From contig JAXLNO010001097.1 of assembly GCA_038087875.1 (NCBI GenBank), forward strand, positions 62,001 through 126,000: 64,000 bases of DNA, given 5' to 3'. A program made the position numbers and the translations under genes. The notes under the pieces are model-generated. The model made no database searches and was not told the DNA's origin. It worked only from the letters and a program-made list of their open reading frames with translations. Position 1 is the stretch's first letter. The number at the start of each line of letters is the position of its first letter. This stretch comes from Malacoraja senta. Taxonomy: Eukaryota. Shown piece by piece: positions 1-64,000 of this stretch.

Positions 1-1590
1 AGATAGTAAGTGAGTGAGTGAAAGAGTGGTCCAGGGAAACCCATAGGGACCTAAACCACAAGAAAGAGTTAAAAAAACAAAAGAAGGAACAAGAAAAAAA
101 AGTAAAATAAGATAAGACAATATAAAAGGGATGTACCTAATTCATATCTTTACTCACCCCTCACCAGGTCCTGAAACCATTTATTATCAACATTTTGTTG
201 CACCCTATATTTGTAATAAGTCGATAAATGGAGACCAAATCTTTAGGAAATGGCCTGGTATTGAAAGATCAAAAAGAATAATGCACCAGCCGGGACTGTT
301 GTCCTCATGTATCGGATTTGTCTTACACAAGTGGCAATTCCCAAATGGTACTGCAAATAGCACAGGGCATGTTCACAGTGACTGTTCACACTAACACTTC
401 CTTGATCTGCAAGTGTGTTAATGTCAAGCAGTCCACATCAGGAAAAGAGATATGAGTTGGCATGATGGCTAACTTCATGTATTAAAATACCAAATCTTCT
501 TCAACCCCATGAAATATGAAAATATTATATATCGTGACTAAATTCCTTGCTTTTGTTGTTGTTTATTTTTGCTGGTAAGATGAGCAGATTGCACATATTT
601 AATTGGCAACCAACCACCAACTTCCAAAATTATCTGTTATTTATTTCTGATCCAGGGATCTTTGTTTAAGAGTGAAATTGGAACTAATGACCATGTTTTT
701 GACAGTAGAAATAATGATGAGCCTGTCATCTTGAGAGTGCCTCCCATTTTAATTTATCTGCCCTCACTTTTATTTTCAAACTTAATGGTAAATAATTCAT
801 GCTCAGTGAAATGCCCCCCTGGGTTTTTTTTGTGGAGATTGTTTTAGTTTCTTCCTGGTGTGGCGTTGGAGTTTGAGGTTTGATATTTGGCTATGTAAAA
901 GAATAGCATTTTTTTTCCATCTTCCTCACCTGACTATCACAGTGACTTCCAATAGTTCTTGTGCCTGAGGGTCCAAGTGGGAAAGGGAGGTTCCGTGTTT
1001 CCATAAGTTAAGTATAAAATGGAGGACTGAGAGAGTTATCTAATTTTCTGTGTGATCTCTACATAAGTAGGTTAGTTTGATCTTGTCCGGCAGAATTTCC
1101 AGTTTGTGAAGGGCTGCTGCTGTTTGAGTCTTTATTATTATTTCTAAGGTCCTCCAGAAAATTCACTATGTGTAGGAAGGAACTACAGATGCTGGTTTAA
1201 ACCGAAGATAGACACAAAAAGTTGGAGTAACTCAGCAGTTCAGACAGCATCTCGGGAGAAAAGGAATAGATGATGTTTTGGGTCAAGACTGAAGAAGGGT
1301 CTCAACCCGAAACGCCACCTTTTCCTTTACTCCAGAGATGCTGTCTGACCCGCTGAGTTACTCCAGTTTTTTGTGTGTATCTCCAGAAAATTCACTAATT
1401 TGGGATTTAATGCTGCACTATAAAGAGGTACTGTGTGGTAGCTCTTCCATAAGTTATTATAGTCTTTAAAAATGTGTTTTTTTTACAACAAACACTGATT
1501 ATAATTGGACCAGTTTCTCTGTTTTATCACATGCATCATCGCAGATTGTTCATGACAACATCTTCCTCCTATCCATTCAACTTTATTGTC
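1..1590 (-). mobile_element. Old, fragmented L1-clade LINE (3' UTR, ORF2 C-terminus and RT-region remnants)
   Basis: Minus strand near 200-260 reads FLKIWSPFIDLLQI*, like the ORF2 ends of the other L1 copies here. A YWKSL-like remnant lies near 950-970. Many stops. Interrupted by the insertion at 1169-1380. Confidence 0.55.
1169..1380. mobile_element. Fold-back Penelope-derived short element with 17-bp TSD
   Basis: Direct repeat CTCCAGAAAATTCACTA at 1152-1168 and 1381-1397. Arms ~1208-1288 and ~1299-1381 are imperfect reverse complements. Degenerate CTGAAGAAGGGTCTCAACCCGAAAC core at 1289-1313. Confidence 0.75.
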
Positions 1591-1799
1591 TTATGTACAA
1601 GTATGGATACAATAGAAATCTTGCTTGCATTCATTCTTCATATTTTTAATGAAATGAAGACATTGTTACAGTATTCACAATTTCTGCCAGTTGTTGGTGA
1701 ACCAGTGAGTCAGATGGAGTTTGAAATTGGCAACATATTGTTTACATTAAAATATTAAATTGAGCACAATATCAACTCCTTCATTCATTATTGTGTAAG

Positions 1800-2900
1800 G
1801 TATTAGCATGAACCCGCCATTCTATCATAAGTGCCTGACTGCCATTCACTCAGATCATGGCTGATCTTTTACCTCAGCCATTTTTCTGCAACAACCCCAC
1901 ACCCCTTGATTTGTTAACATCCAAAAAATGTCTTGATGTATTTCTGGATTGCATTCTGTGATGAATCATTCACGAGCCGTTTGGACAGAGATTTCTAAAA
2001 ATTCACCGTCCTCTGAAGAAATTTCTTCTCAATCCTGAATGGACAATTTCATTTTAGAATGACCTCGAGCTATGGAAATATATCTCCGCATTTACCTTAT
2101 CAATCCACGTGAAAATGTTGTACATTTACTTCTCATTCTTCTGAGCCCTCGTGGGCATAGGACCAGTATGCTTTATTTCATCTTGCAGAGCAACCCTCCC
2201 ATGCCAGTAATTAATATGATCAGTCCTCATTGCATTTCAAACATACCCTTCCTTAAATGGAGAGACCAGGCCTGTACACCAATATTCTAAGTGTGTTCTC
2301 AGCAGGACCGTGTCTAACTTGAGGCAGACTTCTCAACTACAGTACTTGAATCCTCTTGGAGACACAAGAAACTGCAGGTTGTCATCTTGAGTAAAACACA
2401 AAGTGCTGGAGGAACTCAACGGGTCAGACAACATCTGTGGAGGAAATGGACAGGTGTTGTTTTGGGTCTGGCCCCTTATTCAGACGGACTCAAATTCACT
2501 TGCCTTCCTTAAATGCGTGTGTGTACCTGTATAGGAGGCAGTGACCATAATTTGATAAAAATTCAACCTGGAATTTGATAGGGAGAAGATGACATTGGAT
2601 GTGTCGGTTTTACAGCTGAGCAAAGGTGACTACAGAGGCATGAAGGAGGAGCTGGCTAAAGTTGATTGGAAAGGGACCCTAGGAAGAACAACGGTGGAAG
2701 AGTAATGGCAGGAATTTCTGGGAATAATTCAAAAGTCACAGTATTTGTTCATTCCAAAGAGGAAGAAAGATTCTAAAGGGAGAATGAGGTGCATGTGACT
2801 GACAAGAGAAGTCAAATACAGCATAAATGAAAAGGCATATAACATTACAAAGATTACTGGGAAGCCAGAGGATTGGGAAGCCTTTATTCCTCTCTTGTGC
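1800..2900. mobile_element. Degenerate CR1 fragments (minus ~1800-2370, plus ~2570-2880) with a Penelope-derived piece ~2370-2500
   Basis: Resemble the better-preserved CR1 copies at 10781-12270 and 39792-40615. Confidence 0.5.
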
Positions 2901-3009
2901 ACCAGTTATGCTAATTTGGAGTACTTTATTATCTGTGAAATGCTTTAAAATGTCCTTAGACAGTGGAAGGTAGTTATACAATATGAATTCATTCTTTCTT
3001 AAAATTTGG

Positions 3010-3312
3010 AATCTAGAGGTACAGTGCGGAAAATGGCCCTTTGGCCCACCACGCCATTGCTGACCAACGATCACCCTGCACACTAACCTACACACCTACA
3101 TACACCAGAGCCAATTTTACAACTTACCAAAGCCAATTAACTTACAAACCCACATGTTCTCGGAGTGCAGGGAGAAACTGGAGCACCCAGAGAAAACCCA
3201 CGCGGTCACAGGGAGAACGTACAAACTCCGTACAGATTGCGCCCATAGTCAGGATTGAATCCAGGTCTCTGGCACTGCAAGGCAGCAACTCTGCTGCTGT
3301 GCCACTATGTTG
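3010..3312 (-). mobile_element. tRNA-derived V-SINE (HE1-like)
   Basis: Minus strand carries the V-domain-like GGAGTTTGTACGTTCTCCCTGTGACCGCGTGGGTTTTCTCTGGGTGCTCCAG shared with more than 10 copies in the window. Confidence 0.75.
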
Positions 3313-4933
3313 CCCTGTTCTTACAAGTTCACTGATTTAATTGGAGAACATTGCAAAACAGCCCACCACTTGGAGCAGGAAATACAAGAACAACTTCTGG
3401 ATTTCCACACTAAATTATACAGGTACACAGTTCAGGTGTTGCAGTCTGATTTTCTGGTATGTACTGGTGAGTATTGTAGCAATCGGCAAAGGTGCTGCAT
3501 ATAGGAGCAGCTTGGTGAACATCTGAAAGGGAAACATTGGTTAATATTCAGACTGTGACTCTTCCAAACAATGTACAACCTATGAGTCTGGGTCTGAAGA
3601 AGGGTCTCAACCCAAAACGTCACCCATTCCTTCTATCCAGAGATGCTGCCTGAGTTACTCCAGTATTTTGTGTCTATCTCCGATGTAAACCGGCATCTGC
3701 AGTTCCTTCCTGCACAAACTATGTATAATCTTTCCATGCAAAACAAGAAAATCTAAGTTATCCTAAAGTCTTTGCATGACTTTTGTTGTCTTTATAAAAA
3801 GTACTGGCTCTTAGCTTTAATGGCTGAAGGTAGCAAGTGTACAGATACATCTAGTTTTTCCTTTTGCATTCCATCTCCCATATATCCAGTTCCCTCAGCA
3901 GCAGCGTATGTAATCAGTGGCACACGCTGGTGAAATGCACAAAGCAATCAGGATCATTGGACCTCATCATTTGAAACAGGGAGAGCCAGAGACTTTGTAG
4001 CCCCAAACTAAAAAACGAATTATTCAACACTGTGATCTCCTGCAGTTGTTTTCAATTCCAAAAGAGCCTGATAATAAATGCATTGGTAATCACCTCTGTC
4101 ATGCAAGGAGTACAAATGCATAGAAAAGGAATTAAAATGCTGGTATGTGTTACTTTTTCTGCTTTTTATTCTTGCATTAGAATAAATTTAAGTTGTATTC
4201 TTCCCCAATATATTTAATATTGATTTGTAGTACAGTCATTAGTAACTGTGAATTTTCCCTATATCTTTCCTGAGCAAACTGAAACTAATCTTATTTTGCT
4301 CTACTTTTCACCAATTGTATTCAATTTTATGATTATTTATTAATTCAGTTTAGTCCAACAAACTATTGAAGTTACTTCTGTATAATGAACATTATATAAA
4401 AATAGAATCCCTGCCTTGGATGTTTCCTCTCTCTATCCAGTCATTTTGTCTTGAACTTTGTTTCTTCATTTTTCATTTGTGGATCTGGGTATTGCCAGCA
4501 ATGTCAGTATCAATTCTTCACCCATAATTTACTTTGGGAAGATGGTGTAAAGCACCTTCTTGAACCACTGATGAAGAACAGTGATGATCAACCTTCTGAT
4601 GAAGAACAAGCTATATATTTTCAGATGAACATGGTATATTACTTGGAACAGAACCTTCAGGTAGTATTGTAGCCATGGACTTGCTCCCCTTGTCCATCTT
4701 GTTGGTAGAGATTACGGGTTTGGAAGATGTTTCCAGAGTAACCTGGGCAAGTAACTGGTGCATAGTTTCAGATGGTGCACACTGCAGCCACTGTGCTTGG
4801 AGGTGGAGGGAATGAATGCATATTTACTGTGGATAATGCGATGGCAATGAGGTGGCTTGCTTTGTCTTTGTTGGTGTTGATCTACTTGAATTTTGTTACT
4901 GCCTCACTCCTCCAGGCAAGTGTAAAATATTCC

Positions 4934-7900
4934 TTTTTTTTTTTTTTTTTTTTTTTTTGGAATTTTTTTTTATTATTGGAGATAAGTACACAATTTATTT
5001 ACATCATTACAGTCTGACATTTTTAAATTGATAATATTATCAATTATTATTACATTGTCTCCAATACCTTTTGCCTTTTTTTTTAAACTAGATAGAGCTA
5101 AAGAGATAGATGAAGTAAAGAAAGAAAAGAAAGAGAAGAAGTATAAAAAAAAAAAAAAAAGAGAAAATAGTTAAAGAAGAATGGAAAAATTTATTGAAAT
5201 AAAAAACTTCATTCGAGATATGTTCGTACATTTCAGAGTATAGCATTTCATCCATTCTTTAGACCGAGTGCTAGTCAGGTTCCTGTGCTGAACCATTCTG
5301 ACCCTTTAAGTAATCAATAAAAGGAGACCATGTTCCTACGAATAATTCCTGTTTGTCCAACAGGGAAAATCTGATTCTTTCCACGTTTAAGGTCTCCGTC
5401 ATTTCTATAATCCACATTTTGATTGTGGGGGCCGTAGGGCCTTTCCAAAATTTTAGAATTAATTTTTTTCCTGTTATTAAACTATAATCAATAAAGTTTC
5501 TTTGTGTTGTTCTAAATGTTTGATTTAATTCTAATATTCCGAGTATTATTAATTTTGGATCTGGGTCCATTTGTGTGCCGGTTACTTTAGATATTATACT
5601 GAAAATATTTACCCAGAATTTTTTAATTTTTATACAGTTTGCAAACATATGAGATAATGAAGCTTCTAAATGTTGACATTTATCACATATAGGTGAGATA
5701 TGTTGAAACATTTTATGTAGTTTTGTTTTTGAATAATGTAACCTATGTATTACTTTAAATTGTATTAGAGAATGTCTGGCGTTTAGTGAGCACTGATGTA
5801 TGTGTTGCAAACTTTCTTCCCAAGTATCTTTCGTTATTACTTGATTTAATTCTTCTTCCCATGTTTGTCTGTGTAATTCCGTCGAAGGAATGTCACTGTC
5901 TAATAAGATATTATATATATAAGATATTAATTTTTCTGTATTAGGATGTTTGTTCCAACATTCATCAAGAATTTCTGAATTTCTAAATCGAAAATTTTGA
6001 GAGTTCGATTTTACATAATCTCTAAGTTGAAGATATCTGAAATAATCATTTCCTCGGTCCACGAGTCTGTTGCAACTCCTGAAATGTCAGAAAGGTGCCT
6101 TCCTTATAAAGTTGTCCCATATTTTTAATTCCATAATTCTTCCATTGTGTAAAACCCCCGTCCAACCATAAAGGCTTAAACAAAGGGTTATTCACAATTG
6201 GAAGAAAAAGTGATAAATTATCTAATTTTAATGTCTTTTTTAATTGTTTCCAAATTCGTATAGCACTAAATATTATAGGGTTTTCCCTATAAATTTTTTT
6301 GTTTAATTTAGATGTAGCAAATAATATCGAGCCGATATCAAAAGGTAAACAATCTTCCTTTTCCATTTTTAACCAGTCTGGTTGATGATCTATTTCTTCC
6401 AACCAGAAATTCATATTTTTAATATTAACAGCCCAGAAATAAAACAAAAAGTTGGGTAAAACCAAGCCTCCATTTATTTTTGATTTACACAAGTGTCTTT
6501 TGTTTATCCTATGATTCTTATAATCCCAGATAAAATCATTAACAATAGAGTCCAGTTTTTTAAAAAAGTTTTTTGTCAGATATATCGGAATTGTCTGAAA
6601 AAGGTATAATATTTGCGGTAAAAAAATCATTTTTATAGCATTAATTTTGCCAACCATTGAGATAGGAAGTGTTTTCCAGTATTGAATATTCTTATGTAGT
6701 TTGTTCAGTAATGGGGGAAAATTTGCTTTAAATAATGATGTATATCTCTTAGTTATATAAATACCTAGATATTTAAATTTTTCATTTACTATTTTAAATG
6801 GAAATTGTTGTATTATCTGTTTGTTATGTTCCCTTATTGGCATAATTTCACTTTTATTCCAATTTATTCTGTATCCTGAAAGTGAACCAAATTGGGTTAT
6901 TAGCTTTAATAAGTTTGGAATACTAATGTCTGGTTTTGTAATGTAAATTAATACATCATCTGCGTATAAAGAAATTTTATTCACTGTGTCCTTTGTGTTA
7001 TACCCATATATTTCCGGATGCCCCCTAACTCTTTCTGCCAGTGGCTCAATAGCAAGCGCAAATAATAATGGAGATAACGGGCATCCTTGTCTACAACCTC
7101 TAGATAGGCTAAATTTAGATGACAACCTTTGGTTTGTAAGTATTCTAGCCGTGGGATTTGTATATAACAGTTTTATCCATGTACAGAATTTCTCCCCTAG
7201 CTGCATATTTTCCATCACCGAAAATAGATAAGACCATTCCACCTGATCAAATGCTTTTTCAGCGTCAAGTGAGATTATTGCTAGATCTTCGTTAATAATT
7301 CTCTTGGAATATATAATATTAAATAATCTTCTTAGATTATAATATGAATACCGTTTCTGAATAAAGCCTGTTTGGTCAGGGTGTATTAATTTATTCATCA
7401 CTGTACTTAATCTATGCGCTAGTATTTTAGTTAATATTTTCTGATCTGTATTTAATAGTGCAATTGCTCTGTATGATCCCGGGTCTTCCGGATCTTTATC
7501 AGCTTTAGGAATAAGTGTTATTATAGATTCATTTAAAGTGTCTGGAAGTTTCTGTTGAGTATAGATATATTCATACAGTCTTTGTAACCGTGGGCAAAGC
7601 AAATCATAAATTTTTTTATAAAATTCGGAGCCTAAACCATCTGGTCCTACTGCTTTACCATTTTTTAAAGAACCAATAGACTCTTCAATATCCTTTATCG
7701 TAATCTCCCTTTCTAATAATTCTCTATCGTTTGAATCTAAACCTTTTAAATTACATTTTAGTAAAAAATCTGCTATTCCTTCTGGTTGTGCTGCTGTTTT
7801 AGTTGAATAAAGGTTATAATAGTATTGGAGAAATCTATCATTTATGTCCTTGGGCATTTTTAATAATTCTCCTGTCTCTGTTCTAATTTTATGAATTATT

Positions 7901-8469
7901 TTTTCCCCTTCCATTTTTCGTAACTGACGTGCTAATAGTTTTTGTGGTTTGTCTCCAAATTCAAAATGTAATTGTTTGGTTTTTTGATAAAGTTTTATTA
8001 CTTGTTCTGAATACATTTTATTTAATTTATATTTCAATACAACAATTTTATTATGTTTTAAAGTAGATGGCATTCTCGCATTTTCTATATCTAGTTGCTT
8101 GATTTCGCTTTCCAATGTTTGTTGCTTAATCCTGTTCTCTTTATTATAAAATGCTTGAGCAGAAATTAATGTACCTCGACCATATGCTTTAAACGTTTCC
8201 CACATAAGAGAAATAGGTGTGTCAGGGTTGTCATTTACCTCAAAAAATATTTGAATCTGTTTAATAATATATTCCTGGCATGATCTTTCGTTCAAAATTT
8301 GTGGGTTAAATCTCAGACATTCCATTTAATTTAATCATGAATGTTACAGGTGCGTGATCTGAGATTATAATGTTATGGTATTTTAAATTATAAATAAATG
8401 GGGTAAACGTAGAGTCAACTAAAAAATAATCTATTCTTGAGTATGTTTTATGTACTGGTGAGTAAAATG
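4934..8469 (-). mobile_element. 5'-truncated L1-clade LINE, frameshifted ORF2 (EN C-terminus, RT, CCHC)
   Basis: ORFs 6046..8325 (LYADD, GCRQGCPLSPLLF) and 5271..6062 (CDKC-x8-H-x4-C). EN motif YSRIDYFL...SDHAP at ~8350-8440. Poly(A) appears as a T-run at 4934-4958. TSD AATATTCC at 4926-4933 and 8470-8477. Confidence 0.92.
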
Positions 8470-8479
8470 AATATTCCAT

Positions 8480-8585
8480 CCGTCATAGTGAGGCCACACG
8501 CAAATTGGAGGAACAGCACCTCATATTTCGCTTGGGCAGCTTACAAGCATGCGGTATGAATATTGATTTCTCTCATTTCAAGAGA
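8480..8585 (+). mobile_element. Penelope-like GIY-YIG 3' fragment
   Basis: Encodes SEATRKLEEQHLIFRLGSLQACGMNIDFSHFK, matching the GIY-YIG C-terminus at 57364-57610. Confidence 0.65.
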
Positions 8586-8635
8586 GTCGTCTCTGACATA
8601 CCAAATCTCTACAATCTTTTCAGGAAGTAGAGGCA

Positions 8636-8925
8636 TTAATGGGGTTTCTTTATAATCGCATCAGTGTGCTGGGTCCAGGAAAGATCTTCAGAGATATGCA
8701 CGCTCAGGAATTTGAAGCGTTTGACTCTCTCCACCATCATTCCATTTGTATAAGACAGTTTGTGGGTTCTCATCCTTCCTTTTCCAAAGACCACAATCAG
8801 TTCCTCGCTCTGACTGACATTGAGGGCAAGGTTGCTGTGCTGGCACCATATGGTCAGTCGGTCGATCTCCCTTCTATACTCTGACTCATCACCATCTGCA
8901 ATTCGGGCAACAACAATGAACTTGA
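8636..8925 (-). mobile_element. Rex1/Babar-type LINE RT C-terminal fragment
   Basis: ORF 8636..9037 contains DESEYRREIDRLTIWC...LALNVS...VERVKRFKFLSVHISEDLSW, typical of the region after the (Y/F)ADD motif in this clade. Confidence 0.7.
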
Positions 8926-9754
8926 AGTTGGAGTTTGCATCACATGATTGGGTGGTAGTGTAAGTGGCTTTTCTGTGAACAGGGTATGTCTGACCAGTTT
9001 TCCACATTTTCCATAGGGTAGTAATTTTCCAGCTCATTGAAAGAGACTTACTTGAAGCACAGCTAGTTATGAAGCACAGCTATTTTATACCACAGTTGGT
9101 CAGACATGATTAAAAATCCACATATTCTTGCCTCAGTTCTCTTTGTGCAGCAAACTGTAATTGATGATTGTTCTTGTGGATGCATAATTGAGGAATGACC
9201 ACAGGAGTAGGTCCTTTGCTGCAATCATCCCTGTGCTCCTCGTGATCTCTTGCCAACATAGCTTATCAAGATCATCTTGTTTGTCTAGATTCTCTTTTAA
9301 TGCAATGTATTAATCATCTCAGCAGTCCCATGTTGTATCAAATGTCATATTCTCTGGTTAACATTTATATATCATTTTAAGCTATATCAGATAGCTAATA
9401 TGTTTCAACAAAACGTTAAGAGGGAAAAGTTTAAAAAAAAAGAAACTTTTAATTAAGCTGCTGGAAATAACTCTATATCTCTAAGTTCACTGTACCCCTT
9501 TTCATCTCTATTTGATGTTGAGCTTTTTCTCAAAAACAATAGGTTGCTCTGTTGTAAAATCCAGGCTCTCCTGATTTCCCTATTTTACTACCATTTAAAT
9601 GGCCATACTATCATTTTCCGGTGCACTCAGTTATGCCCATTATTTCCCAGTTTTTAAATGTAGTGCTATCCAAGAAGTAATGATAGCTGCATTTATTATG
9701 GCAAATTAGTAGCATAGTTGTCATAAAGAATAAGGGTAAATAACTACTGTCTTA

Positions 9755-10084
9755 AAGCCCTGTCCCATGGTACGAGTTCATTCCAAGAGCTCTCCCGAGT
9801 TTGCCCAGATTCGAACTCGGAGATTTACAGTAATGGCCGCTCGTCGGTACTCGGGGCTCTCGTGGACATTTTTCAACATGTTGAAAAATCGTAACGAGTC
9901 TTCCCATGCTTACCTGCCGTTAGCGAGTCTTCCCGAGTACCTGCCGTAAGCGTTACGAGCCCCTAAGAGACGTCCCCGAGCTCCGACGTACCCGCTACGT
10001 TCATTCCCCGTGCTTACCACTAGTTTGATTTTTTTTAAACTCGGGAGAGCTTTTGGAATGAACTCGTACCGTGGGACAGGGCTT
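9755..10084. mobile_element. PIF/Harbinger-like MITE
   Basis: TIRs of ~48 bp (AAGCCCTGTCCCATGGTACGAGTTCATTCCAAGAGCTCTCCCGAGTTT) with 2 mismatches. TTA TSD at 9752-9754 and 10085-10087. No ORF. Confidence 0.8.
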
Positions 10085-10269
10085 TTAGGGCATTGAATGC
10101 TTCACTTCTCCAGTTGGAGTGTCGCAGAGAATAAAAAATGAGACACTAAACAAATACTGCCCAATAATTTCCAAATGCTTTGACTGTGTATATTTTATAC
10201 GGCTGGGTTTTCCCTTCCCTTCCCTTCCCTTCTGATGAGCAGTAATAGTATTAAACTGTTAGTCACAAT

Positions 10270-10652
10270 ATCTATGTAAGAGATCTGAATGGTGTCAAGT
10301 TGGGAAAAGGGGAAGTACAACGAGGTCTGGGGTCCTGGTTCATCAGTCACTGAAAGTAAGCATGCAGGTACAGCAGGCAGTGAAGAAATCTAATGGCAAG
10401 TTGGCCATCATAACAAGAGGATTTGAGTATAAGAGCCAAGAGGTCCTTCTGCAGTTGTACAGCGTCCTGGTGAGACCACACTTGGAGTTTTGGTCTCAGT
10501 TTTGAAGTGTGGGAGGAAACCAGAGACCCAGGAGAAAACCCACGTAGGTCATGGCGAGAATGTACAAACTGCGTACAGACAGCACCCATAGCCAGGATTG
10601 AACCGAGGTTTCTGATGCTGCTAAGCAGCAACTCTACCGCTGCGCCACCGTG
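10270..10652. mobile_element. CR1 RT-end fragment (+, ~10270-10500) followed by a V-SINE 5' half (-, ~10505-10652)
   Basis: Matches the CR1 and V-SINE copies elsewhere in the window. Confidence 0.65.
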
Positions 10653-10780
10653 CCATCAATGCTCCCAAAGCTACAGGATGAAACTTGTGGAATAAATTCA
10701 AGTGCAACACCTGCTGTTACTTTAATTTCAGAAAATGCACTAAAGATATATACTTTTTTTTTGTCTATCTACTTATAGAA

Positions 10781-12270
10781 AAATAGAAACATAGAAAACA
10801 GGTGCAGGAGTAGGCCATTCGGCCCTTCGAGCCTGCACCGCCATTCAATATGGTCATGGCTGATCATCCAACTCAGTATCCTGTACCTGCTTTCTCTCCA
10901 TACCCCCTGATCCCTTTAGCCACAAGGGCCACATCTAACTCCCTCTTGAATATAGCCAATGAACTGGCCTCAACTACCTTCTGTGGCAGAGAATTCCAGA
11001 GATTCACCACTCTCTGTGTGAAAAATGATTTCCTCATCTCCGTCCTAAAAGATTTCTCCCTTATCCTTTAACTGTGACCCCTTGTTCTGGACTTCCCCAA
11101 CATCGGGAACAATCTTCCTGAATCTAGCCTGTCCAACCCCTTAAGAATTTTGTACGTTTCTATAAGATCCCCCCTCAATCTTCTAAATTCTAGCGAGTAC
11201 AAACCGAGTCTATCCAGTCTTTCTTCATATGAAAGTCCTGACATCCCAGGAATCAGGCTGGTGAACCATCTCTGTACTCCCTCTATGGCAAGAATGTCTT
11301 TCCTCAGATTAGGAGACCAAAACTGTACGCAATACTCCAGGTGTGGTCTCACCAAGACCCTGCACAACTGCAGTAGAACCTCCCTGCTCCTATACTCAAT
11401 TCCTTTTGCTATGAATGCTAACATACCATTCGCCTTCTTCACTGCCTGCTGCACCTGCATGCCTACTTTTAATGACTGGTGTACCATGACACCCAGGTCT
11501 CATTGCACTCCCCTTTTCCTAATCGGCCACCATTCAGATAATAGTCGACTTTCCTGTTTTTGCCACCAAAGTGGATAACCTCACATCCACATTATACTGC
11601 ATCTGCCATGCATTTGCCCACTCACCCAGCCTATCCAAGTCACCTTGCAGCCTCCGAGCATCCTCCTCACAGCTAACACTGCCCCCCAGCTTCGTGTCAT
11701 CTGCAAACTTGGAGATGTTGCATTCAATTCCCTCGTCCAAATCATTAATATATATCGTAAATAGCTGGGGTCCCAGCACTGAGCCTTGCGGTACCCCACT
11801 AGTCACTGCCTGCCATTGTGAAAAGGACCCGTTTACTCCTACTCTTTGCTTCCTGTCTGCCAGCCAGTTCTCTATCCACATCAATACTGAACCCCCAATG
11901 CCGTGTGCTTTAAGTTTGTATACTAATCTCTTATATGGGACCTTGTCGAAAGCCTTCTGAAAGTCCAGATATAACACATCCACTGGTTCTCCCTTATCCA
12001 CTCTACTAGTTACATCCTCGAAAAATTCTATAAGATTCGTCAGACATGATTTACCTTTCATAAATCCATGCTGACTTTGTCCAATGATTTCACCACTTTC
12101 CAAATGTGCTGCTATCCCATCTTTAATAACTGATTCTAGCAGTTTCCCCACTACCGACGTTAGACTAACTGGTCTGTAATTCACCGTTTTCTCTCTCCCT
12201 CCCTTTTTAAAAAGTGGGGTTACATTAGCTACCCTCCAATCCTCAGGAACTACTCCACAATCTAAAGTTT
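10781..12270 (-). mobile_element. 5'-truncated CR1 LINE (RT to 3' end)
   Basis: ORFs 11534..12184 (YRPVSLTS...DFQKAFD...[10 protein letters not shown]...KFADD) and 11068..11487 (RPHLEYCVQFW). (TTTCTATG)n-type tail at ~10781-10800. Confidence 0.92.
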
Positions 12271-12707
12271 TGAAAAATTATCACAAATGCATCCACTATT
12301 TCTGGGGCTACTTCCTTAAGTACATTGAGCCAAATGTACATTGTACATTATATTGTACATTGAGCCAAATCACTCTATTTCCTTTTATTAAACAGATTGA
12401 CAATCTGCAGAAGGGATTAATCCATGTGGCTCTAGCTGCTTGTCTTAGGCTTATTAGAAATACTGGACAGGAGTATGAATGCAGTTTCGTAGGACAGTTT
12501 AATTTTAGCCCTAGCCCTTAACCTGCATTGCTTGATGAAAATATTTCAAATCTTGTCTCACAACGTAATTCTACAAATCCTGAGTTTTTTTTATTAGTTC
12601 AGGTTTGCAGTGGACAGCTTTCCATGCGTGGTTTTGTAACCTGCTCACTTGGTGTCATTTGAAACCCATTCCTGATTAAGTCAGAACTATCATGCCTCCT
12701 TGAAGAT

Positions 12708-15700
12708 GGACACAAAATGCTGGAGTAACTCAGCAGGACAGGTAGCATCTCCGGACGGAAGGAATGGGTGACGTTTCGGGTCGAGACCCTTCTTCAGACT
12801 GATGTCAAGGGAGAGGGAGATACATAGATAAGGAAGAGTAAGGTGTGAAAACAGGATCCTTATTTAGATAAATCGATGCAAAAACAAAAAGGTCAGACGA
12901 AATCTAAAACCAGTGAACTCTTACACACATATATGGAAAACACAAATATAACAGATGTATGGAGGATTGCAAACCCGACGGGAAGGGATTACTCGTTTTA
13001 TTCAATGGTGCATAAAACATATTCACGGATAGACTATTTTCTTGTGGATACAAAATTAATTTCGCAATCTCTGAATCCTAAATATCATATTAATGCGATC
13101 TCAGATCATTCTCCGTTAACTTTTGTTCTAAAACTAGAAGGAATGTCTATGAATAAACCGTTCTGGAGGTTTAACTCACAAATTTTAAAAGACCCTCAAG
13201 GGAGTATCTATCTAAAAAACAGATGGATCTATTTTTTGAGTTAAATGATACACCAGAGATATCCCCCACGTTATTATGGGAATCCTTCAAAGCATTTATA
13301 AGAGGAGTCATTATTTCATTTCAAGCTTATCAAAATAAAAAGAATAAGAATGAACAAAGACACTTAGAAGATCAAATAAAACAGTTAGATATAGATAATG
13401 CTAAAGACCCAACTATGGATAAACATAATAAAATACTACTACTGAAATTTCAGTTAAATAAATTACTGTCAGAGAAAGTTATAACATTATTTCAAATCAC
13501 AAAACAAGAACACTTCGAATTCGGGGACAAACCCCACAAACTTCTAGCACGACAACTTAAAAAACGGGAAAAAGAGAATGCAATATTAAAGATTAAATCA
13601 GATAGAGGGGAAGTATTAACACTACCCAAGGATATTAATAAAAGATTTGCTCAATTTTACCAGAATCTATACACATCTAAAACGTCAATAGACAATAATA
13701 AAATCTCAGAATTTTTAGATAATTGTAATCTACCACAATTAGAACGCAGGGAACAAGAGGAACTGGGAGCACAAATTACTTCTAAGGAGATAGAAGACAC
13801 AATAAAAACACTAAAAAATGGAAAAACACCAGGACCAGACGGATTCAGTAATGAATTTTATAAATCTTTTTATGATATAGTTACTCCACGATTACAAAAA
13901 ATGTATACATATGCTTATAAAGAGCAAAACCTACCTGAAACACTAGCGGAATCAACGATCATATTAATACTTAAAAAAGATAAAAATATAGAAGAACCAG
14001 GATCATATAGAGCTATTGCTTTGTTAAATACGGATCAGAAAATAATAGCAAAAACATTAGCCAATAGATTAAGCAAGTATGTTAGTAGACTAATACATGA
14101 GGATCAAACAGGATTTATACCTAAGAGACACTCATTTAATAATTTGAGACGTTTGCTTAACATAATGCATTCACATAAATCTGATGACCAAGAGTTAGCT
14201 ATCATCTCACGGGACGCAGAAAAAGCGTTTGATCAAGTAGAATGGGACTATATGATCAAAGTATTGCAAAAATTCCAATTGGGAGAAAACTTTATTGCAT
14301 GGATAAAACTACTATATAACAAACCTACGGCTAGAATACTAACTAATAATATATTATCTTCAAAATTCGAATTATCTAGGGGCAACAGACAAGGATGTTC
14401 ACTATCACCGCTGTTATTTGCTTTGGTAATTGAACCCCTTGCTGAAAAAATAAGAACACACTCGAATATTCACGGTTATAACACAAAATATTCAAACAAC
14501 AAACTATCCCTATATGCTGATGATGTACTACTGTACATCACAAAACCACAAATTAGTATACCAAATATATTAAACTTAATTGAGGACTTTGGATCCTTTT
14601 CAGGATATAGAATAAATTGGAACAAAAGTGAAATTATGTCGATTAAACCAAAAGACTCAACACATCTCAGGAAATTCCCTTTTAAAATAGCTATGGAAAA
14701 ATTCAAATATTTAGGAATTGAGATTACTAGAAATTACCATGATATGTTTAAAGCTAATTATAATCCCCTACTTAAGAAATTAAATAATCTGATTAAATTT
14801 TGGAAAACACTTCCGATGTCCTTAATAGGTAGGATAAATGCTATAAAAATGATTTTCTTGCCACAAATCCTTTACCTATTTCAATCAATACCTATATATC
14901 TCCCAAAAAAGTTTTTCAAAAAACTGGACTCAGACATTACAAATTTTATATGGGATTACAAATCCCACAGAATACAAAGAACACACCTTAACAAACGAAA
15001 AGAGTTGGGGGGTCTAGCGCTCCCTAACTTTATGTATTATAACTGGGCAGTAAATATTAAAAATATGATTCACCTGCTGGACAATTCTGCCCAGCAGGTG
15101 GACTGGATTATAATGGAAAAAGGGGATTGCTCCCCGAATAATATAGGAGCGATTATTCTCTCTCCAATAAATTTGAATAATAAAAATTATAATAAAAATC
15201 CAATTATATATAGCACTATTAGAACATGGAAGCAAATAAAACAGAATCTAAAATTAAGAAACCTATCTCTCTTAATACCAATAGTCAATAACCCATCGTT
15301 TAAACCTTCAATCATAGATAAAGCATTTATACAATGGGAAAGAATGGGAATTAAAACGCTCGAAGATCTGTATGAATTAGAAAAATTACTATCATTCCAA
15401 CAACTACAACTGAAATATAATTTGAAAAATAATCAATATTTTAAATATCTACAAATCTGTGACTATTTGAAAACACACACAAAAGATTATTATAATATGC
15501 CTTCCGACTTACTAGATGAAGCAATGAAGACAAAGGCGGAATCAGTTAATTTAATATCATACTTATATAATATCATCTTAAATATAGAAATACCCACAAC
15601 AGATGGAATTAGAAGAGATTGGGAACAAGATCTAGGTATAAAAATTTCAAAAGAGAGTTGGGATAATCATTTATTACAGGTGCATAAATGCTCGATCAAC

Positions 15701-16572
15701 GTACGACATACGCTTATCCAATTTAAAACATTACATAGATTATATTATTCAAAAACCAAACTAAATAAAATCTTTCCTAACGTCTCACCAATCTGTGATA
15801 AATGTATATGTCAAGAAGCTACCATAGCACATTCTTTTGTTTTTTGTACAAAAATCCAAAAATTCTGGTTTGAAATATTTGATATTTTTTCAAAATTAAT
15901 CAAAATAAAACTGGTACCAAAACCAGAATGGATTATTTTTGGAATATCGGAAGGTATTCCTGAATTAAACGTGTATCAGAAGAATTTACTCAATTATGGG
16001 CTAATAATGGGAAAAAAGCTTATACTTAAATTCTGGAAAAATGCGCCCACACCAACAATAAAAATGTGGACATCAAATATGTTGGAAACATTACATCTGG
16101 AAGAGATGAGATTCCTCCTAGTAGGCAAAGTAGATCAATTTCAAAAGACGTGGTCTACGTTTTTGGACCTATTACAAGCATGAGGTGCAATAGTAATTTA
16201 GAAAAACAAATAAATAAATAAAAGGTATCTGGACCTGGTAATGGGAGGTAAAATAAAAACAGACTTGGTTGGTAGTTCCTTCTCTATGAAGTATGGTATA
16301 AGAATTATAATAGAGCGATTGTTCCTTCTTTCTTTCTCTTTTTTTTTCTAGGGTCTATTTTCTAACTTTACTTCCTTCTCTAACTTCTTTTCTAAGGGGC
16401 TTTCTTTTCCCAACACTCTTTTGCACTTCACAACCTTTGTGCACTTTCTTCACTTTTCTTACTTCTTTCTTTTTCTTTCTTAAAGTTTAAAAAAGTGAAG
16501 CGGTACAAAAAATGTATTAATATATACGTGTTGTACATTACTGTAATCTACCGTACTTCTAAAAAATAAAAA

Positions 16573-16607
<35 letters not shown>

Positions 16608-16865
16608 AAACAGGACAAAGGGGATGTGGCTCAAGGAAAATGTAGAATAGATCATTGTTAACTGGGAGAAGGTAACAACAAAGCAAACAGAGATAAAATG
16701 TAGTCAGAGACAGTCAGACTGGTCGGAGAACTGGGAAGGGGGAAGGATGGAAAGTGAGGGAAAGCAAGGGTTACTTGAAGTTAGAGAAGTTCATGTTTAT
16801 ACCGCTGGGGTGTAAGCTGCCCAAGCGAAATATGAGGTGCTGTTCCTCCAATTTGCGCTGGGACC
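12708..16865. mobile_element. Penelope-derived element split by the L1 insertion (host parts ~12708-12856 and ~16606-16865)
   Basis: The joined flanks (GATAAGGAAGAGTAAGGTGTGAAAACAGGA|CAAAGGGGATGTGGCTCAAGGAAAATGTAGAATAGATC) resemble the uninterrupted copy near 46350-46425. GIY-YIG remnant on the minus strand at ~16775-16860. Confidence 0.7.
12857..16605 (+). mobile_element. 5'-truncated L1-clade LINE with long ORF2 (EN C-terminus, RT, CCHC), one frameshift
   Basis: ORFs 12876..13244 (YSRIDYFL, SDHSP) and 13223..16183 (986 aa; LYADD; CDKC-x8-H-x4-C). Poly(A) at 16561-16605. TSD GAAAACAGGA at 12847-12856 and 16606-16615. Confidence 0.95.
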
Positions 16866-17039
16866 TCAGTTGTCCTCAAGATGATGTACTCCCAAACTGT
16901 TGATGTGTCATTACGCCCAGGATTTTGACTCGTCAGAAATGGTGATATATTTACAAGTTTGCCTGCAAGGGTGACTTAGAGCTTTGTCTTGTCCCTCAGA
17001 TTTCTGTTCCAATGAAGTTCAACTTGAGAAAGTGAATAG

Positions 17040-17535
17040 ACAGTGGTTCATCAGTAGGGTTGCTGCCTTACAGCACCAGAGACTCGGGTTCAATCCTAAC
17101 TATGGATGCTGTCTATACTGAGTTTGTTCGTTCATGCTGTGACCACGGGGATTTTCTCCCACATTCCAAAGATGAGCAGACTTGTTCATCAGTTCATAAG
17201 TCATCGGAGCAGAATCAGGCCATTTGGCCCATCGAGTCTACTCCGCTATTCAATTATGGCTGATATATCTTTCCCTCTCAACCCCATTCTCCTGCCTTCT
17301 CCAATAACCCTTGACATCCTTACTAGTGAAAAATCTGTCAATCTCCACCTTAAAATTACCTAATCTGTGGCAATGAATTCCACAGATTCTCCATCTTCTG
17401 ACTAAATAAATTCCTCTTCATCTCCTTTCTAGAGATACATTATTTTATTCTGAAGCTATGCCATCTGGCCCTAGACACTCCCACTAATGGAAACATCCTC
17501 TCCGTATCCACTCACTTAAGGCCATTCAGTATTTG
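17040..17535. mobile_element. V-SINE 5' fragment (+) and CR1 3' end (-)
   Basis: Similar to other copies in the window. Confidence 0.6.
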
Positions 17536-17619
17536 GTAAGTTTCAATTTATAGTAGATGATGGAAATCTGTCCTGCTTTGCTGGTGTCCCATGGAGCTGA
17601 TAGACCTAATTTGAATCTG

Positions 17620-18280
17620 CCCTCATTACAATGTACGGTACTTTAATGAGGTACATGTACTGAGGTACAGTGAAATTCATTTTTGTATACAGTTCAGTAC
17701 GTATCACTATACATCAGATAAGCATCTCAGATACATTACAAATGTTATGCAGTAGAACACAGAGACGGTATACAGAGTCGCCAGTTTGGCACCATTTTCA
17801 AGTCCCAGCCTTTGTAAGTGCAGGGATCTTGATCTGACCATGAAGGTCTGTTGTCCTGGCCAAGTGTAGCTGTTGATTTCCTCTGCCTCTGCTCCACTGC
17901 TGTTGACGGCGTCCGGTACACGTGCTCGACCTTTTCGAGCGGCGCCCTGCCCAGCCGTGCCCCAGGCTGCTGCAGGGCCTCCAGCGGCCCACTCCACCAT
18001 TCAGACGGTGACTCCCTCCTCCTGCGGTCTGCTTACCGACCGTCCAGGTGGGTTCCTGTGGGTCCTTGATCCATGGCACAGGTCCTCCGTCATTGGTGGG
18101 CAAGACCCCGGTCCCCGGGGGATGGGCTGGGCCTACCGGGCAGGTCCCTGGTCTGTGGCGGGCAGGCTGGGCCGACCAGGGAGATCCCTGGTCTGCGGCG
18201 GGCGGGCGGGCTGGGCCTACCAGGCAAGTCCCCGGTCCCCGGCCTACAGTGCGGGTCCCGGGATACATTTGCAGGTTTGA
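17620..18280 (-). mobile_element. GC-rich repeat-derived segment with short internal repeats (probable non-autonomous LINE derivative)
   Basis: Recurring GGGCTGGGCCTACC...GTCCCTGGTCTG units at ~18120-18240. No credible ORF. Family not identified. Confidence 0.3.
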
Positions 18281-19164
18281 AAATCATGCTTCAAACACGA
18301 TGAAGATGTGTTTTCAATTTAAATTTGGGAATTTGCCTGCAGAAAGATGGTGCAATGACACCTCTTTCATTTCACATGTTGACATTTGCATCTGCATCCA
18401 AGATCAAAAAGTCGAATATTCCCCCTTTTTGACTGTCTTAACACCTGTCACAGGCTTGGTCTGATGCCCTTGAATGTTCGACCAATAGTGGTGTAAGCAG
18501 AGCATTTTTGAAAATGGATTTGAAGTGCCTCCAGGACACCAATTGCTGGAACATGGATAGCTGACGTTTCAAGTCGTGACCCTTCTAACCTCTCCACAAT
18601 ACATGGCCTTGCTGTTCTCAATGCTATTTCCGTATGGTGTTTAACACAGAAAAAATCTGCCATTAACTGAGGGAGGAGAGAGAATAGTAATGAGTAGGCG
18701 GTACAAATGAATTTCAAAAGACTGCTGGCTTTGGCAATATAGATAGTAATATTTTACACAAGTTGTCGGTTTAACATTAACATGTATCAAAATTGATCAC
18801 CTTTAGAGGCACTTCTTGTTTTTGACGGAAAGCCCACTGTTGTCTTTAGTTCCAGACAAGGATAGATTATCCTGTGGTCCTGAAATCATTGTTAAGATGA
18901 TGTGCTCAGCTGCTTATGATGTACTGTGATGCTTCATTGGAAACAGAGCAATCATCAAATGGATTAAAGCTTACCTCGGTAGCTGATTTTTTTTTTTTGC
19001 ACTAGCATTATAGTTATTAAGTCATTGATTTTTTAAAAATCATTTACAGGCCGTTAAACTGCTGCAAGTAAAAAATCATCATTCTCTTGTTGGTACATAT
19101 AACAATTAAACAATTGTGAATTGATTCTGCTGGCAATGCACTAAGTCTCTTCATACTCGTGTTT

Positions 19165-20290
19165 AGACTTTAGCATGGGAACAGGCCTTTCGGCCTACCG
19201 AGTCCGTGCCGGGCAGCCCTCACCCCATACATTAGCACTATCCTACACATTAGGGACCATTTACAATTTACAGAAGCCAATTAACCTACAAACCTCTACA
19301 TCTTTGGAGTGTGGGAGGAAACTGGGGCACTCGGAGAAAACCAATGGAGTCACACGATGCACAAGCCGGTATAGAAACATAGAAAATAGGTGCAGGAGTA
19401 GGCCATCCGGCCCTTTGAGCCAGCACTACCATTCAATGTGATCATGGCTGATCATCCACAATCAGTACCCCGTTCCTGCCTTCTCCCCATATCTCTTGAT
19501 TCCGCTAGCCCTAAGAGCTCTATCTAACTTTCTTTTGAATGCATCCAGTGAATCGGCCTCCACTGCCTTCTGAGGCAGAGAATTCCACAAATTCACAACT
19601 CTCTGCGTGAAAAGGTTTTTCCTCATCTCAGTTCTAAATGGCCTAACCCTTATTCTTAAACTGTTACAGAAGGATGTAAAAGTAATTTTGTTTTAACATT
19701 GGTGTTTTTTGTTTAGTTTAGAGATACATCATGGATCAGGTCCTTTGGCCCCCGAATCTGTGCCGATTGCCCAACGATCGCCCATTAACACTAGTTCTAA
19801 GTTAACCCACTTTCTCATCCACTTCCTGCGGCACGGTGGCGCAGTGGTAGAGTTGCTTCCTTACAGTGCTTGAAGCGCAGGACACCCGGTTTCGATCCCG
19901 ACTAAGGGTGCTGTCTGTACGGAGTTTGTATGTTCTCCCCGTGATCGCATGGGTTTTCTCCGAGATCTTTGATTCCCCCCCACACTCCAAAGACGTACAG
20001 GTTTGTAGCTAAATTGGCTTGGTATAAGGGTAAATTGTCCACAGTGTGTGTGGGGCAGTGTTAATGTGCGGGGATCGCTGGTTGGTGTGGACTTAGTGGG
20101 CCGAAGGGCCTGTTTCTGCGTTGTATCTCTCAACTAAACTAAACTAAAAAATTTGGGGAAATTCTCAACTGAGGAAACTGGTGGAAACAGGTAGATCGTG
20201 CAAACTCCACACAGACAGAGCCCAAGGTCAGGATCGAACCCGGGTCTCTGGCACTGTGAGGAAACATCTCTAGCAACTCTGCCACTGTGT
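19165..20290. mobile_element. Cluster of V-SINEs (including a near-full + copy at 19826-20140) and a CR1 3' end (19370-19665, -)
   Basis: The + copy starts GCGGCACGGTGGCGCAGTGGTAGAG (A box), has a GGTTTCGATCC B-box-like motif and the V domain, and ends in a (CTAAA)n tail. Confidence 0.8.
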
Positions 20291-20929
20291 TGTCCTTTGC
20301 AACTGTTTCTCGGTGATATCTCACAAAATCTATGTCTCATGCCTCTTACATTATTTATAACTGTGAGGCGTTTTAAATCTTTTATGATGAATACCAAAAC
20401 AAAATCCCCCCAGTTTTACAATATTTGCCTGGCCTTGTTTGCAGGTTGCTAACAGTGAGGTGCCAACGTGCAGAGATATTTTCCTTTTGTGTTGAATATT
20501 CAATAAAGCTTTGAAAGTTGAAGGGTTTCTCAATGGAGAAAATACTGAAGATGAGAATTCCCATCCTTCAACTGTGAAGTAGTTTACTGCAGAACGTGGA
20601 CTGATGCAGACAATTACAATTTGAGGACTTTAACATCATCCTCACGGTGCTGTATTTCTTCAAGTCTCATTTCCTTTCTTCTGCATTCCCATCCCTACTC
20701 TTCTTTGTCTGAAGTGCAGTTTCTTTTGCCATGTGCATAGACAACCCTAAATACAGGAGATTAAGCTATATATTTGCTTTTCTGATTGCTGGTTTAGAGA
20801 ACGAGCATTGATCCCGCTCTTTTTTAATTGTGGCTTCAGGCCTAAGCATTCACCTGCCAACTAACTGTAAAATGCAGAGGGCAAGGTCAAACACTGTGCG
20901 TTACTGACTAATACCTTTGACTCCATCAA

Positions 20930-21250
20930 TAAGACGGCACAGTGACACAGCTGGTAGGCATTTGCACATTCTCCCTGTGACCCAGTGGATACCCTCCGGG
21001 TGCTCAGGTTTCCTCCCACATCCCAAAGATGTGCGGGTTTGCAGGTTAAATTGTCTCTATAAATGACCCCATGTGTGTAGGGAGTGGATGTGAAACTGGG
21101 ATAACATAGAACTAATGTGAACAGGTGTTTGACGTTCGGCATGGACTCGGTGGCTGACACATGTCGTGTGCTATCCAGTCAGCGGAAAGACAAGACATGA
21201 TTATAATCGAGCCATCTACAGGGGCCTGTTTTCAAGCTGTATAAAAAAAT
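20930..21250 (+). mobile_element. V-SINE variant
   Basis: V-domain-like TTTGCACATTCTCCCTGTGACCCAGTGGATACCCTCCGGGTGCTCAGGTTTCCTCCCACATCCCAAAG. Confidence 0.6.
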
Positions 21251-21689
21251 GCGTGAAGCGTTCTCCTCAAGTATGACTACCCTCGCAACTTGTTTTCATT
21301 TTGTATTTGGCACCTAATGTCTTGCAGGCTGTGATCCCAATTAACAGGTTAGAATTAGATGCAATTCAAGAGTATGTCATCACTTCTACGCTTTTCACAA
21401 TATTCTCACCACTAGGTTGCACCTCAATTCCAACAAGTTTCCACTCGAGTGGAACTGAGTACCGGACAAATGGCAATCTACTCAAGAGACAAGATGGGCC
21501 AACCTCTGTATTCAGGCTACCGAATGCACTTGACATTTACATAAGTGTACGTTTAAAGGCTGAGTTCCATGTCATCATCGACTTGTTTTGAATGTAAATG
21601 AAGGAATGGACCATGCTGAGCATCTGCAAAACCGAGGTCCTTCATTATCCTGGCTACATTGTACAATGCCACCCTCCATCAGAGGAGGA

Positions 21690-22624
21690 GCCGCCATCTT
21701 GGAGGAACGGCTGCTAAACAGCAGCCATCCGTCAAATTCACTTTTTCTTTAGTTTTAGCTTTTTTTATTTCTTTGTTTGTTTGGGGAATGTTGACTTTTA
21801 ATGTGTGGGGGGGGTAAGGGGGAAACTATTTCTGGGTCCCTACCTGGTCGGTGAGGCAGCTTTTTCTCCAGGCTGCCTCGTCGACCCGTCCTCGTGGCCT
21901 ACCAGTGGGCATGGAGCGCCGTTTCCTGGCGGGGACCGCCCAGCACCTTCAGCTTCGGTCGGCGGCACAGCGCTGGAGCGCTATCGTGGAGCGGAGCGGG
22001 CGATGCCTTGCCTGGGTCGCCGCGCTGGGTCGACGCGCTGGAGCCGCCTGGTGACCGCCGACATCAACACCTCCGGGCTGCGGGTCTGCGGAGCGACCAG
22101 CCGCGGGCGGCGGCGCCGACTTTTACATCGGGAGCCTCGTGGCTCCAAATCGGCGCGGCCCTGTCGACTTCAGGTGCCATGGACTCCGCTGGGAAACCGG
22201 CCGTTCCAGCCACTGCGAGGACTCTCCCGACGGCCGGGAACATCGGGCCTCCGTAGAGGCAACTGTGGCGGCCTCGATGGGCCTGACTCTGGGGAGAACT
22301 GGGTTGGGGACTGGACATTGTGCCTTCCCCCACAGTGGTGGTCATTGTGGGGGGATGATTTTTGTGTGCTGTGCCTGTTAGTCTGTGTGCAAGATGGCGG
22401 TCGGAGGGGAGAGTGGACGCTGGCGCGAATTGGCTGCCGCTGCTCTCTCCTCAAATTGTGTTTCTTATTTTCTTTTTGTGCTTTTGTACTTAAATTCTGT
22501 CCTTGATTTGTGTACTGTGGTGTTTTTATATTTAATTTACTCTGATTATGTGTTTTGTATTTTTGTGATTATATGCCTTGTAAGGTGTCCTTTGGTTTTA
22601 GAAAGGCGCCAGTAAATAAAATGG

Positions 22625-22656
<32 letters not shown>
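21690..22656 (+). mobile_element. Non-autonomous element with an L2-type 3' tail and GC-rich body
   Basis: Ends TGTAAGGTGTCCTTTGGTTTTAGAAAGGCGCCAGTAAATAAAATGG(ATT)n, an L2-like tail. Starts with a GCCGCCATCTTGG (YY1-like) motif. Confidence 0.6.
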
Positions 22657-22946
22657 CAAAGAAAGTCTGCTCCTTGACCCGAGAGAACATGGAGTAAGGC
22701 CCATGTTTTGGGAGCCAATTCTGAAGGGAGCTGATACTTTCAATGTACAAGTGCAACGGTTGGCACTCTGAGGAAAAGGGAGCTTGATGAACAAGACAAG
22801 TTCAGAAGTCATGAGCTAACTGGAACACTCATGACATGATAGCTATGCATTCATCTCCCAGCTAACTTCAAAATGTAGTTTCCGCAAAGGATTGTCTCCA
22901 CTGAATCTTCCATCTCTCTCCATATACCCATCCAATCTATTTTTAA

Positions 22947-23883
22947 ATGATAAAATCGTTTAAGGGTTCCTGCTTAACTCTCCTGAATCTTAAAACACAA
23001 GAGGGGAGCCCAGAAAAGAGTTCCCTGTGTCAGTTGGTACTGAGATTAACTACCCCTATTCAGTTAAACTCTATCCAGTTAAATCCTGACCAGCCTCAGA
23101 TCAATACTGATCCCCTATCACCAGTTAGAGTGAACCAAATTATCAAACAATGTAAAGAAACGTATTTGGAACATGGGGATAAAGAAACCAAAAGCCTAAG
23201 CAGATTAGAATGTTACCGTGCCCCAAAAAGAGATTATAAATTGGCAGACTATCTCTCAACTGTTAGAGACATAAAGCAGAGACAGACCCTCACCAAATAC
23301 AGGCTAAGTGACCACTATTTGGCAGTTGAAAAAGGAAAACAGAAGAGATTCTGGCAACCAAGAGAAAGCAGAATATGCGGCCACTGTTTGACAGATGAGG
23401 TTCAAACAGAGGTGCACTTCCTCCTAAAATGCAAAAAAATTGATAAAACAAGGAAAACATACTTTGACAAACTCAGTCTGGCAACCACTGATTTCAAAGA
23501 ACTAGTTGATACATCAAAACTAAGAATAATCCTTGGTGAAGGAAGTACGGCACATCTTGGTGCACAATACGTAACAGCATGCCATAACCTGAGAGACGGT
23601 GAATGACCAATATGCACATATGTCGCACACATTAATTGACTAACTGACACTAAGAAATTAATATTGAATTGCTAAACTTGCTATCCTGTTGTACTGCTTA
23701 CAGCAGCAAGAATGTGTAGCAATCAATAAAGGGCTATAGGCCTATTGCGAGTTTATGTACAGGGACATATCTATCCATGCACTATACTTGTATTTATACT
23801 TATGCATTTGAAATATGTATGTCATGTTTTATACTTTGGCAATATTTTTTATCATGCCAATAAAGTTTTTTAATTGAAATTGA
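22947..23883 (+). mobile_element. 3' end of an L2/Crack-type LINE
   Basis: ORF 22947..23606 C-terminus reads KYRLSDHYLAVEKG...RESRICGHC...EVQTEVHFLLKC. AATAAA and an ATTGAA-type tail run into the N gap. Confidence 0.65.
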
Positions 23884-24124
23884 NNNNNNNNNNNNNNNNN
23901 NNNNNNNNNNNNNNNNNNNNNNNNNNNNNNNNNNNNNNNNNNNNNNNNNNNNNNNNNNNNNNNNNNNNNNNNNNNNNNNNNNNNNNNNNNNNNNNNNNNN
24001 NNNNNNNNNNNNNNNNNNNNNNNNNNNNNNNNNNNNNNNNNNNNNNNNNNNNNNNNNNNNNNNNNNNNNNNNNNNNNNNNNNNNNNGCGACAGAGAGACA
24101 GTGAGAGAGAGAGAGAGACAGAGA

Positions 24125-24157
<33 letters not shown>

Positions 24158-24306
24158 TGAGATAGAGAGAGGGANNNNNNNNNNNNNNNNNNNNNNNNNN
24201 NNNNNNNNNNNNNNNNNNNNNNNNNNNNNNNNNNNNNNNNNNNNNNNNNNNNNNNNNNNNNNNNNNNNNNNNNNNNNNNNNNNNNNNNNNNNNNNNNNNN
24301 NNNNNN
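23884..24306. other. Two assembly gaps (N 23884-24086 and 24175-24306) around a (GA)n microsatellite
   Basis: Visible directly in the sequence. Confidence 0.99.
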
Positions 24307-24364
24307 TCAGGCAGCATCTGTGGAGAGAAGGAATGGTGACATTTTCGGTCGAGACCCTTCTTTG

Positions 24365-24678
24365 GTTTAGTTTAGTTTAGAGATGCAGCGCGGAAACAGG
24401 TCTTTCGGCCCACGGACTCTGCGCCGACCAGCGATCACCCCGTACACTAGCACTATCCTACGCACATTAGGGACAATTTAACAATTTTGCGGAGGCCGAT
24501 TAATCTACAACCATGAACGTCTTTGAAATGTTGGAGGAAACTGAAGCACCCGGAGTAAAAACCCACGCAGGTCAAGGGGAGAACGTACAAACTCCGCACA
24601 GACAGCACCCGTAGTCAGGATTGAGCCCGTCCTCTGGCAGTGAGGCAGCAACTGTACCGCTGCGCCACTGTGCCGCGC
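24365..24678 (-). mobile_element. Near full-length V-SINE
   Basis: Minus strand starts GCGCGGCACAGTGGCGCAGCGGTACAG, contains the V domain, and has a (CTAAA)n tail at ~24365-24382. Confidence 0.8.
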
Positions 24679-24777
24679 AGAATTATATAACGGTTTCCTC
24701 CGCCATAAATGCACCCAATATGTCCTAGTAATGTCCTGTTTGCCAGCTTGTTGACCCTCTGTGTTCCCCTCCTGCAG

Positions 24778-26341
24778 GGTTTAGGAGCCGTTGCTGTGGA
24801 CGGAGAGACGGGGACGTGAGCGGCCATTGAGGGCGGCCAGGGTGCAGATGAGCCCCTCCCCCCCACCCCCCATCTGCTCGGTGTGCTTCGAGGGGCTGCG
24901 CTTTGATGGAGGACCACATGAGGGGGCACAACAAGGAGAAGCGTTATGAGTGCGACGTGTGTGGCAAGGCCTGGCAGTACCCGAGCCGGCTGGAGATCCA
25001 CCGGCGGGTTCACACGGGAGAACGCCCCTTCGACTGCTCCGACTGCGGCAAGAGCTTCAAGTCGCCGCCGGAACTGAAGATGCACAGGCGCCTGCACACC
25101 GGGGAACGACCCTACACCTGCAGCGACTGCGGCAAGGTCTTCACCCGCTCCAGCAACCTGCTGTCCCACCAGCGCACCTACACTGGCGAGCGCCCCTACA
25201 CCTGCAGCGACTGCGGCAAGGGCTTCACCCGCTCCAGCAACCTGCTGTCCCACCAGCGCTCCCACACTGGCGAGCACCCCTATACCTGCGCCCAGTGCGG
25301 TAAGGGCTTCAACTCCTCCAGCAACCTGCTGTCCCACCAGCGCTCCCACACAGGCGAGCGCCCCTACACCTGTACCCAGTGCGGCAAAGGCTTCACCCAC
25401 TCCAGCATCCTGCTGGTGCACCAACGCACCCACACCGGCGAGCGTCCCTACACCTGCGCCCAGTGTGGCAAGGGCTTCACTCACTCCAGAAGCCTGCAGG
25501 TGCACCAGCGCACCCACACCGGCGAGCGCCCCCTACACCTGTACCCAGTGCGGCAAGGGCTTCATCCAGTCTGGCAACCTGCTGTCCCACCAGCGCACCC
25601 ACACCGGCGAGCGCCCCTACACCTGTACCCAGTGCGGCAAGGGCTTCACCCGCTCCTGCACCCTGCTGTCCCACCAGTGCACCCACACCGGCGAGCGCCC
25701 CTACACCTGCGCCCAGTGCGGCAAGGGCTTCACCCAGTCCGGTCACCTGCTGTTCCATCAGCGCACCCACACTGGTGAGCGCCCCTACACCTGCACCCAG
25801 TGCGGCAAGGGCTTCACCCGCTCCACCTATCATCTGTCCCACCAGCGGGTGCACGCCGGCGATGGTCCCATCCCCAGCCCGGTGTGTGGAGAGCGCTTTG
25901 CCATGGCCTCCCACCCCCTGTCTTACCAGCGCGTGCACAAAAGTGGCCAGCCCTACGACTGCCCGTACTGCGGTGAGGAGTTTGACATCTCGCGGGGGTT
26001 GCGGCAGCACCAGCGGACCCACGCCGGCGAGCAGCTGCTCCCACTGTAACAAGAGAGCACGGGGGCTGTGGGAGCACCAGCGGATACACACCGGAGAGAC
26101 ACCCTATGTGTGCACTGAGTGTGGCAAGGGTTTCACCAGCATGTCCAGCCTGTGGCAGCACCGGCGTACCCACAGCGGTGAGCGTCCCTTCCCCTGCCCG
26201 TCCTGTGGAAAGGGCTTCACCCGACTTGACCACCTGCTGGAGCACCGGCGAGTCCACACCGGTCAGCACCCCTTCACCTACCCGCTCTGTGGCAATGCCT
26301 TTGCCCGCTCCTCCAGCCTGCTTGCACACCGTTACTTTTAA
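24778..26341 (+). pseudogene. Multi-finger C2H2 zinc-finger exon (~17 fingers, several degenerate) with frameshifts
   Basis: Acceptor CCCCTCCTGCAG| ends at 24777. Tandem CxxC...HxxxH fingers with TGERPY linkers lie in three frames (24903..25530, ~25532..26049, ~26050..26341). Extra C in GAGCGCCCCCTAC at ~25527-25531. Confidence 0.85.
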
Positions 26342-27180
26342 ATTTGCTGAAAAACAGAAAGCAGTCAAATTTAAAAGAGAATTTTCCCAGTAGAATAAAG
26401 TTATGGAAATCTTAGAAGCTTGGTTTCTACTAATCATTGAAACAATGTATTGACAATGTATTAACATAGAGATGTATTGTCTGGGCACAGCACCATATTA
26501 GATATGTGTCTGAACTGCCTGTCCCAGCTAAGGACAAGGTAGTGGCTTTCATCCAAGTCTTACAAGCTTGTTTTAGTTCACAGACGGATGCCCATTCTGG
26601 AACCAAGATGGAAGTCATTTGAAAACAAAATGGAGTTAGTTGTCCTTCCGGAATGGGCAGCTGTACTGAAGCTGTGCCTAGATTTGAGAATAAGGCTGAC
26701 ATTGCAAATATATGGGTCCAGCCTCCCTTGTTTCCCTTAGGCTACGGATCTTTCACTCAGATTTAGGTGTGTTTTTTTGATAAGAAAATGTATAATTAAC
26801 TTTCCTTTGTTCTTTGAGTGGAGCCCAAGAAGCACTGAGCAACGTGTGTGCTCTTTATAGATCTCGCAACTCCCCCCTGGCAAATTTATTAAAATATTGC
26901 TTTGGTTTACCCTTAACAATTTTGTTGCTGTCTGCTTTCTTTAAGAGACGAACTTTGACAACTGTGCTCTTTGGAATTCTTCAGAATTAATGTTGCACTA
27001 TCAATAATGAAAGAAAATGCCAACCATCTCCAGAAATGACAAGAAATTATTCTCGCCTCCATGCATATTTGTCGCCATAGGGCAGTCGGACACCTCCCCA
27101 CTACTTCAAAGATAGTTCCTGCACTTGGCAATATCGTTTGGTGTTTGGCGGCAGCAGGGCGACAGGCAGCCCGGCACCCT

Positions 27181-28061
27181 GGTAAATCACCCCATTGTGG
27201 GGGTCCGGGGGGTGGGGGGGGGGTGAAGCACCCCATTGTGGGTGTCCGGGGGGTGTGGGGGTGAATCACCCCATGTGGGGGTCCGGTGGGGGGAGTGAAT
27301 CACCCCATTATGGGGGTCCGGGGGGTGGGGGGGGTGAATCACCCCATGTGGGGGTCCGGGAAGGGTGAATCACCACGGTGTGTGGGTCGGGTCGGGGGTG
27401 AATCACTCCAGTGTGTGGGTCGGGGGGGGGGTGAATCAGCACTGTGTGAGGTTCGGGGGGAGGGTGAATCGCCATGGTGTGGGGTTCGGGGGGGGTGAAT
27501 CACTCCAGTGTGTGGGTCGGGGGGGGTGAATCACCACTGTGTGAGGATCGGGGGGGGTGAATCACCATGGTGTGTGGGTCGGGTCGGGGGTGAATCACTC
27601 CAGTGTGTGGGTCGGGGGAGGGGTGAATAAGCACTGTCTAAGGTTCGGGGGGTGTGAATCCCCATGGTGTCGGGGTCGGGGGGGGTGAATCACTCCAGTG
27701 TGTGGGTCGGGGAGGGGGATGAATCACTCCAGTGTGTGGGTCGGTGGGGGGGGGTTGAATCACTCCAATGTGTGGGTCGGGGGGGGGGTTGAATCACTCC
27801 ATTGTGTGGGTCGGGGGGGGGGGGTGAATCACCGCTGTGTGAGGTTGGGGGGGTGAATTACCCCATTATGGGGGTCCGGGGGGTGAATCACCCCATGTGG
27901 GGGTCCGGGAAGGGTGAATCACCACGGTGTGTGGGTCGGGTCGGGGGTGAATCACTCCAGTGTGTGGGTCGGGGGGGGGGGTGAATCACCCCATATGGGG
28001 CTGGGGGGGGGGGGTGAATCACCCCGGTGCGTGGGTCGGGGGGGGGTGAATCACCCTGGTA
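27181..28061 (+). repeat. G-rich minisatellite, ~27 units of ~32 bp with a palindromic GGGGTGAATCACCCC-type core
   Basis: About 27 occurrences of GTGAATCAC or close variants counted by eye, each preceded by a G-tract. Confidence 0.9.
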
Positions 28062-28254
28062 GGGAGGTCGTGGTGCCGGTGCAGCATGGTCAGTGACGCT
28101 GGGTGGGTGCAGGGACCAGTCTGTCCCCAACTCTGCTGCAGCTGACGGGGATGTTGCCGGGTTTATGGCCCCGTGTGTCCGCTGCCCGAAGCCGCGGCCC
28201 CGCTCCGTGTGTGTGTGTGTATGTGCGCTGCCGGCCCACAGCCCGTGACAGTGC

Positions 28255-28695
28255 GGTGGGAGCCAGGCCAGCTTGGGGGAGGAGTAAGGTGGATGGGAGA
28301 GGTAGCCAGCTTGGGGGAGCAAGGGGAATGGGAGCCAGGCCAGCTTGGGGGAGTAAGGGGGATGGGAAGTTGCCAGGTTCGGGGAGTAAGGGGAATGGGA
28401 GGTAGCCAGCTAGGGGGAATAATGGGAATGGGAGGTAGCCAGCTTGGGGGAGTAAGGGGATGGGAGGTAGCCAGCTTGGGGGAGTAAGGGGGATGGATGG
28501 GAGGTAGCCAGCTTGGGGGAGTAAGGGGATGGGAGGAAGCCAACTTGGGGGAGTAAGGGGGATGGATGGGAGGTAGTCAGCTTGGGGGAGTAAGGGGATG
28601 GGAGGTAGCCAGCTTGGGGGAGGAAGGGGATGGGAGGTAGCCAGCTTGGGGGAGTAAGGGGATGGGAGGTAACCAGCTTGGGGGAGTAAGGGACA
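28255..28695 (+). repeat. Purine-rich minisatellite (~33-37 bp; GGGAGGTAGCCAGCTTGGGGGAGTAAGGGGAT)
   Basis: About 12-13 tandem units visible. Confidence 0.9.
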
Positions 28696-29097
28696 GGCGG
28701 AACTAACAGCCCCGCGACAACATTGCTGCCACGAGGAGAAGCACTAACACTCACCGCCTCCCTGACCGATCTCGGTCCTGGACCACCAAGGATGCCGCTG
28801 TCGTCGACCTCCCCGCGCGGCCTCACCCGTGGCCGTTGCCGCCGACCTTCACCGACTCATCGACACCGCCGCCCCTCGCTGCCTTCCCGTTCATCCGCTG
28901 ACCGGCACTTCGCCCGCGTGCCATTCCACTCCCCGTGGGCCTCGACCAGCCCTGGCCACTCCACCGCCCACCAGTGGGCTGCAGCCGTCACCTTACCAGA
29001 GTCTTACCGGGCCTGGAGTCTCCACGCTGCAGACTCTCACACCACGTGGTCTGACCGCGCTGGGACCTAATCCACGCGCTCCTCCCACAGGGAAGCT

Positions 29098-29476
29098 CAA
29101 TAGACAATCGGTGCAGGAGTAGAGGCCATTCGGACCTTCGATCTAGCACCGCCATTCAATGAGATCATGGCTGATCATCCACAACCAGTACCCCGTTCCT
29201 GCCTTCTCCCCATATCCCCTGAGTCCACTATCTTTAAGAGCTCTATCTCGGTCTCTCTCGTAGAAACAGAAACATAGAAAATAGGTGCAGGAGTAGGCCA
29301 TTCGGCCCTTCGAGCCTGCACCGCCATTCAATATGATCATGGCTGATCATCCAACTCAGTATCCTGTACCTGCCTTCTCTCCATACCCCCTGATCCCTTT
29401 AGCCACAAGGGCCACATCTAACTCCCTCTTAAATATAGCCAATGAACTGGCCTCAACTACCTTCTGTGGCAGAGAA
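29098..29476 (-). mobile_element. Two adjacent CR1 3' ends
   Basis: GGTGCAGGAGTAGGCCATTCGGCCCTTCGAGCC motif with (TAGAAACA)-type tails. Same family as 10781-12270. Confidence 0.8.
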
Positions 29477-29830
29477 TAGTAAGATTAAACGAGAACTTAC
29501 CTAAGTTTGAAGTTTGATCTTTATTTTATTAGGAGTTACGTAGGTGATTACGTGAAGAACCCCGCCAGTGCGCCTGCGCGTCAATCTTCAAAGCAGTGAT
29601 GTGAAATCACAAAAAACAACAACCGAAGTAATATAGTCTCATAATAAAATGAGTAATACAAGAACTTCCATCTGACCTTTATGATAGAGGGTAGGGCCGT
29701 GGTGTGCACGTAATCACCTACATAATTCCTCATGAAATAAAGATCAAACTTCAAACTTAGGTAAGTTCTCGTTTAATCTTACTATTTTACTTCGGAGTCA
29801 TGTGAGTGACTACGTGAAGATTTTAAAGCT
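29475..29830. mobile_element. Fold-back element with 80-bp inverted repeats (possibly DIRS-derived)
   Basis: 29475-29554 and 29707-29786 are reverse complements with 4 mismatches. Each arm carries AGAACTTACCT/AGGTAAGTTCT. The family assignment is inference. Confidence 0.6.
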
Positions 29831-30224
29831 TTGTGATTTCATGCCGTAGATCAATCCCGGCTTCTCACTGCATTGATTGACTCGGAACGAGAATAATCAA
29901 TCATGCCACCCCAACAGTGCTCAAACAGGAGTACTTATTGTCAAGGTGTACAGCCACCGGGGTACTCTCTAGTCCCTGCCTGTGCCCCTTGCCTCTCCCA
30001 ACCGTGATCCACTTGCCTGCCTCCTGTGGTGTTGGAGTGACCACATCCCTGTAACTCCTCTCAATGACTTCCTCGCTCTCCCTGACCAGACGGAGGTCAT
30101 CGAGCTGCTGCTCCAGGTTCCTAATACGGTCCATTAGGAGCCCCATCTCGATACACCTGGCGCAGATGTGGACGTCTGGAGGGCTATCAGACTCCATGAC
30201 TTCCCACATCTGACATCCAGAACA

Positions 30225-31098
30225 GTAAACTGCCCTGGCCCTCATAATCCCCTTACCCTGGATACAATACATCTGACATCCAGAACAACAAACTGCCCTG
30301 GCCCTCATACTCCCCTTACCCTGGATACAATACATCTGACATACAGAACAGCAAACTGCCCTCATTCTCCCTCATACTCCCCTTACCCTGGATACAATAC
30401 ATCTGACATACAGAACAACAAACTGCCCTGGCCCTCATACTCCCCTTACCCTGGATACAATACATCTGACATCCAGAACAGTAAACTGCCCTGGCCCTCA
30501 TACCCCCCTTACCCTGGATACAATACATCTGACATCCAGAACAACAAACTGCCCTGGCCCTCATACTCCCCTTACCCTGGACACAATACATCTGACATCC
30601 AGAACAGTAAACTGCCCTGGCCCTCATACTCCCCTTACCCTGGATACAATACATCTGACATCCAGAACAACAAACTGCCCTGGCCCTCATACTCCCCTTA
30701 CCCTGGATACAATACATCTGACATCCAGAACAGTAAACTGCCCTGGCCCTCATACTCCCCTTACCCTGGATACAATACATCTGACATCCAGAACAACAAA
30801 CTGCCCTGGCCCTCATACTCCCCTTACCCTGGATACAATACATCTGACATCCAGAACAACAAACTGCCCTGGCCTTCATACTCCCCTTACCCTGGATACA
30901 ATACATCTGACATCCAGAACAGCAAACTGCCCTGGCCCTCATACTCCCCTTACCCTGGATACAATACATCTGACATCCAGAACAACAAACTGCCCTGGCC
31001 CTCATACTCCCCTTACCCTGGATACAATACATCTGACATCCAGAACAACAAACTGCCCTCATTCTCCCTCATACTCCCCTTACCCTGGATACAATACA
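30225..31098. repeat. Tandem array of a 63-bp unit, 14 copies (two junction units of 67 bp)
   Basis: CCTTACCCTGG at 30251, 30314, 30381, then every 63 bp to 31011, then 31078. The minus strand encodes (MRARAVCCSGCQMYCIQGKGS)n. Confidence 0.95.
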
Positions 31099-31237
31099 AA
31101 ACAAGCTGCTACAATACAGTACAATCAGCAGAGATCTGACTCCCAATCAGCTGCTCCCTCTTGTCTGCGTCCACCAATCAGCGGCTTCCTCAAACCCACT
31201 TGTTTTTGAAGTGGAACTTGGAACGTTACTGATTTAG

Positions 31238-32107
31238 GTTCCTTTTTAAGTCCTACCGCTCGGGTGTAGCTCCTCCCTCTGCGATCTCTCCAACGGCTCT
31301 TTGGGCCTCTGTAAGGAACAAGCCCCGCGCTCCTTTTTAAGTCCTACCGCTCGGGTGTAGCTCCTCCCTCTGCGATCTCTCCAACGGCTCTTTGGGCCTC
31401 TGTAAGGAACAAGCCCCGCGCTCCTTTTTATCTCCTACCGGTCGTGTGTAGCTCCTCCCTCTGTGATCTCTCCAACGGCTCTTTGGGCCTCTGTAAGGAA
31501 CAAGCCCCGCGCTCCTTTTTATCTCCTACCGGTCGTGTGTAGCTCCTCCCTCTGCGATCTCTCCAACGGCTCTTTGGGCCTCTGTAAGGAACAAGCCCCG
31601 CGCTCCTTTTTAAGTCCTACCGGTCGTGTGTAGCTCCTCCCTCTGCGACCTCTCCAACGGCTCTTTGGGCCTCTGTAAGGAACAAGCCCCACGCTCCTTT
31701 TTAAGTCCTACCGCTCGGGTGTAGCTCCTCCCTCTGCGACCTCTCCAACGGCTCTCGGGCCTCTGTAAGCAACAAGCCCCGCGCTCCTTTTTAAGTCCTA
31801 CCGCTCGGGTGTAGCTCCTCCCTCTGTGACCTCTCCAACGGCTCTCGGGCCTCTGTAAGCAACAAGCCCCGCGCTCCTTTTTAAGTCCTACCGCTCGGGT
31901 GTAGCTCCTCCCTCTGCGACCTCTCCAACAGCTCTCGGGCCTCTGTAAGCAACAAGCCCCGCGCTCCTTTTTAAGTCCTACCGCTCGGGTGTAGCTCCTC
32001 CCTCTGCGACCTCTCCAACAGCTCTCGGGACTCTGTAAGCAACAAGCCCCGCGCTCCTTTTTAAGTCCTACCGCTCGGGTGTAGCTCCTCCCTCTGCGAC
32101 CTCTCCA
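31238..32107. repeat. Tandem array of a 90-91 bp unit, 10 copies
   Basis: TAGCTCCTCCCTCTG at 31267, 31358, 31449, 31540, 31631, 31722, 31812, 31902, 31992 and 32082. Confidence 0.95.
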
Positions 32108-32710
32108 ATGGCTATCTTCTCCAAAATACTTAACATTAAATTGGAACCAGATATAAAACGGATCACTTTAGGTATGTCAGATGCCTGCTCTAAATTAACG
32201 ATATTCCAAAGACGTTTCCTCAACTATGGCCTCATAACGGGGAAAAAATTAATACTCAAATTCTGGAAACAGATAACAGTCCCTACAGTGAAGATGTGGA
32301 TTACTGATGAGTCCGATACACTACATTTGGAAAATATTGGGCTTGTCTTGGCGGGAAAAGCAGATCAATTTCTTAAGACATGGTTCCCTTTTACTGAATT
32401 TCTGCAACAACAGAATGGTTAAACACAAATTTAAACCTGATGCCAGGGATAGGTGAGGGGGGAAGGTATATTTCCATCTTTTTTTTTCTTATTTCTTGTC
32501 TTTTCTCTTGCACTTCTTTGGAACCTTAGGGTCTATTTTCTAGCTTGTTCTTATTTTACTTCTCTTTCGTCATTCTTTTCTTTTTTCTCTCTTTTTTTTC
32601 GATTTAGGTTCTAACGTTAAAAATGAAGCTGTACAATAATTGTATAAGTGTTATGTCGATTGCCTTATCCTTGTACAATCGCTTCTAATAAAAGAAATTC
32701 AAAAATAAAA
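32108..32710 (+). mobile_element. Short L1-clade 3' fragment
   Basis: ORF 32108..32422 (NYGLITGKKLILKFWK...PTVKMW) matches the ORF2 ends of other L1 copies. A-rich tail at ~32686-32711. Confidence 0.8.
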
Positions 32711-32783
32711 AACCCCACTAAAGCTGCCTTTGGTTTCAAACCGCTAAAGCTGCCTTTGGTTTCAAAACGCTAAAGCTGCCTTT

Positions 32784-33714
32784 AGACAATAGACAATAGA
32801 CAAGAGACAATAGGCCATTTGGCCCTTCGAGCCAGCACCGCCATTCAATGTGATCATGGCTGATCATCCCCAATCAGTACCCCGTTCCTGCCTTCTCCCC
32901 ATATCCCTTGACGCCGCTATTTTTAAGAGCCCTATCTAGCTCTCTCTTGAAAGCATCCAGAGAAACTGCCTCCACCGCCCTCTGAGTCAGAGAATTCCAC
33001 AGGCTCACCACTCTGTGAGAAATAGTGTTTCCTCGTCTCCGTTCAAATGGCTAACTCCTTATTCTTAAACTGTGGCTTCTGGACTCCCCCAACATCGGGA
33101 ACATGTTTCCTGCCTCTAGCATGTCCAAGCCCTTAACAATCTTATATGTTTCAATGAGATCCCCTCTCATCCTTCTAAACTCCAGAGTGTACAAGCCCAG
33201 CTGCTCCATTCTCTCAGCATATGACAGTCCCGCCATCCCGGGAATTAACCTTGTAAACCAACGCTGCACTCCCTCAATAGCAAGAATGTCCTTCCTCAAA
33301 TTAGGGAACCAAAACTGCACACAATACTCCAGGTGTGGTCTCACTAGGGCTGTGTACAACTGCAGAAGGACCTCTTTGCTCCTATATTCGATTCCTCTTG
33401 TTATAAAGGCCAACATGCCATTCGCTTTCTTCACTGCCTGCTGTACCTGCATACATACTTTCATAGACTGATGTACAAGGACCCCCAGATCCCGTTGTAC
33501 TTCCTTTTCCCAACTTGACGCCATTTAGATAGTAATCTGCGTTCCTGTTTTTGCTACCAAAGTGGGTAACCTCACATTTATCCACATTAAACTTCATCTG
33601 CCATGCATCTGCCCACTCCCCCAACCTGTCCAAGTCACCCTGCATTCTCATAGCATCCTATCACAGTTCACACTGCCACCCATCTTTGTGTCATCTGCAA
33701 ATTTGCTAATGTTA
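32784..33714 (-). mobile_element. CR1 3' portion with a (TAGACAA)n-type tail
   Basis: ORFs 33051..33524 and 33382..33651 (RPHLEYCVQFW). Confidence 0.88.
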
Positions 33715-35932
33715 GAAACATAGAAACATAGAAAATAGGTACAGGAGGAGGCCATTCGGCCCTTCGAGCCAGCACCGCCATTCATTGTGATCATGTCCCC
33801 TATCAATAACCCATGCCTGCCTTCTCCCCATATCCCTTGACTCCACTAGCCCCTAGAGCTCTATCTAACTCTCTCTTAAATCCATCTAGTGACTTGGCCT
33901 CCACTGCCCTCTGTGGCAGGGAATTACATAAATTCACAACTCTCTGGGTGAAAACTTTTTTCTCACCTCAGTCTTAAATGACCTCCCCTTTATTCTAAGA
34001 CTGTGGCCCCTGTTTCTGGACTCGCCCAACATTGGGAATATTTTTCCTGCATCTTGCTTGTCCAGTCTTTTTATAATTTTATATGTTTCTATAAGATACC
34101 CCCTCATCCTTCTAAACTCTAGTGAATACAAGCCTAGTCTTTTCAATCTTTCCTCATATGACAATCCCACCATCCCAAGGATCAATCTCTTGAACCTACG
34201 CTGTACTGCCTCAATCACAAGGATGTCCTTCCTCAAATTAGGAGACCAAAACAGTACACAATACTCCAGATGTGGTCTCACCAGACCCCTATACAACTGC
34301 AGAAGAACCTCTCTACTCCTATACTGAAATCCTCTTGTTATGAAGGCCAACATTCCATTAGTTTTCTTCACTGCCTGCTGTACCTGCACGCCAACTTTCA
34401 GTGACCGGTGTACAAGGACGCCCAGGTCTCGCTGCACCTCCCCCTTACCTAACCCAACCCCATTGAGATAATAATCTGCCCCCTTGTTTTTGCTGCCAAA
34501 GTGGATAACCTCACATTTATCTATATTATACTGCATCTGCCACGCATCTGCCCACTCACTCAACCTGTCCAGGTCACCCTGCAACCTCCTAACATCCTCT
34601 TCACAGTTCACACTGCCACCCAGCTATGTGTCATCCGCAAACCTGCTAGTGTTGCTCCTAATTCCCTCTTCCAAATCATTAATATATATGGTAAACAATT
34701 GCGGCCCCAACACCGAGCCTTGCGGCCAGTGGCGGACTGGCCAGGGTATCAGCTTGCCCGATGGCAAGTGGGCCCCTGATGAAGTGCCCCCCCCCTATAT
34801 CAAATAAAAATGCAATAAACAAACAAACACAGATAACTGTTTTAGTAATAAAAAGGAATAAGATGTATCTGGCAGCTAGAATTACACTGAAAGTTTAATT
34901 TAAAAAAATATCCACAGTATCAACAGGGATGAACTACTTTTGAGTTAAAATTAGTCACAAAAATTTACATTCATTCAATCTCACAGGACTTATCTTATAA
35001 TAATTACTTACAATATTCTCTGATTTTACCGCTCCAGTGTGATTTTTAATTCTTTGAAAAGGTTCTCCCAATACTTAAATGACACCAAATAATAATATAC
35101 TCCCAAAATACTCGGTTGGCAAGTGAGAAAATTTTGTATCAAAGATTTGTCCGTATTTTTGTCACACACACTTGAAAAGCCTCAGCCTGCCCCCCCCCCC
35201 TTATTGAAGAGATGTTTTTAATTTTTAGTTTTTGTATATGTATAAAAGATCATTGTTGCATATAACTTCTTGTTGCATCATTCACCAGGCGGCCAGACGT
35301 GGCGTGGCTCCTTTACCATTCTTTTTATATAGTTTTTCAAGGATCGTAAAAATTTTTTATCGGTAAACAATATCCAAATTCAGCTACATGTGAGTTCAAA
35401 TTTAGATATTAGAAAAACGTAATTGTTACACCAGGGTAGGCTCCAGTTATCCATAGTAATTATCTGGTTATCAGTGACTGCATTGAAAATATTATATGAA
35501 AAGTTAATGAAGCCTGTTCTTCAGCATATGTGCTTAAACATAAGTTATTGTTAAAGCTATGTGAGAGGTATTATCAATATTCAGGATTTTTTCATGTATA
35601 TATTCTTGTGAATCATTGTTCTCAGTGATGAACATTAAGTATCGTAAAAGTAATAGCCTTACAGATGAAACTAGTAGTGCTTGCATATCTCTCAAGGTTA
35701 ACAAATATAAACCGGATATAAAATATGTGTCATCAGCGATGCAGCAGCAGGACTCATTGATGCTAAATGTATAAAACGTCCACAATTATTATTCGGTATG
35801 TGCTTAAAGGTATTATCTGTGAGCGACTACTTTCAGTTGTGCCAAGTAATGATGGTACAGGACAGGGACTTTTTGATCTATTGATTGAAACATTACAGCA
35901 TCTTAAAATTGACCCCCAAAAATGTTTATCTG

Positions 35933-37940
35933 TATTATGTTTAACTATATTACAAAGTTAGAAACTAGTATTCCAAATCTATTAAATCTAATAACACAAT
36001 TTGGTCAGTTCTCAGGATATAGGATTAATTGGAATAAAAGTGAAATTATGCCAATAACAAAATTCAACTTAAATACAATACAACAATCCCCTTTTAAAAT
36101 AGTTAAAGATAAACTTAAATATTTAGGAATCTATGTAACTAAGACATATACCTCTTTATTTAAACAAAATTTTCCATCCTTACTTAATAAATTACACAAA
36201 CATATTCAGTACTGGAAAACACTTCCTATTTCAATGCTTGGTAGAATTAATGCTATAAAAATGATTTTCTTACCGCAACTACTATATTTATTTCAATTAA
36301 TTCCGATATATATTCCAAAAAACGTTTTCAAAAAAGTCGACTCCATTGTTTCAAGCTTTATTTGGGATTATAAGAATCATAGAATAAGTAAAAAACATTT
36401 ATGGAAGTCAAAGAGCAACGGAGGTTTGGCCTTGCCAAATTTATTATTTTATTTTTGGGCAGTCCATATTAAAAACATGAATTTCTGGCTGGAAGAAATG
36501 GACCAACAACCAGAATGGTTAAGGATGGAAAAGGAAGACTGTTTACCTTTTGAAATAGGTTCGATTATATTTGCTACCACAAAATTGCATAAAAAAACCT
36601 ATAAGGAAAACCCTATAATACATAGTGGAATACGAATTTGGAAACAATTAAAAAAGGCTTTAAAACTGAATAATATACCACTATGCCTTCCCATTGTAAA
36701 TAATCCTCTATTCAAGCCATCCATATTGGATAGAGGTTTTATACAATGGAAAAATCAGGGAATTAAAAGGATTGGACATCTTAATATGGAAGGCATCTTT
36801 CTGTCATTTCAAGAGTTACAACAGAATCATGGACTACACTCAAATAACTTTTTCAGATATTTACAAATTAGAGATTATGTTAAATCCAATACACAAGTTT
36901 ATAGGACTAGGGAACCAGAAATTCTTGATGAATGTTTGAATACGCATCCTAACACTGAAAAATTAATAGCTTATATTTATAACATTCTCCTAAATAATGA
37001 GGAACCACCGATGGAACTATATATACATAAATGGGAAAATGAGTTAGGTTATCCTATTACGAAAGATATTTGGGACGAAAGTTTACAACATATACATCAA
37101 TGTTCGTTAAATGCCAGACATGCTTTAATAAAATTTAAAGTCTTACACAGATTACATTATTCCAAAATAAAACTAAATTGAATTTTCCCACATATTTCTC
37201 CTATATGTGATAAATGCTGCACCTAGAGGCCAATTTAACACATACCTTTGCAAATTGTATAAAAATTAAAAATTACTGGACTGATATTTTTCAAATAATC
37301 TCTGAAGTTGTTAATACCAAATTGGCTCCAGACTCAAAATTAATAATACTTGGGATATCAGAACAAAGTTTAACACTCACAACAAGCCAAAGAAACTTCC
37401 TTGACTACAGTATAATAACTGGGAAAAAATTAATATTAAAATTCTGGAAAGGCCCTACAACCCCCACAATTAAAATGTGGATTGTGGAAATGTCGGAGAC
37501 CCTACATCTAGAAAGAATTAGACTTGTCTTAATGGACAAGCAAGAACTTTTTGTTAAAATATGGGCTCCATTCATTGCCTATTTGAAGGGATAGAGTGGC
37601 CCAGCGCGAAAGCCCGACTGAAGCTTGAACTCAGGATTAGATGTAATTATATTTCATAACCTACGAACTTATCTCCTATGACGTATTATAAGTTATTCAT
37701 TCCACCTCTTTTTCTTTTTTGATATTGTAATTCTTCTTTCTCTCTTTTCTTTCTTCTTTCTCTCTATTTTTCTTTTTCTATCTATATTAAAAAAAAACAC
37801 TAGAAGCAGAAATAACTGACAATTGACAAATTTAATAATGTATGAGTGATTGATGTATATGAAAAGTTTTTTCTTCTATTATAATATGTTACTCTACATT
37901 GTAATATGTTTGCTTCTAATAAAAAATTATATCACAAAAA
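35933..37940 (+). mobile_element. 5'-truncated L1 inserted in the hAT transposase
   Basis: TSD AAAAATGTTTATCTG at 35918-35932 and 37941-37955. ORFs 35922..37181 and 37214..37594 closely resemble the copy at 4934-8469. Confidence 0.92.
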
Positions 37941-38044
37941 AAAAATGTTTATCTGATAGCACAGATGGCGCTGCAAGCTACTATGGCCAGTATAATGGTT
38001 TACAAAGTAAAATTGCTGATGTGGCTGATCAACATGTTCATATA

Positions 38045-38099
38045 CAATACAATACAATACGGTTTTATTCGTCACATTGCACATAAAGTGCAAGTGAAA
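38045..38099 (-). mobile_element. 55-bp retroposon 3' end with a (TATTG)n tail inside the hAT transposase
   Basis: Removing it restores CAT ATA TGG TGC TAT GCC CAT (HIWCYAH). Confidence 0.7.
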
Positions 38100-40879
38100 T
38101 GGTGCTATGCCCATGTCTTGAATTTGGTGATAACTGAAACAACAAATGTTGTGAGCCTGCAGTTTCTTTTTTCAATTTGCTCCAGAATAGAGCAACTTTT
38201 GTGAAAGCATCATACAAGAGAATGGCTGTATGGATAGAAGTTGTTGGAAAACATCTAGGATAAGAAAAAAATGAAACGATTAAAGCTAATTGGTGAGACC
38301 AGATGGTCAGGAAAATCCAATGCAGCAACAACTATATTTGGAAGTTTTGATGATGCCGCTGCCAGTACTTTCGTAAATCTATTGACATGATTATCAATGA
38401 TACAAGATTCAGAAAAGTTTGATGCAAAAACAAAACATGAAGCAAATGTTTTACTTCAAAGTCTTCTAAAGTTTGAAACCATATTGACAGCATTTCTTTA
38501 CTTGTATATATTTGAAACTACAACCCCGTTATCAAGTTATCTACAGACAAGTGGGTTAGATATGTTTACTGCATGGAGTTTGGTAGATTCAGCTACAACA
38601 AAGTTGAAGGAACAGACAAGAACATTTAATAACGTTCACAGCAAGGCTTTGGAATTTGTAAAGAAATGTAATGACAGGATTTCACAGATGAATATGGATG
38701 AAAATCAAACATTGGAAATTATTGCGTTGGAAACAGCATTGCCAGTTAAGAGGCAGAGGAAGAAGAAAATAATGGCAGATGAGCTTATTGATGATAAAAG
38801 AAATTCCTCAGATTCTCTAGCTGATTTTTGAGTAAATGTGTTTAACCCAATAATGGATCGCATTGTCCAGTCACTAGAATCACGCTTTGTACAACACAAA
38901 CAGTTGTATAAAGATTTGTCCTGCTTGGACCCAGCAAAGTTTAAAACTATTGCAGAGAAGGGCCTTGAAGATGAAGCATTGGAAGGTATTATTAAGCTGT
39001 TTCCACAAATCAGCAAAGATCAAGTAATATTGGAATTGTTTTCTTTTGCTTCAAACTTTGATGTATTAAAGTTGCTTAATGATGGTGAGAATATGGATTC
39101 CAGTTGCAACAATTGTAAAATGTGCAGCACTTGCCCATCGAGTGTACTAAACATTCTGGCATCCAACAGACTTCATGACAAGGCATATGATAACCTTTAT
39201 CAACTTTATAAAGTCATCTGCACACTATCAGTTACTCAAGTCCAATGTGAGAGGACATTTTCAAAGCTAAAGATCATAAAGACAAGGTTAAGAAATTCGC
39301 TGTCTGAGGAGAATTTGGAATCATACATGTTGCTAACCATTGAAAAGGAATTGTTAGATGAATTGGATGCAGAAGCAATTATTGGCAGATTCGCACAATC
39401 ATCTAGCGAACACAAACGATTGCTCTTAATATAGTGGACTGCATGCAATGCTCTATTGTGCTTTTCAACTATCTGTTAATGTGTAAATTGTGCAGTAAAT
39501 TATTTTAAAATATCAACCAATTACTTAAAATTAAAAAAAAAAAAAATTATAACATTCTGTATTTACATTCGGTATCTACTGCCAGTAATATGTACAGTAC
39601 ATGTACACTGTAATTACTAAGAACCATTTTTTTCACAAAAATTTTAAATTGTACCCTTTTTTCCATATGTATTTTTTGAAAATATTATTTATTCGTTATG
39701 AAAATTAAATGATAGCATTGTAGTTGTGGGTGGGCCCCCTTTGTCTCCTGGCAACCAATATTTTTAGACCCAGTCCGCCACTGCTTGCGGCACTCCACTC
39801 GCCACTTACTGCCATTCTGAAAAGGACCCGTTCACTCCTACTCTTTGCTTCCGGTCTGCCAACCAATTTTCTATCCATGTCAACACCTTACCCCCAATAC
39901 CATGAGCTCTAATTTTAGTCACCAGTGTCCCGTGCGGGACCTTATCAACTGCTTTCTGAAAGTCCAGGTACACTACATCCACTGGCACCCCTTCATCCAT
40001 TTTACTTGTCACATCCTCAAAAAATTCCAGAAGATTAGTCAAGCATGATTTCCCTTTCATAAATCCATGTTGACGGACTAATCCTTTTACTGCTATCCAA
40101 ATGCCCCATTATTACCTCTTTAATAATTGACTCCAGCATCTTTCCCACCACTGAAGTCAGGCTAACTGGTCTGTAATTCCCTGTTTTCTCTCTCGCTCCT
40201 TTCTTGAAAAGTGGGATAACATTAGCTATCCTCCAATCCACAGGAACTGATCCTGAATCTATTGAACATTGGAAAATGATCACCAATGCATCCACTATTT
40301 CTAGAGCCACCTCCCTGAGGACCCTGGGATGCAGACCATCAGGTCCAGGGGATTTATCATCCTTCAGTCCCATTAGCCTACCCAATACTATTTCTCGCCT
40401 AATGAAAATTTCTTTCAGTTCCTCTACCCCCTTAGATCCTCTGTCCTCCAGTACAGCTGGGAGATTGTTTGTGTCTTCCTTAGTGAAGACAGATCCGAAG
40501 TACCTATTCAACTCTTCTGCCATTTCCTTGTTGCCCATAATAATTTCACCCGTGTCTGCCTTCAAGGGACCCACATTTGACTTTGCTACTCTTTTTCCCT
40601 TAACATCTTTAAGCTTCTTTACTCAATACTCTGACTGATGAAGGACAAAGTGCCAAAATATTTTTTGACCACCTAATATACCAGCGACTCAACCTTCAAG
40701 GAACCATGCAACCATCAACCATTCCTCTGCCCACCTGGCTAATTGATCGAGATCCTGCTGCAATCTTTCACAACCATTTTCACTATTTGCAAATCCACTC
40801 ACTTCTGTATCATCAGCAAACTTGCTAATCTTGCCCTGTTCTGTGACGTTTCACAGAGTGCTGGAGTAACTGAGTGCTG

Positions 40880-41760
40880 GAGTAATATTGCGAAGTCAGG
40901 CTGAGTACAGAAGTTGGGAGGTCATGTTGCAGTTGTATAAGAAGTTGATGAGGCCGCATTTAGAGTATTGTATTCAGTTCTGGGCACCATGTAATAGGAA
41001 AGATGTCATTAAACTGGAAAGGGTACAGTGAAGATTTACGAGGATGTTGCCTCAGGACTAGAGGGCCAAGCTATAGGGAGAGGTTGAGTAGGCTGGTACT
41101 CTATTTCATGGAGCACAGGAGGATGAGGGATGATCTAATAGAGGTGTATAAAATCATGATTTGAATAGATATGGTTGAGTCTTTTGCGCAGAGTAGGTGA
41201 ATCGGGGAGCAGAGGACATAAGTTCAAGGTGAAGGGCTAAAGCTTTAATAGGAATCTGACAGGTATATTTGTCACACAAAGGGTGGTAGGTGTATGGAAC
41301 AAGCTGCCAGAGGAGGTACAGACAGGGACTATCGCAAAATTTAAGAAACACTTAAACAGGTATATGGATAGGACATGTTCGGAGAGATATGGATCAAATG
41401 TGGACAGGAGGGACTAGTGTAGATGGGACATGCTGGGCCGAAGGGCCTGTTTCCACACTGTATCTCTCTATGACTATCTATCTTTCCCTCTCAAACCCAT
41501 TCTCCTGCCTTCTCCCCATTACCTCTGACACCTGTATCAATCAAGAATCTATCAATCTCCTCCTGAAAAGTGTCCATTGACTTGACCTCCACAGCTGTCT
41601 GTGGCAATGAATTCCACAGTTCACCACCTTCTGACTTAAGAAATTCCTGCTCATCTTCTTCCTAAAGGAATGTATTTTAATTCTGAGGCTGTGGCCACTG
41701 GTCCTAGACTCTCCCACTAGTGGAAACATCCTCTCCACATCCACTCCATCCAGGTTTTTA
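40880..41760. mobile_element. Older CR1 3' fragments (+ ~40880-41480, - ~41480-41760)
   Basis: Degenerate CR1 RT-end and 3' UTR motifs. Confidence 0.65.
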
Positions 41761-41972
41761 CCAGGCTGGGACAGACGGCAACAGCTTCACACCGTGTCCC
41801 AAAGCTTGTGTCCTGTCCTGCTTCACCCAGGCAGCAGATACGTTATAGGAGAGGGCAAGCACCGTCACAAAGTAGCTCACGATGGTTTGGGTAACATTCA
41901 GGAATGTCTATGCATGTCACATCATGAATATAACTGAAGAAGGGTCTTGACCCGAAATATAATCTATACCTT

Positions 41973-42215
41973 TTCTCCAGAGATGCTGCCTGACCCAGTG
42001 ATTTGCTCCAGCACTCTGTGAAATGTCACCTATCCATGTTCTCCGCAGATGCTGCCTGACTCACTGAGTTACTCCAGCGCTCTGTGACATGTCACCTATC
42101 CATGTTCTCCAGAGATGCTGCCTGACCCACTGAGTTACTCCAGCACTCTGTGACATGTCACCTATCCATGTTCTCCACAGTTGCTGCCTGACCCGCTGAG
42201 TTACTCCAGCACTTT
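41973..42215 (+). repeat. 66-bp tandem unit x ~3.7 within a Penelope-derived element
   Basis: TTCTCC...GATGCTGCCTGAC...ACTCCAGC unit starts at 41973, 42039, 42105 and 42171. Confidence 0.8.
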
Positions 42216-43169
42216 GTGTCTATTTTCCCTTCAGCCATGTGCCCAAGCCCACTCTCCCCTCTCCTTTCCTATGTTCCTTTCCACCCATAAACCTATCTCT
42301 ACCTTTACATTTCACTCCTCTTTCAAATCTGCTCTACTTATCTACATGCATTTTTCTTCTTAACTTTTTAGTCATAGAATGATGCAGTGTGGAAACAGGC
42401 CCTTCAGCCCAACTTGCCCACACCGACCAACATGTCCCATCTAAACTAGTCCCACTCACACGCGTCTGGCCCATATCCATGTAAACCTCTCCTATCCATG
42501 TACGTGTCCAAATGTCTCTTAAACATTAGGATAGTCCCAGCCTTAACTACCTCCTCTGGCAGCTTGTTCCATATACCCACCACCCTTTGTGTGAAAAAGC
42601 TACCTCTCAGATTCCTGTTAATTTCTGAAATATTGGTCATGAATTTGATGCAAAAATGCTCCAAAATAAGGCTCAGAATGCATCAGAGAGCATCTAAAAC
42701 CCCTGGACCCTGGCATCGAGGGACTTCACACTTCACGCTCGTGATGTGCACAGCGCGCACATTATTTCACATTACAATCATGCACAGCGCGCACATTATT
42801 TCACATTACAATCTTTTTGTGATCCTGTCATGCCACCCCCCTTTTTGAAAAGCTTCGTACGGGACTGAGTTAGGAAGGCATGTTGGTGCTTTACAGGTCA
42901 TCAGCCACTGTGTAGCACTGGGAGATGGTACTGATGAGTACAGTTTAGTCCTGGCACAGCAGTGTGTACTGATAGGGACAGATCTATCACTGCATAACAG
43001 AGAATGCTGGAGAAACTCAAGAGGTCAGGCAGCATCTGTGGAGGGAATGGACAGACAACATTTTTAGTTGGGACTATTCTTCACACTGATTGTAGTATGG
43101 GGGAAGAAAGCTGGAAAAGAAAGCTGCCGTCCAAAAACGAAAACTTGAATAAGCCCTTGATATAAGCCT

Positions 43170-43680
43170 GGCCGATTGTTTCACTGAACACCTTCACTCA
43201 TTCCGCCTGGACCTACCTGATCTCCCGGTTCCCAAACACTTTACTTCCCCTTCCCATTCCCACACTGACCTTTCAGTCCTGGGCCTCCTCTTTTGTCAGA
43301 GTGAGGCCAAACGCAAATTAGAGGAACAGCATCTCATATTTCACTTGGGCAGCTTACAACCAGTGGTATGAATATTGAGTTCTCTGACTTCGTAATCCCT
43401 GCATTCCCTCTCTCTCCATCCCTCCCCCACCCAAGTCGTACCAGCTTCAAAGTCCCTTCTCACCTAACAAACAGCTAACAATGGCCTGTTTTCTTTATCA
43501 TCATTACTTTTGTGCAAATCTTTCATTGATTTGATCTATAGCTCTCTACATCACCGTCTATATCTCCCTTCCCTTTCCGCAGTCTGAAGAAGGGTCTCAA
43601 ACCGAAATGTCACCTTTTCTCCAGAGATGCTATCTGACCAGGTGAGTTACTCCAGCTTTTTGTGTCTATCTTCAGTGTAA
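43170..43680 (+). mobile_element. Penelope-like GIY-YIG 3' end, 3' UTR and degenerate hammerhead-like core
   Basis: Encodes DLPVPKHFTSPSHSHTDLSVLGLL...SEAKRKLEEQHLI. CTGAAGAAGGGTCTCAAACCGAAATGTC at 43584-43611. Confidence 0.7.
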
Positions 43681-44255
43681 GCTATAGCTTGCAAAAGGGT
43701 GGTTAATAAATATTATGTGAATGCTGCAGTGGGATTAAACAATGTCGACAATTGATGCGTAACTGACAGGAAGCAAAACTTTTTGTAAAATATCTCCTTT
43801 GTTCTGGAGGTGCATAACAATGTTGTCACTGCCCCTGTAGCATCTGGTGCCCTCTTGTGGTCAAAGTTACAGTAATCTGGCGGTTGCTGTCCACAGATAT
43901 TTTATTACAAATTTGGAACAACAAAATTGATGCTGAGTCTCATCCCGGAATGTCAATAATTTCCTCCCTCCCCACAGATGCTGCTCGACCGCTGAGTTCC
44001 CCTAGGCTCCAGCAGTTTGTTTGTTGCTCCAGATTATGAGAGGCGTAGACAGTCAGAACCATTCACCAGTTTGGAAATGCTCAACTTTAGAGGCCAGAGC
44101 TAGAAAGTGAAAAGGGGAAGGTTTAATGGAGAAGTAGAGGGCATGTTTCTTTATACAGTGGGCGGGCGGGGGGTGGAACGCACTGTATGGGTGGTGGTAG
44201 TGCAGATATGATAGTAGGATTTAAGAGACTTTCAGATAGGCACATGGAAGTGCGG

Positions 44256-45330
44256 GGAATAATAATGAATTTTATTTATGGGCGCCTTATACCGAGGTCT
44301 CAAGGACACCTTACATAGATTTATGGTTAACATATAATCAGAATTAAAAAAATAAGTTATAAAGGCCAATACACAAATCAGGGACAGAATTCCTTCCAAA
44401 AACACAAAAAAGAAAATCAGACCATTTTGTTTAGTTTTAGAGATACAGCGCTGAAATAGTCCCTTCATCCTACTGAGTCCGCGCCGACCAGCGATCCCCA
44501 TAAACCAGCACCATCCGACACAGGTGAGACAATTTACCATTGTTTTTACCGAAGGACAATAACTTACAAACCTGTATGTCTTTGGAGTGTGGGAGGAAAT
44601 CAGAGCTCCCGGAGAAATCCCATGTGATCACGGGGAGAACGTACAAACACCTTACTGACAGCACCCGTTGTCAGGATCGAACCCGGGTCTCTGGCGCTGT
44701 AAGACAGCAGCTCCACCGCTGCGCCATTGTGCCACCCCTAAATATGTTCACTATTCTATTGCAGAATCTCCAATCTCTCCCTCAATGTCAGCAAGGTGAA
44801 TTTGAAGGAGCTAGTTATCGACTGCTGGAAGGAAGATGGTGTACAAGCCATAAGCTTCTGGGATGCACCGCAGCGGCAGAAGAAAATGACCACGGATCGC
44901 CCCACGGAACCCAACACGAATCGACCAGGCGGCCGCCGAGAACGAACATGGACTCGGCCGGTCGCCTGCAGCCATATGTGGCGGCAGGTTTGGTTCGCCG
45001 GTGTGAAGAGCAACCCGGTGGAAGCTGCTGAGCTTGGCCCCGAAACCCGGAGAGTCGTGGAGGAGGGAGCCGCTGCCGCCGACGGACGCAAGGAATGGGC
45101 CGCTAAGAGAGGGACTGAGGTATTACCTCCAGGAGAGGAGTTGCCTCCCGGGACACAGAGCCAGTTGGGCGAGGAGAGGGACGTCTGTTGGCGGGCCGAG
45201 CTGGTCGAGGGTGACGGAGGAGGCCCCCCTGGCAATAGCCTGGGGTTTAACTGAGCTTACGTGGATCGGGGGCGCTCCAGTAAATCCAACATACGGACCG
45301 GACATTGGACTTTTTCTTTTTCTTTTGTAA
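44256..45330 (-). mobile_element. L2-tailed non-autonomous element carrying a full V-SINE (~44425-44738, -)
   Basis: Minus-strand tail ATGTAAGGTGTCCTTGAGACCTCGGTATAAGGCGCCCATAAATAAAATTC(ATT)n. GC-rich 5' part at ~44850-45330. Confidence 0.55.
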
Positions 45331-45557
45331 ATACTGCCAAATTACGGCGACGGGAGCAAGAATTTCACTGTGCAGTGCATAAGTGACAATAAAGACTCAT
45401 TGAAACATTGAAGTCAGAATCAATACTGTAGAAGTGCGAGTGCTGAAGTGGGAATGGTGAAGAACTTCAAATTCCTCGGCATGAACAACCTGTTGCATTT
45501 TAGTCACTGGGGCAGAACTTTTAAAAGAATGGACGTTTAACAATCCATCTGCAGCAA

Positions 45558-46020
45558 TATAGAAACAGAGAAAGCAGGTGCAGGAGTAGAAAATTATGGC
45601 CTTCAAGCCAGCACCGTCATTCAATATGATCATGGCTGAGCATCCAGAATCAATACCCTGTTCCTGCTTTCTCCCCATATCCCTTGATTCTGTAGCCCTA
45701 AGATCTAACTCTCTCTTGAAGACATCGAGTGAATTGGCCTCCACTGCCTTCTGTGGCAGAGAATTCCACAGATTCACAACTATCTGGGTGAAAGCGTTTT
45801 TCTTCATCTCATTCCTAAATGGCCTACCCTTTACTCGTAAACTGTGACTCCTGGTTCTGGACTCCCCCCAATATCGGGAACATTTTTCCTGCATCTAACT
45901 GTCCAATCCCTTAAGAATTTTATATGCGTCTATAAGATCCCATCTCATCCTAAATTCCAGTGAATATAAGCCCAGTCAGTCCATTCTTTCATCATATGTT
46001 AGTCCCGCCATACCGGGAAA
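45558..46020 (-). mobile_element. CR1 3' end
   Basis: Same 3' UTR motif and tail as 10781-11100. Confidence 0.8.
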
Positions 46021-47566
46021 AGAAATATTTTACTTTTTTATTGAACAATATCCTTGATTTTTTTGCTTTAAAAAAAAAACATTCTGTTCCAGTCCCACCA
46101 CAGAGATTTTTTGCTATATAATTCTTTGGCTCCTTTCCGCCTTCAATCAATTGAAAGCCAGAGTGGTAAAGACACTATTCATAGCATTGAGTATAAGAGT
46201 CAGGAAGTCATATGCTGCTTTATGGAACTTCAAAGATAGACACAAAATGCTGGAGTAACTCAGTGGGACAGGCAGCATCTCTGGATAGAAGGAATGGCTG
46301 ACATTTCTGGTTGAGTCCCTTCAGGCTGAAGAGGAAAGGGAGACATGGAGATAAGGAAGTGTAAGGTATGAAAGAATGACATCAAATGAGATGTAGTTCA
46401 AGGAAAATGTAGAATAGATCATTATTAGCCAGGAGTAGGTGTGAACGAAGCATACATAGATAATTTTTAATCAGGGGGACAGTCAGACTGGTCGGAGAAT
46501 AGAACTTCAGATAGGCCACTTTTAGAATATTATCGGCATTTCTGGTTGCCCCAATGCAGGATGAATTTGGAAGCATGGAATTTGTGCAGAGGTGGTTTGC
46601 CAGAATGATGCACAGATTAGATATTAGCTGGAAGGAGAGGTTGGACAGACTTAGATTGTAATCGCTAGAATGCTGGAGGTTGATAAAAGTATATAAAACT
46701 ATGAGAGGTATAGATGGGATAGAGAGTCAGAATCTTTTCCACAGGGTGTAAATATAAAGTAATGGAGAGCATAGTTTTCAGGTGAGTGGGACATGGTGTA
46801 AAGGGCCATGTATTAACAGAAGGCTCAATGAGAGATTTCTGCACTGATGTTGAGACTGAGCTGCACATTTACACCTAGACACAACTTTAAACTGAGCTCA
46901 TGTCTCTCCTCCCAGCTGAAAAAAAAGACGCATGGTATTACCTCAAATAAGGGCTGGGAAATTATTACACATGCATTGTCCAATTTTTATTACTTAAGCA
47001 ATAACAGTAAAGTGGACTAAAGACAGACACAAAAATGTTAGATAGAGCTCTAGAGGCTGGTGGAATCAAGGGATACGGGGAGAAGGCATGCATTGATTGG
47101 GGACGATCAGCCATGATCACCATGAATGGCAGTGCTGGCTCGAAGGGCCGAAGGGCCTCCTCATGCACCTATTTTCTATGCTTATAAAAAGATGGAGTAA
47201 CTCAGCAGGTCAGGCAGCACTTCTGGGAAAAAGGAAAAGGTGACGATTTGTGTTGAGACCCTTCCCGAAATGTCACCTATTCCTTTCCCCCAGAAATGCT
47301 GCCTGACCCGCTGAGTTACTCCAGCTTTTTGCATCTGCCTACAGTAAAACAAGCATCTGCAGTTCCTTCCTACACAGTAAAGTAGACTATCTGGTTTATC
47401 TAACACTGCAGTTTGTGGAATTGACTGCATTCTGAATTGTAAAATCATTATACTTTGAGAAACATCTATTCGGCTGTAAGATGCTATGTGAAATATGATT
47501 TTGTAATTGTTGTCCTTAAAACACCAATATAATCCCTACCATAAAACCCAATCCGTAAACTGTATT

Positions 47567-47645
47567 CACTGGTAATTAGTGACGAGAACAAGTGGTCTCA
47601 TTCCCATTGGATCTGGTTATCAGGTTTGTGTATACATGGACCAAT
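47567..47645 (+). promoter_or_regulatory. MHC class I-type promoter: X1/X2-like box, inverted CCAAT (Y box), CCAAT
   Basis: TGACG at 47580-47584, ATTGG at 47606-47610 in the context TCTCATTCCCATTGG (21-nt spacer), and CCAAT at 47641-47645, 104 nt upstream of the leader ATG. Confidence 0.6.
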
Positions 47646-47748
47646 AATTACCTTCACACCAGAGTTCTGTTAAAAACGTACAAGAGATTATGTTACTGTT
47701 GCTGCATTTACTCTGCTGGTTAAATAGTGCTGTGGGCGGCTGTTAAAC

Positions 47749-47800
47749 ATGCTTCTTTTTACCTTACTGAACACTTACGGTGTGGCCACTGTCTCCTCTG
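47749..47800 (+). CDS. MHC class I-like exon 1, signal peptide (MLLFTLLNTYGVATVSS)
   Basis: ATG at 47749, 17 codons plus G, donor GTAAGC at 47801. G+AT makes Asp1 of alpha1. Confidence 0.75.
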
Positions 47801-48039
47801 GTAAGCAATACTGCTTCAACCTGTGAACTTTGAGGAAACAACAAAACTGATTATATTTACTGTTGCACAGTGCCTGTGTTTGCCCTGGGTTCATTGTCTT
47901 GGATGTATTAATTGAATGATTGAATTGAATGTATTAATAATTTTGGGTAACGGTCTTTCCTTAGTTGTAAAGGCTCCTGTGGGAAGTTATATATACTATG
48001 GTTACCTTGGCAATCCATTGAACAGAAGAACTGAATACA

Positions 48040-50170
48040 TGTAAATAATGAACATAGAACATAGTACAATACAGCACAGGAGCAGGTCCTTCAGTCCTTC
48101 AGTCTGAAGAAGGGTCTCGACCCGAAACGTCACCCGTTCCTTTTCTCCAGAGATGCTGCCTGACCCGCTGTTACCTCAGCATTTTGTCTACCTTCGACCC
48201 ACAATGTCTGTGCCGAACAAACTAAACTAATCTCCTCTACCTGTATGTGATCTGTATCCGGCCATTCCCTGCCTATCTATGTACCTATCTAAAAGCCTCT
48301 GAAATGTAACTGTTATATCTGCCACCATCACCACAACCACCACTGGCAGCGCGTTACAGATGTCCACCACCCTCCACATAAAACAACTTGCTCCGCTCAT
48401 CTCCTTTGAACATTGCTTCTCCAACCTTAAAGTGATGTTCTCTGGTCTTCAACATTTCCACCCTGGGAAAAAGGTTCTGGCTGTCCACTCTGTCTGTGCC
48501 TCTCACCATGTTGTGCACTTTCATCAGGTCTCCCTTCAACCTCCAGTATACAAGAGAAAACAATCCATGTTTGTCCAATCTGTCCTTGCACTAATGCCTC
48601 AGACAGAATTCAGGTGATGTGCACTTTCAATAAAGAAGTGACTTCTGCATTAGTAGGTGTTCCACCTCTCCAAGATTTCCTCAGCTGGTGTTAGACACCC
48701 ACATGATGGTAAAATTCAGCCTGCATTAAATGACCAATCAATGTTGTGTTAATGTTGTTGCCATCTTGTTGTTTGTTGCATGCTTCCTGTCCTGCAGACC
48801 CTATCCATTACCCCATCACCACTTCCCCAGAAGACGATAATGAGATTTAAGAAGCTTGAGGATAGGCACGTGGATATGCAGGGAATTGAGGGATATGAAT
48901 CATCTACAAGCATGAAGAGTTTAGTTGAACTTGACATCATGTTCGGCACAGACATTGTGGCCGAACTCCAGCCCATTACACCCTTAATGAACAAAAATCT
49001 ATCAATCTCAATCTGGAAATTTTCAAGTGGGCAAGATGTTCAACAGATTACAGAATCGAGAACCAGAGGACATAGGTTTAAATTGAGGGGGGAAAGATTG
49101 AATGGGAATCTGATGAGCAATTTCTTCCCACACAATGGTACCTTTCTAACTATTCTGACATTCATCAAGGCTTGGAGATTACAAACCTACTCGTCCTGAA
49201 AGTTTCATCCCATTGTTATCAAATGAAAGTAAATATAATGGTGTTAAAGAAGGAACTGCAGATGCTGGAAAATCGAAGGTACACAAAAATGCTGGAGAAA
49301 CTCAGCGGGTGCAGCAGCATCTATGGAGCAAAGGAAATAGGCAACGTTTCGGGCCGAAACCATATAATGGTGATGGCCATGTTGAAATAATAACATATAA
49401 AACAAAAATCCTTGGCTGTGGAGTGTTTTGCGAAGCCACATGGATTTTATCGTTACTGTATTCCACTCTTAGCCGTCTTATGTTTCTCCTGGTACCACTG
49501 AAACAGACACTTCTAACTCTGCCCTCGGGGCCCCTTCTCACTTCACTTAAACACATGAACTTTGACACTGTCTGGTGTGCTGCATGTAATCTTTATCACA
49601 GAACAAATACTGCTTATGCATGTGGAAACAAGAAACTGCACATGCTGGTTAATACACATAAAATACTGGAGTAATTCAGCAGGTCAGGCAGTATGTCTGG
49701 AGAACATGGTTAGGTGATGTTTCAGTTGACACAAGTGTAGGAAGGAAGTGCAGATGTGTAAGAAGGAACTGCAGAAGCTGATTTAAACCGAAGATAGACA
49801 ATAAAGCTGGAGTAACTCAGCGGCACAGGCAGCATCCCTAGAGAGAAGGTATGGGTGACGTTTCGGGTCGAGACCCTTCTTCTGACTGCTGATGCAGATG
49901 CTGGTTTACACCGAAGATAGATACAAAAGGCTGGAGTAACTCAGCAAGTCAGGCAGCATCGCTGGAGAAAAGGAATAGGTGGAGTTTCAGGTCAAGACAC
50001 TGCATCAGACAGAGTCGGGGGTGCATATATTTCATTGTACTTTGTCATATCTCTCGGTTCTCTGTCCCCTGACTCTCATTCTGAAGAAGGGTCTCGACAC
50101 GAAACGTCACCTTTTCCTTTTCTCCGGAGATGCTGCCTGACCCACTGAGTTACTCCAGTATTTTGTGTCG
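48040..50170. mobile_element. Intron 1 repeat cluster: Penelope-derived fold-backs and CR1 fragments
   Basis: Hammerhead-like cores at 48104-48131, 49857-49884 (-) and 50081-50108. CR1 3' UTR remnants at ~48200-48590. Confidence 0.6.
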
Positions 50171-51234
50171 AGTTTCAATTTAGGCCCTGTTTATCTCAGT
50201 CTCCACCACCCCCCCCCCCCCCCATCCCTATGAGCTGTGTTGCAGCTGCCTATGAGGACCTGGACTCAATCCTGATCTCTTACAACCTGGCTTTTTTTTC
50301 CCCCTGCAAACGTGTGTTTGCTATGGTTATTCCAGTTTCCCCGCACGTCCCCAAAATGCCGGGCTGAAAGGTAAATTGGCCAGTGTGAATTGGTCATGCA
50401 TATGTATTAGAATTGGTGGAGGGGATGAGGGAGGTGTTAATGGGAGATTGGCAAATATTAAAAGGGTTAGCGTACCACAGGTATAAATAGGTGTTTGATG
50501 GTCACCACGAACTTGGTGGGCTAAAGGGCCTTTTATGTGCTGTACCCAGTGGACATAAGTTTAAGATGAGGGGGGAATGATTTAATAGGAACCTGAGGCA
50601 TAGCATTGTTACACAAAGGGTGGTGGGTGTACTGAATGAACTGCCGGAGAAGGTAGTTCAGGCGCGTACTATCACGACATTTAAGAATCATTTAATCAGG
50701 TACATGGATAGGATAGGCTTATAAGGATATGGGCCTCAGTCAGCTGTAGAGCCCACATCAATGGATATTTCTCAGGTGGAGATTAACAGATTCTTGATCA
50801 GTATGGGTTTCAAGGGTTATGGGGTGCAGGCAGGAGAATGTGGTTGATAGGGAGAGATAGCTCAGCCATGATTGAATGGCCGATGGGCTGAATGGCCTAA
50901 TTATTCTCCTAGAACTTATGTACTGATGAAATACAGGCAGTGTAGATGAGGCATGTTGGTTGGTGTGGCAAGTTGAGCCATAGGCCCTGATTCCCTGCTG
51001 TATGACTCTTTGACTTTACCTCTCTATGATTCTATAAAGTCTCCTTGACATTGTCCAGTTTCTTAATATAATAAAATATTCTTCAAATTTTGGAATATTG
51101 TAACTAGTAGAACCTATCGACATGATAGACAATAATAGATCTTTGAAGATGGGAAACAATCCAGTAGGATCATTCAATACCTCGACCATAATTGGTGGAG
51201 TAGGTATCAGAGCCCATCATGCCAACTCTTGAAG

Positions 51235-51545
51235 AAGGCTCAGTGGTGCAGCGGTAGACTTACTCGATTACAGCACCATAGACCCAGGTTGGATCCTGAT
51301 TACGGATGCTGTCTGTACGGAGTTTGTCCATTCTCCCCATTACCGTGTGGGTTTTTCCCGAGATGTTCGGATTCTTCCCACATTCCAAAGACGTATAGGT
51401 TTGTAGGTTAATTGGCTTGGTCTAGAATGTAAATTGTCCCTAGTGTGTGTAGGATAGTGTTATTGTGTGGGGGTTGCTGGTCAGTGTGGACTCGCACGAA
51501 GGGCCTGTTTCCATGCTGTATCTCTAAGCTAAAAACTAAACTAAA
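51235..51545 (+). mobile_element. V-SINE
   Basis: tRNA-like head, V domain and (CTAAA)n tail. Confidence 0.7.
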
Positions 51546-51735
51546 GGCTCCTGACCCAAATTGTCACCTGATCATTGATGCTGCCTGCCCCACTGAGTTC
51601 ATCCAGCACTTGCATCTGCAGGTCCTTGTGACTCCCTTATTCAAAGTTATTGTATTGTTATCAGTTTTAGCATTAATAACTTAGTTATTTTCAGTGAATG
51701 ATACAATCATACTTATTTTTGTTTATGCATTGCAG

Positions 51736-51996
51736 ATTTACACCATCTTGCATTTTACTACCTGTTGAACCATGGATTGAATGAGCTGCCTGAGTACAGT
51801 ATGGTAGCAATGCTGGATGACGTCCAGATAGCATATTTTGACAGCACACTAGAGCGGGCTGTTCCCAGACAGCGATGGATGGCCCAGTCTTTCCCGCAGG
51901 ATCACTGGGATTCAATGGCCATCACAGTTGCAGGTTTTCATGGGATTGTCAGAGGAAATGCTGAGATAGTCTACCAACAGCAACATGGTATCTCGA
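51736..51996 (+). CDS. MHC class I-like exon 2, alpha1 domain
   Basis: DLHHLAFYYLLNHGLNELPEYSMVAMLDDVQIAYFDSTLERAVPRQRWMAQSFPQDHWDSMAITVAGFHGIVRGNAEIVYQQQHGIS. Acceptor TTGCAG, donor GTAAGT. Confidence 0.92.
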
Positions 51997-53740
51997 GTAA
52001 GTGTCGTGAGCGGACCTGGGGTAGAGACCCAGTGATGACACAGATGGATTTTGTTTTAGTTTTATTGTTGACACATGATTCTCTGATACACTTTTTTTGC
52101 GTTAGTCAATCACATCAAAGAAAACTATTCATAAATACAATCAAACCAAACTCGTACAATAGGTAGAGCAAAGAGTGCAGAATGTAGTTCTCAGCATTGT
52201 AATGTACCAGTGCCAGAGACAAAGTCCAGTGTCTACAATGGGGTTGAGGTGAACCCTAGCATAAGGGAGGACTGTTCAGAAACCTGATAACATAGGGGAG
52301 GAAACAGTTACTGAGTCTGGTGGTGCACGCTTTAATGCTTACGTACCTTCTGCAGGAAGAAGGAGTGACCAGAACGGGATGAATCTTTGATTATGTTGTC
52401 TGCTTTCCTGAACCAGTTGAAATACAGATGGATTCACTGGTGGGGAATCATGTTTGTGTGATCGACTGTGCTACATCTCCACCTCTCTGCCATTTCCAGC
52501 GGTCTTGGGCAGAACTCTTTCCAAACTAAGTTGTGATGCAACCTGTCAGTATGCTTTCTATGGCACATTTGTAGAAGTTTGTAAGAGTCATTGGAGATGC
52601 CGCATTTCCTTAGTCTCCTGAGGCAGTAGGGGAACCAGAAACTCTCAACCTTTTTCACTTCAGCACCATTGATGCTGTTTCAGACATTTACTCCATCACA
52701 TTTTGATAGAGACACGGCCCATCGTCTATATTTAATGTGTCCTAACTGCTGAACACACAGTCATAACAGTTGGCTGGTGATAGTCTCTTTATGGGTTAAG
52801 CATTTGATATTCAACACCAGTAATAAGTGGATGGATTGGATCATCTGTTTTGTTGGGCTGGAATGAGGGAGAAACCATTAGTTTATTTATAGCCTGATCA
52901 TCTAGAGATGGGATCTTGATTTAAGCTGGTTGATGGTGACTATGAGGTATTCCCTCAGTAATAATATTGTGTTAATCCAGCATCCCCTCAATATTGGCAA
53001 CAATCCTCAGAGGGTGTAGCAATCCCACACAGTGCAACAGCCTTGATGTACTTCCCATCTGCATTGCCTTAACCTTCAGACTGACCTGTTGGCTCTGTAG
53101 CATTGCCCATCTGACAATGCACTTCTTCCTCTGTTCGTTATGTACGACAGTGCAGAATCTGAGTTCCACCCTTCTGACACAGCAGAACTCCTTTAGTGTT
53201 ACATCCGCAACAGTAAAGCTCCCCCCCATAACACTTGAGGTTAGTCCATGCCCTCAGTATATAGACCATGGGTCATTGAGTTACACATCATGGAAACCGG
53301 CCCTTCTGCTCACTGAATCCACATTGATCATCCATTGTGCTAAGATGGAGTCACAGCAAACTGCAGATGCTGCCAATCTGAATTTAAAACAAACAGGAGG
53401 AACTCAACGAGTCAGGCAGCATGCTGTGGAAAAATGGACAGAAAACATATGAGACCAGGACCATTTAGAGTGATGGGGTAGAGTGGAGAAAGCTGGAAAA
53501 GAAAAGTAGTCTGTGTACGATAGTGTTAATATGCGGGGACCACTGGTCGGTGCGGACTCGGTGGGCCGAAGGGCCTGTTTCCGCGCTGTATCTCTGAGCT
53601 AAACCTGCTCCTGTGCTGTACAGCTCCATGTTGTGTTCTGTTATGCCTGTTTGTACCATGCTGAGAACTGATTTGTAAATTGCCTCTCCCTTCCATCCAC
53701 TCTCCCCAACACAAATCCTCCACCCCTACCTCAGCCCCAG

Positions 53741-54016
53741 CTGTTTGCTTTGTGCAGGGTTTCTGCGGCTGTGAAGTGGACAGTGACAATTCCACTGATG
53801 GGTTTGTCAGACTGGGTTATGATGGGGAGGATGCCTGTGCTTTTGACAAGGACAGAATGCGCTGGATTGCACTACGTCCAGATTTCCAGATGCTAGCAGA
53901 TCGGTGGAACGTCAACACCTTCATGAACAAGTATTTTAAAGATCTCCTGGAGAAGGACTGTGTGAAGTGGCTGCGGATATATCTGGAGTGTGGACAAGAA
54001 GCACTACAGAGGAGAG
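53741..54016 (+). CDS. MHC class I-like exon 3, alpha2 domain
   Basis: TVCFVQGFCGCEV...GYDGED...RW...RW...DCVKWLRIYLECGQEALQRR. 276 nt, canonical C101-C164 pair, acceptor CCCCAG, donor GTACAC. Confidence 0.92.
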
Positions 54017-54114
54017 GTACACGACGTAGGCACTCTGACTGATGGGCCAGAGGATATCCTCTGGATAGATCAGGTGGGAAATATCATGCACTTCAGGCTG
54101 TCACTTGAGTAATT

Positions 54115-54408
54115 ATTTAGTTTAGTTTAGAGATACAGCGCGGAAACCCACCGAGACCGCACCGAGCAGCCATGCCCGCACACTAACACTATCCTACACA
54201 CACTAGGGACAATTTGCATTTATACCAATCCAATTAACCTACAAATTTGTACGTCTTTCGAGTGTGAGGGGAAACCGAAGATCTCGGATAAAACCCACGC
54301 AGGTCACAGGGAGAACGTACAAACTGTGTAAAGACAAGCACCCGTAGTTAGTAACAAACCCAGGTCTCTGGCGCTGTAAGGCAGTAGCTCGACCGCTTCG
54401 CCACCCTG
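54115..54408 (-). mobile_element. V-SINE
   Basis: Same family, with the tail (TTTAG)n on + at 54115-54130. Confidence 0.75.
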
Positions 54409-55220
54409 TTCTACAACGTGGGTATCAGTAAATTGTCTGGCAACGTGCCTCTTAGATGGAACCAGTGGGTAGGAAGTGCAAGTGAAAGATAAATATTGTA
54501 CCAGTGTCCTTTATCCACAGTCATATAGATATTCAGGAAATGGAGGAATATGTATCTTGGTCTTATGTTTAGCACCGACCTTGTGGCCTGAAGGGTCTGT
54601 TGCTGAACTGATCAGAAACCCAATCAGATTCTCTATTTGCCTCTATTACTCCTTGGGATGGTGACATTCAATTTCCAACAGTTCTCTATTTGAAGAACTT
54701 CTTCCTCCCATTCCCTCTTGGAATATTTAGTGTTATTATTCAGCAGAGATTCATGAACAGGTAGAAGCAATCATGTCTACAGTATCAATCCCAATGGTGA
54801 GTTATACTCCTCCATTGGGCCTGCATTCCCCTTTCATCTGTGCTGTCAGTTAAAGTCTGGAGCTAAGATAAGGAGCATGTCAGTGATATTAAAGCTAAAT
54901 GTTTTGTTGTTTTGCCAGAAATGCAAAATGAAAAGAGAAAAGGCTGTAAACTTTGTGCAAGATAGAACTGCAGATGATGGTTTACACTGAAGATAGAAGA
55001 TGTTGGTGTAACTCAGTGGGTCAGATAGCATCTCTGGGCATTCCTTCTCTCCAGAATGCTGCCTGACCTGCTGAGTTATTCCAGCATTTTGGGTCTAGGC
55101 TGAAAACTTAGTTCAGCCAGAGAAAAAACTCTGATTGGGAAAGTGGTGAGTTGCAGTGATCTTACAATTGAAGGCTTTTGTTCATGTCTTCACTGATTCT
55201 GACTCTTCTTACACTTGCAG

Positions 55221-55493
55221 AAACCCCTGAGGTGTTTATTGGGATTAAACGTGATGGGTCGCAATCACTGAGACTCTCCTGCCTTGTCACAGGCTTCTAG
55301 CCACGGGCCATCGATGTAACGTGGCTGAGAGATGGTGAGGGGGTCCATGAGTCTGAATCCAGTGATCTGTTGCCCAATTGGGATGGGACTTACCAGCTGA
55401 AGAATACAATTCAACTGAATAGAGAAGATGTGGCAAAATTCTCCTGTTACATCGAACATGCAACTCTGCTGCAGGGAGTCAATGTTCCACAGG
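55221..55493 (+). CDS. MHC class I-like exon 4, alpha3 Ig-C1 domain, with in-frame TAG at 55298-55300
   Basis: ETPEVFIGIKRDGSQSLRLSCLVTGF*PRAIDVTWLRDGE...LLPNWDGTYQL...FSCYIEHATL. Acceptor TTGCAG, donor GTAAGT. Absent from the ORF track. Confidence 0.93.
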
Positions 55494-55594
55494 GTAAGTG
55501 GCAAGTCAATGAGGCTGATCACTTGAGACCATAAACCTCCTGGACTGAGATAACAGTCTCAACTCACACTCTTAACTAAGCTGTGGATTTAGAC

Positions 55595-56222
55595 TTTAGG
55601 CTTTAGAGATATGCTGCAGATACAGGCCCCTCAGCTCACTGAGTCCTCGCTGAATAGTGATCAACCCATACATTTACACTAACCTACACAGTACGGACAA
55701 TTTACAATTTTACCTAAGCCAAGTAACCTACAAACCTGTATGTCTTTGTAGTGTGGGAGGAAACCCACGCAGTCACAGGGAGAACATACAATGTCCTTGC
55801 AGACAGCACCTGTAGTCAGGATCAAACCCAGGTCTCTGGTGCAGTAAGGCAGCAGCTCTACCGCTACGCCACTGTGCCACCCATTATTAATTTGTGGTTA
55901 TCTAATTGCTCATAATTATTGATAGTCAATGGAATGTGGTTTTAGTTTAAGAGATACAGCGCAGAAACCGGCCCTTCAGCCCACCAAGTCTGCGTCAACC
56001 AGCGATCCCTGCACACTTACATTATCTTACTTATTAGGGGACAATTTACAATTATACCAAGCCAATTAACCTACAAACCTGTATGTCTTTGGACTGAGTG
56101 AGGAAACCGGAGATCCAGGCAAAACCCACGCAAGTCCCGGGGAGAAGGTACAAAACTCTGTACAGACGGGACCCGTAGTCAGAATTGAACCGGGTCTCTG
56201 GCGCTGTAAGGCAGCAGTTCCA
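55595..56222 (-). mobile_element. Two tandem V-SINEs
   Basis: Copies at ~55595-55882 and ~55940-56222. Confidence 0.7.
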
Positions 56223-56687
56223 CCGAGTGGGCAAAGCAGAGCCAAATGGAATACAGTGTAGCAAGTGTCTGGTTTTACATTTTGGCAGTCAGAATAAAGA
56301 CATAGACTATTTTCTAAATGGGGAGAGAATTGAGAAACCTGAGCTACAAAGTGGGAGTACTAGTGCAGGATTCCCAAATAGTTCATTTGCAGATTGAGTC
56401 AGTGGTAAGTAAGGCAAATGCAATGCCAGCATTCATTTCGGGGGGCGTAGAATATAAAAACAATGATATAATGCTGAGGATTTATCGGGCACTGGTGAAG
56501 ACACATTTGGAATATTGTGAGCAGTTTTGGGCTCCATATTAGAAAGGATGTGCTGGCTTTGGAGAGGGTCGAGAGGATGTATGTCCTGGGGATGATTGAT
56601 TTAACGTATGAGGAGTGTTTGAAGTCTCTGTGCCTGTGCTCATGGGATTTAGAAGGATGAGGTGGGAATCTCATTGAAACCTACCAG

Positions 56688-59600
56688 CAGGGCCGGATTT
56701 AGATGAAGAGAGGCCCTAAGCTGTTCCACTTGTGAGGCCCCCCCCCCAATCCCCCACCCCCACGACCAGAGGAAGATGGTCCACCATATTGACACCGATT
56801 TGCAGCCGAGCGTGGCCAATGAGATAAGGGGCTGGAAAGCTGGGCTTTATTTATTTATTTATTGCCACTGCTAGTGTCGAGTTATTGGCTTAAAACACTA
56901 TTATTCTGAAATGGAGGGCAAGGAAAATTACTGAAGTGTTGTTTAGAGACTACAGTGCGTTGTGACAGCATATGTAAGAAAGGCCTATGACAGTGTCAAA
57001 AATATTATACACCTTGCAGGGCTCTCACTTAATTTTTTTTCTCTGTTGTCAGCCGGGCAACCTTGGTAGCTTTTTAAGTTGCCAAATGACAGTTTAGGTG
57101 GTTATTTAAGATGGCTTGCATGACACGTGCGATAATGTGCTCGGACGACCAGTCAGAATTATGCTCAATGAAGCATTCACATATTATTTCTGCTTCAAAT
57201 AAAGCCACAAACTAAACATATTCACCAATCAGGACATGATATATACCACAATGACATGCAGCACAATTATAATACTGTATCTTAACTCTTTTTACACGTT
57301 GCAATGAATGCAATTTCTATTATTTCTTTCCACTTCCAAAAAAAAATGTGGTTGGATTATTCAGCGTATGATCAACCTCGGTGAGACCAAGTGCAGGCTT
57401 GGCGATTGCTTCGCACAACACCTCCACTCAGTTCGCAATAACCAACCTGATCTCCCGGTGGCTCAGCACTTCAACTCCCCCTCCCATTCCGAATCTGACC
57501 TTTCTGTCCTGGGCCTCCTCCATGGCCAGAGTGAGGCCCACCGCATATTGGAGGGGCAGCACCTCATATTTGCTTGGGTAGTTTACACCCCAGCGCTATG
57601 CACATAGGCTTCTCTAATTTCAGGTAGTCCTTGCTTTCTCCCTCCTTCCCCTCCCATTCCCAGCTCTCCCACAGCCTACTGTCTCCGTCTCTTCCTTTAT
57701 TTTTCATGTCATTCCCCCCCCCCCCGACATCAATCTGAAGAAGGGTCTCGACCCGAAACATCGTCTATTCCTTCGCTCCACAGGTGCTGCCTCACCCGCT
57801 GATTTTCTACAGCTTTTTTGTCTACCAATGGGATCCCACAACTGGCCACATCTTCCCATCTCCTCCCCTGTTGGCTTTCCATAGAGACCGCTCCCTCCGT
57901 AACTCCCTGGTCAATTCGTCCATTCCCACCCAAACCACCCCCTCTCCTGGCACTTTCCATTGCAACTGCAGGAAATGCTACACTTGGCGTTTTAATTAAG
58001 TTCAAGACAATGGGGCTGTACATTGGCCATAAGGTTGCTGCCTAAAAGTGCCAGAGACCTGGAATTGATCCTGAATATGGGTGTTGTCTGTTTGGAGTTT
58101 GCTCCTTTTCACTTTGATCGCATGGGTTTTCTTCGGGTGCTCTTGTTTCCTTCCACATTCCAAAGGTGTGCAGGAACCTATTTCAGAACCAACCCTAAAC
58201 GTAATATTTCCCTTTTGTCCAGAGATTCTGTCTGACCTGTTGAGTTACTCCAGCTTTGTGTGTCTATCTTCAGTTTAAACCAGCATCTGCAGTTCCTTCC
58301 TACACACACGATACTATACGATAGAACTTTATTAATCCCAGGAGGGAAATTGTGTGTGTGTGCGTGTGGGTATATATACTATGCACACACACACACACAC
58401 ATATATATATACAATACAATTACAATACAATTTTATTTGTCTTTTGGACAAATTTGTCATTTGGACCCCGTTGAGGTCCAAACGAAATGTCGTTTCTGCA
58501 GCCATACATTACAAAACGAAGAAGACCCAAGACACAACACAATTTACACATACATCCATCACAGCGCTGTGATGGAAGGCAAAAAAACGTATCTCTCCAC
58601 TGCACTCCCCCCCCCCACCCCCCCGATGTCAGAGTCAAAGTCAAAGCCCCCGGCGGGCGATGGTGATTATCCCGCGGCCATTAAAGCCACGCCGGTTAAT
58701 GCAGGGTCGCGCACCGCGTCTTGGTGTTAGAGCCCCGGCGCGCGCTCGCAAAGTCCAGCGGCCATTCCAAGCCGCGCGGGGCGGTGATGTAAAGCCCCCC
58801 TCCAGGTGCTCTTCAACCCCGCAACTCGGGCGGGAGAAGTCGCCGCTGCGGATGCCCCGAAAAGCGGTGTCCCACCAGGGGACCCACGGGCTTCCGGTGT
58901 TGCCGTCCGCCAGACCCGCGGTTGTAGCCTCCGAATCTCCGGGGGTCGGGTAGCAGCAGCGATTGTCTCCACCACAGCTATAAATATACACCGTTTTGTT
59001 TTCTCGTTTATAACATTGTTTACAGAGTACTATGTTTACATATTCTGTTGTGCTGCTGCAAGTAAGGATTTCATTGTTCTAACTGGGACGTGAGAGAATA
59101 AACTCTTGACTCTTGACTTACTTCGCTAATGTGTGGGAAAGAACTAGTGTACGGGTGATCAATAGTCGGCGTGGACTCGGAGGGCTGAAGGGCCTGTTTC
59201 CACGCTGTATCTTCAAATTAAGCTAAAGACACTAAAACCAGAGGGAGTCTAAAGAAGTGTTTCTACCCGAAACGTCACCCAATTTCTTCTATCCTGAGTT
59301 GCTGGCTGCTCCATGGAGTTCCCCCGCACAATTAAAGCATGGAATAGTCTTCACCCTACCATAGTTACCCAACCAGACGCAACTAAATTTAAGGTACCTC
59401 TTTTTTCCCCAAGAACCCTTTTTTGCTTAAGTCCAAGTCAAGAGTCAAGAGAGTTTTATTGTCATGTGTCCCAGATAGGACAATGAAATTCTTGCTTGCT
59501 GCAGCACAACATAATATGTGAACATAATACAGAACAGGAGATAAAAGTTCAGTGTGTTTATATACCATAGACCATATATATACACAATAAATAAACAGAT

Positions 59601-60203
59601 AAAATGCAATAGGCTGTTATTGTTCAGCCCTCTACCACCTCCAGTTTAAATTCCTTTTAGAATATTTATGGAGGATCAGGAAACCAGAAGCGAGAGTTAC
59701 TCCAGGGAGATACTCCTGATCCAGGGTCAGGGAGTGATTCTGTGTTAGTTTTCAGCGGTTGCGGCGAGGCAGCAATGGCGGCCAAATCTCCCACAATTCA
59801 AAGCGAGGGAGAAAGTGCCCAGCGCCGACCAGTTGCCGTGGCAGTGCGCATGCGCAGGGCGGCCGATGACGTGCGGGCTGTGGTTGTGCGCATGTGCAGG
59901 GGAGGACGTGCTGGCCGCAGCAGTGTGCATGTGCAAGGCGGCCGGCCGTGCTGGCGGATGAGGAGCGAGCGGAGAACGGAGACCCGGACACGGAGAGTGA
60001 CAGACGGAGATAGAGATAGAGAGGGGGGCCGCCCCGCCCAGAGTTGAACGGCTGGTGTCCTGCCTTGGCCGGAGGCCCCCTATATTTCAGGGCCCCAGGC
60101 TTCAGCCTATGAAGCCTAGTGGTAAATCCGGCTCTGCGAGCCCCTCCTAGATCTCCAGGCCCTAAACTGAAGCTTGTCCATCTTATATGTAACTCCGGCC
60201 CTG
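56688..60203. mobile_element. Non-autonomous hAT-type composite element with cargo repeats
   Basis: 10-bp TIR CAGGGCCGGA and 8-bp TSD CCTACCAG (56680-56687, 60204-60211). No transposase seen. Confidence 0.85.
57364..57985 (+). mobile_element. Neptune-type Penelope-like remnant (GIY-YIG C-half, 3' UTR, hammerhead-like core, Cys-rich linker)
   Basis: LGETKCRLGDCFAQHLHSVRNNQPDLPVAQHFNSPSH..., then the core at 57735-57762, then RDRSLRNSLV...GTFHCNCRKCYT. Confidence 0.75.
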
Positions 60204-61345
60204 CCTACCAGATAATGAAATGCCTGGTTAGTTGATGGGAAAGGAAGTTTTCAGTAATGGGAGAGTCTAGCACAGCCTCACAATAAAAATACCTACCTTC
60301 AATATGGAGATGAGGAGGAATCTCTTTAGTCACAGGGTGGTGAATCTGTGGAATTCATTGATACAAACAGCTGTGTGGGTCAAGTCATTGCATATTTTTC
60401 AAGCAGAGATTGATAGGTTCTTGATGAGTACGGGTGACAAAGGTTACAGGGAGAAGGCTAGAGAATGGGATTTAGCGGTAAAAAATAGATCTGCTATGAC
60501 TGAATGGTGGAGTAGACTCAATGGACTTGAAAGGCATAATTCCGCTCCAATATCTTATGGTCAAAATTATTCTTATGTCACCCTTAACTCACCCATCCAA
60601 ATGTAGGAACAGTGGAAGCAAGATAGGCTGATCCTGGACAAGGTCTCTTATCTTCTTCCTTGGGCATCTAGCTAATTTTCTGATAGTAGCTAGTTACACA
60701 AAAGACCAATAGTGGTGCCATATTATCAGGCTGAAGTAGCAGCACCTGTTCTGTAGCTGACTTATTTGTTCCAGACAAGACCTCTGCAAAGATCTTCACA
60801 CCAGGGCCAAGCTGACATGGTTAAGATTGCTGGTCAGTACAAATAGACAGTAGTGTTAATGTCTGTGTGTGCCTATGTGTGTGTGTGTGGGCTCATGTGT
60901 GTGAGACAGTGAGGGGGAGAGAGAGAGAAAGAGAGAGCATGTGTATGTGAGAAAATTAAACTCAGATATCATTGAAATATCAGCAAAGATTAAAACCTTT
61001 GAAGTTTTATCAACTATAAATGGGTTCACTTTTATTTGCTATAATAACAATCAACATAAGAAAATGGCCTTGTTGACCTCTACACTGTAAATAGTCATAT
61101 ATTTCTGACGTACTTGATTCTTTAAATTCTTAATTAAATGCTGCTGATAAAATCTCAATACCTCAATGCTAATATGAACTTAATGATTTTTCATTGATCA
61201 TTTTAAGCACATCCATCCTCTGTATAAATACTTAAATCTAAAACGTTATTACTTTTTAATTAGATATGAACAGTGCTACTTTAATTTAGATAATAAAATC
61301 ATTACAATGTTGTTATTGATCACTAAATGTTTAAAATGCACTATA

Positions 61346-63282
61346 CAGTGGCTTGCAAAAGTTTTCATACCCCTTGAACTTTTCCACATTTTGTCACGTT
61401 ACAACCACAAACGTAAATGTATTTTATTGGGATTTTATGTGATAGACCAACACAAAGTGGTGCATAATTGTGAAGTGGAAGGAAAATTATACATGGTTTT
61501 CAAATTTTGTTACAAATAAAAAACTGAAAAGTGTCGCGTGCAAAAGTATTCAGCCCCCCTGAGTCAATACTTTGTAAAACCACCTTTCGCTGCAATTACA
61601 GCTTTGCACATCTAGAGACTGAAATTTTTGCCCATTCTTCTTTGCAAAATAGCTCAAGCTCAGTCAGATTGGATGGAGAGCATCTGTGAACAGCAATTTT
61701 CAAGTCTTGCCAGAGATTCTCAATTGGATTTAGGTCTGGACTTTGACTGGGCCATTCTAACACATGAATACGCTTTGATCTAAACCATTCCATTGTAGCT
61801 CTGGCTGTATGTTTAGGGTCGTTGTCCTGCTGGAAGGTGAACTTCCGCCCCGGTCTCAAGTCTTTTGCAGACTCTAACAGGTTTTCTTCCAAGATTGCCC
61901 TGTATTTGGCTCCATCCATCTTCCCCCATCAACTCTGACCAGCTTCCCTGTCCCTGCTGAAGAAAAGCATCCCCACAGCATAATGCTGCCACCACCATGT
62001 TTCACAGTGGGGATGGTGTGTTCAGGGTGATGTGCAGTGTTAGGTTTCCGCCACACATAGCGTTTTGCATTTAGGCCAAAAACTTCAATTTTGGTCTCAT
62101 CTGACCAGAGCACCTTCCTCCACATGTTTGCTGTGTCCCCCACATGGCTTGTGGCAAACTGCAAACGGGACTTCTTATGGGCTTTTTTCAACAATGGCTT
62201 TCTTCTTGCCACTCTTCCATAAAGGCCCGATTTGTGGAGTGCACGACTAATAGTTTTCCTGTGGACAGATTCTCCCACCTGAGCTGTGGATCTCTGCAGC
62301 TCCTGCAGAGTTACCATGGGCCTCTTGGCTGCTTCTCTGATCAATGCTCTCCTTGCCCAGCCTGTCAGTTTAGGTGGACGGCCATGTCTTGGTAGGTTTG
62401 CAGTTGTGCCATACTCTTTCCATTTTCGGATGATGGATTGAACAGTGCTCCGTGAGATGTTCAAAGCTTGGGATATTTATTTATAACCTAACCCTGTTTT
62501 AAACTTCTCCACAACTTTATCCCTGACCTGTCTGGTGTGTTCCTTTGGCTTCATGATGTTGTTTGTTCACTAATGTTCTCTAACAAACCTCTGAGGCCTT
62601 CACAGAACAGCTGTATTTATACTGAGATTAGATTAATAATAATAATAATAATAATGGATGGGATTTATATAGCGCCTTTCTAATACTCGGCGCTTTACAT
62701 CGCATTATTCATTCACTCCTCAGTCACACTCGGTGGTGGTGAGCTACTTCTGTAGCCACAGCTGCCCTGGGGCAGACTGACGGAAGCGTGGCTGCTAATC
62801 TGCGCCTACGGCCCCTCCGACCACCACCAATCACTCACACACATTCACACGCAGGCAAAGGTGGGTGAAGTGTCTTGCCCAAGGACACAACGACAGTATG
62901 CACTCCAAGCGGGATTCGAACCGGCTACCTTCCGGTTGCCAGCCGAACACTTAGCCCATTGCGCCATCTGTCGTCCCGAGATTACACACAAGTGGACTCT
63001 ATTTACTAATAAGGTGACTTCTGAAGGCAATTGGTTGCACTGGATTTTATTTAGGGGTATCAGAGTAAAGGGGGCTGAATATTTTCGCACGCGACACTTT
63101 TCAGTTTTTTATTTGTAAAAAAATTTGAAAACCATGTATAATTTTCCTTCCACTTCACAATTATGTGCCACTTTATGTTGGTCTATCACATAAAATCCCA
63201 ATAAAATACATTTACGCTTGTGGTTGTAACGTGACAAAATGTGGAAAAGTTCAAGGGGTATGAATACTTTTGCAAGCCACTG
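61346..63282 (-). mobile_element. Tc1 (DD34E, IR/DR-type) transposon, defective
   Basis: TIRs of ~214 bp (CAGTGGCTTGCAAAAG...) with ~8 mismatches, TA TSD at 61344-61345 and 63283-63284. WSDET...QQDND-x-IE gives D-34-E. ATG at 62554, stop at 62477-62479, frameshift near 61920, small C-terminal deletion near 61595. Confidence 0.96.
62636..62978 (-). mobile_element. tRNA-derived CORE-type SINE with an L2-like tail, inserted in the Tc1
   Basis: A box TGGCGCAATGG, B box GGTTCGAATCC, CORE-like GTGTCCTTGGGCAAGACACTT, tail AAAGGCGCTATATAAATCCCATCC(ATT)n. AGATTA duplication at 62630-62635 and 62979-62984. Confidence 0.85.
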
Positions 63283-63295
63283 TATATGCCAACAG

Positions 63296-63516
63296 AGAAG
63301 GCAGTGAAAGAAGATATGAAGATTAGGATCGTGACTGGAGCTGTAATTGTTCCTCTCATTCTCCTGGGGATCATCCTTGGAATTGGTTGCTGGAAGAAGA
63401 GGAAAAAGAGAAAACCTTTCAATGAACAGGTACCAGCTGACAACAGCAGAGACCAGGAGAGGACCATGAAGCACAATCAGCTTCCTTTGGGATGCAGAGG
63501 AGGTCTACCAGAATGA
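63296..63516 (+). CDS. MHC class I-like exon 5, connecting peptide, TM and cytoplasmic tail
   Basis: (E)KAVKEDMKIRIVTGAVIVPLILLGIILGIGCW-KKRKKRK. Acceptor CCAACAG is in phase 1. The exon may instead end at the possible donor CAG|GTACCA (63429). Confidence 0.75.
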
Positions 63517-63965
63517 TGCCTGGATTAGTGGGGTATTAGCCACAGGGAGAAGTTGGACAGACTGGACAGTTGGATTGTTTTCTCTGGAATGTCGGGGATT
63601 GAGGGGAGACCTGACAGTAATATATCAAACTGGGAGGAGTAGAGATAGGGTAGACCATCAGACTTTTTACCCAGGAAGGAAATATCAAATAAGAGCAGGT
63701 ATTGCTTTACAATGAGTGGCAAAGTTAAAAAAAGATGTGCAGGACAAGTGTTTTACGCCAAGGGTGGTGAGTGACTGGAATGTGCTGCTGGAGGTGGTGG
63801 TGGAAGCAGATATGATAGTGGCATTTAAGAGACTTTTAGATAGGCACATGTATATGCAGGGAATGGATGGATATGGATTATGTGCAAGCAGATAACAATT
63901 GGTCTTGGCATCATGTTCGGCACAAACATTGTGGGTCAAAGGGCCTGTTCTTGTGCTGTACTGTT
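63494..63965 (+). mobile_element. CR1 3' fragment directly after the TM exon
   Basis: GCAGAGGAGGTCTACCAGAATGATGCCTGGATTAG...GGCATTTAAGAGACTTTTAGATAGGCACATG...GAAGGGCCTGTT-like 3' UTR. Confidence 0.75.
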
Positions 63966-64000
63966 CTATGCTCTTTATTGTATCAATGCTGACTGATGAC

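Follow-up and report, generated by a model that had tools for sequence, protein, structure and literature searches.

The window, i.e., the whole stretch of 64,000 nucleotides analyzed here, most probably (at a rough probability of 0.8) carries a recently disabled skate copy of a non-classical MHC class I gene from an old elasmobranch lineage, the sister of UGA, whose intact members most likely have a lipid-like ligand. This lineage would usually adjoin UGA in the MHC-Ib cluster, and its intact members are predicted to be type I membrane proteins with a signal peptide, a groove formed by alpha1 and alpha2, an Ig-like alpha3, a transmembrane (TM) helix, and a short basic tail. In the window copy, a single TAC-to-TAG change in alpha3 is predicted to cut the 360-residue product off at residue 223, before completion of the Ig domain and the membrane anchor. 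The MHC goes back as far as sharks and rays, the oldest animals that have one, and reports of CD1-like lipid presenters (UFA and UGA) in them push lipid presentation to the origin of adaptive immunity. As the closest relative of UGA, with a groove more apolar still, the lineage has intact members that merit ligand and structural study. The window locus itself adds little, since it appears to be a dead duplicate: it indicates multiple copies in the skate, at least one of which was inactivated by one recent nonsense mutation.

Exon structure and domain architecture

The gene lies on the forward strand in five exons. Exon 1 (positions 47749 to 47800) contains the ATG and a 17-residue signal peptide, ends at the phase-1 donor GTAAGC, and encodes the same peptide as the leader exon of an intact skate paralogue (100 to 151 of the paralogue locus, L001). 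Exon 2 (51736 to 51996, phase 1) encodes the alpha1 domain, which matches Pfam MHC_I at 1.4e-5, below the gathering score, and exon 3 (53735 to 54016) encodes alpha2, with an MHC_I match of 2e-16. The alpha3 Ig C1-set domain is encoded by exon 4 (55221 to 55493), which is interrupted by an in-frame TAG at 55298 to 55300; its C1-set match (7e-9) comes from the portion downstream of this stop. Exon 5 (63296 to 63516) supplies a connecting peptide, a TM helix seen as a hydrophobic stretch, a basic stop-transfer segment, and a cytoplasmic tail without the YxxI motif, in contrast to skate UGA, and terminates in a TGA (63514 to 63516) 484 bp before the window end. Both disulfide pairs, C101-C164 in alpha2 and the two Ig cysteines of alpha3, are present, and the sole N-x-S/T sequon of the whole spliced product is an N-S-T in alpha2. 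The combination of MHC_I alpha1 and alpha2 with a C1-set alpha3, one domain per phase-1 exon, and these disulfides places the gene in the MHC class I superfamily.

A sequence-only reading of the window had proposed five phase-1 exons spliced in frame. The borders stand, in that the leader (47749 to 47800), alpha1 (51736 to 51996), the alpha2 end (54016), and the alpha3 start (55221) are in phase 1 and in frame, with AG acceptors and GT donors, but the TAG means that there is no open frame. Three of its borders also shift. The alpha3 exon ends at 55493 rather than at 55495. Tandem alpha2 acceptors lie 6 nt apart at 53735 and 53741, both in frame; the former rather than the latter, which had been proposed, is probably the exon start, since it yields TPAV, a reading shared by the sawfish orthologue and by NCBI's model for the skate paralogue (the batoid orthologues have TPA[VI]FFVQG here). 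For the TM exon, likewise, the start is probably 63296 and not the proposed 63305, 9 nt further downstream, as the upstream site of these two in-frame options is homologous to the acceptor in the intact paralogue. A candidate alternative donor within the TM exon (cag/gta) was discarded because the paralogue has no GT there and reads through. No further class I genes were found within the 64-kb window. The only two sequencing runs that contain the full locus (X1 and X2) behave as DNA, with equally even coverage of introns and exons and no exon-exon joints. One possible RNA run from another organism, recovered in the sequencing-run search, contained 23% of the alpha3 words.

A single stop codon probably disables the window copy

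Codon 223 of the precursor, at 55298 to 55300, gives GF-stop-P where GFYP is expected. The corresponding codon in the paralogue is TAC, and Tyr occupies this position in all 10 orthologues as well as in the paralogue. Because of this TAG, the frame over the spliced exons is closed, and as sequenced, the window copy is unable to make the protein; the locus is, on this reading of its codons, a pseudogene or null allele. A stop codon upstream of the last exon junction exposes a message to nonsense-mediated decay. As the TAG lies 193 nt upstream of that junction, the message of the window copy is predicted to be a target.

How recently the copy was disabled can be gauged against the intact paralogue on a Leucoraja erinacea scaffold, to which it is 91% identical in protein sequence in the tree alignment and 87% by BLASTP, the latter alignment taking in the read-through insert of the paralogue model. 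At the DNA level, the exons are 94.5 to 97.3% identical (97% for the alpha1 exon) and the introns 88 to 92%, with a pairwise dN/dS of 0.52. With the changes polarized on the sawfish, the window branch has 7 nonsynonymous and 5 synonymous changes and the intact branch has 10 and 5, which argues against a long period of decay for the window copy.

The same counts, with no excess of damaging changes on the window branch, could be taken to mean that the species has a working gene and that the TAG reflects an assembly error or a null allele of the sequenced animal only. Apart from the stop, the gene is indeed intact: neither the splice sites nor the TM exon is damaged, and the sequon and both disulfide pairs are in place. 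The reads also contain C>T as a minor variant at 53910, which shows a second allele or near-copy. However, two sequencing runs, which may derive from the assembled individual, support the TAG, with no alternative letter at ≥10% of depth at 55298 to 55300 in either, and exact contigs span it (X1, 55149 to 55529; X2, 55157 to 55347), so an assembly slip is unlikely. Moreover, the window copy has F93C and L169R at conserved positions (F and L each in 9 of 10 orthologues). We therefore regard a functional gene as improbable and retain the reading of a recently disabled copy.

An anchor-less, apolar groove

In an alignment to classical-type class I proteins, the positions that hold peptide ends read F7, H59, Q84, L143, R146, W147, L159, and Y171, with H86 and A123 in addition. 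Only two of the eight residues that mark classical class I (Y7, Y59, Y/R84, T143, K146, W147, Y159, and Y171) are thus kept, namely, W147 and Y171, while K146R is a conservative change; all orthologues likewise keep only W147 and Y171. By its anchors, the gene is a non-classical class I gene. The alignment bears out what had been read manually from the sequence: the losses Y7F, Y59H, Y/R84Q, Y123A, T143L, and Y159L; the retention of W147, Y171, and the K146R change; the disappearance of the N86 site (H86), with the alpha2 N-S-T as the only sequon; and apolar residues at M63, V67, F70, I73, V74, V81, V114, L116, F152, and L159.

Scored on alignment positions, the mean Kyte-Doolittle value over 42 groove positions is 0.94, compared with −0.55 to 0.78 in the comparators, UGA included; 25 of the 42 are strictly apolar, and 4 are charged or His. 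This value, together with the two remaining anchors, upholds the description of the gene as a non-classical class I gene with a hydrophobic groove. All 42 groove residues are identical in the intact skate paralogue. Glycines 69, 76, and 97 are invariant over the lineage and common to UGA, and an extra Cys99 and the N-S-T sequon are common to the window gene and its orthogroup. Conservation at the groove positions was not significantly higher than in the rest of alpha1 and alpha2 (P = 0.06). The groove of intact members would be one that has lost the residues holding peptide ends and acquired an apolar and glycine lining, largely constant over sharks and rays.

With the anchors mostly lost and the groove unusually apolar, a non-peptide, lipid-type ligand is a plausible and fair inference for the lineage. 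This reading draws on sequence composition and on a personal communication in a 2025 review that concerns other lineages: the review reports UGA and UFA as lipid carriers, with lipid binding by UGA given as a personal communication (PMC12562908). On this view, the ligand of intact members would most likely be hydrophobic, lipid-like, and conserved, in keeping with the reports on those two lineages.

Alternatively, the intact members might bind no ligand and have a closed groove that serves as a receptor or ligand, like HFE, FcRn, and the NKG2D ligands. The invariant glycines, shared with UGA, could permit tighter helix packing, and in structural searches with an AF2 model of the paralogue (mean pLDDT, 86; MHC fold at Z > 25), HFE, FcRn, and ZAG scored nearly as high as antigen-presenting molecules. 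A closed groove would not need 25 apolar residues, however, and W147, Y171, and R146 are retained; the reports of lipids in the sister UGA and in UFA (PMC12562908) also argue against it. We consider such a closed groove rather unlikely and prefer a lipid-like ligand.

Placement in an orthogroup of sharks and rays

A 57-row IQ-TREE analysis, in which UFA, UDA, UCA, and true MR1 sequences were absent, grouped the window gene with the skate paralogue at 100/100 within a batoid group (99/95). These fall in a lineage clade of 12 rows (100/100), which comprises the window gene, the second skate copy, and a single member from each of ten further species of sharks and rays in the sample. A UGA clade of 15 rows (100/100) joins the lineage at 99/92, and a large shark multigene clade is separate from it. 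Clustering inside the classical lineage, the outcome that the sequence-only reading had set against its own, is thus not what the tree gives: the lineage joins UGA, outside the classical genes. In a search seeded with the paralogue, the orthologues were 54 to 72% identical to the paralogue and 58 to 78% to the window gene, while the next-best class I proteins reached only 33 to 36%; UGA members, fetched separately, are 38 to 44% identical to the window gene. Clade support and the shared groove residues place the gene in this UGA-sister orthogroup.

As for the genomic neighborhood, on the skate scaffold the paralogue and a UGA gene 42 kb downstream of it share one orientation. In both the skate and the sawfish, the lineage member is the immediate upstream neighbor of a UGA gene within the MHC-Ib cluster, and in the sawfish, three UGA-clade proteins are on the same chromosome as the lineage member. 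The lineage and UGA co-occur in at least nine species. The lineage is not new: the window gene nests, at 100/100, in an orthogroup that NCBI labels "MR1-like" in 12 elasmobranch species, skate included, and the sawfish member had already been mapped as MHC-Ib (supplement of Verissimo et al. 2023). The nesting in a described lineage that was said to remove the novelty has therefore largely been found, although no published name for the lineage appeared in the literature searched. A UFA/UGA literature search returned only the 2023 MBE paper and the 2025 review, and a full-text search for 9CH4 and 8GM8, the PDB entries titled UGA (released 2026-03-18) and UFA (released 2024-11-27), gave chance matches only.

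The automatic NCBI name raises the possibility that lineage members present small metabolites like MR1. The best PDB sequence matches of alpha2 are MR1 chains (6e-17 versus ~1e-14 for classical class I), and MR1 structures rank high in Foldseek. MR1 forms a Schiff base with its ligands through Lys43, but the aligned residue is Ala in the window gene, and the lineage as a whole has A, T, I, or C there. Furthermore, alpha1 is closer to UGA (2e-22) than to MR1 (4e-6), and in the tree, albeit one without true MR1, the lineage joins UGA. Presentation of the MR1 type is therefore very improbable.

Beyond the proposal of a disabled copy from a UGA-sister lineage, we tentatively raise a broader possibility, which we hold to be doubtful as it stands: that the UGA-sister clade is a third, unnamed lipid-presenting lineage, predating the shark-ray split and with the most apolar groove of the three, which in skates alone multiplied into live and dead copies by birth-and-death evolution but is single copy and monomorphic elsewhere.

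Comparison with known class I lineages

UDA keeps eight of nine anchors, UEA is multicopy, and to our knowledge, UEA is absent from rays; neither would be expected to fit as the lineage of the window gene. CD1 resembles the lineage in its apolar groove without peptide anchors and in a presumed monomorphic ligand, and in the structural search, chicken CD1-1 ranked second among cluster representatives (Z, 25.1). No specific sequence kinship with CD1 was detectable; the sole CD1b in the tree falls outside the clade, at the end of a very long branch, and unlike CD1, the lineage has no tyrosine sorting tail and is MHC linked.

UFA is a non-classical, MHC-linked lineage, described as CD1-like in the literature, and its structure 8GM8 is the second-best PDB match for alpha1 (2.6e-12). 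The window gene falls outside UFA, with 8GM8 at 32% identity in the structural alignment and a Z of 20.5 to the model; 8GM8 was not among the best 60 PDB matches of the zebra-shark orthologue (P0157). The 8GM8 alpha1 motifs occurred in none of the fetched proteins, and a UGA-seeded protein search recovered UGA-clade proteins only, with no UFA.

UGA is the closest known system. It provides the best PDB match of alpha1 (9CH4_A, shark UGA; E = 2.4e-22) and the best structural match of the AF2 model (Z, 26.7), making 9CH4 the nearest solved relative, and it adjoins the lineage in the genome. The two share an AGFHG..KG alpha1 helix with G69 and G76, along with G97, A123, L159, L160, Y171, and an MN.YFK.LLE.DC alpha2 helix. 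However, UGA retains Y7 and Y59 and has F143 and K146, differing in these from the window lineage; it has 6 to 8 charged groove residues versus 4 in the window gene; and the tail of skate UGA finishes with a sorting motif, DYQNI, that is absent from the lineage. The window gene is accordingly a sister of the 15-row UGA clade rather than a member, whereas a true UGA orthologue (Pristiophorus) matches 9CH4 over its full length (E = 1e-138). The system that the window gene does match is the UGA-sister orthogroup itself (e.g., Pristis pectinata LOC127585976 and Leucoraja erinacea XP_055486430.1), with the same exon plan, anchor-less apolar groove, and tail type; the other members read through, and the window copy has the TAG in alpha3, plus F93C and L169R at conserved positions.

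Exon structure and genomic setting

The gene lies on the plus strand at positions 47749 to 63516, and its five exons have canonical borders, all in phase 1. These are a leader exon (47749 to 47800), an alpha1 exon (51736 to 51996; Pfam MHC_I, 1.4e-5, below the gathering score), an alpha2 exon (53735 to 54016; Pfam MHC_I, 2e-16), an alpha3 exon (55221 to 55493; Pfam C1-set, 7e-9), and a last exon encoding the connecting peptide, transmembrane helix, and tail (most likely 63296 to 63516, with a TGA at 63514 to 63516). The alpha2 exon is preceded by tandem acceptors 6 nt apart (cag at 53732 to 53734 and at 53738 to 53740, within 53730 to 53745), which are both in frame and whose products differ by two residues, Pro-Ala. 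The alpha2 start at 53741 chosen in the sequence-only reading is thus a usable in-frame acceptor, but we prefer 53735, which yields "TPAV"; both the sawfish orthologue and the skate (Leucoraja erinacea) paralogue, in its NCBI model, have this sequence. Batoid gene models use the upstream acceptor, and shark orthologues have neither residue. Two other borders of that reading had to be moved: alpha3 ends at 55493, and the transmembrane exon most likely starts at 63296, since this acceptor is homologous with that of the intact paralogue ("EKAVKEDMKIR" versus "ERAAKDDIKIR"). Every alternative exon start preserves the reading frame.

No further class I exons were found in the 64,000-nt window. Mobile elements make up the 47 kb upstream of the gene, where there are two long reverse-transcriptase (RVT_1, ~1e-40) open reading frames (13223 to 16183, plus strand; 6046 to 8325, minus strand) and a 320-residue C2H2 zinc-finger frame (25379 to 26341, plus strand) just after masked N runs (23884 to 24086 and 24175 to 24306). 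One repeat family, 90 to 93% identical between copies, occurs upstream of the gene (10775 to 12323) and also within or next to the gene's skate paralogues on JAMYXN010000384.1 (L001; 17008 to 18094 and 27552 to 29037) and JAMYXN010000412.1 (L002; 12274 to 13022), the last copy sitting between alpha2 and alpha3 exons.

A premature stop codon in alpha3

The proposal that the five exons splice in frame is borne out by their borders, phase, and Pfam domains, but the predicted frame is broken in alpha3 by a TAG (55298 to 55300). The exon reads "LVTGF*PRAID" where all relatives have GFYP, and the paralogue has TAC at this Tyr, so that the stop amounts to one C-to-G change. To check it, two public runs from the same organism that hold the locus (X1 and X2) were aligned on 51000 to 56000. 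Neither had an alternative letter at 55298 to 55300 at 10% of depth or more, and exact contigs cross the TAG in both (X1, 55149 to 55529; X2, 55157 to 55347), which makes an assembly slip unlikely. The runs may come from the assembled animal, so that the TAG may not be fixed in the species. In the alpha2 exon, a C>T variant at 53910 (~19% of depth in X1 and ~32% in X2) suggests that the locus has a second allele or a nearly identical copy. Introns are covered like exons and exon-exon joints are absent, so both runs behave as DNA; our search of public runs found no RNA run holding the locus.

The gene is therefore unable to encode a full class I chain. Stop codons more than 50 to 55 nt upstream of the last exon junction elicit nonsense-mediated decay; as the TAG lies 193 nt upstream of that junction, the message would be degraded.

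Intact and truncated copies in Leucoraja

The paralogue on L001 (leader exon at L001:100-151) has the same exon plan and splices to a complete, uninterrupted frame. NCBI labels its model, XP_055486430.1, "partial"; in that model, translation runs 12 residues past the alpha2 donor. A UGA gene lies 42 kb downstream on the same strand. The third copy, on L002, is 5'-truncated, having alpha2 and alpha3 but no leader or alpha1 exon within reach, and its model (XP_055486496.1) is mis-modelled with an unrelated N-terminal part; it is probably another dead copy. The Malacoraja gene and the intact copy are 94.5 to 97.3% identical in exons and 88 to 92% in introns, and on sequence comparison they are diverged duplicates, not one locus. 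Their pairwise dN/dS is 0.52. Polarized on sawfish, 7 nonsynonymous and 5 synonymous changes fall on the Malacoraja branch and 10 and 5 on the intact branch; these similar counts indicate that the TAG is recent. Beyond the stop, the Malacoraja gene carries F93C and L169R at conserved positions.

A class I lineage sister to UGA

The alpha2 exon, used as the query in an exhaustive HMMER search, recovered the 359-residue XP_055486430.1 ("MR1-like, partial"; 96% identity). This protein in turn recovered one protein per species in eleven further elasmobranchs at 53 to 72% identity, namely, the batoids Pristis, Mobula, and Hypanus and the sharks Pristiophorus (with a second, shorter model), Heptranchias, Scyliorhinus torazame, Mustelus, Cetorhinus, Stegostoma, Hemiscyllium, and Chiloscyllium; the next class I proteins reached 33 to 36% at most. 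The best PDB matches of the alpha1 exon were 9CH4_A (2.4e-22; "shark nonclassical MHC class I, UGA") and 8GM8_A (2.6e-12; "shark nonclassical MHC class I, UFA"). Both entry titles came from fold searches in which the skate paralogue, modelled with AF2 (pLDDT 86), was the query. A full-length match of a Pristiophorus protein to 9CH4 (E, 1e-138) served to mark the UGA lineage in the protein set, and with skate UGA as the query 15 usable members were obtained.

In an IQ-TREE analysis (57 rows, LG+C20, lacking UFA, UDA, UCA, and true MR1 sequences), the Malacoraja gene grouped with the skate paralogue (100/100), the batoid members together (99/95), the 12-row lineage as a whole (100/100), the 15 UGA rows (100/100), and the lineage with UGA (99/92); a quick tree of 117 rows agreed. 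Sharks and batoids are represented in each clade, and the two clades co-occur in at least nine species, which places the duplication before the shark-ray split. Identity with UFA is ruled out by the 32% identity to 8GM8, which is missing from the 60 best PDB matches of the zebra-shark orthologue.

Groove residues and comparison with known class I molecules

An alignment was made of the gene, its relatives, and classical-type class I sequences from lizard, turtle, lungfish, and cod. It upheld the earlier view that the peptide anchors are mostly lost (F7, H59, Q84, A123, L143, and L159, with R146, W147, and Y171 present), that the N86 glycan site is gone (H86, the only sequon being N-S-T in alpha2), and that the residues at the listed groove-facing positions are M63, V67, F70, I73, V74, V81, V114, L116, F152, and L159. 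Over 42 groove positions (HLA-A2 numbering, our mapping), lineage members have 23 to 26 strictly apolar and 4 to 5 charged or His residues; mean hydropathy is 0.78 to 1.18, versus -0.06 to 0.50 in UGA members and -0.55 to 0.78 in other shark class I and classical-type rows. G69, G76, G97, and A123 are invariant in the lineage. Among 11 relatives, 23 of the 42 positions are invariant, which does not significantly exceed the conservation seen elsewhere in alpha1/alpha2 (p = 0.06). Of the unpaired cysteines, Cys174 is shared by most members, and Cys124 is confined to batoids. We infer that the intact relatives would be beta2m-associated surface molecules holding a conserved hydrophobic ligand.

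The lineage has a member on record already: its sawfish gene, LOC127585976 (NC_067438.1, 13956125 to 13977896), is labelled "MHC-Ib" in a supplement (Verissimo et al. 2023), but no published name for the lineage was found in the literature searched, which included that paper and a 2025 review (PMC12562908), both of which give the names UDA, UEA, UFA, and UGA. Three UGA-clade proteins map to the same Pristis pectinata chromosome. The region of the sawfish gene and its neighbours (13.95 to 14.22 Mb) has TRIM39-like and U1 snRNA genes upstream. UFA and UGA are described as CD1-like lipid binders from unpublished data and personal communication (Verissimo et al. 2023; PMC12562908). A mechanism like that of MR1 is very unlikely, as members of the lineage carry A, T, I, or C at the position corresponding to MR1 Lys43. 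Cys99, also unpaired, is invariant across the lineage, and UGA has Phe there. The skate UGA tail carries a DYQNI motif, whereas that of the Malacoraja gene does not.
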